DNA from: a virus
Taxonomy: Duplodnaviria > Caudoviricetes
IMG/VR virus record: IMGVR_UViG_3300027889_000009
Location: 1 to 56,327 of that record
Strand: one strand, 5' to 3'
DNA length: 56,327 bases
Position numbers and translations under genes: made by a program. Of this stretch, positions 1 through 56,327 are shown in pieces; position 1 is the stretch's first letter, and every line of letters begins with the position of its first letter. The notes beneath the pieces were generated by a model. That model had not been told where the DNA came from, made no database searches, and saw nothing but the letters and a program-made list of their open reading frames with translations.

Positions 1-811
1 CGGCAACCGCTGCCCACCGATCTTGCCAGAGCTTCACCTGGTCCTCTTTGCCGTTCCCCTTCGCCGCCGGTTCAGGTGGGCCAATCTTCTCCACACCCGC
101 TGGTCCCACGCGGAAGGTGAAGGTCTGCTGGCTGGGGTTGTTTTTAACGGCCTTCAGGAGTTCGGCGACTGCCAAAATTTGAGCGACCTGGGCGCGGTTC
201 TGGCTTTCCTGTGCGACCAGCTGCTGGAACCCCGTGACGGCGGCGCTGTGCAGGCGTTCGGTGCCGGCGCCGAACTGGGCGGCCATTTGGTAGAGTTGGG
301 CGACGTTGTTGTCCGAGTAACTGCCGAGTAGCTGGGCGAACGACGATGCGTACAGCGTCCCCGCCGTAGCGCCGTATGTATTCGTGTAACTCCCTGAGTA
401 ACCGTAGGGGATGGTGGTCACGCTGCTGCCGACGACGGTGGTGCCGTACTTGGCAGAGAGCAAAGCGATAGCCTGATTGAACGCGACCTTATCGGCAAGG
501 GCGGCGTCCAGTTTCAGGAACTCAGTGCGCCAGTTCTCCGTGTACTGGATGGTTGGTGTGGCTGGCGCTGGCGGTTGAACGTAGACCACCTGGACCGGGG
601 TGTAGGCGTAGCCGGAGTAGCCTGGGTAGTACACGCCGCAGCTGTAATAACTGGCTGTCGTGTATGGCGAACGGGAATACGCTTGGTTTCCGTACCACCA
701 GTAGTTGTCGCGGTAGGTGTAACCGCTCGGCGTGGTGTAGCCGTTGCTATACTGGCTCAGGCAAATAGGCGAAAAGGTCAAGATGAACAAAACTGCCAAG
801 AGATTCTTCAA
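1..811 (-). CDS. Exported Tyr/Gly-rich protein of planctomycete type (3' end runs off the window)
   Basis: Not in the ORF track. AAGGAG then TTG start at 811; translates MKNLLAVLFILTFSPICLSQYSNGYTTPSGYTYRDNYWWYG...NWRTEFLKL...WQDRWAAVA and stays open to position 1; N-terminal signal peptide. Confidence 0.8.
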   Translation of the reverse strand, partial: MKNLLAVLFILTFSPICLSQYSNGYTTPSGYTYRDNYWWYGNQAYSRSPYTTASYYSCGVYYPGYSGYAYTPVQVVYVQPPAPATPTIQYTENWRTEFLKLDAALADKVAFNQAIALLSAKYGTTVVGSSVTTIPYGYSGSYTNTYGATAGTLYASSFAQLLGSYSDNNVAQLYQMAAQFGAGTERLHSAAVTGFQQLVAQESQNRAQVAQILAVAELLKAVKNNPSQQTFTFRVGPAGVEKIGPPEPAAKGNGKEDQVKLWQDRWAAVA

Positions 812-1319
812 AGAATTTCTCCTTCGCGTGTTTTTGGACAACTTCTTCAGTGGCACTTCTCCATGCTTTGCGGTAAACAACAGCGTAGACAATGTGCCTA
901 GGTACGCCATGCTTCCTAACCAATTCGCAACTTCTCATGCCTTTGGCATGGTCTTCGTAGATAGCAACGGCTTTGTCGTCGCTTATGGTCGCTAGGCCAT
1001 GCTTCTCTCCAGGGTGCATCCTGTTTTTCTTAACTGCATCTGCGACATTTTCTTGGTGCGTTCCAAGGAAAAGGTGTTCAGGGTTACAGCATGGCGGATT
1101 GTCGCAACGATGGCAAACATGGCCTTTTCCTGGGTCACCATAATGGATTCTGTACATCTCTCGATGGACATATCCGTTCTTGTTGCCGCCGACACACACA
1201 AGACCGTAACCAAGTGGTAATTTTGCTCCTGACCACTCCCAGCATCCATTTTCTTTGACAACGACCCTGCCCTTTATCTTTTGCAGAAGAGTCGCGTCGT
1301 CGATACGATGACGTGGCAT
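747..1319 (-). CDS. HNH homing endonuclease (HNH_3 type) with C-terminal HTH-like region
   Basis: GCWEWSG...GYG...VHREMY...VCHRCDNPPCCNPEHLFLGTHQENVAD motif; AGGAG RBS. Confidence 0.92.
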   Translation of the reverse strand: MPRHRIDDATLLQKIKGRVVVKENGCWEWSGAKLPLGYGLVCVGGNKNGYVHREMYRIHYGDPGKGHVCHRCDNPPCCNPEHLFLGTHQENVADAVKKNRMHPGEKHGLATISDDKAVAIYEDHAKGMRSCELVRKHGVPRHIVYAVVYRKAWRSATEEVVQKHAKEKFFEESLGSFVHLDLFAYLPEPV

Positions 1320-1406
1320 GACTTGGCACTCCTAATGCCTTGTTGTGCAGAACCCGCCGGGCGTTCACATCGCTCGGCGTGTTCGTTTATCCTAGCAATT
1401 CCGCCG

Positions 1407-1493
1407 TCACGTTGCCATCACACTGGCGACGGCGGCGATGATGGCGAACACCAGGCCGACGCGGAGGAGTTGCAGGAGAATCAGTTTACGCAT
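1407..1493 (-). CDS. 28-aa hydrophobic membrane peptide
   Basis: MRKLILLQLLRVGLVFAIIAAVASVMAT*, AAGGA RBS directly after the Tad1-like gene. Confidence 0.5.
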   Translation of the reverse strand: MRKLILLQLLRVGLVFAIIAAVASVMAT

Positions 1494-1503
1494 GGGGTTC
1501 CTT

Positions 1504-1890
1504 TCAAACGGTATGGGTGCCTTCAACACCACGGGCGAGCCGCTTTTCTGTGCGATGCTTCAGCCAGCCAATGGCCTCGCGGACGTGATACAGGGCTTGT
1601 TGGTTTTCAAAACAGGAATATTGGCCAGATTCAAAACCTTCAAGGCGATCTGCAAGAATAGCCAATAATGCTTCGTGAGTTACCCCGTTGGTTCCCACTT
1701 CGGCGATAGGTCCATTTTGGAACGGTATGACAACCTTCCTTTGATCGTGTCCCGTCATGTCATGCCCATCGGTGTTGCCCCACTCGATTTCATAGACGTG
1801 GTTGGCGTTACTGTGGCCACGCTCATCGGTCGCGCAGACCGTCAAGCCATCGTTGACGCGGTTGACCTTGTGGCTGGTTAATTCTCGCAT
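1504..1890 (-). CDS. tad1: Tad1-like anti-defence sponge protein (Thoeris anti-defence 1 family)
   Basis: NHVYEI...IPFQNGP...NGVTHEALLAILADRLEGFESGQYSCFENQQALYHVREAIGWLKHRTEKRLARGVEGT parallels the Tad1 pattern as I recall it (HxY...IxFQxG...GV...LLxIxxDRLxxFQxGxFxxRENxxALxHxxEAxxWxxxRxxxRxxRxVxGT); 128 aa. Confidence 0.88.
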   Translation of the reverse strand: MRELTSHKVNRVNDGLTVCATDERGHSNANHVYEIEWGNTDGHDMTGHDQRKVVIPFQNGPIAEVGTNGVTHEALLAILADRLEGFESGQYSCFENQQALYHVREAIGWLKHRTEKRLARGVEGTHTV

Positions 1891-1900
1891 GGTGGTCCTT

Positions 1901-2173
1901 TCACAGATAGTTGCGTTGGTTGCACAGCATCCTGTGCAGAACTTCTTCGAGCGGAGAACCGTCTTCGCACTTATCGGCCACCTTCAGCAGTTCTTCCAAT
2001 CCTGCCAACTCACGCCTCTTGTCGGCGACGATTTTCTGAAGTCGTTCTTTTGCCAGGTCGCGACTAGGAACGTCGCGGTATTTGCCGCGGCTTGGCGGAT
2101 ACTCGCCCATGACATTGGAATTTGCTTCCGCTTGTGTGATTTCTCGCATGATTTTTTCCATTTCCTTGCTCAT
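1901..2173 (-). CDS. Hypothetical helical protein
   Basis: 90-aa ORF tightly packed in the operon. Confidence 0.7.
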   Translation of the reverse strand: MSKEMEKIMREITQAEANSNVMGEYPPSRGKYRDVPSRDLAKERLQKIVADKRRELAGLEELLKVADKCEDGSPLEEVLHRMLCNQRNYL

Positions 2174-2174
2174 T

Positions 2175-2843
2175 TTACTTTGTGGTCGTGAAGTCCAGAC
2201 GTGTTTCCTTGCCCGCCCGGACTATCGCTTGCCGCTCCACAGTCTTCCCGTTGACCGTCACAGCGATAGTGTACGCGAAATCCTTGCCGTGCTCCAGGTC
2301 GGGCGTTTTGTACGCCCTTTCCACACCAGAAAGCGACGTCTTCTGCCCCCCAATCGTTACCGTCGCATCCGCCGCCACCGTCACCACGATGGTCCCCGGT
2401 TCAGGGGGCAACTCCTTCTTTACATCGGGCACCGCCGCCTTGTCACCCTTCCCCAGCGGCGGACCAGCAACCGCCGTCCCGTCCACCTTGGCCCGCGCTT
2501 CAGCGGCCAGTTTTTCGGCCATCGCCTTGTCGGCGTCCGCCTGTTTCGCCAGCGCATGGGCGGCAGCTGCACGCTCGGCGGCTTCCTTGGCCAGAGCGGT
2601 GCGGTAGTCGGCTTCGGCGACATTGGCCTTGCGATCAGCAACTTCGGCTTCTTTCGCAGCGAGGTCGTAAGCTGCCTTGGCGGCGTGCAGCTTTTCTTGC
2701 GCAGCGGCAGCATACGCTCTGGCTATGGTCGCAGCAGTGCCGACATCTTGCAAGGACGGCGGTTGCTGAAAGTAAATCGAAAACTGAAACAGGCCAGCAG
2801 CGCCGAGCCACATTAGCCCAAGAATAGGATGTATATGATTCAT
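2175..2843 (-). CDS. Exported protein with Ala/Lys coiled coil and C-terminal planctomycete TIGR03000-like domain
   Basis: N-terminal hydrophobic segment; C-terminus TIVVTVAADATVTIGGQKTSLSGVERAYKTPDLEHGKDFAYTIAVTVNGKTVERQAIVRAGKETRLDF matches the TIGR03000 pattern. Confidence 0.85.
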   Translation of the reverse strand: MNHIHPILGLMWLGAAGLFQFSIYFQQPPSLQDVGTAATIARAYAAAAQEKLHAAKAAYDLAAKEAEVADRKANVAEADYRTALAKEAAERAAAAHALAKQADADKAMAEKLAAEARAKVDGTAVAGPPLGKGDKAAVPDVKKELPPEPGTIVVTVAADATVTIGGQKTSLSGVERAYKTPDLEHGKDFAYTIAVTVNGKTVERQAIVRAGKETRLDFTTTK

Positions 2844-2846
2844 GGT

Positions 2847-3545
2847 TCACACCTTCCTTTCGGCTTTGAAGTTCGGCTCCGACCACACTTCCAAGTAGTC
2901 CAGGTGCCCATTGAGTCGGATGACAAGAAACGGGTCTGGATCCCTGATAAGACGCGACACTTCCATGTATTCCACGAACACGCACACTTCTGGAGCGAGC
3001 GCCTTGATGTCCATAGCAGTCTGCAAGGCAAAAGTCGGCACTATGCCTTTCGATACGCCATATTCCGTCAGTGGGCGCATAACCCATCGTGCTTCCGTCT
3101 TTGGTCCGCTGATGACCAGAGCGGTGACAAATGAAACCAACGCGGTCATGAATAATGAAGCCATGAACTTGGCTACGCCGATTTGCGTGGCGTACAAGTC
3201 AAAGTTCTCGTTCAGCATGCCGTTGCAAATCAAACAGAAATAGCCTGTTGTCAAAGCGCCAAGCACCGAACCAACCAAAGTGACGGCAAGAAGAAAAACC
3301 ACGAATGGACTGTCGTTTCCAATCTTGCTACCAATCGTTTGTCGCACCATGCGTTCCTGGTACTCACGCACCGATTCCGGCGTGAACGGTGCGATGTCGA
3401 GTTTGCGGTACACTTCCCGCAGCGTGCTGGGCACCACTTGTTTTTCGAGTGCCGTATAGCCGAGTATGTTGGCAACTTCGGTGGCAAACGTGTCGTCTGG
3501 TGACGGTTCGGTGGCGATGGGGGCGCGGATGAGTGTGGCGGCCAT
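2847..3545 (-). CDS. Two-TM membrane protein
   Basis: Start MAATLIRAP with AAGGA RBS; two hydrophobic segments; C-terminal PDPFLVI..WxEPxF. Confidence 0.75.
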   Translation of the reverse strand: MAATLIRAPIATEPSPDDTFATEVANILGYTALEKQVVPSTLREVYRKLDIAPFTPESVREYQERMVRQTIGSKIGNDSPFVVFLLAVTLVGSVLGALTTGYFCLICNGMLNENFDLYATQIGVAKFMASLFMTALVSFVTALVISGPKTEARWVMRPLTEYGVSKGIVPTFALQTAMDIKALAPEVCVFVEYMEVSRLIRDPDPFLVIRLNGHLDYLEVWSEPNFKAERKV

Positions 3546-3550
3546 TGTTG

Positions 3551-4030
3551 TTATCCTTTCGTTGGTTGTTTCTGCAAGATTTCTTCGTCGATGATGTTCG
3601 CAATCCGTGTGGCCGCGTTGGCGTCCATGACGTAGTTGCGCATGTCCTGGTCGCACCAGATGCGGGCGGCAATGTGCAGGGCTTTCTCGGATGGCACCAT
3701 GTTCAAGCACGAAACTGGCGGCACTGATGGGCGATAATCGTCTGCCACGCAACTACCATCGGGCATAACTTGTACCGGCGGTCCTTCATCAGCACGGTCA
3801 AGTATTTCTTCCAACTCGGCAATCGTCGGCCGCGCTTTGGTGACGGGCGGCGACTTGGCTTCGCCGTCATCCTTGCCGTACCATTTATCCCGCGCCCGCA
3901 CGGCCTGATTGAAAGCGTACAGGCATTGCTTGAGATACGTCGCCAAGATGAAGTCGGGAGTGCTACTGCCATTTTCCATGTTGTGGCAGTTGATGGCGTT
4001 GGCGATGCTTTGCTCGAAACTTGCGGTCAT
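3551..4030 (-). CDS. Conserved phage hypothetical protein (MENGSxTPDFILAxYL family)
   Basis: N-terminal INCHNMENGSSTPDFILATYLKQCL motif of a kind seen in diverse phages; 4-bp overlap with the upstream gene. Confidence 0.75.
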   Translation of the reverse strand: MTASFEQSIANAINCHNMENGSSTPDFILATYLKQCLYAFNQAVRARDKWYGKDDGEAKSPPVTKARPTIAELEEILDRADEGPPVQVMPDGSCVADDYRPSVPPVSCLNMVPSEKALHIAARIWCDQDMRNYVMDANAATRIANIIDEEILQKQPTKG

Positions 4031-6033
4031 TTAAGCACCTTTGGTTGTGTGGTCAGCGTTTCTTCCGGTTTCGTCTTCAACTGTTCCTGTTGCGGTTCCG
4101 GTGGCAACGATGCCCGCGCCACCTGCACCCGTTTTGCCATGAACGAAAAGACGAGCCAATACTGCGATGCGTTGATTCCTTCCACCGATGGTGTCCAAAG
4201 CGCTGCGATGCGTGCGTCTTCCGCTGGTCCCACGGGTGGCAGGTACTTGCTCAGTTGCTCAGCAGCGTGGTTGCGGTTCTTGAACGGGATGCCCAGGTCT
4301 TTGCACGCCCGCCGTGCGTCGGCCAGTTCATACCATTTGTTATAGATTGCCCCGATGCGCTCCCCCGCCAACTTCACCACGTCCAGTTGGGTCTTGCTCG
4401 CCTTCCACGGCCCCGTCACCTTCAAAATGGCTCTCGCGTAATTGTCCCGCGCCGCTGGCAGCGCTGCAAGTTCCAAGTCGCCAGCGTACAGGCCAGCGAG
4501 CCGGTTCACCACGTCGGCCTGCGTTCCCTTGCCGCTGATGTCGCCAAGGATGTCAACGCCGCGTCCCTTGTAGCCTTTCACCAGGGACATGACGTCGTTG
4601 GTGAGCGTGCGCCACCCATCGTCGGAGCGGTGGCATCGGATACAACCAATCGCTGGCTGGAGTCGCTGGGGGTGTGGCGAAGGCACGGTCGAGTCGTTTG
4701 CGACGTCCGGTGGCACTTCACGTTGCAACTTTCCATTTCCATCGAACAGTGCGAAGGTATGCAGTCCGAACTGATTCGTGGCGATGACTTCACGGGCGTC
4801 ATCGACGAACGAAAGCAGATTGAGCATGGCGTCACGGGCGATGTCAATCTGCTTCTGCTTCACGTCCCTCGTCACGATCACGACGGCTTGACCGTCAGAC
4901 GGGCGAGACGCCCTTGTGGGAATAGCATCGGCACGCCTTGGCCTGCCTGTCACCCCGGAACGGAACACGGCCACCCTGTTTTCAGGGCGGTTTTCTTCAA
5001 AAGCCCTTTGAGCGGCATTGCCAGCCGAAGTGGCACTGCCTACGCCAAGGCGGAACAGGAACAGGTCTTCATCCGTGATGCCTTTTTGTTTCGATTCCTT
5101 GATGCCGACCAGCTCATAGTAAAGGCCGCTCCAGATGGTCTTGAATACCCCGTCATCCTGGATGCTCGACAAAGCGCGGAACACGAAGTATTCGTGGTTC
5201 ACCACCGGCGCTTCCGATTGCGTCTCATGCACCAGCGCCGCCATCAACCGTGGGTCAATGTGCTCGCCCACGAGTCTCAGCACGTCCCCGTTGTCCAGCC
5301 CCGTGACGGTGACGACTTCGGTAACGGTTTCATCTTCCCAACGCTGTGTATACGTCTTGCCGTCCGTGTGGACGAACGGCGGCACGGTGACCAGTTTGTT
5401 CTGCTTGAGAACCTTCGTGACGGTCTTCTTTCGCGTTGGGATCTTGCCAGCAACCAGAGCGCCGGCGAACTGGAGTGTATCTTTGGTCAAAAGCAACGAG
5501 AACCGTGGGTCGAATCTCATTTCTTCAAATGCTGCTGCCCATTCTCGATAGTCTTCATCCCGTGGCGCGTAGTCGCGCAGGTCGATGCGCGCCAGCAGCA
5601 CCTTGCCGTTGGTGACGGGCACCGGGCGTTTGCCAATGCTTCCCCGGCTCACAAGGTTCACGGCGTAGGAGACGGCTTGCAGGTCTTCAAACTCGCCGCT
5701 GGCGATCCAGATGTAGCGAATGTGGCAACGCAAGTCGGCGTGAATCGTCATCACGTCGGTGAGTGCCAACGCCAGTGCATCGTTCTCGCTGGCGTGCTGG
5801 TAAGCGGGCGCGGCTTGGCGGTAGAAGGCTGGTGCGGCGGCAGCGGCGAACAGCGTTGCGACCATGAAGACTACCTTGTAGTGCAAAATCTCCTTGGCCT
5901 TTTCCAGGGCAGCATGCCGTATCAGCGCCGCCGTGCTCAACCCTGCCTTCTCTGCCGCGTTTTTCAAGGTGTCCCGCATCCGCTTGGACACACGGACCAT
6001 AATGGTGCAGTCGAGCGGCTGCTTGCGTTTCAT
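4027..6033 (-). CDS. RHH DNA-binding domain fused via a hydrophobic segment to a planctomycete-type exported CxxCH (c-heme) domain
   Basis: Residues 1-50 IMVRVSKRMRDTLKNAAEKAGLSTAALIRHAALEKAKE (RHH); VVFMVATLFAAAAAPAF hydrophobic stretch; LLARIDLRDY, DAREVIA..GLHTFALFDGNGKLQREVPPDVA, GCIRCH. Confidence 0.8.
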   Translation of the reverse strand: MKRKQPLDCTIMVRVSKRMRDTLKNAAEKAGLSTAALIRHAALEKAKEILHYKVVFMVATLFAAAAAPAFYRQAAPAYQHASENDALALALTDVMTIHADLRCHIRYIWIASGEFEDLQAVSYAVNLVSRGSIGKRPVPVTNGKVLLARIDLRDYAPRDEDYREWAAAFEEMRFDPRFSLLLTKDTLQFAGALVAGKIPTRKKTVTKVLKQNKLVTVPPFVHTDGKTYTQRWEDETVTEVVTVTGLDNGDVLRLVGEHIDPRLMAALVHETQSEAPVVNHEYFVFRALSSIQDDGVFKTIWSGLYYELVGIKESKQKGITDEDLFLFRLGVGSATSAGNAAQRAFEENRPENRVAVFRSGVTGRPRRADAIPTRASRPSDGQAVVIVTRDVKQKQIDIARDAMLNLLSFVDDAREVIATNQFGLHTFALFDGNGKLQREVPPDVANDSTVPSPHPQRLQPAIGCIRCHRSDDGWRTLTNDVMSLVKGYKGRGVDILGDISGKGTQADVVNRLAGLYAGDLELAALPAARDNYARAILKVTGPWKASKTQLDVVKLAGERIGAIYNKWYELADARRACKDLGIPFKNRNHAAEQLSKYLPPVGPAEDARIAALWTPSVEGINASQYWLVFSFMAKRVQVARASLPPEPQQEQLKTKPEETLTTQPKVLK

Positions 6034-6040
6034 GCGTGGC

Positions 6041-6068
6041 AGTATAGCGTTTGTACTGCGTTTGTCAA
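6041..6068 (-). promoter_or_regulatory. Sigma-70 promoter for a leaderless transcript, with two ACAAACGC direct repeats (putative operator)
   Basis: TTGACA-N16-TATACT-N7-ATG; repeats at 6047-6054 and 6058-6065 (11-bp period). Confidence 0.8.
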
Positions 6069-6090
6069 TCGGTTTATTTACCGCGAACCC

Positions 6091-6119
6091 TTGTCCGTCC
6101 AGCGTGTCCTGCCTATCAT
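6091..6119 (+). promoter_or_regulatory. Putative sigma-70 promoter for the tRNA-like element and the 535-aa gene
   Basis: TTGTCC-N17-TATCAT, divergent from the 6041-6068 promoter. Confidence 0.5.
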
Positions 6120-6141
6120 TACTGTGCGGGCCTTCCCGTTT

Positions 6142-6214
6142 CGTGGCGTAGCTCAGTCAGCAGAGCGCACCGATATTGCCGGTGAGGTCGGGGGTGCAAT
6201 TCCTTCCGTCGCGA
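6142..6214 (+). tRNA. tRNA-like element (Pro-like C1:G72/A73 body, non-canonical anticodon loop ATATTGC)
   Basis: Cloverleaf: CGTGGCG/CGTCGCG acceptor, GCTC/GAGC D stem, CACCG/CGGTG anticodon stem, GGGGG-TGCAATT-CCTTC T arm; no encoded CCA. Confidence 0.65.
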
Positions 6215-6253
6215 CTTTTCCAAACCCGTTTCTCAAGCAATAGGGGAAGCGCC

Positions 6254-7861
6254 ATGTCCTTGACCACGTCCACCGTCCACACCGATCACGACCACTACTA
6301 CAAGGAATTCGAGCGCCTGATTGCTGACCGCATTGCGTCAGCGCAGGAGCCGCTGTTCACCACGAACGCGGAAGGCTTGTGGGAAGCCTACCTTGCCGGG
6401 ATTCCGGCAGAGCACCGGCAGTATTACAACTGCCGTTGGTGCAAGAGATTCATCGAGAAATACGGCGTGTTGGCGGCAATCAACGCCGATGGCAGAACGT
6501 CAACGTCGCTGATATGGGGCGTCGATGTTCCACGTTTCTTTCTCGACAGCGCGGTTCGGTGCGGCAACATCTTGGCGAAAGCCAAAGTCACCGGCGTCTT
6601 CATCAACGGCGATAAGGTTTGGGGCACGCCAAGCAACGTGGCCGGCGTCGGCTCCAAGTACGTCGGCCAGACCTGGACCCACCTGCACGGCACGCCGCCC
6701 ACGGTGTTCAAGTCCGCGCTGAAGACCGCCGATCAGGAATCCGCTGAGAAAACGCAGGACTACATCACGCTCAAGCGTGGCCTGGACGAATTCCCCGTCG
6801 AAGCCGTCGTGCAGGCTGTGCGCGTCCTGGAAGCCGACGCCGTTGACCGCAGTGAAAAGACACTGGGCGTCGCCAAGTGGCTGCTGGCCCTGCACCAGTC
6901 CATTGCCAGCTTGCGCGGCCCGATGCGCGACAACCTGGTGTGGCTGGCCGTCGCCAAGGCGCCGCCGGGTTGGTGTCACGTCCGCAGCACGATGATTTCG
7001 ACGCTCCTGGATGACGTTGTGCAGGGTTTGCCGTTCGAGACGATCAAGTCGCGGTGGGACGCAAAGATGCACCCGCTCAAGTATCAGCGGCCGGTAGCGC
7101 CACCGAAAGATGGCGCCATCGACGCGGCCAACAAGATCATGGCCAAACTCCAGAGCGAGGGTGCGTTGGCGCGTCGGTTCGCGCGGCTGGACGAGGTGAC
7201 GGCCCTGTGGCGTCCACGGACGGAAGAGGTTGCACCGGCGAAGGCCAAAGGCGGAGCGTTCGACCATCTGAAGGGAAAAGGCGGCACTGCTATCAAGGAA
7301 GTCGAGTTGCCCGCCAAGACAATGGGATGGAATCATTTCCGTGATACGGTGCTGCCGGATGCACTGGAAATCGAGGTACAGCTTGGATGGGGCAACCTGC
7401 CCTTCTACGGCCTGACCACCGCCGTCAACGCCGACGCGCCGGCCATCATCCAGTGGGACGGACTACCCAACCTACCGCGCAACCCGGTGGCGCAGTATTT
7501 CTGGCACGGCGGCTCGCCTGCCAGCCAGTGGGGATTGACGCCGGGGTGGTGCAAGGTGGACGCCATTTGCCTGAAGCCGTGTCACTGGCAGTCTGACAAG
7601 TTTTCGCATCATGGCGGCGGCGTATTCTTCGTGATCGCGGCAGCGCGTGAGTCGCGGATGAGCGGCGCGGCCATCTTCCCCGAAACGCTCCGCGCCGAAT
7701 ACCACAGGATCCGCAGTGTGATTGAAGCTCACTCGCGGCAGTCGGAGATTGCTGGCATGGCGGAAGGGAACGCCAACGGTATCGCTCTGGACGGGCATGG
7801 CAAGCTGACCGTGCGAGTCAAGAGCAAGAGCGGGTTGGACAGCTACGTGCTGAGCATCTAA
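6254..7861 (+). CDS. Conserved 535-aa protein of unknown function with YNCxxC motif
   Basis: GGGGAAG RBS then MSLTTST; LWEAYL...RQYYNCRWCKRFI...WTHLH...HPLKYQRP...LARRFARLDE. Confidence 0.88.
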   Translation: MSLTTSTVHTDHDHYYKEFERLIADRIASAQEPLFTTNAEGLWEAYLAGIPAEHRQYYNCRWCKRFIEKYGVLAAINADGRTSTSLIWGVDVPRFFLDSAVRCGNILAKAKVTGVFINGDKVWGTPSNVAGVGSKYVGQTWTHLHGTPPTVFKSALKTADQESAEKTQDYITLKRGLDEFPVEAVVQAVRVLEADAVDRSEKTLGVAKWLLALHQSIASLRGPMRDNLVWLAVAKAPPGWCHVRSTMISTLLDDVVQGLPFETIKSRWDAKMHPLKYQRPVAPPKDGAIDAANKIMAKLQSEGALARRFARLDEVTALWRPRTEEVAPAKAKGGAFDHLKGKGGTAIKEVELPAKTMGWNHFRDTVLPDALEIEVQLGWGNLPFYGLTTAVNADAPAIIQWDGLPNLPRNPVAQYFWHGGSPASQWGLTPGWCKVDAICLKPCHWQSDKFSHHGGGVFFVIAAARESRMSGAAIFPETLRAEYHRIRSVIEAHSRQSEIAGMAEGNANGIALDGHGKLTVRVKSKSGLDSYVLSI

Positions 7862-7880
7862 ACGAAGTGGTTGAAACATC

Positions 7881-7914
7881 AAATGGCGGGAGCCATCAAA
7901 AGCTCCCGCCATTT
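7881..7914. terminator. Probable bidirectional intrinsic terminator
   Basis: AAATGGCGGGAGC-N8-GCTCCCGCCATTT between convergent genes. Confidence 0.75.
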
Positions 7915-7919
7915 CTTAT

Positions 7920-8156
7920 TTACTTCAGCATCATGTGCCGCCCTTCCGGCCCACCATGCCCCCAGAAGTGCAGCGTCAATCCCACAATCGCCCACCCTAG
8001 CAGCGCGATGAACGGCACCCCCAGCAGCGGGTACTGCCGCACCCATGACGTGATGGTGCGGAAGTTGTTGGCGGACAAGAACCAGTCCAGGAGAAGCGTC
8101 AGGACGGTGGCGATGATGATGCTGACGAAAACGTAAAGGCCGGTGCTGCTGTACAC
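7920..8156 (-). CDS. Small two-TM membrane protein (holin candidate)
   Basis: 78 aa, two TM helices, at the end of the late block. Confidence 0.6.
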   Translation of the reverse strand: MYSSTGLYVFVSIIIATVLTLLLDWFLSANNFRTITSWVRQYPLLGVPFIALLGWAIVGLTLHFWGHGGPEGRHMMLK

Positions 8157-8159
8157 GAT

Positions 8160-8597
8160 TTACACCTTAGGAGCCAACGATTGGACTGTCTTCATTGCTG
8201 CTTCGTTTTGGTCTACCACGAGTTGCTTGGCAATATGATCGCGGTACAACGACTCTGCCGCTACTGCCGCCGCCAGGTCGTCGGGCAATCCAGTCTGTGT
8301 TGCCTTCCAACGGGTCAACTCCATGTTGCTTTTCAACTGTACTCCCATACCGCTGTTGACCAGCATGTGAACCTTGTCGAGCACTGCCGACTGTGCGTCC
8401 AGCTTGGCATCCTGAATATCAGAGCGGTTTTCAAGCGTTTTCTTCACATCGCCCACTTTGGATGCCGCCTGGCCTGCGGCTACCTTGGCGTCGTCGGCAC
8501 CGTCCTTGACCGCGTTGCGTGTCTTGGTCTGAAGGTATCCCAGGTAGCACGCCACCACGGCACCGATCAGGGCTTGCCACACGACGTCGGACATCAC
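8160..8597 (-). CDS. N-terminal TM plus coiled-coil protein (lysis-module type)
   Basis: VVWQALIGAVVACYLGYL TM segment; DKVHMLVNSGM. Confidence 0.7.
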   Translation of the reverse strand: MMSDVVWQALIGAVVACYLGYLQTKTRNAVKDGADDAKVAAGQAASKVGDVKKTLENRSDIQDAKLDAQSAVLDKVHMLVNSGMGVQLKSNMELTRWKATQTGLPDDLAAAVAAESLYRDHIAKQLVVDQNEAAMKTVQSLAPKV

Positions 8598-8893
8598 TTC
8601 ACCCCGAAGAATTCCCTAGCCAACTCCAACCAATGTACGGCGTGCATGAACTTGACGCCACGTCTGCTCCGGTACTCAATCGCCGCCCGAATCCACGCGT
8701 CCTGTTCCGGAGTGTACGTCACTTCGTGGGAACCCGCTCCCGTGAATTCGGCAGCGTTCGGCGCCTCCTGCGGTGGGTGCCAACCCTGCGGCTCCGCCTT
8801 GCCAAAGATGCGCTTCCCGTGCTTGCCGGCGCAATCCTGGCACAGCTGGCTCTTGGGCTTCGCCTCTTGCTCATTGCAGCGCAAGCACAGCAT
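8594..8893 (-). CDS. Hypothetical protein with Cys cluster and planctomycete-type C-terminal helical domain
   Basis: CLRC...CQDC; YTPEQDAWIRAAIEYRSRRG. Confidence 0.65.
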   Translation of the reverse strand: MLCLRCNEQEAKPKSQLCQDCAGKHGKRIFGKAEPQGWHPPQEAPNAAEFTGAGSHEVTYTPEQDAWIRAAIEYRSRRGVKFMHAVHWLELAREFFGVK

Positions 8894-8994
8894 TGTCCAC
8901 TCTAAAAGTGCCGGCCTTCCCACCCACTGACCGGCGAGTGGGTTTCAACCAGGCGGCACCGTTTGCCCTCCCTGGTGCCGCTCTCGCTTGTGGT

Positions 8995-9219
8995 TCACGC
9001 TATCCTGATGATGGGGTGGCCTATCAGGGCCAAAAGAAAACCGATGGCCACAAAGACCGCCAGGATGACGAGCGCCACGCGCACAATGCGCATCCACGGC
9101 TCGACGTCGGGGAACTGCCTGCTGATGTAAAAAGTCAAGAAAAACATCAGGCCAAAAATGCCGCCAACGGCCAGGAGCCAGATGAAGATCCGCACCACTT
9201 CGTCTATACTGAGTACCAT
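8995..9219 (-). CDS. Small two-TM membrane protein
   Basis: 74 aa, two long hydrophobic helices separated by FPDVEPW. Confidence 0.75.
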   Translation of the reverse strand: MVLSIDEVVRIFIWLLAVGGIFGLMFFLTFYISRQFPDVEPWMRIVRVALVILAVFVAIGFLLALIGHPIIRIA

Positions 9220-9231
9220 TGCCGCACCCTT

Positions 9232-9624
9232 TCAGTTAGCCAAACCCGCCACCTGCACCACTTCCTCCTCCGTGGCGCTCCCCGCCGTCGCCAGCACGGA
9301 TCGGCACATCGCGTCACCGTTAAACTTCAGGAACGCCCCCAGTCCGTAGTCTTCCCTGAGCGGCGTGGCAATCTGCCGCCGCACGAACAGGTAGGCGCCC
9401 AGTGTGTTGGCCTTGGCGCCGGCAATAACCCCCGCTGGCGTCGGCGCCACCGGGCACAACCCACCGGCACCGCCGCCCAGGAACGCTTGCAGGGCCGCCA
9501 GGGCAGCTTGCAGGAGCGCCGCCCAGATGCCGGGCGGCAGCGCGCCCACGCGGCCGCCGGCAATCTCGTAGTTTGACTCCAGCTTCATCGAGATCGTCTG
9601 GAGGAAGTCGGTCGCGTCGGCCAT
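9232..9624 (-). CDS. Hypothetical protein
   Basis: AAGGA RBS then MADATDFLQ; amphipathic helix followed by CP. Confidence 0.7.
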   Translation of the reverse strand: MADATDFLQTISMKLESNYEIAGGRVGALPPGIWAALLQAALAALQAFLGGGAGGLCPVAPTPAGVIAGAKANTLGAYLFVRRQIATPLREDYGLGAFLKFNGDAMCRSVLATAGSATEEEVVQVAGLAN

Positions 9625-9643
9625 TGGCGTTGTCCTTGGGTGA

Positions 9644-9799
9644 TTAAAAATCGTTGCTTCTGTGGTCGAGCACCAGCGCGTACACAAAAAGCGACAGGTT
9701 CCACATGGCCCACACAGGCCAGTAGATGACGTTGCAAACCGGGCGCCCGATGGCCAGCAAATCCGGTATGCCCGTGCTGGTTCGTGGAAAGTGAATCAC
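9644..9799 (-). CDS. 51-aa hydrophobic peptide
   Basis: GTGA overlap with the upstream stop; VIHFPRT...VWAMWNLSLFVYALVLDHRSNDF. Confidence 0.4.
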   Translation of the reverse strand: MIHFPRTSTGIPDLLAIGRPVCNVIYWPVWAMWNLSLFVYALVLDHRSNDF

Positions 9800-10521
9800 G
9801 CAACCGTCCTTTTCTTCTTGGGTAAGAATCTCTCCAGCATGCCCACAAGCCGCACGGCCACTTCATGCGGTTCCTCGGCTTGCTCGACCAGTGCGATGCA
9901 CATTTCGGCCACGTCACCGGGAGAAGCCTTGGCAACGGCCTTGGTCAGCGACTCCTGGAAAGACCGATCCTCCTGTTCGGCGCGGCGTTTTTGAAAAGAC
10001 GATTGCCGCGAATACGGGCTTTTGTGCGTGTTGAGCACTTCGCCCATCGTCTTGATTACGCCCCAATTTTCGCTGACCGCACGCCGAAAAAGCGTCTTGG
10101 CCCGTTTCTCGTCGCCTTCCTTTATCCGCCAGGTTTCATGGGAGGATACGTTCTCGACTTCGTTGTTGCGTGTTCCCCGGCAGCGCTCGATGAACACCTG
10201 GAAATAGCGGATGGCAGCATGCGAGATCGTGCTTGAGGACAGGTCACAGCCAAGCAACTCGGCGGCCTGCGACGTAATTATCAATTCCCTGATAGTTTTG
10301 CACGATACGTCCAATGATTCAGCGGCTACCTGGATCGCTCGCTTCCGAGTTAGCGACTTTTTGAGCCGCGTCCACGGAGGCATGCCGTCGCCTTCCTTGA
10401 GGAAGGCCAGCACGAAATCGTGAAGCGTGTGCCCCACGGCCAGCAGCGTATCGCGGTGGTTGCGTTCGCCGCTTTGAAAGCGGACCTTGGCTTGCTGGAG
10501 CAACTCGGATGAAGTTGTCAT
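9796..10521 (-). CDS. Hypothetical basic helical protein (possible DNA binding)
   Basis: Start MTTSSELLQ; HTH-like RKRAIQVAAESLDVSCKTIRELI. Confidence 0.7.
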   Translation of the reverse strand: MTTSSELLQQAKVRFQSGERNHRDTLLAVGHTLHDFVLAFLKEGDGMPPWTRLKKSLTRKRAIQVAAESLDVSCKTIRELIITSQAAELLGCDLSSSTISHAAIRYFQVFIERCRGTRNNEVENVSSHETWRIKEGDEKRAKTLFRRAVSENWGVIKTMGEVLNTHKSPYSRQSSFQKRRAEQEDRSFQESLTKAVAKASPGDVAEMCIALVEQAEEPHEVAVRLVGMLERFLPKKKRTVA

Positions 10522-10523
10522 CG

Positions 10524-10871
10524 TCAATCCCCCGTCGATGCCGAGCGCTGCACCGCCACGTTGCCATTCGTCAGTACCGCGTTGCCGCCGTTGTCCACGC
10601 GCCGCACTTCCCAATACTGGTCACCCACGGGGAACGTCAGCGTTGTCAACCGTGGGATGCTGACCTGAAACTGCCCCATCGGCGCGTTGGTGATGGTCAC
10701 TGCAATTGTAGCAGGACTCGATGCCGTCGATGCCAGCACCGAACCACCCGGCCTGTCCGTCACCGTGGCGGCGATGGTCCATCCTGTGATGTCGATGGGG
10801 GACGGCACCACGGTACAGTTGCATTGGATGTCTTCCCCTTGGAAGAATACCAGTGGGTTGTAGATGCTCAT
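10524..10871 (-). CDS. BppU/LtfC-like baseplate or tail-fibre accessory protein
   Basis: FFQGED...PIDITGWTI...GQFQVSIP..T..FPVG..YWEV pattern. Confidence 0.7.
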   Translation of the reverse strand: MSIYNPLVFFQGEDIQCNCTVVPSPIDITGWTIAATVTDRPGGSVLASTASSPATIAVTITNAPMGQFQVSIPRLTTLTFPVGDQYWEVRRVDNGGNAVLTNGNVAVQRSASTGD

Positions 10872-11875
10872 TGTGGTGGATCCACTTCAAGGTTGAACAA
10901 GTTGCCTTGACTGACTCGCAGTTTGAATATCACCTTGGCACTTGATATGGGAACCGGCAATTCCAGGTTCAGGCCATGCACGAAGAATTGATTCTCCTGC
11001 GGTTGTCTCGGCAGCATCGGCAGCGGCCAGTCCAGCTGGTAGAACGGCTCTGGTGGAGCAACGTAGGTCGTCGTCGTCAGTAAGTTGGGCGGCGGCTCTG
11101 GCTGTATCGGATAACGGGGCCGCAATGGCAGCGGCCATTCGGTCAGATGGAACGGCGGCGCCGGCGCGACGTAGAACGTGGTCGTCAACAGATTGGGCGG
11201 GTCGGTGATTATCGGGTATCGCGGACGCATCGGGTTCGGCCAATCCACCTGATGGAACGGCGCGAATACAAAGAGCGTCGTGAGTAGATTTGGCGGCGAT
11301 TCTGGCTGAATCGGATAGCGTGGACGTTGGGGATTTGGCCAATCCAGTTGGTAGAAAGGCGACGGTGGCGCAACGAAGTCTACCGTCGTCAGCAGGTTGG
11401 GCGGATCTGAAAGTATGGGATAGCGCTGTCGCTGCGGCAGCGGCCAGTCTGTTTGGTAAAACGGGGCGGCTGGTGGAACAAAGAATGTCGTCGTCAGCAG
11501 ATTGGGCGGCAAGTCTGGCTGAACTGTGTTTCGCCGTGGCGGATTCGGCCAATCTGATTGCGAGAATGGCGCTGGAACCGCAGCACCCAGCACCATGTTG
11601 CTGTAGTTGAATACGGTCAGGCTTCGTGGACGAACTGGTGGATTCGGCCAATCGTAGACTGGTGCCTGCCCAGCAGCACCGAAGAATTGGTCCTGTCCTA
11701 TCAACTGGACGTTGGCGCCGCGAATGAATCCACGGTTCTCTTGCGGTTGCGAAGGTACGCGGGGATTCGGCCAATCTGCCTGCACGAAGGGCATCGCAGT
11801 AGATGCCAGTGTCGTGACAAGCAGATTGGATTGCTCGAACCACTGGTAAAACCTTCGCCGCCACGGGGTTGCCAC
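10868..11875 (-). CDS. Proline-rich repeat protein in the tail module
   Basis: Eight [DE]WP[NL]P motifs; ~34-aa units PFxQxDWPxP.RPRYPI..PPNLLTT. Confidence 0.8.
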   Translation of the reverse strand: MATPWRRRFYQWFEQSNLLVTTLASTAMPFVQADWPNPRVPSQPQENRGFIRGANVQLIGQDQFFGAAGQAPVYDWPNPPVRPRSLTVFNYSNMVLGAAVPAPFSQSDWPNPPRRNTVQPDLPPNLLTTTFFVPPAAPFYQTDWPLPQRQRYPILSDPPNLLTTVDFVAPPSPFYQLDWPNPQRPRYPIQPESPPNLLTTLFVFAPFHQVDWPNPMRPRYPIITDPPNLLTTTFYVAPAPPFHLTEWPLPLRPRYPIQPEPPPNLLTTTTYVAPPEPFYQLDWPLPMLPRQPQENQFFVHGLNLELPVPISSAKVIFKLRVSQGNLFNLEVDPPQ

Positions 11876-12802
11876 CTATACCTCGCTGGCTACTCGCTTT
11901 GCTTTTTTTCGCTCGTTGCGGCACGTTCGGCATTCAATCTTGCCCGAATTCGTGACGCGTAAATGAACATCATCGCGGGGATGACCGTTTGGACAATGTG
12001 TTGTTCTTTTCGCCTTCAATGTTGCACTGATTCTTGCTCGCACATCATCAGTCATCCTGTCGCACTGTGGAATCAGTGGCCTGCCAAGGTTTGCAGCATA
12101 CTCTTCCCTCTTTCGTGCGATGGACTCTTCCCGTTGTTCTGGCGTCCTGGCCGCACGACGTTGGCGTGCCTGTTCCTTGGTTATTTCACGACGGGAACGG
12201 TCGTACTCTCGTTTTTCTTCCCGGTGCGCTTCTGCATAAGCACGCATGGCTTCGGCTGTCATGTGTTTCGTGCGCTCATAGTAATTATTAGCCCTTGCTC
12301 GGCGAGTTTCCTGTTGCTCCGGTGTTTCGCTGGCATAGACAGATTTAACGCGAATCGTGTTGCATGTCCGACATATGCGTTTACTTTTGGCGTTGCTATA
12401 AGTGTTCGCCTCCGTGTATTCGTGCCCCTTTGGACAGTGGGTAATCAGGGCGGCGCGGGCGCCGTGAATCGCTTTCGCTCTCTCAAGTTGCTCCGGCGTG
12501 TATTTGGATCCTTCTCTTGACCGTGCCTTTGGACACACATTGAACACTGGCTTGGCGGTGTCCAGGTAATGTTGCTCTCTGGCAAGCAAGTCGGCCTTGT
12601 CACATTCCTCAACGACCACGAATGCAAAAGCATCCTCACCGTGTTTGCTCCAAGAATTTTGCAAGCGCGGCGAGTGATGCTTGCCATTTCGCAACAACTT
12701 TCGATGCTGGTGCCATCGGCTTTTGATGCGCTTGCTGCTACCGATGTACCTATTGCTGGTTCCTGTCTGTTCAATGGCGTAGATGCCACACTTCTGTTGC
12801 AT
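11876..12802 (-). CDS. GIY-YIG homing endonuclease with two THCPxGH..CRTC Zn modules
   Basis: CGIYAIEQTGTSNRYIGSSKRIKSRWHQHR...LQNSWSKHGEDAFAF...REQHYLD. Confidence 0.92.
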   Translation of the reverse strand: MQQKCGIYAIEQTGTSNRYIGSSKRIKSRWHQHRKLLRNGKHHSPRLQNSWSKHGEDAFAFVVVEECDKADLLAREQHYLDTAKPVFNVCPKARSREGSKYTPEQLERAKAIHGARAALITHCPKGHEYTEANTYSNAKSKRICRTCNTIRVKSVYASETPEQQETRRARANNYYERTKHMTAEAMRAYAEAHREEKREYDRSRREITKEQARQRRAARTPEQREESIARKREEYAANLGRPLIPQCDRMTDDVRARISATLKAKRTTHCPNGHPRDDVHLRVTNSGKIECRTCRNERKKAKRVASEV

Positions 12803-12848
12803 GATAATCCCCCTTGAAGACTATCATGCAACAAAGTCGCATCGTTGG

Positions 12849-13415
12849 CTATACGAAAGCCGAAAATGACGCAAGTGCGGCAACACCAACGCTTAACAGC
12901 AAAGCCAGCGGCTCATATACAAGGTGACTGCCGAGCAAACCGGGCGTGCCCCCTGTAAAAGCTGACAGCGACACTTCACCGAACGACGCGGCGTTTCCGA
13001 GCATGCGGAACTCGCCGCCGGGTGGCGCCACCCAGCGCACGATGCCGCCGAAAGCGTTGAAGGACAATTGCAGGCGCGCTCCGGTGGTCGATGGTACTGC
13101 CCGCTTGGGTTCCGTTGTCGCCGTGTCAAAGGCGACAGGTGGAGCGCCCAGCGCCGCCGTTGCCGGATCGAGTGGTCCTGTGCCAGATCCAGAGTTGGCG
13201 ATTGAAAGCGTGGCGCCGACGGTGCTATCACGGGCGAGTACCATGAAGGTGGGCGCTGATGCACCAGCTTGGCCACCCATGTATACTTCCTGGACGTCGA
13301 TGCGCTGCGTTGTTGAGCCACCCTGGAGTGCCATGTAGCCAGCCGCGGTAAAATTGGCATTGTCCGCAACGGCGGTCGGCGTCCAGGTTGATGATGCGTA
13401 GGTCCACTTTGCCAT
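12849..13415 (-). CDS. Putative virion structural protein
   Basis: Ala/Thr/Gly-rich; LSFNAFGGIVRWVAPPG; lies in the tail block. Confidence 0.7.
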   Translation of the reverse strand: MAKWTYASSTWTPTAVADNANFTAAGYMALQGGSTTQRIDVQEVYMGGQAGASAPTFMVLARDSTVGATLSIANSGSGTGPLDPATAALGAPPVAFDTATTEPKRAVPSTTGARLQLSFNAFGGIVRWVAPPGGEFRMLGNAASFGEVSLSAFTGGTPGLLGSHLVYEPLALLLSVGVAALASFSAFV

Positions 13416-13418
13416 TGT

Positions 13419-13835
13419 TCACTCTCCAAGGATAAGGGGCGATTTTGGTACGGTTAAGGATACTTTTGTCAACAAGGGCGACAGGTTAGGCAAACAAGTC
13501 ACTGGAATGCCCTTATCTTCAAGCCGAGAATTGTGCTCCTGCACAAAGTCCAGCAGTTTATCGATGCTGCAACAAACGCCGGTTTGCGCCATTGCAACCG
13601 CGCACACATCGCAGACATACGCATCACATCTGGGACAATATTCCCGCGCCCGCGTGCGCAATGGGTTAAGGATGACACAGGACGAACAATGTGCGCACGT
13701 CACCGTGGCGAACTCACCCCTTTTGTCAGCGCCAACGGCAGGGCCAGCTATGCCCGCAGCGTGCAGCATCTCAGGCGTGAGACCTGGACTAAACGTGTGG
13801 TCAATTAGTAAATAGCCTTCACGTTTTGTTGACAT
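13419..13835 (-). CDS. Zn-finger protein
   Basis: TCAHC...YCPRCDAYVCDVCA. Confidence 0.8.
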   Translation of the reverse strand: MSTKREGYLLIDHTFSPGLTPEMLHAAGIAGPAVGADKRGEFATVTCAHCSSCVILNPLRTRAREYCPRCDAYVCDVCAVAMAQTGVCCSIDKLLDFVQEHNSRLEDKGIPVTCLPNLSPLLTKVSLTVPKSPLILGE

Positions 13836-13877
13836 AATTACCTCAAGTCGGTTCCAATGGATTCTATTGGAAAGGAC

Positions 13878-15203
13878 TTACCAATAGTGTTCCAGCATCA
13901 TGTTGGTAGCATCTTCGTAACCGGGTTGTGGATTAGCTGGTACTGAATACGGAACCAACCCATACCCCGCAATTGCCCAAGCTGCCGTTATTGCTATGTT
14001 GTCCCACTGCATCGTAACGACAGTAGATGCCGGCACAAGTCCCTCGTCCGAATTTGCCCCATTTCCTAGAGTACCGAACACGATGTTGCGGCTGATCTGA
14101 CCAGTATGTGCGGTAACCGCCGACGATTGACCGGCAGCAACAGCTGAATGAACAGTGTCCTTATCGGCGACAGTGGTGATGTTCACCGTCGCGGGAGTGG
14201 CAACACCTGAATTTATTCCGCTATTGCCGGCAAAGGCTTCTGTTGGCGTGGATGGAGTGACGTTGTAGTAACTGGCAGCCGTGCCGGCGCTTGCCACCGA
14301 AGCGGAGAGGGTAACGGCGATGGTATGCGTACCAGTCGCTGGAGCAACCAGACCCCAGCACTCCACCCGTCCCGTTCCACTGACTACGTTCTGGGCACCT
14401 ATCAAGCTGAGCGATACACTGTTGTAAGTGACGCCTGTAACCGTGGTGCCGGGCACAGAAAATATCTCCACGTCCACGGCTAGAAAACCGTTGGCCCCGG
14501 TGCAGGTGTGCATCCACGTATAGGAAGACGACGCAGACTGATAACCAGAATTGGAAGCTGCATCGAACGGAGCACCTATCGGGTTAAATGGAGCGTCACC
14601 GTCCCAAACAATGCCGCCGTGCAGCGTCATCGTGTCGCTGTTGCCGCTGCCGTCCACCGTCGTCGTATTCCCCGGACCTTCGGTAAGTTCCCACAGGCCC
14701 AGCAGACTGCCCAAAGTGTTTGGGTTCAATGTCCCGTTGTAGATGTTCGCCGCCTGCGTGCTGCTCAGGGCGGTTGACGTGGCGAAGATGTCCCACAACT
14801 TTCCACTAAAGAAGAAGGAAGAGCTGGTTGACTGGCCAAAATTGCCGACACTATGATGCGTTGTATCCACAGCCCTTGAACTGGTGATTTCAGAAACACC
14901 GTTCAGGTACACCACCTGAGTGCCAGCGTTGGCCACAGCGACCACGTTGTACCAAACCCCGGTCGTCAGTACCGTGGTGCCATTATCGACGTTGGAGCCG
15001 TCCCACCCCATTTCGAGCACGTTGCCGCTTGTGACTCGCACGCTAAGGTATCCGTCCTGACAATAAATGAATTGCAAGACTCCCAGAGCGCTTAGCTTGA
15101 ACCAAAAGCCGAGAGTCAGTGTGGTACTGCTGAATATACCGCCATTGGCCAGCGATGTGTACTGGTTGCTGGCTGCGACAAAGTCTAGGCTATACCGTGC
15201 CAT
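13878..15203 (-). CDS. LamG/concanavalin-A-like tail or receptor-binding protein
   Basis: TLGFWFK...GVWYNVVAV...VYLNG...FFSGKLWDI..TSTALS...LLGLWELTEG followed by a second beta domain. Confidence 0.85.
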   Translation of the reverse strand: MARYSLDFVAASNQYTSLANGGIFSSTTLTLGFWFKLSALGVLQFIYCQDGYLSVRVTSGNVLEMGWDGSNVDNGTTVLTTGVWYNVVAVANAGTQVVYLNGVSEITSSRAVDTTHHSVGNFGQSTSSSFFFSGKLWDIFATSTALSSTQAANIYNGTLNPNTLGSLLGLWELTEGPGNTTTVDGSGNSDTMTLHGGIVWDGDAPFNPIGAPFDAASNSGYQSASSSYTWMHTCTGANGFLAVDVEIFSVPGTTVTGVTYNSVSLSLIGAQNVVSGTGRVECWGLVAPATGTHTIAVTLSASVASAGTAASYYNVTPSTPTEAFAGNSGINSGVATPATVNITTVADKDTVHSAVAAGQSSAVTAHTGQISRNIVFGTLGNGANSDEGLVPASTVVTMQWDNIAITAAWAIAGYGLVPYSVPANPQPGYEDATNMMLEHYW

Positions 15204-15206
15204 CAG

Positions 15207-17954
15207 TTACCACCAGTACGACATAGAAGCACCCATACCGATACCAGCGCTTGCAGGAGGGGCATATTGCTGCACACTGTAGGAGTACAGGTTGCCGCCG
15301 TTCGTCTTGAATCGGGGACGGTATAGTCCAGCTGGCAACGTGCTCCCATTCCACGTTATCGTCGTACCCGTCGTGCCTGCGCTGACCACCGTACTCTGCG
15401 CGTCACCAAAGCCAGTGATGACATTTCCCTGCGGGTCGAGCAATGCCACCGTGATGTTGCCCGCCGTGCCGTCAGCGTTGACCACTATGGCGTTGACGTT
15501 GGCCACTGATTGATACATCGCCCTGCACGTCACAGAGCCATTCGCTCCTGATGGAGCAAGTGCTTGCCACCTGTCAAAGGGGATGAATCCAAGGCACAGC
15601 TGGTTATCGTAGCCTGTGCCAGCATCGTGAGACACGGTGCCGCCGCTGTACCAAATGTAAATCTGACCGCCGATGTTGAAGTAACCACTGGTGCCGTACA
15701 TCACCTTGGTGTCCGGCCCGGTCACACCGTTGGGAATCCAGTGGTCTTCAACAAGAACATTGCTGTAACCTTCGTCCGGTGAGACATACAGGGACATATC
15801 CGTTGTCCCGTTCGCGTCTACCGCCCGCGAGAATATCGTGATTGGCACCACCCAAAGACGCCCACGCTTGTACGGAGCACACGCCGAGTAGTATTGGTAG
15901 TTCCCCGAACCGGCGATCAGCAAGAACGGCCCCGACCAGTTGGAAGCGTGGGACGGGTTGGACGTAGCGCAGGTGTAGATGCCCAGCGAACGCTGCTCCT
16001 GCTGACTGTTATTAAGGTACTGGGCATAGATAAACGGCTTGCCGCTGGCCCTGAATGTGAGTGCGTCGGCGATGTACGTTGAAGTCGTGATCCCGAATAT
16101 CGTGGGGTTATTGCCTAAATCGAACGTGCCGTCGTCGTGCTGCACGATGTACTGCACGTCCACACCGAGCCCGCTGTTTGGCCCACAACTGAACAGGTAC
16201 TTCGGCTGATGCGTCCCGCTGATGGTGGTAACGCTGAGGACACGATATGTCGATGCGTTGTAGCTGTACAGGCCCACCTTCGTCGAGCCAGCAAATTGAG
16301 AAGTCGTCCACGTCAGCGGGTAACTGTTGACACCCTGAGTCAAGGTCGCAGTTATGACGTTGCCATTCAAAGAACCTGCGATTGTGCAATACTGACCTAC
16401 AACAAGACTGCCGGCAGCGACGAAGGTCAAAGACGTGAAACTGCCATTGATAACTTCGTAGAGGATAAACGTGCCCGACACCTGTGCAGGAACGAGGAGC
16501 AGGTAGTTCTGGTAATCGGTCCAACGGAGCATGAATCCATAAGCGGCTCCGTCGCTCTGTACGATTATCTGGATACTAAAATTGTAGTTAGCAACACCAA
16601 CTTCAATCCAGGCAGTTAGGGTCGCGTTGCTGCCGGGACCAGTCACCGTACCACCGCTGACGACAAACGAACCGGCTCCAGTGCCGAGTATCCAGCACAA
16701 CCCGGTTTCAGGGAAGTAATTGGCGGTCAAGTCGGTGCCATTGCTGAACGTGCCAGATACCAAAGTTGCCGATGGTGGCGTCCAGGTTGGATTATAGACC
16801 ACCCCGACGACGTAGTAGGCTTCTCCGTTGGTGTTGCAGTCAATCAGGTTGTTCGTGGTGGTTCCCGATGACGGTGGGTACTTCGCCAGATTAAGCGTGG
16901 GCTTAGTCCAGCTGATGCCATCGGACGAATATGCGTAAGCAGACCCCATGTTTGCTAGGTTGCTATCAAAGCAGGAGTAGAGCGCTTCATACCTGCCCAG
17001 AATCGCGTTGTAATACACGTTCCAGTAAGCAGCGTAAATGTCCCAGGTATTGCCTGTCGTGATCGGGTTGCCGCTGTACTTCGTGAAAGTGGTGATGGTC
17101 TGCGTCAACCCGCTCGTGGCGTACACGCAGGTCATGCCGTTGGTGCCGCCAGCTGCTACGGAAGTGCCGAAGTCCAGGAACAACTCGTTCCACGTCGATG
17201 GCGTACTGCCGTTCCAGCCGGCTGGATGCCCGCGAGCTTCTCCGTAAGCGAACAACGCGTGCCGGTCCACGGCGTTAACAGCTGCGCCCTGGACGAAGAG
17301 AAATTCCGGTAAGTCGCCGACTAAGACGGCGCCGCTGTAGTAGCCTACTGTCAACGGATTGGTCGGGGCGCCCAACGAAAAACCACCGCCCACACCTGAG
17401 TTAGTCCCCAAGCCGAGGCTGACGTCCCAATCCCAAGCAGCCACCGTGGTGCCGTCAAAAGTGATGAGCACGCCGTGGACAGCCGGCGTCTGTAACACGC
17501 TGGACCACGACCAGTTGACGGTGAGGGTGCCGGCATTTGAGATCAGCACGACCAACGAACTCGTGCTGGCGATGTACTTGATACAGAAACCAGTCCCTGT
17601 CCCATTGGCGCTAGTGTCGAAGATGACATAGGTGCCCGTTGGCGGAAACACGGCGGATCGCGGGAAGTAAAGGATCGACCACGGGTTGCCGTTGGAGAAA
17701 CCGGTCCAGTCGCCAGCAGACGCCGCTTGCAGGCCCTGGTTGGCGGCGCCGGACCAGCTGATCTGCTGTTTACCGATTGGCCAGTCTTGCGGATGAAAGA
17801 CCGGCGGCGTGCCGAGTGCCGTGAGCGTTTTGCCACCTATCGCATCGGTTAAGGAAGCGACGTTGGCACCTTCAGCAAGCAGCAGGGTATCGGCCTTGTA
17901 CTGGTTAGAGTACACAGCTCCGGCGGTCGTCAGTGTCGGCGGCGTTAGCGCCAT
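15207..17954 (-). CDS. Large receptor-binding/depolymerase-like protein (LamG-like plus GH32/43-type beta-propeller)
   Basis: Likely start MALTPPT; SAYAYSSDGISWTKP and LYVSPDEG Asp-box-like motifs; IYIWYSGG; C-terminal VVNADG...VALLDPQGNVITGF. Confidence 0.8.
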   Translation of the reverse strand: MALTPPTLTTAGAVYSNQYKADTLLLAEGANVASLTDAIGGKTLTALGTPPVFHPQDWPIGKQQISWSGAANQGLQAASAGDWTGFSNGNPWSILYFPRSAVFPPTGTYVIFDTSANGTGTGFCIKYIASTSSLVVLISNAGTLTVNWSWSSVLQTPAVHGVLITFDGTTVAAWDWDVSLGLGTNSGVGGGFSLGAPTNPLTVGYYSGAVLVGDLPEFLFVQGAAVNAVDRHALFAYGEARGHPAGWNGSTPSTWNELFLDFGTSVAAGGTNGMTCVYATSGLTQTITTFTKYSGNPITTGNTWDIYAAYWNVYYNAILGRYEALYSCFDSNLANMGSAYAYSSDGISWTKPTLNLAKYPPSSGTTTNNLIDCNTNGEAYYVVGVVYNPTWTPPSATLVSGTFSNGTDLTANYFPETGLCWILGTGAGSFVVSGGTVTGPGSNATLTAWIEVGVANYNFSIQIIVQSDGAAYGFMLRWTDYQNYLLLVPAQVSGTFILYEVINGSFTSLTFVAAGSLVVGQYCTIAGSLNGNVITATLTQGVNSYPLTWTTSQFAGSTKVGLYSYNASTYRVLSVTTISGTHQPKYLFSCGPNSGLGVDVQYIVQHDDGTFDLGNNPTIFGITTSTYIADALTFRASGKPFIYAQYLNNSQQEQRSLGIYTCATSNPSHASNWSGPFLLIAGSGNYQYYSACAPYKRGRLWVVPITIFSRAVDANGTTDMSLYVSPDEGYSNVLVEDHWIPNGVTGPDTKVMYGTSGYFNIGGQIYIWYSGGTVSHDAGTGYDNQLCLGFIPFDRWQALAPSGANGSVTCRAMYQSVANVNAIVVNADGTAGNITVALLDPQGNVITGFGDAQSTVVSAGTTGTTITWNGSTLPAGLYRPRFKTNGGNLYSYSVQQYAPPASAGIGMGASMSYWW

Positions 17955-17990
17955 GAGCACAACTAGAAGCCACACGCTTCTGCCCCTGTC

Positions 17991-18019
17991 TTGACGGAAG
18001 GCCACGATGAGTGTATCAT
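17991..18019 (+). promoter_or_regulatory. Sigma-70-like promoter of the glycosyltransferase gene
   Basis: TTGACG-N17-TATCAT. Confidence 0.55.
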
Positions 18020-18077
18020 CTTCATTCAACAAACGTATCATAAGGATACGCTGGCGGTTCCGCAACGAGAAACCGAA

Positions 18078-18953
18078 ATGGCCAAGCATCTTGTCGCTTT
18101 GGGGCGTCCCACGGGAAACGGATACGAGCGGGTTGAGATAGGCAATCTCATCATGGAAGTGACGGGACAGTTCTACAACGACCCGGAAGTGACGCCGTTT
18201 ATCAGCGACATCGTCCACATCCCCATCCAGAAGTTCCCCACGTCGCTGGCACGCAACACACTCGTGGACAAGTGCCAGAAGTACGCCGGTCCCGCAGGTG
18301 CCAGGGTCGATTACCTGATGATGGTGGACGTGGACGGGGCGCCGCGTCCTGGCACCTTCAAGGCCATGTTCAACTTCCTTCGCCAGCAACCTGTTCCCAG
18401 CGTCGTTGGTGCCCCGTACATCAGTGGGGATGGGTCAATCCAGGTGTTCCACTTCGACAGCGCCCAGGTCCACTTCAGGCACGGCCTGAACGACTTCGGC
18501 ATCAAGCGGTACAGCAGGGAGTTGGCGGCGCTGAAGCAGGGAACAGGATTCGAGCGCGTGGCGTGCGTTGGGACGCACTGCGTCATGTTCGACATGCGGG
18601 TGTTCGACGACCTGAAGCGGCCTTACTTCATGTACGCAAGCAACGAGATAGGCACGGAATGCACGGAGACGGAAGACTGCTACCTGATGCGGCACCTGTT
18701 CCACAAGGGAACGCCGATATTCTGTGCGTGGGACTACCCTGCGGTCCACTACAAGGAGCTTCCCTTGGAGATACCGACGCCAATCGGTCTGGACCAGATA
18801 CCGGAGTTCTACCAGCGGAAGGTGGCTGCTGCGGAAGCGGTGTCGCTCAAATCAGAAGAGAAGTGGGACAAGGATGCGGTAGCGGCACTGCGGCCAAATG
18901 GCAACGGCGAAGTCACTCCTTTGGCTTCGCCTTCAGATGACCGCGCTCGTTGA
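18078..18953 (+). CDS. GT-A fold (GT2-like) glycosyltransferase
   Basis: SLARNTLV...DYLMMVDVD (DxD)...VGTHCVMFDMRVFDDLKRPYF...TEDCYL...VHYK. Confidence 0.82.
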   Translation: MAKHLVALGRPTGNGYERVEIGNLIMEVTGQFYNDPEVTPFISDIVHIPIQKFPTSLARNTLVDKCQKYAGPAGARVDYLMMVDVDGAPRPGTFKAMFNFLRQQPVPSVVGAPYISGDGSIQVFHFDSAQVHFRHGLNDFGIKRYSRELAALKQGTGFERVACVGTHCVMFDMRVFDDLKRPYFMYASNEIGTECTETEDCYLMRHLFHKGTPIFCAWDYPAVHYKELPLEIPTPIGLDQIPEFYQRKVAAAEAVSLKSEEKWDKDAVAALRPNGNGEVTPLASPSDDRAR

Positions 18954-19314
18954 ACCGCTCCTTGCGAAGCCTGAGTACGGCCTTGCGCCACAACTCTTCC
19001 ATGAGCGGGTAGTCTTCCTGTCTTGCCCAGAATCCACATTCTTCCGACCACGTCTCGTCGCGGAACGTCAGGTTTTCGGAGTAGATGAACTTGCGGATGC
19101 GTGCCTTCTCTTGGCCCTTGTCGTCTTCCCACACCTGCCTGATGGTCGCTTCAAAATCGCCGGTGATTTGACCCAGGATGCAGTCGTCGTTGCTGGCCAT
19201 GCTGAGACGGGCAAGGTCAAGGTTGTACTTGAAGAGCCACTTGGGGTGGTGCTTGTCGAGCCAGGCGATGCCCTTCTTGATGCGTGCCTTGACGGCCAAC
19301 TCATTCATGGGCAT
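18913..19314 (-). CDS. Conserved phage hypothetical protein
   Basis: RIKKGIAWLDKHHPKW...LSMASNDDCILGQ. Confidence 0.7.
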   Translation of the reverse strand: MPMNELAVKARIKKGIAWLDKHHPKWLFKYNLDLARLSMASNDDCILGQITGDFEATIRQVWEDDKGQEKARIRKFIYSENLTFRDETWSEECGFWARQEDYPLMEELWRKAVLRLRKERFNERGHLKAKPKE

Positions 19315-19317
19315 GCG

Positions 19318-19518
19318 TCAATCCCCAAACAGGGCCTGTTCGATTGCCGCCATTACTTCGCTGACGGTGACGTCCTTGATAGTGACTGACCTGGACTTGT
19401 TTCCCTTGACGGGAGTTGAACCTTTTACAAGGTAAATCTTAACGCAAACCGTACCTTTGTCATCCTTCTTGTGGTTGCTCCCATATCCACCACGGACAAA
19501 CTTCGTGACGCTTTTCAC
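19318..19518 (-). CDS. Hypothetical protein
   Basis: 66 aa, coupled to its neighbours. Confidence 0.6.
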   Translation of the reverse strand: MKSVTKFVRGGYGSNHKKDDKGTVCVKIYLVKGSTPVKGNKSRSVTIKDVTVSEVMAAIEQALFGD

Positions 19519-19877
19519 TGCTGTTCTCCTTTGCTGAGTACGTCTGCCACCGTGATGACCAAATCCGCCATTTTCCTGTAGATGTTCGCCCGGTGCAGAC
19601 CCAACGACTGTGCCGCCAACGTCAGGTTGCCATTGTAGGTCTTGATGGAGTCGGTCACCATGTCGTACTGCAATTGGCGCTGTGCCTGTGCCAGCGTCAT
19701 GCCGCGAGCGGCTTCGACGAATGATGACACGCTCGGCATTCTTTCGCTGACGAGCGTATCGTCATCGTGCAGCATCTCCTTCATTTTTTTGACGCCATCC
19801 ATGATTTGCCGCAGTGTGTAGGTGGTTTCCATTGCGTTACTTTTCTGGCGTTGCTTTGCATTGAGCCGCTTTGCCAA
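19515..19877 (-). CDS. Fis-type (HTH_8) DNA-binding protein
   Basis: MTLAQAQRQL...SIKTYNGNLTLAAQSLGLHRANIYRKM. Confidence 0.8.
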   Translation of the reverse strand: MAKRLNAKQRQKSNAMETTYTLRQIMDGVKKMKEMLHDDDTLVSERMPSVSSFVEAARGMTLAQAQRQLQYDMVTDSIKTYNGNLTLAAQSLGLHRANIYRKMADLVITVADVLSKGEQQ

Positions 19878-20079
19878 GCACTACATCGCTCTGATGTGCT
19901 GTACTGGCGTTTCATGCCATAATGATACGCTAGGAATCCCAGAAAGGCAACATCTTCGTTGCCCTGCAACAACGGTATTGCCCTTGGCGGTGGTGCCGCG
20001 TAGAATCACGTCGGCAACCGTGTGCTAGACAGTGTGGCCACCGAGCTGGCCAATTCGGTGGCATTTCTGGAGCAACTTC

Positions 20080-20292
20080 ATGGCGATGGGATTCGGCAAG
20101 CGTCTGGCACAGCTACGCAAGGACCGCGGCTACTCCGTGCGTGGCCTTGCCGACATCGTAGGCGTCCACCGTCAGGAGATACAGCGCCTGGAGCGAACGC
20201 GGTCCAACCCGACGTGGACGAAGGTGCTGGCGCTGGCAGCAGCCCTTGGCGTAGGCGTTGGCGAGTTCACGGACAACGGGAGAAAACGGTAA
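20080..20292 (+). CDS. XRE/Cro-family HTH regulator
   Basis: FGKRLAQLRKDRGYSVRGLADIVGVHRQEIQRLER..SNPTWTKVLALAAALGV; GGAG RBS. Confidence 0.92.
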   Translation: MAMGFGKRLAQLRKDRGYSVRGLADIVGVHRQEIQRLERTRSNPTWTKVLALAAALGVGVGEFTDNGRKR

Positions 20293-20780
20293 TGTCGTCT
20301 CACGCAAGTTTGTACATCGGCCCATTCGTGGAGTGTAAGGTGACGCGGACCACCGTGGAGCGGACGCTTGACAAGATTTGTGTCAACGATGTCTGTCCGA
20401 GATTTGAGCGGCACACGTATGACAACAACAAGTTCTGCGCCGAGTGCGGCCATCCTGTTGGTCACCGCAAAATACAGGAAGAAGGCGATTCCGTGGACAG
20501 GTACGACATGACCGTGAAGTTGCGGGAAAAACTTGCTTCCGTCGCCGTATCCACTGGCATGCACCACTACGTGCCCAACGTGTACGTCAAGGGCATGGAG
20601 CGGCAGATGCGCCTGCATCCAGAAGAACGCGAGTTTGCCCACGTCTTGGACCCAGGCACGTTCATCGACGAGTGCCACGCCTTCACCAAACAGTTCTGTG
20701 CTTGCATGGACATGCTGGAGCAAGCCTACGGCAAGGAAAACGTGCGTGTGCGGTGGGGAATAATCAATACCATCGGTTAG
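20292..20780 (+). CDS. Hypothetical protein with Zn ribbon
   Basis: TAATG coupling; CVNDVC...FCAECG. Confidence 0.75.
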   Translation: MSSHASLYIGPFVECKVTRTTVERTLDKICVNDVCPRFERHTYDNNKFCAECGHPVGHRKIQEEGDSVDRYDMTVKLREKLASVAVSTGMHHYVPNVYVKGMERQMRLHPEEREFAHVLDPGTFIDECHAFTKQFCACMDMLEQAYGKENVRVRWGIINTIG

Positions 20781-20789
20781 GAGCAAACG

Positions 20790-21092
20790 ATGAGCGACGA
20801 AATACGCATGGACGGCACGGCGATGGACAGGCCCATCCCGTGCCACATGCCCATCGGCGAGCGGCAGTACCTTGGACGCCTGCGGTGTCCACAGGGGCAC
20901 AAATTCAATTGTCACCGCATGGGCAGCATGAACAGCCCGTACATGCCAAACCCTGTGGACACCTACCGCATCTTTTGCACGGGCGGCGAGTGTGGCATGG
21001 ACTTGCACTTCGATATGTACCAAGAAGGCCACGGCGAGCAGCTGACGCCGCCAGGATACACGCTGGCCCCAATTGAAGGCGGTGCGATGTGA
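20790..21092 (+). CDS. Hypothetical Cys/His protein
   Basis: AGGAG RBS; LRCPQG...C..C...LHFDMY. Confidence 0.75.
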   Translation: MSDEIRMDGTAMDRPIPCHMPIGERQYLGRLRCPQGHKFNCHRMGSMNSPYMPNPVDTYRIFCTGGECGMDLHFDMYQEGHGEQLTPPGYTLAPIEGGAM

Positions 21093-21367
21093 TACTAAGC
21101 GAAACCGACAAAGAAGACCTGCTCGGCTTCCTGCTGTTCGAGCAAGGCGACGGTGGCATTCTCGACAGCGGCATGCGCGTCACCTTCAACCGTTTCCAGC
21201 ACCTGGAAGTCGAACCAGTCACAGGCAAGCTGATGAGCGCCATCCCACCGGGAGCGCTGGCCACGGTCCACGTCGTCAGCGATGGTACGCTGGAGTTACG
21301 GAACAAGGTGGCGATAACGACGGCAATTCCTGTACTACCTGAGAACACCCAAGGAGTAACTTTGTGA
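21089..21367 (+). CDS. Hypothetical protein
   Basis: GTGA coupling. Confidence 0.65.
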   Translation: MILSETDKEDLLGFLLFEQGDGGILDSGMRVTFNRFQHLEVEPVTGKLMSAIPPGALATVHVVSDGTLELRNKVAITTAIPVLPENTQGVTL

Positions 21368-21654
21368 GCATTACCGCACGCAACGACATGGTACTGGTCC
21401 GCATCGTGGACAAGGGAAGGACCGAATCCGGCATCGCCATGCCGGACATGGCTCAGGAAGGCAAGGAGTACATCGTGGAATCCATCGGCCCAAAGGTCGA
21501 AGGTCTCGATATCGGCGACAAGGTGCTGGTTCTTGGCGCACGCGGTTCCACATGGGAATTCATACCCAACTCGCGCGACCTGTTTATCGTCAGGGAATCA
21601 GCCATACCGCTTGTATACGGTGGCACAGCGAAGCGTTCAGGAGCGAAGACATGA
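21364..21654 (+). CDS. groES: GroES/Cpn10-like co-chaperonin
   Basis: ARNDMVLVR...TESGIAMP...VESIGPKVEGLDIGDKVL...LFIVRESAI. Confidence 0.85.
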   Translation: MSITARNDMVLVRIVDKGRTESGIAMPDMAQEGKEYIVESIGPKVEGLDIGDKVLVLGARGSTWEFIPNSRDLFIVRESAIPLVYGGTAKRSGAKT

Positions 21655-21878
21655 GCGATACCTTGGCCGACCGCGACAACAGGGTAAACCGCGCCCTGGC
21701 GCACATGTGCAAGACAGAACTGGACAAACTCACCCACGCCGCCAACCACGGTCCTGCTGGTGGCCTGCCGCTCACTGGTTCGCTCCTGGACAAGGCGGTG
21801 AACCTGGAGTTGGCGTTTGCGGCCACGGGACGGCTCAGGAACGACGTGTTGAAGTTGTTCTCGACGGAGTTGGACTGA
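21651..21878 (+). CDS. Hypothetical protein
   Basis: ATGA coupling, AGGAG RBS. Confidence 0.65.
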   Translation: MSDTLADRDNRVNRALAHMCKTELDKLTHAANHGPAGGLPLTGSLLDKAVNLELAFAATGRLRNDVLKLFSTELD

Positions 21879-21879
21879 C

Positions 21880-22188
21880 GTGTCCAAATCAAAAACCTGT
21901 CTGCGCCGTCGTCTGTGGTATCGCACCTTTGGCACGTCCAAGGTTGGCGTGTGCCACTGGTGCGGCAACCCCATCCACTTCGATGAAGCCACGGTTGACC
22001 ACGAACCGCCACTGGCAGAAGGCGGCGACGACCAGCACGTATTCATCGCGTGCTCTCCGTGCAATCAGCGGCGTGGCCAAGAGTTGTTGAAGAAGATGAA
22101 CGCACGAAACCGTCGTGTCGCAAGGAAGTCGGTCAACAAACCAGTTGCTGTGCGTGCCAACTGGCATGGCGGCTGGTACATGGACTAA
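21880..22188 (+). CDS. HNH endonuclease (HK97 gp74-like size)
   Basis: CHWCG...ATVDHEPPLAEGG...ACSPCNQRRG. Confidence 0.85.
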   Translation: MSKSKTCLRRRLWYRTFGTSKVGVCHWCGNPIHFDEATVDHEPPLAEGGDDQHVFIACSPCNQRRGQELLKKMNARNRRVARKSVNKPVAVRANWHGGWYMD

Positions 22189-22628
22189 TCGGTGATTTGC
22201 GCCGGGTACTGCGTCACCATCACCGGCTCGCCACTAAGCAACGCCTTACCTACTTCATCGGCGTTTTTATGCAGTGCAGCCACTTCTTCTCCCAACTGTC
22301 TGCATCGTGCTTCCAATTCCCGGTAACTTGGCCACACGCCGCCTTCGCATCGGTTCTCGATGAATCGGCGGCAGCTCTCAAGCATCTCTTCCTTGTTGCC
22401 GACGTGTCTGTCGCACGGTGGTAGGCCAGCGGCGACGTAAAGGCGGTCATCGTCTTCGATGCACCTATCGTCTGCCTTCTGGATGTGGTGTTCGGCAATG
22501 GCGATGCGGAGTGCGTCAATCTCGGCGAACAGCGACAGTATCACTTCTTCTGGTTCCAGTATAGGCAAGGTGGTGTTGTGAACGTGGTCTCGCCAGATGG
22601 CCAACTGTTCGTCGGTTGGTCGGTTCAT
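22185..22628 (-). CDS. Hypothetical protein
   Basis: AAGGAG RBS then MNRPTDEQL; HHIQKADDRCIEDDDRLY. Confidence 0.7.
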   Translation of the reverse strand: MNRPTDEQLAIWRDHVHNTTLPILEPEEVILSLFAEIDALRIAIAEHHIQKADDRCIEDDDRLYVAAGLPPCDRHVGNKEEMLESCRRFIENRCEGGVWPSYRELEARCRQLGEEVAALHKNADEVGKALLSGEPVMVTQYPAQITD

Positions 22629-22954
22629 CGCGTTCTCCTTCGGTAGAAGTCCATCACGCCACTGTCGTATTCCCATCCCTGACGCATCAGCCACGCCGCC
22701 AGCATCTTGTTCCCCACGCCTTCCACGACCACCATGTCGAACCGCTCGTCGGCACAAACCATGTCCAGGAACCGCGTGAAGTGACCCTGGCGCTGGCTGG
22801 CGTCTTCCACCTTGACGGTCTCGACGACGATGGCGTGGATGGTTGGGCGCATGGTCCAATTGGGACGCTCTGCCGAAAGACGCAGGTGTTCGGCGTCAAC
22901 CCAGCACTCGCGGATGGTGGCGGTCAGTGGGCCTACGGTGATGGTTTGTCGCAT
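22625..22954 (-). CDS. GNAT-fold acetyltransferase-like protein
   Basis: VKVEDASQRQGHFTRFL (motif A) ... EGVGNKMLAAWLMRQGW. Confidence 0.6.
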   Translation of the reverse strand: MRQTITVGPLTATIRECWVDAEHLRLSAERPNWTMRPTIHAIVVETVKVEDASQRQGHFTRFLDMVCADERFDMVVVEGVGNKMLAAWLMRQGWEYDSGVMDFYRRRTR

Positions 22955-23200
22955 TTAATGGCCCTTGATGCGTCTTTTCGTTTCGCAGTGACTGTAGCCG
23001 CAAGCGCACAAAATCACGCACTGGTCCGGTGAAGGCTTGGCGAAGTAATCCCTGTCGTGCATGAGCCACCACTGGCCATGCGTTTTGCAGAAGTATTTGC
23101 AAAACCGCCTGAACCTGTTGAGCTTACGTTCTGGGTGCGCCCGAAGTATGTGGACTTCACCGTTTGGCAGGCTTACCGTCGTGTCATTAGTCGGCATCAT
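22955..23200 (-). CDS. Hypothetical protein
   Basis: Cys/His-rich, coupled start. Confidence 0.5.
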   Translation of the reverse strand: MMPTNDTTVSLPNGEVHILRAHPERKLNRFRRFCKYFCKTHGQWWLMHDRDYFAKPSPDQCVILCACGYSHCETKRRIKGH

Positions 23201-23361
23201 CTCGTCATCCCACTTTCTTCCCACTCTTGCCGGTACTTGTTTATGGCGGCCACGGCTTCATCGGCCGTCAAGAATAGCTGGTCGTGCGCGTTCCAAACGG
23301 CGGCTTCAAACTCATCTGGTGTGCCGTGCTTCCCCTTCAGTTCTTGCTGTTTGTCGGTCAT
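23197..23361 (-). CDS. 54-aa hypothetical protein
   Basis: MTDKQQELKGKHGTPDEFEAAVW...; fills the gap with an ATGA overlap. Confidence 0.55.
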   Translation of the reverse strand: MTDKQQELKGKHGTPDEFEAAVWNAHDQLFLTADEAVAAINKYRQEWEESGMTR

Positions 23362-23390
23362 TGCGTTGCCCAACTAACGATCCCTTGCTG

Positions 23391-23873
23391 TCATATCGAA
23401 ATGCCGTGACGACGCAAATAATCGCCGATGCTGTCCAGCAATTCCCGATCTCCGCTGCCAAAGCCGGTTCGCTTCATCAACTGCTCCAATCTCACCACGG
23501 CAAGACGCAAAAGCATCTGTGGCTCGCAAAGTTGGTTGGCAAGGTCGAATTCGTCAACGGTGCCAAGTCTTTTCTCAGCAAGATACTCGGCATGGTTGCC
23601 ACGGCTCAATTCTTCGTTCACAACACGAATATCGCTTCCCAGGCTAGTAAGTTTCGCCTGAAGGTCGTAAATCTTCTTGAGCACCGCAACATGCAAGCCG
23701 GCCAAGTGTTTGTATTCCTTGTCCGGTATCCGCCTACCATTTCCAAACCGCGTCTTGATGTCCAACTTTTCGCTGCTGGCCTTCGCCAACTCTTCAACCA
23801 GTACAGACTTTTTCTGCTTCAAGGCGATAAGACGTTGCTGCGCCTGCTGACGAACGGATTGTTCCACTTGCAT
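23391..23873 (-). CDS. Coiled-coil hypothetical protein
   Basis: 160-aa helical ORF. Confidence 0.65.
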   Translation of the reverse strand: MQVEQSVRQQAQQRLIALKQKKSVLVEELAKASSEKLDIKTRFGNGRRIPDKEYKHLAGLHVAVLKKIYDLQAKLTSLGSDIRVVNEELSRGNHAEYLAEKRLGTVDEFDLANQLCEPQMLLRLAVVRLEQLMKRTGFGSGDRELLDSIGDYLRRHGISI

Positions 23874-23929
23874 AATTGGTCCGCTGGTTTAGCAGCGTCT
23901 CCTTTTGTTTTACCATCAACGCCAATTGT

Positions 23930-24136
23930 TCACGCTAACGGTGTCCCGCATTTTCTGCAAGTCTTTCCTTCCATATTCCCCTTCAGAAAGACGTGTTTGC
24001 CGCATCCGTGGCACCGTTTCCAACATCCTTCCTTCAGTACTTCGGACCAATGCTTGTACTTCTTGCGAGTTTCCCTTGCTTCATTCTTGCGCTCCTGAAT
24101 TTTCTTTCGCATATTTCCCATGTCATATGTCTCCAT
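23930..24136 (-). CDS. Small Zn-ribbon protein
   Basis: CHGCG...CRKCG. Confidence 0.55.
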   Translation of the reverse strand: METYDMGNMRKKIQERKNEARETRKKYKHWSEVLKEGCWKRCHGCGKHVFLKGNMEGKTCRKCGTPLA

Positions 24137-24139
24137 AAA

Positions 24140-24731
24140 ACGCTATGGCGGTACGCTGGGAATTCCCTGCTAACCAACGTAGTCGGTTTCGCAGGGTTTA
24201 CGCTGGGCTACGCCATCTGGACTGTCAGGGGTGTTGCACGGAGTCGGCGAATCCCGGAACAAGAGTTTTTATTTGTTGGTGCCAGATAGGACTGGCTGCC
24301 CGGACCACGACGTATTCCCGTTGCTGGATCACACTACCAGCCCGTTGCATGGGAAACCGTCCGAAGACGGAACGCTATTTAGGATTCGCACCATACGCGG
24401 CACGCTTGGTAATGGGCGTGCCTTCCGGCTACCGGACCTTGCGCGGCAGCCCCCATGTGACCCGGTTACTTTTTGCTCAACGGAGAAAGAGCCGGGGAAG
24501 ATACCGTGGCGGGAACGCCCCGCCGATGGCGGTCGGTCTTGGGATTACACGGTGTCCGTTATGCGAGTAATGTCCGCGCGGATGCCCGTGCTGGAAAAGA
24601 AGTGAAAGAAAAGATGTGATGGGGTTGAATACGGCGACAGTGCTTGGTATAAAACCCCTGACTGAATCTTTTCTTTCGGCCCCGTGGTCTACCAAATAAC
24701 AGTTTGGCCCGACTGCGGGGCCTTTTCTTTT
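24140..24731. ncRNA. Candidate large structured non-coding RNA or origin region
   Basis: No convincing ORF; at least 8 hairpins, including CCGTC-TTCG-GACGG (minus strand), a 12-bp GAAAGAAAAGAT/ATCTTTTCTTTC stem and a terminal GC hairpin with a T-tract. Confidence 0.5.
24678..24731 (+). terminator. Plus-strand terminator-like hairpin, antisense to the flanking genes
   Basis: GGCCCCGTGGTC/GACTGCGGGGCC stem (G.U pairs on +) followed by TTTTCTTTT. Confidence 0.55.
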
Positions 24732-24803
24732 GCCACGTCGATTTTGTATCATCCCGCAACGTCGCGGTCAACCACAAAACGGTAAGGAAATGGCAGCTAC
24801 CGT

Positions 24804-25355
24804 TTACGCCTGCCATCTGCCTTTGCCGCAATGTTTTGGTGGCGCCCCCGTGCGTTCCCTGTGTCGTGCCAGTCGCGTGCAAATCGTCCCGGCAGTCGTG
24901 CCGTATATCTTGGCCAGTTCGTCAATGGACGTTCCAGACATAAATGATTCATAAATAAGGCAGTTGCGTCTTGCGACTTCTCGATCGCGTGGTTTGTGCT
25001 TGGCGTATGTGATGCCGTGCTTGGCGCATGCCTTCCTGACGGATATGACACTGACGTGCAGGCGAGCGCACACGGATGCGATGCTCTCGACACCGCTCTC
25101 CAGTCCGGCCAACTCGCTCAGCGGTATGACAGGTGGAACCACTCGGCAGATGTGTTTTCTAGGCGTGAACCCGGTGCGTCTGGCTTCATCGTGGACGATT
25201 TGGTGTATCCGTTGCCTGCTCATACCGTGGCGGCGTCCTAGTTCGCCGTCGCTGACCCCAGCCTGATAATCGCGGACTATTTCGTTGTTGCGTGAGCTGA
25301 CGTCGGCACACTGCTTCGATGGCTTTCTCATGCACTTATTGTATCTTGACATCAA
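24804..25355 (-). CDS. Multi-HTH (sigma region 4/Mor-like) transcription regulator
   Basis: RNNEIVRDYQAGVSDGELGRRHGMSRQRIHQIV and RNCLIYESFMSGTSIDELAKIYG. Confidence 0.78.
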   Translation of the reverse strand: MMSRYNKCMRKPSKQCADVSSRNNEIVRDYQAGVSDGELGRRHGMSRQRIHQIVHDEARRTGFTPRKHICRVVPPVIPLSELAGLESGVESIASVCARLHVSVISVRKACAKHGITYAKHKPRDREVARRNCLIYESFMSGTSIDELAKIYGTTAGTICTRLARHRERTGAPPKHCGKGRWQA

Positions 25356-25573
25356 CTAACGTCAAGTGGTATACGCGCCGATATCGGCGGCCGTCCGCGC
25401 TTTCCAGGCTGCCACCGTGGACCACCGCGCACGGCCATTATCCGCTCCCGTGCCTTCACCTGGCACGGCTTGCACAGGGACCGCTTGATGTTTTTCCGTG
25501 GCTTTCCGCACTGGGGGCAGCAACCGACGACGGTTTTATTCAGTTGCCACTTTCGCTGGCGAGTTTGTGGCAT
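25352..25573 (-). CDS. Small basic Zn-finger protein
   Basis: CCPQCGK...LCKPC...PGKRGRPP. Confidence 0.6.
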   Translation of the reverse strand: MPQTRQRKWQLNKTVVGCCPQCGKPRKNIKRSLCKPCQVKARERIMAVRGGPRWQPGKRGRPPISARIPLDVS

Positions 25574-25578
25574 GTTGT

Positions 25579-25719
25579 TCACCATTGCCCATTCCAAAAT
25601 TGTGGTGTATCGTTCCTGCCTGCGATGCTGGTCCAGTGCAGGGCCAGCAACTCGCACAGACCGATGGCAGCGCCGAGCGCTACGGTCACCGCAAACAGAA
25701 CGAAGAAGACCTGCTTCAC
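25579..25719 (-). CDS. 46-aa membrane peptide
   Basis: VKQVFFVLFAVTVALGAAIGLCELL directly after the tail gene stop. Confidence 0.4.
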   Translation of the reverse strand: MKQVFFVLFAVTVALGAAIGLCELLALHWTSIAGRNDTPQFWNGQW

Positions 25720-25720
25720 A

Positions 25721-27544
25721 TCACCCCCACTGCTCGATGAGTCCGTTGATTATCGTGAGCGTGTCGGCCGCGTTGGCCACGTCCCACGTCAAGGTGACCT
25801 TCAGGACATTGCTGCTGGTATGCGTGAACGTGGCAGACTCGAACTCCAGCGCCGTACCGACCATTCCGTCCTTGCTGGCGTTGTCGTACTGGAGCCAACC
25901 GCCACCACCGATTGTATACACCCCGCCGCTGACAGATACGGTCAGCATCGCGTCAATTGTCCAGTTCGCCCCGGTGAGTGAGCCGGCAGGCGTGATGTCT
26001 CCACTGGTCGTCAGTACACTGCCAGCGAAGTACAGGTTGAACGTGAAGCCGGTGGTTCCGCTGTTATCGGTGCCGAACGAACCCCCCAGGTGGATCTTGA
26101 ACGCGGTGCGGTTGCTGGTGGTGCTCGCTCCGCTGGTGCCGGTAATCAGGGTGATCTCGGTGACGGTGTTGGCGACGGTTATGGGCACGCCTATGGCGGC
26201 GAAGATGACGGGGCCACTGCCACCGCCGCTTGTCGTCGTCAACGTCTGCACAACCCAGTTGGCTGAGTCTTGCTTGGAAACCAGCCAGCAGTTGTACACC
26301 GTCGTCGTTGTGATGCTGGCGTTTACCCCGTTGATTTTGTCGGTGCCGTTCGGGGCAAGAGTCAGCGTGTTGCCACCCTTAACCAACTGGATCAGATATG
26401 TAGTGCCGCTTTGTGCGGATTCTGCTCCGACGAATTGCTCACTGGCGGCGGGCAAATTGACCGTGACGGCATTGCTAGACGTATCCACAAACAGTTCGCA
26501 ATCGTAAACTGTGCTGAGCGTATAGGAAGAAGATGAAGTGCTTAATGCTCCAAGCGTCAGACCGTAACTATTGAAACAGCCAGTAATCGTTACATTCCCT
26601 TGGCTATAAATCTCCATACATGATTTTTGCGCACCGTCAACCTGAGACAGTATCTGATATATTCCTTGCAGGCTGCTACCAACCATCCCGCCGCTCACTG
26701 TGCCGATAAAGTCGCATTGCCGCGACCTGCTGGCAACTCCCGAATCGAAGGCATTGCCGTGCATTCGCCACTGTGGAGATGGTTGCGGCGTACCAATGCC
26801 TGACGACGTAGTGTAATTGGCAAGGACGAGACCGTCTCTTCCCCCACCGAACGCAACGCCGATGTTCTGTATAACAATGGTTTTGGTGCTGTTTATGGTC
26901 CACTTGCTAACGCCGTCAGTTTCTAGGACAACATCGCTAAATGGAGCATCTAGTATCACCCAGGGAATCGTTGTGTTGTTGAGCGTGTCCGCACCGGCTG
27001 GCGCCACAGAAATGTAGTTGGTGCTATAGCACTGGCCGGATTCGTCGATGATTCTCAGTTGCTGGCCATTCTTGCAAGATGCCGCCGCTGGGAGCGTGAC
27101 TGTGCGAGCGTTTGAAATGGCTATGTAAGCGACGATGATGTCGGTTGCGAGCGCAGTGTAGTTCGTGTCGTTGACGGGAACGCGGCCGGCGCAGCAACCC
27201 GTGGTGGTACTGGTGAATCCGGACGGAGCCAGGAACTCGTAGCACAGCTGATACCCGATACTCGCCCGCACCTTCATCTCGACGTAGCACGGCACGGTGA
27301 CCAGGGTGTTGTTGATTTCCAACCCAGGTTGGACGTAGGGGAACACCGAACCGATGCCGTAGCGCTGCGGGGATGCTGGTATGAACGTGCCCGTACCGGG
27401 GTTGACGGCCACTTCCTGCCAGTCGTACAACCAGATACCAACGAAATCGCCGTCGCCCATCGTGACGTTGGTGAGTTGCGCATTGAAGACGTCGTTGAGC
27501 CACGCCGGACCAGATGGTTGTTCGTCGAATGGGTCATCTGCCAT
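25721..27544 (-). CDS. Tail tip/fibre protein
   Basis: YDWQEV N-terminal domain; two TVTLPAA/TVNLPAA..GxDxIN modules typical of tail fibres. Confidence 0.8.
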   Translation of the reverse strand: MADDPFDEQPSGPAWLNDVFNAQLTNVTMGDGDFVGIWLYDWQEVAVNPGTGTFIPASPQRYGIGSVFPYVQPGLEINNTLVTVPCYVEMKVRASIGYQLCYEFLAPSGFTSTTTGCCAGRVPVNDTNYTALATDIIVAYIAISNARTVTLPAAASCKNGQQLRIIDESGQCYSTNYISVAPAGADTLNNTTIPWVILDAPFSDVVLETDGVSKWTINSTKTIVIQNIGVAFGGGRDGLVLANYTTSSGIGTPQPSPQWRMHGNAFDSGVASRSRQCDFIGTVSGGMVGSSLQGIYQILSQVDGAQKSCMEIYSQGNVTITGCFNSYGLTLGALSTSSSSYTLSTVYDCELFVDTSSNAVTVNLPAASEQFVGAESAQSGTTYLIQLVKGGNTLTLAPNGTDKINGVNASITTTTVYNCWLVSKQDSANWVVQTLTTTSGGGSGPVIFAAIGVPITVANTVTEITLITGTSGASTTSNRTAFKIHLGGSFGTDNSGTTGFTFNLYFAGSVLTTSGDITPAGSLTGANWTIDAMLTVSVSGGVYTIGGGGWLQYDNASKDGMVGTALEFESATFTHTSSNVLKVTLTWDVANAADTLTIINGLIEQWG

Positions 27545-27559
27545 GCTTTTCACGCTGTT

Positions 27560-29065
27560 TTAGAACGGAAATCGCGTATAGGTGGGGTCTTGAAATAGGA
27601 GAGCGAAAGGCGCACTCAACCACTTGGGATATTGCCCACTGATGCCTTGCTGGACACCGTAGAAATTTGCGTCCGAGCTGGAGTAGTGAAAGGCCCTATC
27701 CCCATACCACGGTTGCAGGTTATGGCCAACGGCGATCCAGTTCTTGTTGTTGGGATTGGGGAATGGTCCGATGTCGCCCGTGCCAACGCGGTAAGTGAGC
27801 AGGAACGTGAACTCGATGTTGCACAGAAGGTCAGGCAATGCCACGGGGTTATTACTGCCGCCTGGGGGTGCCTGGAATAGCCGCGTCTGCACCACGGGCG
27901 GCGTGAACTTCTTAGGGTTGAATCCAAGATACAGCAGCTGTCCCGGTTGCCAGTTGTACCACGACATCTGGTTGATGCGGCCCAGCATCCGCGTGATGTA
28001 GCTGTTGGGGTCGGTGATGAAGCGGTATGGCACGGCGTACCAGTTGAACTTCAAAATCTGGTTGGGCAGGAACAACCGCGGCGAATCCTGGAATATCAGT
28101 GGGGTGTACGCTGGCCCGATGGTGACGATTGGCGGCGTCGTGTAACCGCTGCCGCCGGTGATGACAGTGATGGCGGTTATCTGCCCGTTGGCACCTACTG
28201 TAGCCTGCGCCGTGGCTCCGCTGCCTGGACCACTTGAAGCTGGCGTTATGCGTACAGCTGGCGGTGACGTATAGCCTGCGCCGGGCAGACCAATGGTGAT
28301 GCCGCCTGGGACCGTCACCGATGTTCCCGTCAGTGCTGCTGTTGCCGTCGCCCCTGCGCCGTTACCGCCGCTTGTGCCGGGAACCTGGAACAAATCTCCG
28401 TTATTGTTCCTGAACTTCATCTGCCCTTGCTGGGCAATCACGTTGTCATCCTTGGGGATGATGTCGAAGTCGGTGTAGCGAATCCATTCTGCCGCGAAGT
28501 CGTTGGAACTGTAGGCGTTGCCGTTGACGTCGTAGTACAGACCCCTTGAGCCGTCTGCGGCGACTGGAGCGTCGTACCAGATTGACTCGTTGGCAAGGAT
28601 GGGGAAGGTTCGCGGCATGAACTCGACCGTCACCTGCCAGTTGGGATACATGGCAAAGAACGGTTGCGTGGCAGCTGTGAGCGGGTTATTTGGTGTTACA
28701 GCAGCGTTGTGATTTTTGGTCGGTTGCCCAATTCCCTTGAATCCCTGGATGGTTGCCGCGTAATAGTAGTTCAGTTGGGCATCCTGAAGCGGCAGCGACC
28801 GTGGTATTGGTCCGCCTACGGTGGTAGGCAGTAGTGCTGGATTAAACCAGCTTGGCTGGCTGGAACTTGTCGTTCCCAGGATGTCGGTGATGACGGGCAG
28901 CACGTCGGAAGGAGTAAGTGGATTAGGTGGTCCGAAAGAGCCTGGACCATTGTACGGTCCAGTGCCGACGAGCAAGTTACGCACCACCTTGCCGCTCTCG
29001 ATGCTGCAACCGATGCTGCTTGGAGATATGCTATCGGTCATCTCGTAGTAGGTGTACGTCGGCAT
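27560..29065 (-). CDS. Distal tail/baseplate-type protein with GxGYTxPPxVxI repeat insert
   Basis: Follows the tape measure; start MPTYTYY; GAGYTSPPAVRI and GSGYTTPPIVTI repeats. Confidence 0.75.
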   Translation of the reverse strand: MPTYTYYEMTDSISPSSIGCSIESGKVVRNLLVGTGPYNGPGSFGPPNPLTPSDVLPVITDILGTTSSSQPSWFNPALLPTTVGGPIPRSLPLQDAQLNYYYAATIQGFKGIGQPTKNHNAAVTPNNPLTAATQPFFAMYPNWQVTVEFMPRTFPILANESIWYDAPVAADGSRGLYYDVNGNAYSSNDFAAEWIRYTDFDIIPKDDNVIAQQGQMKFRNNNGDLFQVPGTSGGNGAGATATAALTGTSVTVPGGITIGLPGAGYTSPPAVRITPASSGPGSGATAQATVGANGQITAITVITGGSGYTTPPIVTIGPAYTPLIFQDSPRLFLPNQILKFNWYAVPYRFITDPNSYITRMLGRINQMSWYNWQPGQLLYLGFNPKKFTPPVVQTRLFQAPPGGSNNPVALPDLLCNIEFTFLLTYRVGTGDIGPFPNPNNKNWIAVGHNLQPWYGDRAFHYSSSDANFYGVQQGISGQYPKWLSAPFALLFQDPTYTRFPF

Positions 29066-29069
29066 TGTT

Positions 29070-30410
29070 CTACTGCTGACCAAAATTGCCAAAAAGACCA
29101 GTGGCGCGAAGTATTGACGCTCCAACTCTTGCCGTGATGCTTGTGGCCTGCGCTGGTGTTGGTATGCCAGCGGCATTGGCGACTGTTTGAATTGCACCTG
29201 GCCTATTGTTATTGTCTCTCTGGATATCCCTGAGCGCTTGCAGTATGTCGGCAAGGAAGTCGTTGGTCTCCTTCACGCCGCCAGCGCCAGCGACGAATGA
29301 CGCCGTGGTGACGTCCTTGGCTATCTGCTCGAAGGATGCGATTCGGGAGTTAGTGGGTGCCGCCAGTGCTCCGGGTTTGTTTGAGAGCGCGTCGATTAAA
29401 TTCTGGACGATGTTGGGAAAGACCAGCGAAGCGAATCTGGCGACGAACGCCACCATCGTCAGTATCACGCCCTTGAGAGAATCCGAGAACAGTTTAAGGA
29501 CACTGCCAACGGCGCTGATTATCGGCGCGAGAACGGTCTTGAAGACGGCCACCACGGAATCGACCAGTACCTTGACCAGCGCGTTGAACACTTCAATGAG
29601 CGCCGAGAATACCGGCTCCAAAGCAAAGAACAGGTCGATGATTGGTTGCAGTATTCCGTACAGGATATTGAGAGCGCCTGCTAATATCGTGATGATGACG
29701 GTCAGTGGGAGCATGGCGACCTTGAACTGGTCCGCCAGCACTGTCAGGTGGACCATCAGCAGCTGCAATACCGGCGTCAGCAGACCGAAGATGTTGGCCA
29801 GTACCTTGATGACGGACAGAAGCGTGTCGCCCATCAGTTGGGCGAGTTGCTGGACGATGGGGGCCAGCTGCTGCATGACGGGAAGGAGTTGCCCGGACAC
29901 GTTGGCGGCGAGACTGCCGAATACCTGAAAGACGGGCAAGAACGCCACGCCGATGGTGGCGGACAGATTCTGCATCATCTGGTCGAACAGTTGAATGGTG
30001 GCTGGGGACAGCGCCTGGACGAAGGAACGGCTCTTGCTCGCCAGATCTTCAAATGCACCCACCACGGCGCCGACGACGATGGCAACTGGTGCGAGAGCAG
30101 CGCTGAGCGTTGCGAACGCTTCGCCTATGCCAGCGAGTGCGCCGCCTGTCGTACCTGTTGGTGCAGCGGTCACTGATGGGGTTATGACAGCGCCGGCCTT
30201 GTCGATGGCCCCCTGGAGAACCTGTTCCTTGAGTTGGTACTTGCCGGCAATGCCTGTGGCGAGTGCCTTGGCGTAGGCGTTGAAGGCCGATTCGAGCGCC
30301 TTTACGGCGTCGTCGGCCTTCTTCAGGTCTTCCGGGAAGTTCTTGGCTGTGTCGGCAAGATCCTGCGTCAGCGTGTTAATCAGGTTTTGATACGCAAGTA
30401 TCTTGCTCAC
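29070..30410 (-). CDS. Tape measure protein (short)
   Basis: 446 aa amphipathic helical protein with periodic Pro; follows the chaperone genes. Confidence 0.8.
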   Translation of the reverse strand: MSKILAYQNLINTLTQDLADTAKNFPEDLKKADDAVKALESAFNAYAKALATGIAGKYQLKEQVLQGAIDKAGAVITPSVTAAPTGTTGGALAGIGEAFATLSAALAPVAIVVGAVVGAFEDLASKSRSFVQALSPATIQLFDQMMQNLSATIGVAFLPVFQVFGSLAANVSGQLLPVMQQLAPIVQQLAQLMGDTLLSVIKVLANIFGLLTPVLQLLMVHLTVLADQFKVAMLPLTVIITILAGALNILYGILQPIIDLFFALEPVFSALIEVFNALVKVLVDSVVAVFKTVLAPIISAVGSVLKLFSDSLKGVILTMVAFVARFASLVFPNIVQNLIDALSNKPGALAAPTNSRIASFEQIAKDVTTASFVAGAGGVKETNDFLADILQALRDIQRDNNNRPGAIQTVANAAGIPTPAQATSITARVGASILRATGLFGNFGQQ

Positions 30411-30732
30411 TGTTGGCCCTTATCTTTGCCAGCAACTTTTCCTTGGCTTCCTTGTAGTTGGTCAGCTTGTCCCCAAGCATCCCGTGCAACCGATCCAGCG
30501 ATGCCAGCTGCTTCTCAGGCGTTACCGGCCCATCATCCTGGACTTCATCTTCATCCGGTTCCGCATCGAAGATGCTTATGCCACCGTCCTGATTGCGCTT
30601 GTGGAAGCAGAACTCGAAAATCTGCCTGTCCGTGAGTCGGGCAATCTGGTCGGGGTGCCAGTGGAACTTGTCCATCAGACTGGCGTAGATGGCGCGCCAT
30701 TGGGCCTGCGAGAGTCGCTTGAGTTGCTTCAC
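30376..30732 (-). CDS. Tail assembly chaperone T-like ORF (reached by -1 frameshift)
   Basis: FHWHPDQIARLTDRQI motif; in the -1 frame of the upstream ORF. Confidence 0.75.
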   Translation of the reverse strand: MKQLKRLSQAQWRAIYASLMDKFHWHPDQIARLTDRQIFEFCFHKRNQDGGISIFDAEPDEDEVQDDGPVTPEKQLASLDRLHGMLGDKLTNYKEAKEKLLAKIRANSEQDTCVSKPD

Positions 30733-31214
30733 GCCGCTGGGCTTGAGTGCAAGGCCGGCGGCATTGGTGCGTTTGGGACGGTGCTCTCCTTCTTGGTCTC
30801 GATAAGGTCGTGTGTCGGCAGGCTCTCCCTGATGACCTGCCGAATCAGCGGGACGACGTCGGCAGACCGCGCGGCGAACAGCTGAATCGTCTCCATCACG
30901 GTGATGCCGAACACCAGTGAAGACAGCAACAGCACCCCCTGTTCCTTGCCGAGCGCTTCGCGGCCAAACTCGCTTTCGAGTGCGAAGTGGCCCTTGGCGT
31001 ACTGGACGGCCAGTGCATTCAGGCGTTCTTCATACTTCTCTGGGGAGCGGAAGTCCTTGGTAAGGTACTCGGCTTCGAGCGCCTGCCGATACAGGGCCTT
31101 GGCGTAGGCTTCCTTCATGTTCTGGTCGATGAGACTGGCGCAGTACATCCGCCCTTCGTGTGCCAGCGAGAGCGGCGATGCGGAGTTTCCAAGACCGACG
31201 CTTTGGATGCCCAT
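30729..31214 (-). CDS. Tail assembly chaperone G-like
   Basis: Between tail tube and tape measure; ends ...VPNAPM. Confidence 0.75.
   Translation of the reverse strand: MGIQSVGLGNSASPLSLAHEGRMYCASLIDQNMKEAYAKALYRQALEAEYLTKDFRSPEKYEERLNALAVQYAKGHFALESEFGREALGKEQGVLLLSSLVFGITVMETIQLFAARSADVVPLIRQVIRESLPTHDLIETKKESTVPNAPMPPALHSSPAA
30771..30777 (-). other. Programmed -1 ribosomal frameshift site C-CCA-AAC
   Basis: X XXY YYZ heptamer in phase (GTC CCA AAC); the -1 frame is open into the T ORF. Confidence 0.75.
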
Positions 31215-31222
31215 TTGTTATC

Positions 31223-31585
31223 TCAGGTGATTGATACGGTGAAGGCGCCGCTGGACTGGACGGTGACGCTGACGCGCGGCGCTCCTTCGATGTCGTTGTC
31301 TGGGTCAAGGCTCTCGATGTAACCGTCAAGGTCAAGTCCGAGCGTGCTTTCCCATCCCAGCGACATGGTGACGAATGCCCCGGATGTCAGCGGCGTCAAG
31401 CCAGCGTTGTACGGACCTTCGATGGTGATGGTGGCGGATTGCAGACCAGCTACCAACTGTTGGAAAGGACTGGTGAAGTTGTTGACCTTGGGCAACGCGG
31501 TCTTCAGGGACGCCTTCCACTTGGCAAGGGTGTAGATTTGCCCGTCGATCGTTATGCTTCCTGTGATACCTGAGAGAAAAGCCAC
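31223..31585 (-). CDS. Major tail (tube) protein
   Basis: AFLSGITGSITI...KWK...VNNFTS...AGLQSATITIEG...SVTVQSSG. Confidence 0.78.
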   Translation of the reverse strand: MAFLSGITGSITIDGQIYTLAKWKASLKTALPKVNNFTSPFQQLVAGLQSATITIEGPYNAGLTPLTSGAFVTMSLGWESTLGLDLDGYIESLDPDNDIEGAPRVSVTVQSSGAFTVSIT

Positions 31586-31596
31586 CGCACACCCCC

Positions 31597-32091
31597 TTAA
31601 CTCGTCCCGGTCTCAATGGCAGTCACCAGCACAGATACGCGCTGGTCATCGTAGTTGCTGTTTATGTCACTCAGCGGCAGGAACGAGTCAGGCGTCACGT
31701 CCATGTCGATTGCTGCTGGCACCGTTGGCAGTGGCGTTTGATTGCCAATCGTCATCCACTGCGTAAAAGAGTTCCTAATCTGCTGCCGCCACATGCTGTA
31801 TGTTGAAAGATTCCCAACGAAATCATCGTTGTTCGGCGCCACCACGGTCACGTCAATCTTGTAAACAGCCTTCCAACTAGGCGAAATGTTGCCGCCGCCA
31901 AACGCATACCGCTGCCACGTCTCAGGCGACTCATTGGGACTGACCGTAATCTGCCGCGACGGGTCAACTGGTTCTGGTTCCTTCTTGGCCTTCTTTCTGA
32001 GCACCACCGATACCGTCTGGCTGTTCATGGTCAGGCCAAGGTTCGTGACTATCTGCGTCACGGCGTTGAGTATGTCGTTCAGTACCGACAC
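31597..32091 (-). CDS. Tail terminator/completion protein
   Basis: GTG start VSVLNDILNAV; directly before the tail tube gene. Confidence 0.65.
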   Translation of the reverse strand: MSVLNDILNAVTQIVTNLGLTMNSQTVSVVLRKKAKKEPEPVDPSRQITVSPNESPETWQRYAFGGGNISPSWKAVYKIDVTVVAPNNDDFVGNLSTYSMWRQQIRNSFTQWMTIGNQTPLPTVPAAIDMDVTPDSFLPLSDINSNYDDQRVSVLVTAIETGTS

Positions 32092-32093
32092 GC

Positions 32094-32426
32094 CTATTCC
32101 CCTTCGCCGTTTGTGCGCGCAAGGTTGGGACGGAACGATGCGTGCGCGCATGAATACTGGCCAGTTGGGACTTGCAGGTCTTTGGTTGTCTCTTCCGCAT
32201 TGCCACGTTCCGCTGCCAACTCTCGCCGTAACCGATTGATGACGTCTACCGTCATCTGTGCCAGCGACTTGCCCGGTTGCACTTCCGGTTCGCCGCTAAT
32301 GGCGTTGGCAATCATCTGGAATTGCTCGTCGGCCAACCGCTGCGTAATCTCGAACTTCTGCTGGTACTCATCGCGCTGGGCGGCAAGCTCGCCGATGTGG
32401 TCGAGTATGAGTGTGGCGTTTTTCAT
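32094..32426 (-). CDS. Coiled-coil hypothetical protein
   Basis: TAATG coupling, MKNATLILDHIG. Confidence 0.6.
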   Translation of the reverse strand: MKNATLILDHIGELAAQRDEYQQKFEITQRLADEQFQMIANAISGEPEVQPGKSLAQMTVDVINRLRRELAAERGNAEETTKDLQVPTGQYSCAHASFRPNLARTNGEGE

Positions 32427-33046
32427 TAGACGACGAACCCCCAAGCACTGGACGACTGTACAGTATTCCCTGAGCCGAACGACGGACACGAAACGACGAT
32501 GGCGACATTGGTTCCGCTTGCCGGCAGTGGCGGGTTGAACTTGACTGTCAGCGGCGACACGCCGACTGTGACGCCAGCTGGAATGGGCAAAGTGAACGTC
32601 AGTTGTCCGCTTGCCAATCCCGTGGTGGTAACTTGGATGCTGGCAGCTGCCGTCGCCCCAAGTCCGGTAATGGTGAAACCGGACAGGTAGTTTGTCTTGC
32701 CGCTCACTGCTGGCAGAGTTTGGTTCTGTGCCGTTGCCGCTCCCGTGCTGCTGACCACAACCGCTGTGCCGAGCGGCAAATCTCCCGTCTTCAGGATGCC
32801 GTTGGTGTCGGTCTTCAACGTCTGTGCGTTCGTGCCATCGGAGCCGCCAACGAGTACAGGATTGCCGCCAACCGCCGAACCAGACGCGACAGGCCCCTGC
32901 ACCCACCAGCTGTTCGCAGCGGTTCCCGTGGGCACGCCTTGACCGACAAGGGCATAGCCAGCGGTCCCACTGGTCGTGCCGTCACCAGCGGCCAAGAGCC
33001 AGTAAAGTGGAGCACCGACGCCGTTGACTAGCTGTATCGTCGCCAT
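32426..33046 (-). CDS. Virion structural protein
   Basis: Gly/Thr/Ala-rich; GNPVLVGGSDGTN, TLPAVSGKTNYLSGF. Confidence 0.7.
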   Translation of the reverse strand: MATIQLVNGVGAPLYWLLAAGDGTTSGTAGYALVGQGVPTGTAANSWWVQGPVASGSAVGGNPVLVGGSDGTNAQTLKTDTNGILKTGDLPLGTAVVVSSTGAATAQNQTLPAVSGKTNYLSGFTITGLGATAAASIQVTTTGLASGQLTFTLPIPAGVTVGVSPLTVKFNPPLPASGTNVAIVVSCPSFGSGNTVQSSSAWGFVV

Positions 33047-33058
33047 AGCCTGCTCCTA

Positions 33059-33685
33059 TCACATCGGGAAGATTACTTGGTATCCCGAATTAGCCGGGTC
33101 GGTGAAGTTCGTTGATGCCTGCGTCACGCCTGTCATAATCACCAGCACCACCGCCTGATTGACGGCATCGTTGTTGGTGATGAGCACGTTCTTGAGTGAC
33201 GACGTTACTGGGATGCCGCCAGCGAGCGAACCTGTCTCGTTGCCAAAGTGGCCACCGTTGTCCACGGTGAATGTCGGTGCTGTTCCGCCCATGCCGAGTG
33301 TGTTGGCGTTCGAGCCTGCCCCACCAACGGTGATGCTGCTGCACGGCGTCCCCGTGCTGCTGTCGAACGCTGCCTGTCCCACTTGCAGCAGGAAGAAATC
33401 GTACTCCCTGACCGTCACGAATCCGAACGTCTGTCCTGCAACGTCGGTCACGATGGCTTGCAGGTTCATCGTGAACGTGCCGCTTGCCGGTATCTGGAGC
33501 AAGATGCCGCACACTTCGTTGACGGGCAGCGCCCCGGTTGCTCCGGGTGAACTTGAGTATGTGTAGGTGTCGCTGTAGCTCTGCTTGGAGATTCCGGTGT
33601 TGGTCATGCCAGCGATGACGGCGGAAGCGCTGATGTTCAGCGATACCGTCTTGACTACCTTCGTGCTCGTCAAACTGGCGACCAT
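33059..33685 (-). CDS. Virion structural protein
   Basis: Thr/Ser/Gly-rich beta protein in the neck-tail block. Confidence 0.7.
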   Translation of the reverse strand: MVASLTSTKVVKTVSLNISASAVIAGMTNTGISKQSYSDTYTYSSSPGATGALPVNEVCGILLQIPASGTFTMNLQAIVTDVAGQTFGFVTVREYDFFLLQVGQAAFDSSTGTPCSSITVGGAGSNANTLGMGGTAPTFTVDNGGHFGNETGSLAGGIPVTSSLKNVLITNNDAVNQAVVLVIMTGVTQASTNFTDPANSGYQVIFPM

Positions 33686-33688
33686 CTC

Positions 33689-34054
33689 TCACCCAATCTG
33701 CAAGTACGGTTTCCGGCAGCTGCGTTGGCTCCCGCGCACCCGTAAATGACTCCAACACCACGTTCCGGGTTTGTCCGTCGTTATCAACTCGTATGCTTCC
33801 GCCGTGGTGATGTTCCAGTACCTGTAGATCCTTCGCGGCCACTTCCCGTGAGCCAGGTACATCACGTCCATCGTCCCCGGCACCATCTCGTACCGCACGG
33901 CTTCCACGTTCGGTTCAGGCCCCGTGGTGAAGACAGCAATCCAGTCAAAGGACAGGTCTTCAATCTCTGCCTGATGGGGCGGCGGTTTGTCTGCGCCGAA
34001 CCCGAAGAACCGCGCCAACCTTCCCCAGAGTGAACCGAAGAAACCTGATGCCAT
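33689..34054 (-). CDS. KTSC-like domain protein
   Basis: NVEAVRYE...TMDVMY...IYRYWNIT..AYELITTDKPGTWCWSHLR. Confidence 0.65.
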   Translation of the reverse strand: MASGFFGSLWGRLARFFGFGADKPPPHQAEIEDLSFDWIAVFTTGPEPNVEAVRYEMVPGTMDVMYLAHGKWPRRIYRYWNITTAEAYELITTDKPGTWCWSHLRVRGSQRSCRKPYLQIG

Positions 34055-34056
34055 TG

Positions 34057-34263
34057 CTATTTATAGCCTTCAGGTGAACACCACTGCGCAACTGATTCGG
34101 CAGGCATATCGTCCGATAGGCTGCAATCATCGGAAGGGTGGCTAATCGGCGGCTCACCCTTGGTTATTTTGGGGATTTGCCCCCTGCGCACCATTGCGGC
34201 GTGAAAATCCAGGATGCGACGGGTAATCATCGCGTCAACTTTTTCCTTCATGTCGGCGTCCAT
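34057..34263 (-). CDS. Hypothetical protein
   Basis: AGGA RBS, MDADMKEKVDAMITRRILDFH. Confidence 0.55.
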   Translation of the reverse strand: MDADMKEKVDAMITRRILDFHAAMVRRGQIPKITKGEPPISHPSDDCSLSDDMPAESVAQWCSPEGYK

Positions 34264-34274
34264 AGCAAATCCTG

Positions 34275-34622
34275 TCACGTTATCTGCGCCTGGCACTCCG
34301 CGTTGTATACCTGCCCCAACGCCAGCGTCGGTTGGTTCTTTATCAGGTACACGATGCCATCCGAGTCGGTAATCTTGTCCCCGTACTTGGGCGGCGGTGC
34401 TTCGGCTTGGGCAAGGTCGCTGGCGTACATGCGGAACTTGATGATGGACTTCTGGTTGAACGCCAGTGCCACGAACATCGAGTTCTGTATACTGCTCCTT
34501 GTCACCCGGTACAGCGTGTACGGCGTCCACTGGCCTTCTGCCACCTTCGAGCCGAACGTCACGGTCTCGATGTTGTCGGTATCTTGCGACAGGCGCCCAT
34601 AGTAATAGACGTCGATGGTCAT
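34275..34622 (-). CDS. Head closure/stopper protein
   Basis: PPKYGDKITDSDGIVYLI; size and position. Confidence 0.7.
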   Translation of the reverse strand: MTIDVYYYGRLSQDTDNIETVTFGSKVAEGQWTPYTLYRVTRSSIQNSMFVALAFNQKSIIKFRMYASDLAQAEAPPPKYGDKITDSDGIVYLIKNQPTLALGQVYNAECQAQIT

Positions 34623-34625
34623 TGG

Positions 34626-34904
34626 TCACACGAACGCTATGTCAACGCCGAGTTTGTCCGCCATGTCCTTGAGTTTTTGCTTCTTCTCTTCGAGTTCGCA
34701 ATTCGGTTCGCCGTGCCTTTTGTCGTACTCCCTGGCGCGGTCCAGAAGGCGGCGAAATTCTTCAATCTCCAATGCTGTCGGGAACGGAACCGTTGGCACC
34801 GGCGATACTGGTGGCAGTGGTGGTATCACATACGGTTGCGGTGGCCAGTACCGACGAAACCAGTCGTCAGTCTTTGAATCAATCACCATCGACAAAGTAC
34901 ACAT
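34626..34904 (-). CDS. Conserved phage hypothetical protein
   Basis: MCTLSMV...LLDRAREYDKRHGEPNCELEEK. Confidence 0.7.
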   Translation of the reverse strand: MCTLSMVIDSKTDDWFRRYWPPQPYVIPPLPPVSPVPTVPFPTALEIEEFRRLLDRAREYDKRHGEPNCELEEKKQKLKDMADKLGVDIAFV

Positions 34905-34911
34905 GGTTCAC

Positions 34912-35811
34912 CTACGCCACCGAAACATTGCGGTAAGCGCCTAGTATTCCCGTCACTTCAGGCGTCAGAAAACCCACCTTCGTCCTGCCACCGACTCCGT
35001 AACTGTTGCTCCCCGTCGTGTCACTCCGCGACTCACTGGTCAGCAGCTGTCCCGTGTTCTTGCTGTTCCGCTCTGCCGCAACCTGCTTGTACAGGGCATA
35101 GAGCACGTCCCCAGGAACCTGCGGATAACCCGCCGTGTACTGCACAAGGATGTTGCCCAGACCGCTTATCAACAGCGGACTGATGCGTCCCGGCGTGTAC
35201 TCGAAGTTTGCCGGCCACCAACCATCCTGGCTGTAGACCATTCCCGACAGGCTGCTGCCGTCCGGCTGGTCCCGCGACAGGTTGTAATCCTGCCCTTCAA
35301 ACAGCTGCGTCGCACTGGCGAACGGCGCCGGGTCGAACTGGTTGCCGTCCCCCCAGAATCCGTTCTGGTCGCACCATATCGCCAACCCGAAACTGATCGG
35401 TTGCGTTCCCGCTCCCGTGGCCGACTGACTCACCGTAACCGTCGTCGTGCCCACCGTGAGTACCGTCGTCCCCGGTGGGAAGTACGGCGAGTTCACGGGC
35501 ATCCCCACGATGAGTCCGTAGTTCGGCGCCTGCCCGTAGGGGTTCGCCAACCCGGTGATAATCGGACTGCCGACGACGGTGGTTCCGGTCACCATGTAGG
35601 CGGTCACTGGGCGTTGACGGAGCAATAACCAACTCGTCCCGGTGCCGCTGTAGAAGTCGCTCAGGTAAGTTTTCTGGCAGAACTTCCTGTCGCACCAGTG
35701 CTCTATGGCGTCGTTGACGGACTGCATGATGATGGCGATGCGCGCGGCTTCGGTCTGGTCCCCGGTGGGGATTCCCAAGAGCGTCATGCAATCGGCCGCT
35801 GAACCCCACAT
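34912..35811 (-). CDS. Head-tail adaptor (gp6/gp15-like) with inserted beta domain
   Basis: AIEHWCDRKF...LLLRQRPVT...NILVQYTAGYPQVPGDV...ILGAYR. Confidence 0.82.
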   Translation of the reverse strand: MWGSAADCMTLLGIPTGDQTEAARIAIIMQSVNDAIEHWCDRKFCQKTYLSDFYSGTGTSWLLLRQRPVTAYMVTGTTVVGSPIITGLANPYGQAPNYGLIVGMPVNSPYFPPGTTVLTVGTTTVTVSQSATGAGTQPISFGLAIWCDQNGFWGDGNQFDPAPFASATQLFEGQDYNLSRDQPDGSSLSGMVYSQDGWWPANFEYTPGRISPLLISGLGNILVQYTAGYPQVPGDVLYALYKQVAAERNSKNTGQLLTSESRSDTTGSNSYGVGGRTKVGFLTPEVTGILGAYRNVSVA

Positions 35812-35813
35812 GC

Positions 35814-36074
35814 CTACCCTTCAATGGTTACTTCGCCATTGTCACTGATGACTATGTTGGCATCAGGACGAACATCGACGCGACGGATGCCTTCCTTTGC
35901 CTTGGCCATCGCTCTGGCAAACGGCGTTATGCGTTCTCCGTCCAGGAAGTGCTTGACGTAGACGGTCACTGCCCCATCGACTGGTATGTCGATGACGACG
36001 TGGTTCGTCATGCGTGGCAGGTCGAGCGCCTTGCATATCTCTTCCAAGGCTGTCATGCCGAGAGCAATCGCCAT
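35814..36074 (-). CDS. Hypothetical protein
   Basis: AGGA RBS, 86 aa. Confidence 0.65.
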   Translation of the reverse strand: MAIALGMTALEEICKALDLPRMTNHVVIDIPVDGAVTVYVKHFLDGERITPFARAMAKAKEGIRRVDVRPDANIVISDNGEVTIEG

Positions 36075-36098
36075 TGGCTACTATTCCTGCCCCTAAAG

Positions 36099-36124
36099 CC
36101 AGCTTCGCCAATTGGCGAAGCTGG
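36099..36124. repeat. Perfect 26-bp palindrome
   Basis: CCAGCTTCGCCAA|TTGGCGAAGCTGG. Confidence 0.9.
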
Positions 36125-36150
36125 AGTAAAGGATGACAAAAGTTCCTTGT

Positions 36151-36633
36151 TCACGTCGAAGGCGAGCGGCTGTACCCCTTCGGGTCACCGCTGATTTTCA
36201 GCTGGCTGATAATCTCACCCGTGACGTACATCGCCACCGTGGTCCCGGTGTTGGTGATGACGTTGAGCCGAGCGTACCGCTGCGTCCGCAAGGCGCGAAT
36301 CATGGCCTGCTGGTTGGTCGTCGAGAACGTCACGATGCTGTTCGTGGCGAACGTCGTCGTCGCCCCGGTGGTGACGCCGTTGGAACTCAGCGTACTCAGC
36401 TGCACCGTGGCACCTGGGATGACGGTGAAGGTGCCGTTGGTGGTCGAGCATTCTTCCAACTGCACCGCGAAGGTGCTCTGGTTGGCGTAGGCGCCAGCGA
36501 CGATGATGGCCGCTGTATCGACTTCGCAGTTTGACAGGTCCGCCGCCGTCCCCTGCGCCGTTCCCGTCAAGGCGGCACCCGGCAGCAAGTTCGGCACAGA
36601 AAGCGTGCAGTTCACGAGATCGTACAACGCCAT
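36151..36633 (-). CDS. Capsid decoration/accessory protein
   Basis: GGAG RBS, MALYDLVN; VQLEECST..GTFT..PGAT, QRYARLNV; follows the capsid gene. Confidence 0.72.
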   Translation of the reverse strand: MALYDLVNCTLSVPNLLPGAALTGTAQGTAADLSNCEVDTAAIIVAGAYANQSTFAVQLEECSTTNGTFTVIPGATVQLSTLSSNGVTTGATTTFATNSIVTFSTTNQQAMIRALRTQRYARLNVITNTGTTVAMYVTGEIISQLKISGDPKGYSRSPST

Positions 36634-36683
36634 ATTACACTCTCCGTTGTCTTTGAATCCAGGTAATGGGCGACTTGCTGTTG

Positions 36684-38186
36684 TTAGAGTCCGAGTGTCG
36701 CCATGTTGATTACGTCGGCCCACGCGAACGCGCCTGGGTGCCGCAGACCGAAGTCGCCGTTCATGATGGCTCGCACCATCACCTGGTCCTGCTGAAACGC
36801 GATTTCACCAGGGGCTTGAGCAAACTCGATGGTGCCGAACAGGGCCATGATTGCGTCGTCCCACTGACCGCCAGCGATGAAGGTGCCAGCGGTGTTGCTG
36901 CCCTGGACGCGGCTCTGGCTGACCTGCGGCGTGGTGACGGCGGGATAACCAGACAGCACCTTCGGGAACCCCATGCCGAGCTGCCTGAACTGGTCGTAGA
37001 CGAATGGGCCTACCTGCGCCGTGGTCGTACCGTTGTAGGTCGAAGCGCGTGCCTGAGCCAGCAACCAGAACATCTCAGGACGCAGGATCCAACCCTGAAA
37101 TTCCGCGTTGTTGGCTTCGACGGCGGAAATCCACTTGTACAGATCCTGCGGACTCAGGAGCGCCAGCGTGTTGCCGCTCGCGGCGGTTGTCGGCGAGACG
37201 ACGGCGATGCCTGGCGTGTTGATGACGCCCTGCGGGACGTTGTCGCTGCCCTGCCCCTGAAGGGCGTAGTAGTCGAACGTCAACGCCAGCGTCTTCGTCA
37301 TGTCCGCACGGAGCAACGCTTCGGCAGCCGGCGAAGCGAAGCGTATCAGTTCGTTGGGCATCGTCACGATGGCGCAGCACTTCTTGTTCGACAGCAAGAG
37401 TGTGCCGGTCAGGAACTGCGAAGGCGTGATGGCCTGATTCTCGCCGATGAAGTAACCGATGGTCGGACTGGTCTGGCGCGGCATCCTGAGTCGGCCGCTT
37501 GGGGGCATCGGTACGACGCGGCAGCCAGCGTTGATGAGCGCGTCCTTGTTGCGCAAGAGCTGAATCAACTCGCCGAACTCCGGGGGTGCAACGAGTGCGC
37601 CACCGATGGTCTCGTCCAGCCACGACTGGGGACTGCTGTACGGCGTGGCCTTCTTGCCGTACTCCATCTGGTAGCGTCCGCCGACGTGATCGGCGATGTA
37701 GCGTACTTCGTCTTGGTCGATGTCGGTCTTGCCAAAGATCGTAAGAGCCTTCATCTCGGCGCGGAAACTTTCCGGGATGGGGTTGTCAGCTTCGCCGATG
37801 CTGCCCATCAACTCGGTGCCGAGCGGCGCCAGTAACAGAGATTCCGCATAGGGAGAGAACCCGCCAGGTCGGGACACATAGGCTTTGTGAAGCCGGTCGG
37901 AGATCTCGTGCTCGACCTTGCAGTTTTCGTCGCTGACGACCTTGTTGATGCCCTTGCCGCTCATGTTGCCCATCAGCCGCAGGAAGCTGAAGGGTCGGCT
38001 CGACATGATATTCTCGCCGCGGCGTGCCGTGGGCAGACCGAATGCGGCAGCAGGCGTTGGGGTGCGAGATTTGGTGGTAGTGACCGCCGTGGCTGTCTTG
38101 GCCCTGGCGGCGGCGATGAGAGCGTCAGCGTCCTTGGCCTTCTGGCGAAGCGCTTCGACTCGTTCCTGGACAATAGGACGGACCAT
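36684..38186 (-). CDS. Major capsid protein, HK97 family
   Basis: GGALVAPPEFGELIQLLR...MPRQT...IGENQAI...NELIRFA...ALQGQG..PQGV...FQQDQVMVRA..DFGLRHPGAF. Confidence 0.95.
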   Translation of the reverse strand: MVRPIVQERVEALRQKAKDADALIAAARAKTATAVTTTKSRTPTPAAAFGLPTARRGENIMSSRPFSFLRLMGNMSGKGINKVVSDENCKVEHEISDRLHKAYVSRPGGFSPYAESLLLAPLGTELMGSIGEADNPIPESFRAEMKALTIFGKTDIDQDEVRYIADHVGGRYQMEYGKKATPYSSPQSWLDETIGGALVAPPEFGELIQLLRNKDALINAGCRVVPMPPSGRLRMPRQTSPTIGYFIGENQAITPSQFLTGTLLLSNKKCCAIVTMPNELIRFASPAAEALLRADMTKTLALTFDYYALQGQGSDNVPQGVINTPGIAVVSPTTAASGNTLALLSPQDLYKWISAVEANNAEFQGWILRPEMFWLLAQARASTYNGTTTAQVGPFVYDQFRQLGMGFPKVLSGYPAVTTPQVSQSRVQGSNTAGTFIAGGQWDDAIMALFGTIEFAQAPGEIAFQQDQVMVRAIMNGDFGLRHPGAFAWADVINMATLGL

Positions 38187-38321
38187 TTAGGTGTCTCCGC
38201 TAAGGCGCTGTGGTCATATTTCCCTCGTGGTTATTGGTTGTGTCCGCCCGTGGTTAAAAGCAGGGGCCGGTAGCGAGCCGGCGGTCCTGCCCACGAGTGC
38301 AGACAGTTCTGCCTGTGGGCG

Positions 38322-40121
38322 CTAGGCCCCCAACCTTCCGTGGCGTTCATCGACGATGTTGGCCAGCTTCACCGCCCGCCGGTCCCATGCGGACTCGGCT
38401 TCGGCCAGCATCTTCTTCTCTTCGTAGGTCAGATCCGCGTCTTCGTCCGTGCTGGCCTTCTTGATGCCCATCTGCGATGAGCCGACGTCGTTGGACACCG
38501 TTCGCTCTTCCGGTGCTTCCTGCTGTTCGTTGGGCTTTGAGTAGCGGCCCACGATATCCTTCAGGCGACTCGAATGGTACTTGCATGCCGCCCGCTGGCT
38601 CTTGCTGACTTCGCCGTTGTGGCCGGACATCTCTTCCATGAAGTCCTTGGCTTCTTCGACTGCTTCGCGCTCCATGTTGTTCATGCCCTTGGTCTGCATC
38701 ACCTTCATGGCGAGTGTCCCCAATCCGGCCATCTGCTGGTGAAAATCCTTCTTCGTGGGCCTGTCTTCCGTCTCCAGGTCATCGCCGGGTTGTTGCTCGT
38801 TGGCGACTTCGGCGGTCTCGTCTGCACCAGCGGCGCGTTCTGGTTCGGTCTCGTCGTGTTCGGCGGCCTGTTCGTTTTCTTCGTCCCACCCCTTCATGTC
38901 GAGTTCCGGGAAGTCGGTGTGGTGCTTGCCGAAGTGGTCGCGTACTTCCTGGGCCATGCCCTTGTACCGCTCCAGGTGGTCACCCATGAGCACCTTGTAC
39001 GGCTCGTGTTCTTGCAGGTGCATGTCCTTGGAGTAGTGGTGGTGCATCCTTCCCAGGTCGTGGTGGTACTCCCGCAGCGACTTGACGCCGAGCGGTTCGA
39101 CCTGCCCTTCATCGACTTCGGTGATCTCCCCTTCGGCGTCCGGCTGTGTCTCGCCAGCGGTCTCCTTGTCAGACTGTTCGTGCAGGCTTTCCGATGCTGG
39201 GTCGGTGTCTTCGACCATCGGGTCGCGTTTCTTGTTCCGCAGCGCGCCGCCGGTGGTCTCGTCGGTGGCGGATTGGGGTGTCATGGCTTTGGCCATTGCG
39301 GTGTTCTCCAGGGTCGCGCCGGGCGACCAGACTTTCTTCGGTCTTGCCAGTGGCATCAGCATGCTCTTGATGCAGGGGGCCAACCGTTTACCGTCGATGG
39401 TGTCGCGGTCAACAATCTCGCGGACGCACTCGCCGTTTGCGCCGACAATCGTCCAAGCTATTTCTAAGAGTTCACAACTCTCAATATGTTTTCCCGTTGG
39501 GGCATCCCTGCGACGGACGGTGTTCAGCATCACGTCGCTTGGCGGAAGGCGACTCGACTTCAACTCCCGGTAGCCGATGGAGTTGGCGTTGACGATGCCT
39601 TCGTCAATCAGGCCGAATATCTGCGCCGCCATCGGCAGGGACTGGCTGAAGAACGTCTCCTGAGTAGCTTCGCCGAGTTCGGCATCGCAGGTGACGGTGT
39701 AGTTGCCTGCCCTGTCGATGGTCTTCCCGATTGGCAGCGGGAAGGTTATCGCGTGGTTCCACGTCACAACCGGACTGCCCCGGTGGCTTTCACAAAGGAT
39801 GCCGCTGACTTCCAGCACGTCGCCAACCCGGTCCCGCGTCGTCGTGGCGAACACGGCTCTGGCCGACATGGTGGACTTGTTGGTCGTTATCTTGCCTGGG
39901 GCGGCGTCCAGAGCCGAAACTTCTCCGTCGAACAACTTGCGGGCGTATGGCCAGAGTTCCTTGCCGATGCGTCCACGGCGTTTCTTGCGGCGTTTCTTCG
40001 AGAGCGAGTAAGCGATTGCTAACCGTTGGTCTACCTGTGGATACTTACGCATCGCTTCTGGGTCGCTGACGTAGCGGCTCACGAAGTCTTGCTCAGTCTC
40101 GCCTTTTGTTGGCCTTGGCAT
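38322..40121 (-). CDS. HK97-type prohead protease fused to an acidic/His-rich scaffold region
   Basis: TTTRDRVGDVL...PVVTWNH...PIGK...NANSIGY...ELLEIAWTIVGAN; long charged C-terminus. Confidence 0.88.
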   Translation of the reverse strand: MPRPTKGETEQDFVSRYVSDPEAMRKYPQVDQRLAIAYSLSKKRRKKRRGRIGKELWPYARKLFDGEVSALDAAPGKITTNKSTMSARAVFATTTRDRVGDVLEVSGILCESHRGSPVVTWNHAITFPLPIGKTIDRAGNYTVTCDAELGEATQETFFSQSLPMAAQIFGLIDEGIVNANSIGYRELKSSRLPPSDVMLNTVRRRDAPTGKHIESCELLEIAWTIVGANGECVREIVDRDTIDGKRLAPCIKSMLMPLARPKKVWSPGATLENTAMAKAMTPQSATDETTGGALRNKKRDPMVEDTDPASESLHEQSDKETAGETQPDAEGEITEVDEGQVEPLGVKSLREYHHDLGRMHHHYSKDMHLQEHEPYKVLMGDHLERYKGMAQEVRDHFGKHHTDFPELDMKGWDEENEQAAEHDETEPERAAGADETAEVANEQQPGDDLETEDRPTKKDFHQQMAGLGTLAMKVMQTKGMNNMEREAVEEAKDFMEEMSGHNGEVSKSQRAACKYHSSRLKDIVGRYSKPNEQQEAPEERTVSNDVGSSQMGIKKASTDEDADLTYEEKKMLAEAESAWDRRAVKLANIVDERHGRLGA

Positions 40122-40122
40122 G

Positions 40123-40335
40123 TCAACCAGTCCGCCCCAGCGGTGTTTTCACCTTCTGCGACAACCGCCGGTGCAGGTCTTGCAGGTGCCACTCGTTGTC
40201 CAGGAACGATTGCAGGAACGTCGCAAGGTCTGCTGGCAGCAACTTCCCCGGTGCGTACTGCTGGTCAAGGTGGACCAGTGTGTCCAGTGTGTCCTGCAAG
40301 TTGGCCTTGAGTTCCTGTTCATTCACGACCGTCAC
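40123..40335 (-). CDS. Hypothetical protein
   Basis: 70 aa, abuts the protease start. Confidence 0.6.
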   Translation of the reverse strand: MTVVNEQELKANLQDTLDTLVHLDQQYAPGKLLPADLATFLQSFLDNEWHLQDLHRRLSQKVKTPLGRTG

Positions 40336-40424
40336 CGTTTTGATACGCCACCTGTGTCAAACTGATACACACAAGATAGATTGGTGCGGCGTGTAAAGTC
40401 AAGTGGGAAAATGTGAAGTGGCAG

Positions 40425-40646
40425 TCAGTTGCGTTCAAGAAGGTCGATGTAGAAGCCGTCTCTCCAGCAGATGGAGCTTCCTTTTCTTGTCACGCCGATG
40501 GTGCGCGGTTCCTTGTCAGGCTCGCACCAGACGGGCAAGAGCGTGGCCATGACTGGGAATTGTTCATCATGCAGTGCCACCCTGAAGCGGACGTGCATGC
40601 ACGGTTCGCGGAATAAAACGGTGAGCCACTGCCAGTTACATTCCAT
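40425..40646 (-). CDS. Hypothetical protein
   Basis: Packed ORF. Confidence 0.45.
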   Translation of the reverse strand: MECNWQWLTVLFREPCMHVRFRVALHDEQFPVMATLLPVWCEPDKEPRTIGVTRKGSSICWRDGFYIDLLERN

Positions 40647-40998
40647 GTTGCTTCCACATTGACCGTGTCCACGTCTTCAGTTCAAACCGCAGCATACCAG
40701 CAGCGATGGCGGCTGCGAACGTCCTTGTCATGGCGTCCAGGTATTGGACGGCATCATCAAGGACGTTGAAGCCAACGCCGACGTGCCAATCTCCACCGCC
40801 TGCACCACGGTCAGATGCTTGATAGCCCATGTCGGCTATGTGTTTCTGGACGGAAGTGGACAGTCCGCCTTGCATGTCTATCAGTGCGGCGAAAGCGGCA
40901 TCGTTACCACCGAGCACTTGCATGGCATATTCCTTGGTGGTTTTGTCGCCACCATCGCCGCCGCTGCCCTTGGCATCAATCATCCACTTTGTCGGCAT
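40636..40998 (-). CDS. Hypothetical protein
   Basis: AGGA RBS, MPTKWMIDAKG. Confidence 0.6.
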   Translation of the reverse strand: MPTKWMIDAKGSGGDGGDKTTKEYAMQVLGGNDAAFAALIDMQGGLSTSVQKHIADMGYQASDRGAGGGDWHVGVGFNVLDDAVQYLDAMTRTFAAAIAAGMLRFELKTWTRSMWKQHGM

Positions 40999-41188
40999 CG
41001 CAAACTGTCCTGTTATCAAGCATTTTTTCGACGCGCTCGATGGCTCTTTCGTGCTGCAAAATCTGTTTGCTCATGAACTCATGGTATTTCCCATCGTGCT
41101 TGTGCAAGTCTTTGGTGTAGGCAGCACACAAGGCTTGCAGGTCGTTGAGATATTCGATGAGTGCTTGAGACGTAGCCTTATCCATCAA
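40976..41188 (-). CDS. Hypothetical protein
   Basis: AAGGAAG RBS. Confidence 0.55.
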   Translation of the reverse strand: MMDKATSQALIEYLNDLQALCAAYTKDLHKHDGKYHEFMSKQILQHERAIERVEKMLDNRTVCDADKVDD

Positions 41189-41441
41189 TCACTTCCTTTT
41201 CCGCCGCTTTCTCAAACCGCAACTCGCACCACAACCGCACCCGTCCTTCTTCCTCAGGTTCTTCCCCCATCGCCGCTTCAAACGTCCAGCGTCCACCGCG
41301 CTCCATCAAACCCTTGAGCACTTCACGGTAGGCGATGTGCAGCAGGCGGTTCTGGATGCCCTTGATTAGGTCAGGTGGTGGGTTCCGCATCGCTTCTTCT
41401 TCGACGCGGTACACTTTCGGTTCGGTGGTGGTGGTCGTCAT
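41178..41441 (-). CDS. Hypothetical protein
   Basis: GGAG RBS, MTTTTTEPKVY. Confidence 0.55.
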   Translation of the reverse strand: MTTTTTEPKVYRVEEEAMRNPPPDLIKGIQNRLLHIAYREVLKGLMERGGRWTFEAAMGEEPEEEGRVRLWCELRFEKAAEKEVIDG

Positions 41442-41782
41442 CGGACATACTCCAGTTTCTCGACGCCGTAATCTTCTCCATCCCCAAGTTGCGCCCGTAG
41501 TGCGTTCCAATCAGGATTCATTGTCACGAACCGATCAAGCACCGCTTCCATGAGCGTGGCCGCGTTCTTGCGCTTTGCGACCATGTATATCACGTTGGGG
41601 TTGAACACGCCAGCTGCAGGCGGCACAACCCGTATGCGTTCCATGTGGATGGTGTCCAGCGACTTCCATTTGCGCCGCAGCGTCTCAATGGCGTGGCCCG
41701 TGCCGATGCCCGTCAATACGCACCTTTGGTCTGGGCAACCGTGGTCGCGGAAGGTGCAAAGGTAGGCGTGGTCAGCAGGCAT
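41438..41782 (-). CDS. Hypothetical protein
   Basis: MPADHAYLCTF. Confidence 0.55.
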   Translation of the reverse strand: MPADHAYLCTFRDHGCPDQRCVLTGIGTGHAIETLRRKWKSLDTIHMERIRVVPPAAGVFNPNVIYMVAKRKNAATLMEAVLDRFVTMNPDWNALRAQLGDGEDYGVEKLEYVR

Positions 41783-41845
41783 CGTTTTCGGTCCAAAAAA
41801 TATCGACCCAGAAACATGGCACAATGGCCGTGAAATTGAAGAAAA

Positions 41846-41873
41846 TTCTACTGGCACATTTGTGCCAGTAGAA
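41846..41873. repeat. Inverted repeat, 13-bp arms with 2-nt spacer
   Basis: TTCTACTGGCACA-TT-TGTGCCAGTAGAA. Confidence 0.9.
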
Positions 41874-41880
41874 AACGACG

Positions 41881-42072
41881 TTACTTCATCCCGTTGTTCG
41901 GCGTCCACGTCTTCGGTACAGCCGCGAACGTGTGGCACTTGGCGCAAGTATACACTTCGGATGCGATGGTGTACCCGGTAGTCGTCGCCACGGCGATGAC
42001 GTGGCGGGCGTAGTCCATGCGTGCCGAACAGTGGCAGTAGGGCACGTCGTTGACGACACGGTTGGTGGTCAC
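41881..42072 (-). CDS. Small Zn-ribbon protein
   Basis: PYCHC...YTCAKC; AAGGAAG RBS. Confidence 0.55.
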   Translation of the reverse strand: MTTNRVVNDVPYCHCSARMDYARHVIAVATTTGYTIASEVYTCAKCHTFAAVPKTWTPNNGMK

Positions 42073-42351
42073 GGTGTTGCTTCCTTTGCCGCTTCAAGGC
42101 AATGTTTTACTGCTTCTTGCCTTGTCATTTTCATCTGGCCAAGGAGATAAGTCATCTTCGCTGGGCTATTTGGTTTTCGTACTGTTTCCAGTGTTCAGCT
42201 AAAATAGCAAGGCCAACAAGGACAAAATGGGATGTGCCGGTGTTCTCCTGAACACCTGACTCGTCGAGATAGCACATGTAATACATAAATCACCTACCCA
42301 TCCCACGCGGTTTTTCTCTTGACATTATGCCGTGAAGACCGATAATTAAGA

Positions 42352-42422
42352 AATGCGACTGGGCCGAGACGCAACGCGCCTCTTGCGGGACCGATACGGA
42401 CCCGCCCCAGACGCCTTTTTTT
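42352..42422 (+). ncRNA. Candidate small RNA
   Basis: TTGACA-N16-GATAAT (42319-42346) followed by a branched GC stem (CTGGG/CCCAG, GCGGG/CCCGC) and T7. Confidence 0.4.
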
Positions 42423-42535
42423 CAACCGAGCAATTCTACAAGCTCGAAACAGTTTTTTTCAACACATTTCGCTGCTTGCATTTGCGATAAACGAAAAATC
42501 GGCAAATCCACGCCTTTCGCAGTTCATGTCCTTCA

Positions 42536-42916
42536 CTACCCGCCAGTCTGGTCCTGTCGCACCAACGATTTTTCCATAGCGTTGAGCGTGTTGACCAGCG
42601 TCTTGAAGTCTTGCGGCGTCATGGGCACAGGTACGCGGAGGACGGCAATGTCAAGATTGCTCGGTAGCGTAATGGGCAAATCACGGAAAGTCGTCACGCC
42701 AGCGACGGATTCAATCACCACTGGATTGCCTGAAGTTTGCACAGGAATTCCACCGGCTTGCGGCCATTTGGGCACTTGCCAGCTGTCTTTTACGCCGGGG
42801 CTTGCAGTATGCGTCATGCTGGCATTCAGATCAGCTTCTTGCTCACCTTTAGATAACTTTAACTTGTTTCCTTCAAGAAGTCCAGCGTATTCCAAGGTGT
42901 CCCTAAACCCAGTCAC
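42536..42916 (-). pseudogene. Probable 5'-truncated gene fragment
   Basis: No RBS; begins mid-domain (FRDTLEYAGLL) immediately next to the 28-bp palindrome. Confidence 0.4.
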
Positions 42917-42919
42917 AAA

Positions 42920-42947
42920 TCAGGCGGGTGTTATAACACCCGCCTGA
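42920..42947. repeat. Perfect 28-bp palindrome
   Basis: TCAGGCGGGTGTTA|TAACACCCGCCTGA. Confidence 0.9.
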
Positions 42948-42952
42948 CATGT

Positions 42953-43024
42953 GGTGGGTGTGGTGCAACGGTAGCACACCGGACTCTGATTCCGGAGATG
43001 CCAGTTCGACCCTGGTGGCCCACC
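42953..43024 (+). tRNA. tRNA with CTG (Gln) anticodon and His-type G-1:C73 acceptor
   Basis: G-GTGGGTG...GGCCCAC-C; GTGC/GCAC D stem; CCGGA-CTCTGAT-TCCGG; GCCAG-TTCGACC-CTGGT; followed by CCT. Confidence 0.78.
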
Positions 43025-43079
43025 CCTGTTTGACGCAGCACGTTAGACTCTAACGCTGCTGCGCCCATTGCCAGCGCAC

Positions 43080-43331
43080 CTATACGTTACCATTTTTCGG
43101 CCTAGCGCGCGAAGATAAAAATGCCACGGACTTTCCCGATGCCTGCAACTCTTCCTTGCACGACTCGCGCAACCGTTCTCGCATCCATCCTGAGACGCTG
43201 AGACCGGCGAGCTGCGCCGCTTCGCCAAATGCCTGTTTTTCCAGGTTGTCAACGCGAAGCTGCATCAACTCGCCCCTGGCTTTTCCCGTCGTCCCGATGG
43301 AGTGTGCTGTCAAGGCCCACGGAAAAGACAA
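43080..43331 (-). CDS. RHH/DUF1778-like regulator (start uncertain, possibly a fragment)
   Basis: MQLRVDNLEKQAFGEAAQLAGLSVSGWMRERLR. Confidence 0.6.
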   Translation of the reverse strand: MSFPWALTAHSIGTTGKARGELMQLRVDNLEKQAFGEAAQLAGLSVSGWMRERLRESCKEELQASGKSVAFLSSRARPKNGNV

Positions 43332-43626
43332 TGGCCCCGTCTAAATTGGGGTGGAAGAGCTGCGATGACACGTTGTTGATGCGAGCTGAGAACAACGCGC
43401 GTTTTTCGGTTGGCAGTTCCCGGAAAAGTTCCCAAAGCAAGTCGGATGCTGCCTGGAATTGAATGTTGATAACCATGTCCGTCACATCTCGATCGAGGTC
43501 TTCGGCTGGACAGCTGCATTTTACAGAACCTAACAGCTGGAGCAACCGCCATTTTGACTGATGGCCTTGTCTGCAATAAAACATCATGACGTGCAAGGAA
43601 TCAACCCGGCGTGCAATGCAACCCGC

Positions 43627-43800
43627 TCAAAAAGCACGGTTGCATTGCAAAGCCGCTCTGACGTATCCTTCTTTTTCTGCACACTTGTCAGAGCACCACT
43701 CCGTACCGCAGTTACCGTCGTTGCCACTGCACAAAACGTAGTCCCCGCAATCGGGGAACGTGCGACCGCAGTAGTTGCACGGATACCAGTCAACGCCCAT
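43627..43800 (-). CDS. Small Cys-rich protein
   Basis: MGVDWYPCNYCGRTFPDCGDYVLC...WCSDKCA. Confidence 0.6.
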   Translation of the reverse strand: MGVDWYPCNYCGRTFPDCGDYVLCSGNDGNCGTEWCSDKCAEKEGYVRAALQCNRAF

Positions 43801-43802
43801 TG

Positions 43803-44021
43803 TCATTCTCCCATCGCCAGTGCCCACGCTTCAAGGATGGCGTCCGTCGAGCGCCACACAAGACCAACGTGACCGCAAACCGGGCATGCGTCGGTTGCCG
43901 CTGTCTTCGTCCTTTGCCATGTCTTGACATGGATGCCATCGCCAACCAGTGCGGCACAATTGGGGCATTGCCATGCGCTGTCGCATCCTGGGACGATAAG
44001 GGCGCCAAGGTTGTCGTTCAT
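43803..44021 (-). CDS. Zn-ribbon hypothetical protein
   Basis: CPNC...CPVCG. Confidence 0.55.
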   Translation of the reverse strand: MNDNLGALIVPGCDSAWQCPNCAALVGDGIHVKTWQRTKTAATDACPVCGHVGLVWRSTDAILEAWALAMGE

Positions 44022-44206
44022 TCTTCACCGTTCCAATACCGCACAGCCTTTGAGAAGTCCTTGGGAAACACAAGTCGTCCTTTCGGTGGCGGCGTGATAC
44101 TGAGTACGCCCCTGTCAACGATTTCAGGTGGCCGCAGAGCGAATTGGTTCAACAGGTCAAGCCAGCTGGCATCCCAATCGACGGCAGGAGTGACGATTAT
44201 TGGCAT
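44018..44206 (-). CDS. Hypothetical protein
   Basis: TAATG coupling, MPIIVTPAVDW. Confidence 0.5.
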   Translation of the reverse strand: MPIIVTPAVDWDASWLDLLNQFALRPPEIVDRGVLSITPPPKGRLVFPKDFSKAVRYWNGEE

Positions 44207-44598
44207 TACGGTTTCGTTCTCATCGCGTCCCTGAGACGCCTGTAGGCCATGCTGCGGTGCTCTTCCGCCGACATGGGTGCATCTTCCGCATCCTTCATGG
44301 CGGCGACGTGCATCTGCTGTATGGCGTAGATGCAGGCGTCGTGCAGCTTGTCGTAGTCGATGTCGGGATGGCCTTCGGTGTACTCTGCTGCCGTCATCGG
44401 TTTGTGCGGCACTGCATTGAATGGTGGTTTCATCGCTCGACTTTCCCGTTCGCGGTCCCGCGCATCCCAGACACGATTCACACCGGAAGCAACGTCCATG
44501 CACTCGCGGTGGTTGCCGCACATCTCGCAATTGCCCAGATAACGCATGGCAAGCGGCGGCTCGGTGGCATCCCAGCATTTCAGGCAGACGAACATCAC
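44206..44598 (-). CDS. Hypothetical protein
   Basis: CLKC...CEMCG N-terminus. Confidence 0.55.
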   Translation of the reverse strand: MMFVCLKCWDATEPPLAMRYLGNCEMCGNHRECMDVASGVNRVWDARDRERESRAMKPPFNAVPHKPMTAAEYTEGHPDIDYDKLHDACIYAIQQMHVAAMKDAEDAPMSAEEHRSMAYRRLRDAMRTKP

Positions 44599-44846
44599 CA
44601 ATCCCCTGCGAGCATGTGTGCATAGGATGCGTAAGCGATACCGACATACCCGCAACGTGGACATTGCCCGCTGAACCTTGGCCAACGCTTCCGCACATCG
44701 GCGGCGGTCAACCCTTCTGCCTGTTTATTGTCAAAGGTGACGCCGTGGTCGCAAGCAAGGTCAAGGGTGCCCACAAAGCGTTCGTTAACAAAGTTCTCGA
44801 CGTCTTCTGGTGATGCCGGTAGCGGCAGGTAGATTTTTTCTGTCAT
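44595..44846 (-). CDS. Conserved small Zn protein
   Basis: CDHGVTFD...VRKRWPR..CPRCGY.GIAYAS..H..GDW. Confidence 0.65.
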   Translation of the reverse strand: MTEKIYLPLPASPEDVENFVNERFVGTLDLACDHGVTFDNKQAEGLTAADVRKRWPRFSGQCPRCGYVGIAYASYAHMLAGDW

Positions 44847-45127
44847 GTTTTGGGTCCGATGAAGCAAATCTCCACCATTGGCTTCGGCTCTTGGTATCGC
44901 AGTTTCCAGATGACAGTGCCGTCTGCCCTACGCCAGAGTTCCTTCTGGTACACGGCGTTTTTGTACGTCAACAATTCTTCGATGGCTTGCTCCAATCCGT
45001 TTGGGCGAACCGCAGGAAATGTTGGCACCATCATGGTGAACGAGTTTACGTTGCACCACACCTTGCTCCCGTGTAATGGGCCACCGACGCATTCCAGTTC
45101 TTCCATGTCCCTTGGTGATTGCATCAT
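44843..45127 (-). CDS. Hypothetical protein
   Basis: VGGPLHG motif; coupled to the portal stop. Confidence 0.6.
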   Translation of the reverse strand: MMQSPRDMEELECVGGPLHGSKVWCNVNSFTMMVPTFPAVRPNGLEQAIEELLTYKNAVYQKELWRRADGTVIWKLRYQEPKPMVEICFIGPKT

Positions 45128-46839
45128 CGCCGCGACTTCCTGAGAAACTCCGCTGCCCCATCGTCGTACTTGTCAATCCGTGAAGCGTGTCCGTTGTGCT
45201 TGGCCGTGTCCAGCGCGGCCGCCAACCTGTCTTCATGATAGCTCTTTCTTGGTCCGATGGCATGCTTCCCCGCTGGATTCTTCGTGCGGTTCCGCTCGTT
45301 GGCCAGCGGCGAGTTGAGCCGCCCGTGTGTCCTGTCCCCTTCGTAACCGCTCTGCAAGTCTTCTGGCTTTCCCGTCATGCCAACGGGAATCTCGCCGCCT
45401 TCCTTGTCCTGCTGCTTGCCCACGAACGCTTCGCCTTCTGGTCCGTCAAGTGGCGGCAATCCCCGGTGCTTCCTGTACTCGTTGACCTTGCGGACGTTGC
45501 CAGCCTGCACGTCAAGTGACAGCTGCTTCTCCAGCAGGTCGCGGTCGTCGATGCGCTCTGGGGTCAGGGACAGGTACAACCGCGAGCCGAAGTAGGGGCG
45601 CAGGATGCGGCGGGTCAGTTTGCCGCCGCGTTTCCAACCCAACTTTCTCAGGAGCGGTTGCAGGGACAGGATGTAATACTGCTTCAGCGATGCGAACAGG
45701 TTGGCGAAGCTGGTATCGTCACTCATCCCAGCTACCGCTTTCGGCGTTCCAAAAGCCGCAAGGATAATCCCAAGCTCCTGATTCCAGCCTTCCGTCCAGG
45801 CCATTTCCGCAGGGGCATTGGATATCTTGTCGGCCTTGATGCCAGCGGGGATGAACAGGATCTTGCCAGCGTTCTGCGGGCCTGCCGCGACGGCTTCTAT
45901 TTGCTTCCGCAGGCGCTCCATGTCGATTTGGTTGGGCTTGAGTATCTCCGGGTCCATCGTCAACGCCACGGTGCAATCGACGCCCTTCTGCTGGGTCGTC
46001 AACCGGGAAAGGTCGATGGCTTCGATGGTATCGACTTGCCGCTGCATAGCCGTGAGCGCTGAATAACCGCTGTAGCGAAGCAGGGGATGCTGGTTTTTTA
46101 TGTGAACAATCTGCTCCGCAGGGATGCGAGCGCCGGCAGCCGATTGGTACGACGGGACTGTACTGAAAGGTCCGTATGGCCAGTACGGCTGCACAAGGTA
46201 ACTGCCGTTGGGATAAACGGGTGAAGGTGGCCACGGCAGTGCTGTGGCCGTTGGTATCACGTAGGATTCCGTGGGCGACCAACTTGGGTCGCTGTCGTCG
46301 CCCATCCCTGGATACCAGAGCAACGCTGAGCCGGTTAGTCCGAGTTGCTGGGTCGTGGAGTAGATGTAGTCTGGTCCGTCATCGTCTCCGTTGGGCTGAT
46401 CGAACAACTGCACCGCAGGTTCGTCCCATCCTAGTTCCACATCCCCCACTTCTGGGTCGTCGGTGATTTCCATGATGCGCATTTCTGCGGCAGCTGCCTG
46501 GTTGCACATCGTATTGAGCGCCAAAAAAATGCTCGACGTGAAGTGGCGTGTCAGTTCGACCTTGTTGTCCACCCACATCCCAGGAGCTTTGCTCCGCAAT
46601 GCACCTAGCAGGTAGTCGAAGTCGCGTGCGGCAGCTGCCGAATCGACAACGGTATCATTGTGCAGTCGCCCTGTGAAGTCTGGTATCGGCGTCATCGGTC
46701 CTTGATTAACCGACCGATAACCAGATGGTACGGTTCCGGGACCGATCCAGTCCCGCACCCTTGTTCTTTGCCCGCGACGTGATACCGCCATTGCTGCCGC
46801 CTTTCCGGGGCGCCATTGGTTCGCTCTCTGTCTCGACAT
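45124..46839 (-). CDS. Portal protein, HK97 family
   Basis: LFDQPN...LGLTGSALL...IPAEQIVHIK..HP..YSGYSAL...GPQNAGKIL...ILAAFGTP...SFAN...KVNEYRKHRGLPPL. Confidence 0.92.
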   Translation of the reverse strand: MSRQRANQWRPGKAAAMAVSRRGQRTRVRDWIGPGTVPSGYRSVNQGPMTPIPDFTGRLHNDTVVDSAAAARDFDYLLGALRSKAPGMWVDNKVELTRHFTSSIFLALNTMCNQAAAAEMRIMEITDDPEVGDVELGWDEPAVQLFDQPNGDDDGPDYIYSTTQQLGLTGSALLWYPGMGDDSDPSWSPTESYVIPTATALPWPPSPVYPNGSYLVQPYWPYGPFSTVPSYQSAAGARIPAEQIVHIKNQHPLLRYSGYSALTAMQRQVDTIEAIDLSRLTTQQKGVDCTVALTMDPEILKPNQIDMERLRKQIEAVAAGPQNAGKILFIPAGIKADKISNAPAEMAWTEGWNQELGIILAAFGTPKAVAGMSDDTSFANLFASLKQYYILSLQPLLRKLGWKRGGKLTRRILRPYFGSRLYLSLTPERIDDRDLLEKQLSLDVQAGNVRKVNEYRKHRGLPPLDGPEGEAFVGKQQDKEGGEIPVGMTGKPEDLQSGYEGDRTHGRLNSPLANERNRTKNPAGKHAIGPRKSYHEDRLAAALDTAKHNGHASRIDKYDDGAAEFLRKSRR

Positions 46840-47164
46840 GATACATCGTGGCGTATCAAAAGAGCAACGAAATCAATCGGCAGTGGATGAAATGTCCATT
46901 GCTTTCGAGCAGTAAATCAACTGCCAATTCTTGCAGTTCGCGCTTTTAAGCAAAGGTGGTTTGTTTTTATTTTCGTCGCAACAATCATAGTACAAAGCGG
47001 TTTCGTCTTTTGTTCGTTAATAACACATTAGGTATGTAGTAACTACCTTTAAGTTGTTTGCGCGCAAATGGAAGCGGGATGCCAACTCGCATTTGGCACC
47101 CCGCAGGAAGGATGAGACGACGACATGGTACTGCCAGCGCCAGAACGACGCAAGGCGAAGTGAC

Positions 47165-47341
47165 TCAATACTTGCTCACCAGCACCCATCGCGGAGATTG
47201 CGTTGCCACTGTCGGTTCCACCCACTGCCACCACTTGGCAAGAACTGGTTCGCCAGCGGCCGTCAGTTGGACGTAGGCGACTGGCAGGATGTACGCTCCT
47301 GGATTGGCTTCAACGCAACCAGTTGTCGATATGGGTTCCAT
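47165..47341 (-). CDS. Hypothetical protein
   Basis: Short packed ORF. Confidence 0.4.
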   Translation of the reverse strand: MEPISTTGCVEANPGAYILPVAYVQLTAAGEPVLAKWWQWVEPTVATQSPRWVLVSKY

Positions 47342-47495
47342 GTGCCTTTCTCGCTTTCTCAAGTTCCTGATAGATTATCCAGCACACATGCTCGTTAGCG
47401 CCGCCGATTGGGGATATCTTCCGCATCTCGACAAGTTCCGCTTCGGCCAGTTCAAGGGCACGGTTCACCACTGCTTTACGTTCGTCGCTGGTCAT
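47310..47495 (-). CDS. Hypothetical protein
   Basis: ATGA coupling. Confidence 0.55.
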   Translation of the reverse strand: MTSDERKAVVNRALELAEAELVEMRKISPIGGANEHVCWIIYQELEKARKAHGTHIDNWLR

Positions 47496-47887
47496 GACAG
47501 GTTAACCACCGCTTCCGGTATCGGCGTGCCAGGTTCCACCGGCGAGAAGTCCAGGCTCCACAGTTTCAGGCACCATCCCCGTGGCGAACCTTCATAGGAA
47601 AGGATGCGCACGTCTTCTGGCATCCCGGAGCGTGTCAGTTGCCTGATGGTGATGCTCTCGGCGTAGCTTTTGTCAATGTATGACAGCCGCACGCGGCGGC
47701 GGTCTTCTTCGGACAAGTCGGCCCAATCGACGTTCATGGGATACTTTCCTTGGCGTGTGGCGGCATCGCGTGCGGCACGAAGTTTCTCGATGACGGGCAG
47801 CATCGGCTTGGGCATGTGTTTGTCCAGGGCTATCACGCGCTCCAGGTAGGCCGCTTCATCTTCGGTCAATGTCAGTTTCACGTTCAT
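47492..47887 (-). CDS. Hypothetical protein
   Basis: ATGA coupling; GMPEDVRIL...WSLDFSPVEPGTPIP. Confidence 0.65.
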   Translation of the reverse strand: MNVKLTLTEDEAAYLERVIALDKHMPKPMLPVIEKLRAARDAATRQGKYPMNVDWADLSEEDRRRVRLSYIDKSYAESITIRQLTRSGMPEDVRILSYEGSPRGWCLKLWSLDFSPVEPGTPIPEAVVNLS

Positions 47888-48681
47888 GGCTTGTCCCCTT
47901 CCGGCACGCTCAGGAACCGCTCAATCCGTGGGTCGTCTGTCGCCATTTCCATTCTTTCTTCGCTGTACGGAATCGGCGTGTCTGCCGACCACTTTTGCAA
48001 CATCCACTTGCTGTCAATGGTCCTGATGGTCAGCCCACGTTTCTTTGCGAATCGGTTCACAGCGCACACGACGCCGACCCACGCTAGGTCAAAGTCGTCC
48101 CCCGCCATGATGCCGCCAGGCGTCACCAGCGGCCACCAGTGAATCAGGTCGTCGTACACGTCTTCTTCTTCGTGCCCGGCGTCGATGTACACGAAGTCCG
48201 CCGTTACCCCGTGGTACCTGAGTACCCGCGATGCCACGCGGCTTGTCGCTGGGAACGGGACGATGATGTCGTGTACGCCGTAGTGCAGCACGTTCGCCAA
48301 GAACTGCTGGTACAGTTGCGGGCGTCCGTTGACCGTGTAGGGACGGATGTCCCATTCGTGGCCGCACTGTTTCATCTGGTGCTCAATCAGGTGCTCGGTG
48401 CTGCCTAGCCAGGTATCGACGCAGATGATGGCGTGGTCGTATTCCTTGCTCATGTCGTCTTGGTCGTCCAGCACGGTTGCCATCGTCACTGCTGATGCGC
48501 CTGTCCAGCTGCCGACTTCGATGATGAGACGTGGCCAACTGCCGCGTATCATCATCTGGAGCGTCTTGTCCATCGTCAACACTTGCGGCTTGGGCAGCGC
48601 GTTGTATCCTTCGTGCTCGTCGTGGTGGTACGGATTCTCGGCGTGCAGTTTGGCCATCAGGTCGGTGGCGGTTTTACTCAT
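47884..48681 (-). CDS. Class I SAM-dependent methyltransferase (Methyltransf_24-like)
   Basis: IIEVGSWTGASA, ICVDTWLGS, DFVYIDAGHEEEDVYDDL, PGGIMAGDD. Confidence 0.92.
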   Translation of the reverse strand: MSKTATDLMAKLHAENPYHHDEHEGYNALPKPQVLTMDKTLQMMIRGSWPRLIIEVGSWTGASAVTMATVLDDQDDMSKEYDHAIICVDTWLGSTEHLIEHQMKQCGHEWDIRPYTVNGRPQLYQQFLANVLHYGVHDIIVPFPATSRVASRVLRYHGVTADFVYIDAGHEEEDVYDDLIHWWPLVTPGGIMAGDDFDLAWVGVVCAVNRFAKKRGLTIRTIDSKWMLQKWSADTPIPYSEERMEMATDDPRIERFLSVPEGDKP

Positions 48682-48684
48682 TGT

Positions 48685-49029
48685 TCACCATATCGGCGTT
48701 TCAGGCATATCTTCCATCATTCGCATGCAGTCTGGACAAGTGACGAATGTGGGCATCGTGTGCATCGTGATGGCGTCGCCGCAACGTGCATAGCCATCGT
48801 TGGTGGCAAGGTGTGTAAATTCTTCAAACGTACCGTTCTTGCGGACGTTTCCTTCACGCCGCTCCAGCATCGCCATGATCTCAGCGGGCGTTTCCTTGAC
48901 GTAAGACGTTCCGCCGTGGAAGTCGATGACTGTCCTTGCTTCTTCGCGCTTCATGAACTGCACGATGTCGGCGTTGACGTAGAACTGTTCGCTGCCGTCT
49001 GCATCTGTCAGTAGCAGGAATGTGGCCAT
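48685..49029 (-). CDS. FlbD-like small beta protein
   Basis: FLLLT...FYVNADIV...TVI...VKETPAEI. Confidence 0.6.
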   Translation of the reverse strand: MATFLLLTDADGSEQFYVNADIVQFMKREEARTVIDFHGGTSYVKETPAEIMAMLERREGNVRKNGTFEEFTHLATNDGYARCGDAITMHTMPTFVTCPDCMRMMEDMPETPIW

Positions 49030-49310
49030 CAATACCCCCTTCCCGGACTCACGGTGAAGTTCATCACCAGGGCACGCAATTGTGCCCATGCCCTGTCCTT
49101 TATCATCTCTACCATCTCTGGCTTGTTCAGCATGTCCTTGAGCATCTGCAGCGCTATCGGCTCGACGGCGGCGCTGATGAGTCGCTTCATGTCGTAGTCC
49201 TGGATACACTTGTTAATTGACTCTCCGATGATACTGCGGAACTCGTCGGCTTCGACGCTGGCAAGGGCGCGTGCCATCAACTCCTTGAATCGGTCTGGTT
49301 TCTCGTCCAT
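49029..49310 (-). CDS. Hypothetical helical protein
   Basis: MDEKPDRFKEL; TGATG coupling. Confidence 0.6.
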   Translation of the reverse strand: MDEKPDRFKELMARALASVEADEFRSIIGESINKCIQDYDMKRLISAAVEPIALQMLKDMLNKPEMVEMIKDRAWAQLRALVMNFTVSPGRGY

Positions 49311-49403
49311 TGGTTGCACTCGTGTGGTTTGACGGTTGTGTTCTTCCACTGTACAATTGACGGCGAACAGGTTCAAGTGTGGCAAAACGAAACAGGTGGC
49401 ACG

Positions 49404-49949
49404 ATGGGCAAGAAAATCTTCGCGGAAGGCAAGTTCGGGGAACTGCTCTTGGAAGGTGGCCAGCGGTTGGGACCGCTGCACTTCACGATGAAGGTGAAAG
49501 AGTGCGTGTTCCCCGGTGTTTGTTCGTTCGCGCCCATAGAAAAACTCAGCGTCACCGCCACGTTGCCTATCTTCCTTGGCGAGTCGGTTCCTGCTTGTCT
49601 TCACGCAGGCATGCGTTGTTTGTTCTCCAGTGCCAAAGACATTCCACGTTTCACTGCCGAAGTGTACATCGACCGTATCTTGGCCGAATTGTTCGACGAT
49701 ACGCCACTTCCATCAGTACAGCGGACACCGCAATCATCCTACGAGATGGTGTACGCCTACGTCAGCATCGAGATGGTAGGCATCGGTGCGCCAAGTTTCG
49801 TCGAGATGGAACAATTGGCCAATGGTGTCGCCTACGATGTTCACAATGACATATTCATGCTGCCAGACTCGCCCGCATCCAAGGACGCCTGTACCTGCCT
49901 GTCGCTCCTGTTCGGCCACGAAGTTGGTTGCCCCTTTCGCAAGGACTGA
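49404..49949 (+). CDS. Hypothetical protein
   Basis: AGGTGG RBS, MGKKIFAEG; C-terminal CTC...GHEVGCP. Confidence 0.6.
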   Translation: MGKKIFAEGKFGELLLEGGQRLGPLHFTMKVKECVFPGVCSFAPIEKLSVTATLPIFLGESVPACLHAGMRCLFSSAKDIPRFTAEVYIDRILAELFDDTPLPSVQRTPQSSYEMVYAYVSIEMVGIGAPSFVEMEQLANGVAYDVHNDIFMLPDSPASKDACTCLSLLFGHEVGCPFRKD

Positions 49950-49952
49950 GCC

Positions 49953-50597
49953 ATGCACGACCCCGATGCCCTGACCTACCGCGACCTTGACTTCGATGGT
50001 TTATACCACCCTGAAAGGAACAGGAGAAAGAGCGACGAAGCCGATACCGACCACCTAAACAAGATGCACCAGGCCATCATCATGCTGTCGGCATGCGAAC
50101 CGAAGTCCATGCGCCAAGTGGCCAGCGAATTGGGCATGAGCGAATTTACGCTCCACCGCTGGCACAAGCGCGACGACTTCAAGAAGGCACTCGCCAAGGC
50201 CCGCTTCGCTGTCTTGCAGAACGCGATAGGGATGGTGCAGCAATACAGCCATGCCGCCGCCACGCGGTTGCTGCAAATCGTGCAGGACCCCGACTCCCGC
50301 GACTGCGATGCCGCGCGTGCCGCCGACGTGCTGTTGTCATACGCGATGCCCAAGAAGATGCAGCAAGCGGAAGAAGACGGCACGGGCGAAACCAGGAAGC
50401 CTGATGCCAGCTGGTTGAACAAGCTCAGCCCAGCGGCAAAGGCCGAAGTTCTTGGGCTTGCCGTTCGTGAAGTTATGGGCGATGGCGGCGCCCAAGTGAA
50501 GGTAACGGAAACAAAAACCGAAGTCACGGTTGGACCGGCGACGAAGGAGCCACTGCGCGTGGAAGGTCAGACGTCCGACACTCCCGGTGGTCTGTAG
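49953..50597 (+). CDS. HTH protein, small terminase-like candidate
   Basis: SMRQVASELGMSEFTLHRWHKRDDFKKAL then helical ..AARAADVLLSYA. Confidence 0.65.
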   Translation: MHDPDALTYRDLDFDGLYHPERNRRKSDEADTDHLNKMHQAIIMLSACEPKSMRQVASELGMSEFTLHRWHKRDDFKKALAKARFAVLQNAIGMVQQYSHAAATRLLQIVQDPDSRDCDAARAADVLLSYAMPKKMQQAEEDGTGETRKPDASWLNKLSPAAKAEVLGLAVREVMGDGGAQVKVTETKTEVTVGPATKEPLRVEGQTSDTPGGL

Positions 50598-50810
50598 TAG
50601 CGTGCATCGCCTTCCTGGATTTGCTCGCGGTCAGCGTCGATGGCCGCATTCGCTTCGTGGCCTTCATACCAACCGCAGTTGTCGCAGTTCCAGGGTCCGA
50701 AATGCAGACCGCGGCCAAGGTTCGCCTTTTCACGCCAGCATTCGGTGCTACATTGTGGGCATTTGATGGTGTTGCTCCTTGGTAACTAGACGAGACTCAT
50801 TGATTATAAA

Positions 50811-50841
50811 CTATAGGTGGGACATTTTGTCCCACCTATAG
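50811..50841. repeat. Inverted repeat, 14-bp arms with 3-nt spacer
   Basis: CTATAGGTGGGACA-TTT-TGTCCCACCTATAG. Confidence 0.9.
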
Positions 50842-50867
50842 CACTATCGCAACGCCATCTTCACCGC

Positions 50868-51461
50868 TCATCTGTGTTGACCGCTGCTCGCTATTGCTTT
50901 TTCGCCCCCAGTTGATACCGGGGTATCAACTGACTCGCAGGTGCAAACAAACAGCGTCCCGTCAGGCACATTGCCCAACACCAACTTACCGTGAACGGTA
51001 CAGGTATGCCACTCGTGGCCTTCGATGCAGTGTGAATTGCGCCTGATGCCGAAGCCCTGGGAATTGATGAATTGGCCGCACACGGGGCAGTCGTTGGCAA
51101 CGTGCAGGTTCAGCTGCTCGATGGTGGCCTTGATTCCTTCGCGTATCTTCCTGGCGACGATGATGGCAGCTCCCAGGGCGAACGCCGATGGTCCGTGGTC
51201 GAACTCCTTCTCGGCGATGCGGGCACATTCTTCCCCGGTCAAAACGATGGCGGCACGCACGTCGGCGGAGATTGCTGGCGGCGTGGCGATGGGCGTGGCT
51301 GGTTCCATCTTGGCCAAGTCGCCATTGGTGCGGCGGGAATGTCTCAGGCGTTCCGTGAGCGAAGCCGTGTATCCGTAGACGTGGAATCCGCACTTCGGGC
51401 AATGGGCTTCTTCGGCGTCGGTGGAGAAGTCGGTCTTGCACTGGGGACACGCGAAGTTCAT
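50868..51461 (-). CDS. Cys-rich hypothetical protein
   Basis: CPQC..CPKC; CPVCG..C..GHEWHTC.VH. Confidence 0.65.
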   Translation of the reverse strand: MNFACPQCKTDFSTDAEEAHCPKCGFHVYGYTASLTERLRHSRRTNGDLAKMEPATPIATPPAISADVRAAIVLTGEECARIAEKEFDHGPSAFALGAAIIVARKIREGIKATIEQLNLHVANDCPVCGQFINSQGFGIRRNSHCIEGHEWHTCTVHGKLVLGNVPDGTLFVCTCESVDTPVSTGGEKAIASSGQHR

Positions 51462-51605
51462 GTGGTTTCCTTCATGGGGTTACTGGTCCATCGTCGCCTA
51501 GCAGGCATATTGCTTCTTTTCCAGTTGCTGGCGTTCGTGCTATCTCTTGCACGGTTGCCCAGCATTCGTCTCTCTTGCAGTACACGCGGTCGCCTGGCTT
51601 GATGG

Positions 51606-51836
51606 TCATGATCTCACCTTCGTCGCATTGATGCGTACTTGTGAACCGTCCGGCATCTCGAACATCATCACACAATCTTTAACGAAAATCAATTTGGGAG
51701 TTACGCCTTCAGCCGTGTGCCAACTTGCGCCGCACGCTTCAGCGACTTCAAAACCATTGGACTCGCTCTCGTTGAAACACGACAGCAGCATGTCGATAAC
51801 GTCTGCTGGCCCCATCTTCTTACCGCGTGTCTTCAT
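51606..51836 (-). CDS. Hypothetical protein
   Basis: ATGA coupling. Confidence 0.55.
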   Translation of the reverse strand: MKTRGKKMGPADVIDMLLSCFNESESNGFEVAEACGASWHTAEGVTPKLIFVKDCVMMFEMPDGSQVRINATKVRS

Positions 51837-52249
51837 CCCGGTTTCGTCCTTCCCGTACCGTGGCACACAGGGCACGCATCTTCCTGCGGCACAGTGGACC
51901 CCTTGTGTATGTACTTCGACCGTCCGCTTCCCTGGCAGTTGGAGCACTGGTTGCGCGCCAACCCCGTGCCGAAGCACGGCTTGCACGCTTCAAAGGTGTG
52001 GCGCTCACCTTCGCCGCTGAACAGGGTCCGTGGTACGACGCCATATCCTTTGCAGGCGGTGCAGCACGTTGGAAACAATGTCGCCAAATCTGCAACGCCT
52101 TTGGTGACAATGGCAATGGCGGCGCCTATTTCCTTGACCTGTGCTTCCAGCGTCTGCACCTTGTACCCCAGCGCGGTCACGGCTTCTTCGGGGCGGTACA
52201 GATCCTTTTCCTTGGAGTCGGTAGCGGTCTTTTTCTTGGCCATGGTCAT
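51833..52249 (-). CDS. DnaJ-type CxxCxGxG Zn-finger protein
   Basis: CTACKGYG, CKPCFGTG, CSNCQGSG, CPVCHGTG. Confidence 0.75.
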   Translation of the reverse strand: MTMAKKKTATDSKEKDLYRPEEAVTALGYKVQTLEAQVKEIGAAIAIVTKGVADLATLFPTCCTACKGYGVVPRTLFSGEGERHTFEACKPCFGTGLARNQCSNCQGSGRSKYIHKGSTVPQEDACPVCHGTGRTKPG

Positions 52250-52533
52250 TCTCCAGAGAAGTGGTCGGAGCACACGAACTGCGTATTCTGCGTGGCACCT
52301 TCGTAATCGTCGCTCGGATTGATGTTAGACACGAGCAAGCCTGCGAACTCTCCGTCTTCTCCTTCCTTGATGCCGACCATCCAGAGAGCCTTGCCATCCT
52401 TATACAGTCTTGTCCCCGGTGGAAAGCGTTTGAATGCCGCCTGAATCATCGGTGGTCGCGTCGCAAGCCAGTCGTTGGCTAATTGCCGCGTGTCGTCGTC
52501 CAGTCCCTTCAGGTATTCATCCCATGCTGTCAT
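52246..52533 (-). CDS. Hypothetical protein
   Basis: WLATRPPMIQAAFKRFPP. Confidence 0.65.
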   Translation of the reverse strand: MTAWDEYLKGLDDDTRQLANDWLATRPPMIQAAFKRFPPGTRLYKDGKALWMVGIKEGEDGEFAGLLVSNINPSDDYEGATQNTQFVCSDHFSGE

Positions 52534-52540
52534 TGGTGGT

Positions 52541-52882
52541 TCACCTTTTGCACTTGATGTCCACGGCATACGCGAGCATAGTTATGCCACGGATGACAGG
52601 CTCTCCATCCGATCCGGTATCGACAACAGTACCCGTCACCGGGAAGCACAGGCGTCCTTGGCCAACGAGCGCTTCGCAGACTTCGGCATCATCGGCCAGC
52701 GTTACGGTGTGGCCATCGACCAGCTTGGCTGGATAGACCGACACGCCGCTTTCCGCTTCGCCCGTCGCGTGGTTGCTGCTTCTGCGCATGCCCTTGAATA
52801 GTCCGTAGCGGATGAATACTGGCACGGACTTCCTGGGACGTATCGACCTGTAGCGTTCCCCGTAGATTTCAAACGTCGCCAT
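52541..52882 (-). CDS. Hypothetical protein
   Basis: FIRYG...SSNHATGEAESGVSVY...GSDGEPVI. Confidence 0.7.
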   Translation of the reverse strand: MATFEIYGERYRSIRPRKSVPVFIRYGLFKGMRRSSNHATGEAESGVSVYPAKLVDGHTVTLADDAEVCEALVGQGRLCFPVTGTVVDTGSDGEPVIRGITMLAYAVDIKCKR

Positions 52883-52923
52883 GTGTTCCCCTATGCTTCA
52901 CCGCTCATACGTCTTGAACGCTG

Positions 52924-53490
52924 TCACTCAATCCTTTCCACGGCATCTGGAAACGCTTCCGCCACGACTCGGTTTAGCAGGTCCAGGTACTCAAGGTTAA
53001 TGTGTGTCATCAACCTGTGCTGCTTGTCGCTGTATTCGTTGCGTGGCGGGTATCCCTGGACGTAGCTGAAGCGCAGGTGGTACAGTTGCCGCACAAGGTC
53101 GCCTGCGTCTTCGCCGATGAACGCTGTCGAGAACGGTAACTCCTGCCCGAAGTCGCTGGTGTAATCCAGTTGTGCCACAAAATTTCCGCCCGTCGTTTGG
53201 TATACCGTGATGCTGTGCCATCGCTTTGCGCCGTCAAGGTGGCTTGTCTCGTGGTTGCTGTCTCGTGCCAGCACGCGGCCGTTGAACGCCAAGGGGATGT
53301 TGCCCGTTCGGTGGATGACGTACTCCTTGTGGGAACCGTAACCACCAACTGTCGAGCGCTCAGGCGAGTTGAGCGCTCTGGAACCTGCATCGCTGTCTGT
53401 GTATGCTGGACTGCGTTCTCGCTCGACATAGGCGGCAAGGCGTGCTTCCGTCGCCTGTCGCTCGGCTTCGGCGTCGTATGGCTTACTCAT
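52924..53490 (-). CDS. Hypothetical protein
   Basis: GGAG RBS; PLAFNGRVLA...RWHSITVYQTTGGNFV. Confidence 0.7.
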   Translation of the reverse strand: MSKPYDAEAERQATEARLAAYVERERSPAYTDSDAGSRALNSPERSTVGGYGSHKEYVIHRTGNIPLAFNGRVLARDSNHETSHLDGAKRWHSITVYQTTGGNFVAQLDYTSDFGQELPFSTAFIGEDAGDLVRQLYHLRFSYVQGYPPRNEYSDKQHRLMTHINLEYLDLLNRVVAEAFPDAVERIE

Positions 53491-53522
53491 TGCGATCTCC
53501 AAAAATAAAGGTATGGTATATC

Positions 53523-53684
53523 ATGGCGAAAGAGACCAAACCCAGCAAGGGTCGCGTCACACAAGCCGCCCGCGTCCTTGGCAGGCTCGGTGGCCTGCGT
53601 GGTGGTCCCGCGCGGGCACGGGCGCTGTCGGCGGCGGAACGGTCGGCGATAGCACGCAAGGGCGGAAACGCGCCGCGGCACTAG
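53523..53684 (+). CDS. Small basic protein (GGxARAxxLSxxERSxIARK family)
   Basis: LGRLGGLRGGPARARALSAAERSAIARKGG. Confidence 0.7.
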   Translation: MAKETKPSKGRVTQAARVLGRLGGLRGGPARARALSAAERSAIARKGGNAPRH

Positions 53685-53827
53685 GTCACAGCGCGTACCG
53701 CGATGGTCCAACCGGCGTAGCGTCCGCCTTCGGCACGCTCTCTTGCTGATTGTTCGCTGCTGGCGCGAACTACCCATTCGAGTTGGCCGAACAATGAATG
53801 TGTCATCGTAATCAGGTACGCTTGCAT
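53681..53827 (-). CDS. Small hypothetical protein
   Basis: AAGGAG RBS. Confidence 0.55.
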   Translation of the reverse strand: MQAYLITMTHSLFGQLEWVVRASSEQSARERAEGGRYAGWTIAVRAVT

Positions 53828-53861
53828 CGTGGTCACTCCTTGGCGGCAATGCGCCGCGGCA

Positions 53862-54095
53862 CTAGGCATCATCCCAAACCGTGCTTCCGTCCGCATTGGC
53901 TTCGCCGCCAGAGAAAGATTGGTACGCTTCCAGCCGCTCTCGAATCATCTCGGTGATGGCGCTGGCCGCCAACTGGTCGATGGTGATTCCGCGTTTGACG
54001 GCTTCGCGTTCGTAATGCTCCGTCATGGTGCCGTACATACTGCCTAGCATCTGTGCCATTTCGCTAGTGGCCAAGGACCATTGTTCGTTGCTCAT
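53862..54095 (-). CDS. Small hypothetical protein
   Basis: AAGGAG RBS. Confidence 0.6.
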   Translation of the reverse strand: MSNEQWSLATSEMAQMLGSMYGTMTEHYEREAVKRGITIDQLAASAITEMIRERLEAYQSFSGGEANADGSTVWDDA

Positions 54096-54262
54096 CGTCG
54101 TCACTCCTTGAAAGTAGGCCGCTCCGGGATTGTCGCGGGTCACCAATTAGCGCCCGTAGGTTTCCACCGGAGCGGCCAAGTAAAAATGGCATGGGAAGCC
54201 GCTTCTGGGACGCAGAAGTGTGCGGCACGCGGACTACTAATCCGGCCCATGCCATGTATCGG

Positions 54263-54493
54263 TTACTCCGGTTCCATCTGCCACGGCTCGAACAACTCGT
54301 CATCGGCCAGCAGACGTTTGGCATAGGTCCGCTTGCCGCTGGACTGGTCCCAAGCGCGGCGGAAGATAACGCCGTCTTCACCGCTCGCGTAGGATACCAG
54401 TACAATTTGCCCCTGGCATGCAGGCGGCGTGAGCCACTGGCTATGGTCGGTTGGTTCGCTGCACGGTTGCCACTTGATCGTTTTCGTTGCCAT
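54263..54493 (-). CDS. Small hypothetical protein
   Basis: AAGGAG RBS. Confidence 0.65.
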   Translation of the reverse strand: MATKTIKWQPCSEPTDHSQWLTPPACQGQIVLVSYASGEDGVIFRRAWDQSSGKRTYAKRLLADDELFEPWQMEPE

Positions 54494-54620
54494 GACTTTC
54501 TCCTTGTTTATCCGATAATCTTACGCAGCCTGTCGGCCCCCCAGCTCCATCAATTGTTCAATGGTCCGGTCCATCGTCATCATCCCTTCAGTTGCGGCCC
54601 CGTGGGGCCTGGGTGGGTGG

Positions 54621-54833
54621 TCACGGCAGCAAGCCCGCGCGGTAGGCCGCTAACGCGGATTGGTTAGCGGCCGCATTCCTGGCGGCACAGAACGCCGCCG
54701 CCAAGTCTCTCAATTCTCGCGGGCAATCGTCACATATACAGTGACGATCCGCGAAAATCTCACAATAAGGCAGTACCGACTCAAATCCAGCCACTTCCCA
54801 AGGGAAGTGGCGAAAGGTGTTTAAGCGACTCAT
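54621..54833 (-). CDS. Small hypothetical protein
   Basis: AGGAGG RBS, ATGA coupling. Confidence 0.5.
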   Translation of the reverse strand: MSRLNTFRHFPWEVAGFESVLPYCEIFADRHCICDDCPRELRDLAAAFCAARNAAANQSALAAYRAGLLP

Positions 54834-55033
54834 GAAATAATCCTCCTGAGCCTGTCGGCTCCCTTGAAATCGCCGATCACGTTCAGGCGGTCGTGGACTG
54901 CTGGCCATTGGCTGTCGTCGTCGGCCGCGGCCAGCATCAGCAGGCCAAGCTCGCGGTCCACCTTGTCCCGAACGCGGGCGGCGCACAGGACCCAGGCGAA
55001 ATACTCGTCAAGGGTGAATTGGCGGCGAAGCAT
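54830..55033 (-). CDS. Small hypothetical protein
   Basis: AGGAG RBS. Confidence 0.6.
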   Translation of the reverse strand: MLRRQFTLDEYFAWVLCAARVRDKVDRELGLLMLAAADDDSQWPAVHDRLNVIGDFKGADRLRRIIS

Positions 55034-55042
55034 CGTCCACTC

Positions 55043-55276
55043 CTACATTGCAGGGGCTGACTGATCGGCCGACGTCCAGGGGTGCAGCACGTTGCCGTTC
55101 CAATCAACAGCGTGTGGAACATTGTCGATAAAAACGAATAGGCGGTTGTTGGAACTGACGCTGTACGTGCCGGGGCGGTCTGCCAGTCCGTTCAACTCCT
55201 GGCACCGCTTGTGCCAGCGATCTTTGCTCATCCTGGCTTCCCAGTCTTTTGTGGTTTCAGTCGTCGCCATTGTCAT
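55043..55276 (-). CDS. Small hypothetical protein
   Basis: GGAG RBS. Confidence 0.6.
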   Translation of the reverse strand: MTMATTETTKDWEARMSKDRWHKRCQELNGLADRPGTYSVSSNNRLFVFIDNVPHAVDWNGNVLHPWTSADQSAPAM

Positions 55277-55301
55277 CTCCCGTTCGTGGTGGTGGTGTGG
55301 G

Positions 55302-55460
55302 TTAGGCGGCGGCCCGGACTAGCGTGAGGCATCCGGCGTCGTACCGGGACTCGCTGCCGTCCAGGAATCGCACCGTGTAAATGCCGCCGCCGTTGTCGAT
55401 CACCTTGCCCTTGCGCCCGTCGAAGGTTTCCACAATGTCGCCAAGATTGTAAGTCGTCAT
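55302..55460 (-). CDS. 52-aa SH3/KOW-like beta protein
   Basis: MTTYNLGDIVETFDGRKGKVIDNGGGIYTVRFLDG; AAGGAG RBS (not in the ORF track). Confidence 0.6.
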   Translation of the reverse strand: MTTYNLGDIVETFDGRKGKVIDNGGGIYTVRFLDGSESRYDAGCLTLVRAAA

Positions 55461-55485
55461 CGGTCATCTCCTTGGTTGGTTCGCG

Positions 55486-55535
55486 TCACTCACTCACTCA
55501 CTCACTCACTCACTCACTCACTCACTCACTCACTC
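55486..55535. repeat. (TCAC)12 tetranucleotide microsatellite
   Basis: 12 perfect copies plus TC. Confidence 0.97.
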
Positions 55536-55546
55536 GACACTACCTA

Positions 55547-55563
55547 ATGCACTCCCCATGCCA
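55547..55563 (-). promoter_or_regulatory. Sigma-54-like -24/-12 promoter
   Basis: TGGCATG-GGGA-GTGCA with correct GG-N10-GC spacing, upstream of the small-gene operon. Confidence 0.55.
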
Positions 55564-55976
55564 CTGGCATGGATTCGCGTTTACCCTGTAAATAATCACG
55601 TTTGGTGATTCTACCCGCCAATTCGTGGCGGGCAACTGTGTCATTGTGATACGGTGGTGTGCGGCGTTTCGCTACGATGACTTGCGCGGCTCCCATTTAC
55701 CTTCTGGCGGCAACTCCCGCTTACCTTCTGCCGATTTGGCAAAGGCAACGGCTTCCTTGCGAGTCGAGAACGGCCCGGTTCTGTCCTTCCCGCAATGCAG
55801 CCACCACACACGATTTTCAGACCAGTTGCACTTTTCCATTTCTCTCTCCACAAAAAGTTACGGTTTCCACTGATCCGCAGGCAACATACCTGCGTACCAC
55901 AACGTCAACTCCAGCAGGTCACCAGCGGCGTCTACCACGTCTTCAGTGGTGACGTGCTGGGCCATGATGACGCTGG

Positions 55977-56273
55977 CTATCGTTGCGGATAGGCCAGTTT
56001 CGGTTGCGATGTCGTGTCAATCTCGTAATCCGCCAGCACCTTATCGATGTATGCCTTGGCGGTCTCGCTGCCGCCACGAGCGGCGCAGCGGAAGATTTCG
56101 GTCATTGCGTCAACCTGGTCCCTAAATTTTGCGACGTTTTTTTCCGCCATCGATACCTTGCCGCGCAGCATCATCAACTCGCGGTTGTTCGGTTCGGCCG
56201 CCGCTTCAAGAACCCTGATGTGCTCGCGTGCCCACGTCGGCAGTTTGGCAATCTTCTTTTGCAAATCTTCCAC
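55977..56273 (-). CDS. Coiled-coil hypothetical protein
   Basis: KLPTWAREHIRVLE motif. Confidence 0.65.
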   Translation of the reverse strand: MEDLQKKIAKLPTWAREHIRVLEAAAEPNNRELMMLRGKVSMAEKNVAKFRDQVDAMTEIFRCAARGGSETAKAYIDKVLADYEIDTTSQPKLAYPQR

Positions 56274-56327
56274 GTCTCATTCTCCCTTCCCCGCTGGTGG
56301 GCGCACAGCGGTGGTGTTGTGTCAACT

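Follow-up and report, generated by a model that had tools for sequence, protein, structure and literature searches.

The nine genes at the start of this phage sequence are a composite and not one module. Two of them, the first (g1) and the last (g9) in the direction of transcription, belong to a widespread, unstudied phage gene pair that, judged by sequence, encodes two exported haem-type proteins; the seven between them (g2 to g8) are a 3.2-kb cargo island inserted at the junction of the pair. We place moderate confidence in this explanation as a whole, in which a tailed phage transcribes a conserved gene pair and a cargo island leftward as one unit. The window analysed is 56,327 nucleotides long and is the complete record, without a terminal repeat. 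A first-pass annotation had taken all nine genes for one system whose members should co-occur in other genomes, and this does not hold for seven of the nine (g2 to g8).

The nine co-oriented open reading frames on the minus strand were confirmed, and every gene call stood except that three starts needed a small correction. Intergenic gaps from g1 to g7 range from -4 to +10 nt, g7 and g8 are 87 nt apart, and the 3' end of g8 overlaps the 5' end of g9; SD-like motifs lie upstream of g2 to g9. A sigma-70-like promoter, TTGACA-16-TATACT (6041..6068, minus strand), agrees with the consensus at 11 of 12 positions, a match to consensus only, and ends 7 nt upstream of the g1 ATG, so that a leaderless transcript would result. 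Four promoter-like sites came out of the scan where shuffled sequence would give 2.7, and the site at g1, the best of them, is notable only by its quality. No strong minus-strand terminator was found inside the nine-gene region. Kyte-Doolittle hydropathy alone indicates hydrophobic N-terminal or internal segments in five products (g1, g3, g4, g7 and g9), the one in g4 being borderline and judged by hand count.

The conserved g1/g9 pair

We found 66 homologues of g1, and relatives among metagenome cluster representatives number 3,446 at E<=1e-3 and 743 at E<=1e-30; the pair is common in metagenomes and absent from Pfam, PHROGs, PDB and 50,697 GenBank phage records. Thirty-seven g1 loci were fetched, which reduce to 31 distinct loci after removal of six duplicates, and 28 of these have enough downstream sequence to be assessed. 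A g9 homologue lies downstream of the g1 homologue on the same strand in 27 of the 28, the exception (L012) having no g9 within 10 kb of downstream sequence, and the earlier suggestion that the Tyr-rich protein is a partner of the CxxCH protein is thereby upheld by gene neighbourhood. Of 23 complete pairs, 17 have g1 and g9 adjoining or overlapping, with -31 to +151 nt between them and ATGA-type 4-nt overlaps included; since most phages have this arrangement, the two proteins are probably made together.

The genomic context of the pair varies among phages; it may adjoin terminase, DNA polymerase or structural genes, and in L006, L007 and L020 it directly follows a virion structural gene (phrog_771). 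Secreted protease genes are found near the pair in 13 of the 31 distinct loci (five astacin-like, five M10 with a PG_binding_1 prodomain and three S8), five of them assigned by Pfam scan and the rest placed by BLASTP clustering; in L027, L036 and L037 an M10 gene lies immediately next to the g1 start. In the other 18 loci the fetched flanks contain no protease, nor was a protease homologue found in the window itself. Among the nine genes, only g4, through its TIGR03000 domain, bears out the idea of planctomycete-specific or host-like families. The clusters nearest to g1 are 80-91% viral, a search of 185,579 species genomes gave only two g1 relatives, each on a MAG contig, and the loci that carry the pair range from 34 to 69% G+C.

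The first member of the pair, g1 (4027..6033, minus strand), is a large exported-type protein of 668 aa with a single CxxCH, the sequence CIRCH (C464, C467 and H468; 4630..4644, minus strand). Exactly one CxxCH is present in all 192 relatives and the His after CxxC is invariant, while no conserved Met or second His (>=85%) was found in an alignment of 187 g1 relatives. A hydrophobic 12-mer starts within the first 30 residues of 150 of the 192 family members. In g1 itself the hydrophobic segment at residues 49-72 (5818..5889, minus strand) aligns with the signal peptides of homologues, and fused in frame ahead of it is an RHH (NikA/MobA-like) segment at residues 8-45 (5899..6012, minus strand), which is present in one of the 192 family members, that of this phage. 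The RHH assignment derives from PF21983 (E=8.3e-6; 26.3 bits, below the cut-off of 27) and NF041264 MobA (E=0.005). A candidate internal TTG start (L51), preceded by an AAGGAG motif, could yield an ordinary signal-peptide form of the protein. The AF2 model of g1 (pLDDT 82.9, pTM 0.77) has no fold match in PDB or BFVD, and the sequence is not recognised by Pfam or NCBIfam and matches no cytochrome family; neither family nor fold searches gave any resemblance to a recognised respiratory enzyme. Comparison of predicted structures places more distant relatives of g1 (TM about 0.6) among bacterial proteins that carry PSCyt1, from Planctomycetota and Myxococcota.

The second member, g9 (2..811, minus strand), is open at the contig end and consists of a signal-peptide-like start, a Tyr-rich stretch (15 Tyr in 60 residues) and a helical middle; its likelier start is the TTG at 811 (GAAGGAG, 7-nt spacer) rather than the ATG at 910. 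The contig ends before its C-terminal cytochrome c-like domain. That the missing C-terminus would carry a CxxCH had been anticipated, and a near-identical database protein, P0067, indeed reaches one four residues past the contig edge. CxxCH is present in all 24 g9 homologues that extend far enough, followed about 40-50 residues later by Met-Pro in 22 of 23. Among six homologues tested, five match PSCyt1, with only one above the cut-off, and three match Cytochrome_CBB3, including the sixth, which has no PSCyt1 match. The AF2 model of one g9 homologue was poor (pLDDT 50.1), and a fold search with it gave only non-significant matches to small cytochromes (E>=1.2). The Tyr content of g9 homologues is 3-31% and reaches at least 12% in 13 of 23, so the Tyr-rich stretch is not universal. 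Both pair proteins begin with signal-peptide-like segments by hydropathy.

The cargo island and its Tad1-family sponge

A tblastn search of the 37 other g1 loci gave no homologue of g2 to g7. The one island gene seen again is g8: in a second phage, a g8-family HNH gene occupies the same g1/g9 junction (L011/L028). Six of the 23 pairs have inserts of 0.37-2.45 kb with unrelated genes at this junction. In having unrelated small genes at one fixed junction, with an HNH homing endonuclease gene at the edge, the island resembles phage 'moron' hotspots and homing-endonuclease insertions. Unlike those, it interrupts two genes whose translation is normally coupled, and the insertion thus puts 3.2 kb between two probable partners.

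The first cargo gene, g2 (3551..4030, minus strand; 159 aa), overlaps the g1 stop by 4 nt; its N-terminal 50 or so residues match three PHROGs without assigned function, phrog_18819 (3.4e-9), phrog_31227 and phrog_30199, and it has no match in PDB. It is followed by g3 (2847..3545, minus strand; 232 aa), an orphan with two hydrophobic helices for which no relatives were found and whose spacing and SD motif fit the ATG at 3545, not the TTG at 3752. The product of g4 (2175..2843, minus strand; 222 aa) has a weakly hydrophobic N-terminus and an Ala/Glu/Lys-rich stretch ahead of a C-terminal TIGR03000 domain (E=3.5e-15), for which the original call is secure at 55.7 bits against a cut-off of 43.1, and its only full-length homologue is itself. 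No family match was obtained for g5 (1901..2173, minus strand; 90 aa). The hydrophobic 28-aa peptide g7 (1407..1493, minus strand; hydropathy 2.56) begins with an ATG at 1493 and has a GAAAGGA motif upstream; it is the weakest of the nine gene calls because no homologues were found. At the edge of the island, g8 (747..1319, minus strand; 190 aa) is an HNH homing endonuclease, as first read, by its matches to HNH_3 (2.6e-10; 40.2 bits, cut-off 24.8), phrog_1872 (1.7e-28) and PADLOC HEase.

The remaining cargo gene, g6 (1504..1890, minus strand; 128 aa), encodes a Tad1-family signal sponge. The initial Tad1-like call is borne out by matches to solved Tad1 structures (E=4e-14 to 2e-13), among them 8kbb (4e-14) and CbTad1, 7uav (1.5e-13), with which g6 aligns over 74-111 residues, and by phrog_2428 (1e-30). 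Homologues occur in 198 GenBank phage records, and g6 differs from known members in belonging to an uncultivated phage and being at most 47.7% identical to any of the GenBank phage homologues. In the CbTad1 study (PMC10680739), mutation of F82, N92, R109 or R113 abolished gcADPR binding, and R90 and T97 were needed for cA3 binding and hexamer contacts. By alignment, the first four correspond to F86, N96, R113 and R117 of g6, and since these gcADPR/cyclic-dinucleotide pocket residues are kept, g6 should blunt Thoeris-type signalling. R90 and T97, in contrast, are replaced by Phe and Tyr, so that g6 lacks the two residues needed for cyclic-trinucleotide binding.

A possible role for the pair

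Beyond the gene order, conservation, motifs and family matches of the region, which are direct observations, the reading that we favour for the pair is a periplasmic two-haem redox enzyme. Several known systems offer partial likenesses. With PSCyt1 (PF07635, 'Planctomycete cytochrome C') and small class-I cytochromes c, the g9 homologues have in common a CxxCH, here near the C-terminus, with Met-Pro after it, but only one of the six tested passes the PSCyt1 cut-off and g1 has no match to a cytochrome family. Cellular PSCyt1 domains are usually N-terminal in much larger proteins; the present domain lies at the C-terminus of g9, and both proteins are encoded by phages. In SoxAX and TsdA/TsdB, periplasmic haem enzymes of two subunits, a dedicated cytochrome c serves as partner, and by analogy the pair would resemble them in that two neighbouring genes, translated together, encode CxxCH proteins exported by Sec, a large one and one with a small cytochrome c domain; it differs in being phage-encoded, in having one haem motif per subunit and in resembling no solved protein in sequence or fold. 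If the full 668-aa g1 is made, it would also recall ToxR and CadC, membrane-tethered one-component regulators with a winged helix, in that a single membrane helix would join a DNA-binding segment in the cytoplasm to a large domain in the periplasm. However, its DNA-binding part is an RHH, the model has no linker between RHH and helix, and the RHH is missing from 191 of the 192 relatives, with the internal start as a possible route to a signal-peptide form.

Four other explanations have to be weighed. In the first, all nine genes would make up a single envelope-directed system that excludes superinfecting phages, remodels the periplasm or brings about lysogenic conversion, and the two CxxCH proteins would act together with the TIGR03000 protein and the small membrane proteins. 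Their tight spacing behind one strong promoter-like site with no strong internal terminator, the hydrophobic segments in five products and the g4 domain, which NCBIfam names plancto_dom_1, are all consistent with this, but g2 to g7 are without homologues in the 37 other loci, g3 and g4 lack full-length relatives, nothing separates g1 from g9 in most complete pairs (17 of 23), unrelated genes make up the other inserts at the junction, and the Tad1 and HNH proteins have established cytoplasmic roles. Lysogenic conversion, in particular, is not favoured, there being no integrase among the open reading frames scanned on this incomplete contig. We regard the one-system explanation as improbable. 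A somewhat better, though still unlikely, alternative is that the pair is equipment for lysis or envelope breaching, in which an exported oxidative enzyme and secreted proteases together breach protein-rich layers of the envelope as the phage enters or leaves the cell. The astacin-like, matrixin-like (with prodomain) or subtilase genes that accompany the pair, adjacent or close by, in 13 of 31 loci, and the export signals predicted on both proteins, point this way; yet 18 loci and the window have no protease, no holin or endolysin was found adjoining the pair in the loci examined (a minority of neighbours being scanned), and we know of no lysis system that uses c-type haem proteins.

The pair might otherwise be an auxiliary metabolic module, its products being periplasmic electron carriers that feed host respiration and sustain energy during infection. 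This agrees with the resemblance of the g9 C-terminal domain to small soluble cytochromes c (PSCyt1, Cytochrome_CBB3) and with a varied genomic context, which is typical of accessory genes. It is about as improbable as the one-system explanation: the nearest clusters are predominantly viral, the finding of only two relatives among species genomes implies that the pair was not acquired recently from among host respiratory genes, g1 is unlike any recognised respiratory enzyme, and carriage by phages of such different G+C argues against a host-specific pathway. Finally, the CxxCH of the pair can instead be a thiol or metal site, and a structural role is possible by context. The corresponding explanation, in which disulfide or metal sites take the place of haem and both proteins are structural or adhesive components of the envelope or virion, would suit the position of the pair after a virion structural gene in three loci, the lack of a detectable cytochrome domain in g1, and the Tyr-rich stretch of g9, Tyr/Gly-rich low-complexity stretches being common in structural proteins. 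Nevertheless, the His after CxxC is invariant in both families, CxxCH followed by Met-Pro in g9 is the His/Met cytochrome c pattern, and virion assembly in the cytoplasm is at odds with signal-peptide-like N-termini; we consider this explanation very improbable indeed.

The favoured reading, a two-haem redox enzyme, would work as follows. An exported protein of about 600 aa with one invariant CxxCH (g1) and an exported protein of about 300-400 aa, often Tyr-rich and ending in a small class-I/PSCyt1-like cytochrome c domain (g9), would be taken by the Sec route into the host periplasm, where the host cytochrome c maturation system would attach haem to both. The two would then form a complex and act as a two-subunit redox enzyme. 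Since g1 conserves neither a Met nor a second His that could provide the sixth haem ligand, we propose it as the putative catalytic subunit, and g9 would be its His/Met electron-transfer partner. The secreted proteases encoded near the pair in 13 of 31 loci are a hint that such an enzyme may act on the cell envelope.

A conserved gene pair and its variable junction

Two of the nine co-oriented genes at the left end of this phage genome (g1-g9, window 2-6033, minus strand) recur together at other loci: g1, which encodes a 668-aa protein with a CxxCH motif, and g9, which encodes a tyrosine-rich protein. A word-indexed protein search returned 66 homologues of g1, and a profile of 30 homologues matched 3,446 cluster representatives with an E-value limit of 1e-3, or 743 if the limit is tightened to 1e-30. 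We fetched 37 loci with a g1 relative (11 from IMG/VR, two from species genomes and 24 from metagenomes), of which six are duplicates at identities of at least 99.7%; three of the 31 distinct loci end at or just after g1, leaving 28 that can be assessed. An HMM made from g9 homologues detects a g9 relative downstream of g1 and on the same strand in 27 of these, the sole exception being L012, in which a gene for a 90-aa membrane protein and another that is HNH-like come after g1. The distance between the two genes is -31 to +151 nt in 17 of the 23 complete pairs, with several 4-nt overlaps. The suggestion of the first-pass annotation that the Tyr-rich protein is a partner of the CxxCH protein therefore stands, while its proposal of a single nine-gene module does not, since only g1 and g9 co-occur; tblastn found no homologue of g2-g7 at the other g1 loci, and g8 recurs in just one other phage (L011/L028), where a 32% identical HNH gene lies in the g1/g9 junction on the opposite strand. 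A prediction of the complex between the L002 versions of g1 and g9 scored 0.00 against a mark of 0.32, which weighs neither for nor against binding. In a separate observation, the same 15.7-kb pair-bearing stretch occurs twice (L026 and L032), 100% identical and 181,588 bp apart, on one 305,596-bp metagenome contig; a circular genome of some 182 kb, assembled as a concatemer, may account for this.

From the comparison of these loci, we read g2-g8 as cargo carried at the junction of the pair. Inserts of 0.37-2.45 kb occupy the same position in 6 of the 23 complete pairs; that of L015, which at 47% identity is the nearest relative with gene context, consists of five unrelated co-oriented ORFs, and those of L001, L003, L007 and L011 match only PHROGs without assigned function and no Pfam family. 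The small-ORF scan covered ten ORFs at five loci, three of them upstream of g1 and seven in the junction. The product of g8 matches HNH_3 (40.2 bits; gathering score 24.8), phrog_1872 (1.7e-28) and PADLOC entry PDLC03704 HEase, the PADLOC defence-system scan giving no match apart from this HNH protein. Depending on where g9 starts, g8 overlaps its 5' end by 65-164 nt, as expected if an endonuclease gene had been inserted ahead of g9. At 11876-12802 on the minus strand lies another gene for a homing endonuclease, its product matching homing-endonuclease PHROGs at residues 1-89, one of them of GIY-YIG type (phrog_5123), and HNH-type PHROGs at residues 107-219; the phage thus carries at least two homing-endonuclease elements. 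Among the remaining cargo, residues 150-218 of g4 match TIGR03000 (plancto_dom_1; 55.7 bits, cut-off 43.1), the N-terminus of g2 matches three PHROGs without assigned function, and g3, g5 and g7 gave no family match; for g3 and g4, no full-length relative was found beyond their own records.

The product of g6 belongs to the Tad1 family, matching phrog_2428 (1.1e-30) and solved Tad1 structures (8kbb, E=4e-14; 8kbg, 7uav and 8kbh, 1.5e-13; 8kbe, 2.1e-13), and has homologues in 198 GenBank phage records from many hosts, the best at 47.7% identity. When aligned with CbTad1, it keeps all four residues of the gcADPR and cyclic-dinucleotide pocket (F82, N92, R109 and R113, corresponding to F86, N96, R113 and R117 in g6) and neither of the two residues of the cyclic-trinucleotide pocket and hexamer contact (R90 and T97, replaced by F94 and Y101). 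In CbTad1, gcADPR binding is reported to be severely reduced in both double mutants, F82A/N92A and R109A/R113A, and cA3 binding to be markedly lowered by mutation of R90 and T97, both residues also being involved in hexamer formation (PMC10680739). The changes to F94 and Y101 would bear on cA3 binding and hexamer formation and not on gcADPR binding. With the gcADPR pocket kept and R90/T97 lost, g6 is an ordinary representative of an established family and probably has a narrower ligand range.

Two proteins with haem-type motifs

Exactly one CxxCH motif is found in each of the 192 collected g1 relatives, being CIRCH at residues 464-468 of g1 itself. Across 187 near-full-length relatives, conservation is 100% at C464, C467, H468 and D390 and 99% at E415 and Y305; no Met or second His attains 85%, as would suit a haem whose sixth position is open or unusual. 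A strongly hydrophobic 12-mer starts within the first 30 residues of 150 of the 192 relatives, and typical signal peptides are seen in the 30-sequence alignment; by hydropathy, the corresponding hydrophobic segment of g1 comprises residues 49-72. Besides a near-threshold ribbon-helix-helix (RHH) segment, searches of g1 against Pfam, NCBIfam, PHROGs and PADLOC returned nothing, including no cytochrome family. Its AF2 model (pLDDT 82.9, pTM 0.77) has no match among PDB and BFVD folds at E<=0.001, and the family profile has none among PDB sequences. In the protein atlas, g1 resembles in predicted structure, at a TM of about 0.6, both bacterial PSCyt1-bearing proteins ('Planctomycete cytochrome C', PF07635) of Planctomycetota and Myxococcota and DUF4384 proteins, the former likeness being its sole tie to a described cytochrome family or fold; we treat these likenesses as leads and not as proof.

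The first-pass annotation had also supposed that the missing C-terminus of g9 might carry another CxxCH, and this proved right. The window copy is cut by the contig end and the motif lies outside the window, but a database protein (P0067) that differs from it at one residue runs into CxxCH four residues beyond the edge, before itself ending at 324 aa. The motif is present in all 24 g9 relatives that reach far enough, and is followed some 40-50 residues later by Met-Pro in 22 of 23 complete homologues, both residues being nearly invariant in two alignments (A2 and A5). An N-terminal hydrophobic segment is found in 23/23 homologues. PSCyt1 matches five of six g9 homologues, one at 24.2 (cut-off 22) and four below the cut-off at 16.3-18.1, while Cytochrome_CBB3 matches three of the six. 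A fold search with a poor-quality model of a g9 homologue gave no match at E<=0.001.

The putative RHH segment is peculiar to the window protein, being found in 1 of 192 members of the g1 family. Residues 8-45 match the NikA-like family PF21983 near threshold (26.3 bits, cut-off 27), and the model has helices at 17-30 and 34-66 (pLDDT 68-85), the second RHH helix continuing straight into the hydrophobic segment. No RHH gene was found in the upstream ORFs of L001, L002 and L004 when these were searched with Pfam and PHROGs. Two readings of the g1 start are available: translated from a leaderless ATG, the product would be a membrane-tethered RHH-periplasmic protein; translated from an internal TTG (L51), it would be the ordinary secreted form. 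For the former, a TTGACA-16-TATACT site (11/12 matches, by consensus alone) ends 7 nt before the ATG and g1 alone of the nine genes has no SD-like motif, a combination that fits a leaderless first gene; for the latter, the TTG sits 3 nt after AAGGAG.

Genomic setting and distribution

The window is the whole of a virus record, a single contig of 56,327 bp, and its minus-strand genes for a portal (45124-46839), a major head protein (36684-38186), a head-tail adaptor (34912-35811) and a tape-measure-like protein (29070-30410) are those of a tailed phage. Likely tail-fibre or receptor-binding genes are found at 13878-15203 (minus strand; a 441-aa Laminin_G_3/concanavalin-like lectin protein) and, adjoining it, at 15207-18389 (minus strand; a 1,060-aa protein without family match). 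All nine ORFs of g1-g9 are present and form a separate minus-strand unit that starts from the divergent intergenic stretch at 6034-6253 and continues past the left contig end. The spacing from g1 through g7 is -4 to +10 nt, and an SD-like motif precedes each of g2-g9; for g3 and g7 the starts that fit best lie at 3545 and 1493, the latter giving the 28 aa originally annotated, and g9 probably starts at a TTG at 811. By hydropathy alone, five of the nine products have hydrophobic segments. The divergent region holds a tRNA-Asn with the unusual anticodon ATT (6142-6215, plus strand), preceded by a weak promoter-like site at 6091-6119. Beyond it lies a large gene divergent from g1-g9 (6254-7861, plus strand; phrog_1735, function not assigned, 1.9e-89; no Pfam family), which probably begins later than its longest-ORF start at 6176, since that start is overlapped by the tRNA. 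A tRNA-Gln (CTG) is found at 42954-43026 (plus strand) within the otherwise minus-strand structural region, and a perfect (TCAC)x12.5 microsatellite at 55486-55535, near the right contig end.

The contig has no terminal repeat, and when its ends are joined g9 does not read on sensibly. An identical contig from one soil-metagenome DNA run, probably the source of the window, agrees base for base and begins at the same left end, and so provides neither a leftward extension nor an independent check. The identical 668-aa g1 protein is present on three contigs, which are possibly not independent of the source sample, and a 98.8-kb contig encodes identical g1 and g4. A blastn search of window 1-6100 against GenBank phages gave no match; scanning IMG/VR for exact peptides of the single proteins g1, g3 and g4 gave nothing, and the scan with g2 gave one short C-terminal match, in L014.

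The nearest protein-atlas clusters of g1 are 80-91% viral. A profile from a 12-sequence alignment found two g1 relatives among 185,579 species genomes. Each lies on a MAG contig, one of which is also present as an IMG/VR record. Against 50,697 GenBank phage records, tblastn gave no match to g1 or g9, and the pair was not found in Pfam, NCBIfam, PHROGs or the PDB. The loci with the pair range from 34 to 69% G+C, so its phages extend beyond a single host group.

Clustering of ORFs from the 31 distinct loci by BLASTP showed that proteases of three groups recur near the pair, at 13 loci in all: astacin-like proteases at five (Pfam scores of 26.6 and 23.5 bits for the two scanned; cut-off 22.5), an M10 matrixin with a PG_binding_1 prodomain directly upstream of g1 at five (two scanned, 110 and 76 bits), and an S8 subtilase at three (one scanned, 187 bits). 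Secreted-type protease genes lie beside the pair at L027 4054-4947, L037 6075-6935, L002 13356-14549, L017 10225-11172 and L001 18903-19943; the window has no homologue of these proteases. A virion structural gene precedes the pair in L006, L007 and L020, and the pair is found upstream of the terminase in L002 and after a DNA polymerase in L009. Two other window genes have relatives at these loci. A 92-aa protein without family match, encoded in the structural region (34626-34904, minus strand), is 49% identical to the product of an ORF directly after the g9 homologue of L003 (8692-8946) and clusters with that of L021 4817-5140, downstream of the pair; a DNA-methyltransferase-like gene (47884-48681, minus strand; phrog_2675, 1.6e-9) has homologues at L012 10252-10827 and L015 92-694.

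A possible envelope-directed redox system

In proposing a function for the pair, we envisage that both proteins would be exported through Sec and have haem attached by the host, and that together they may form a two-subunit redox enzyme acting on the envelope, with g1 as the catalyst and g9 as its electron partner. We consider the composite picture that includes this pair of haem proteins somewhat better than an even proposition, and would rate any specific substrate much less highly. A spanin-type lysis pair, consisting of a small inner-membrane component and a lipoprotein with a lipobox Cys, was set aside because of the conserved haem motifs of the two proteins and their size, roughly 600 aa for g1 and 350 aa for g9. 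One specific version of the redox enzyme, which we think improbable but worth stating, is that g1 is a phage-delivered, extracytoplasmic, peroxidase-like haem enzyme that would oxidatively cross-link or cleave host envelope proteins together with g9. Here the haem of g1 would have its distal site open, and g9 would add an electron-transfer haem and a Tyr-rich stretch; the cross-links would be dityrosine, and the cell surface would be hardened or dismantled, either blocking superinfection or aiding release alongside the neighbouring secreted proteases.

We know of no phage with its own conserved, exported c-type haem proteins. A literature phrase search for phage- or virus-encoded cytochrome c found nothing relevant, and among the titles and abstracts listed for PSCyt1 none concerns a phage. 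That the pair is common in metagenomic clusters yet missing from reference databases makes it a substantial gap in phage annotation. Its junction collects variable cargo, here including a Tad1 sponge, and so junctions elsewhere may yield new counter-defence genes. Were the peroxidase-like reading true, the pair would represent a new class of machinery by which phages remodel the envelope, and the first system of exported haem enzymes that belongs to phages themselves and is not borrowed from hosts.
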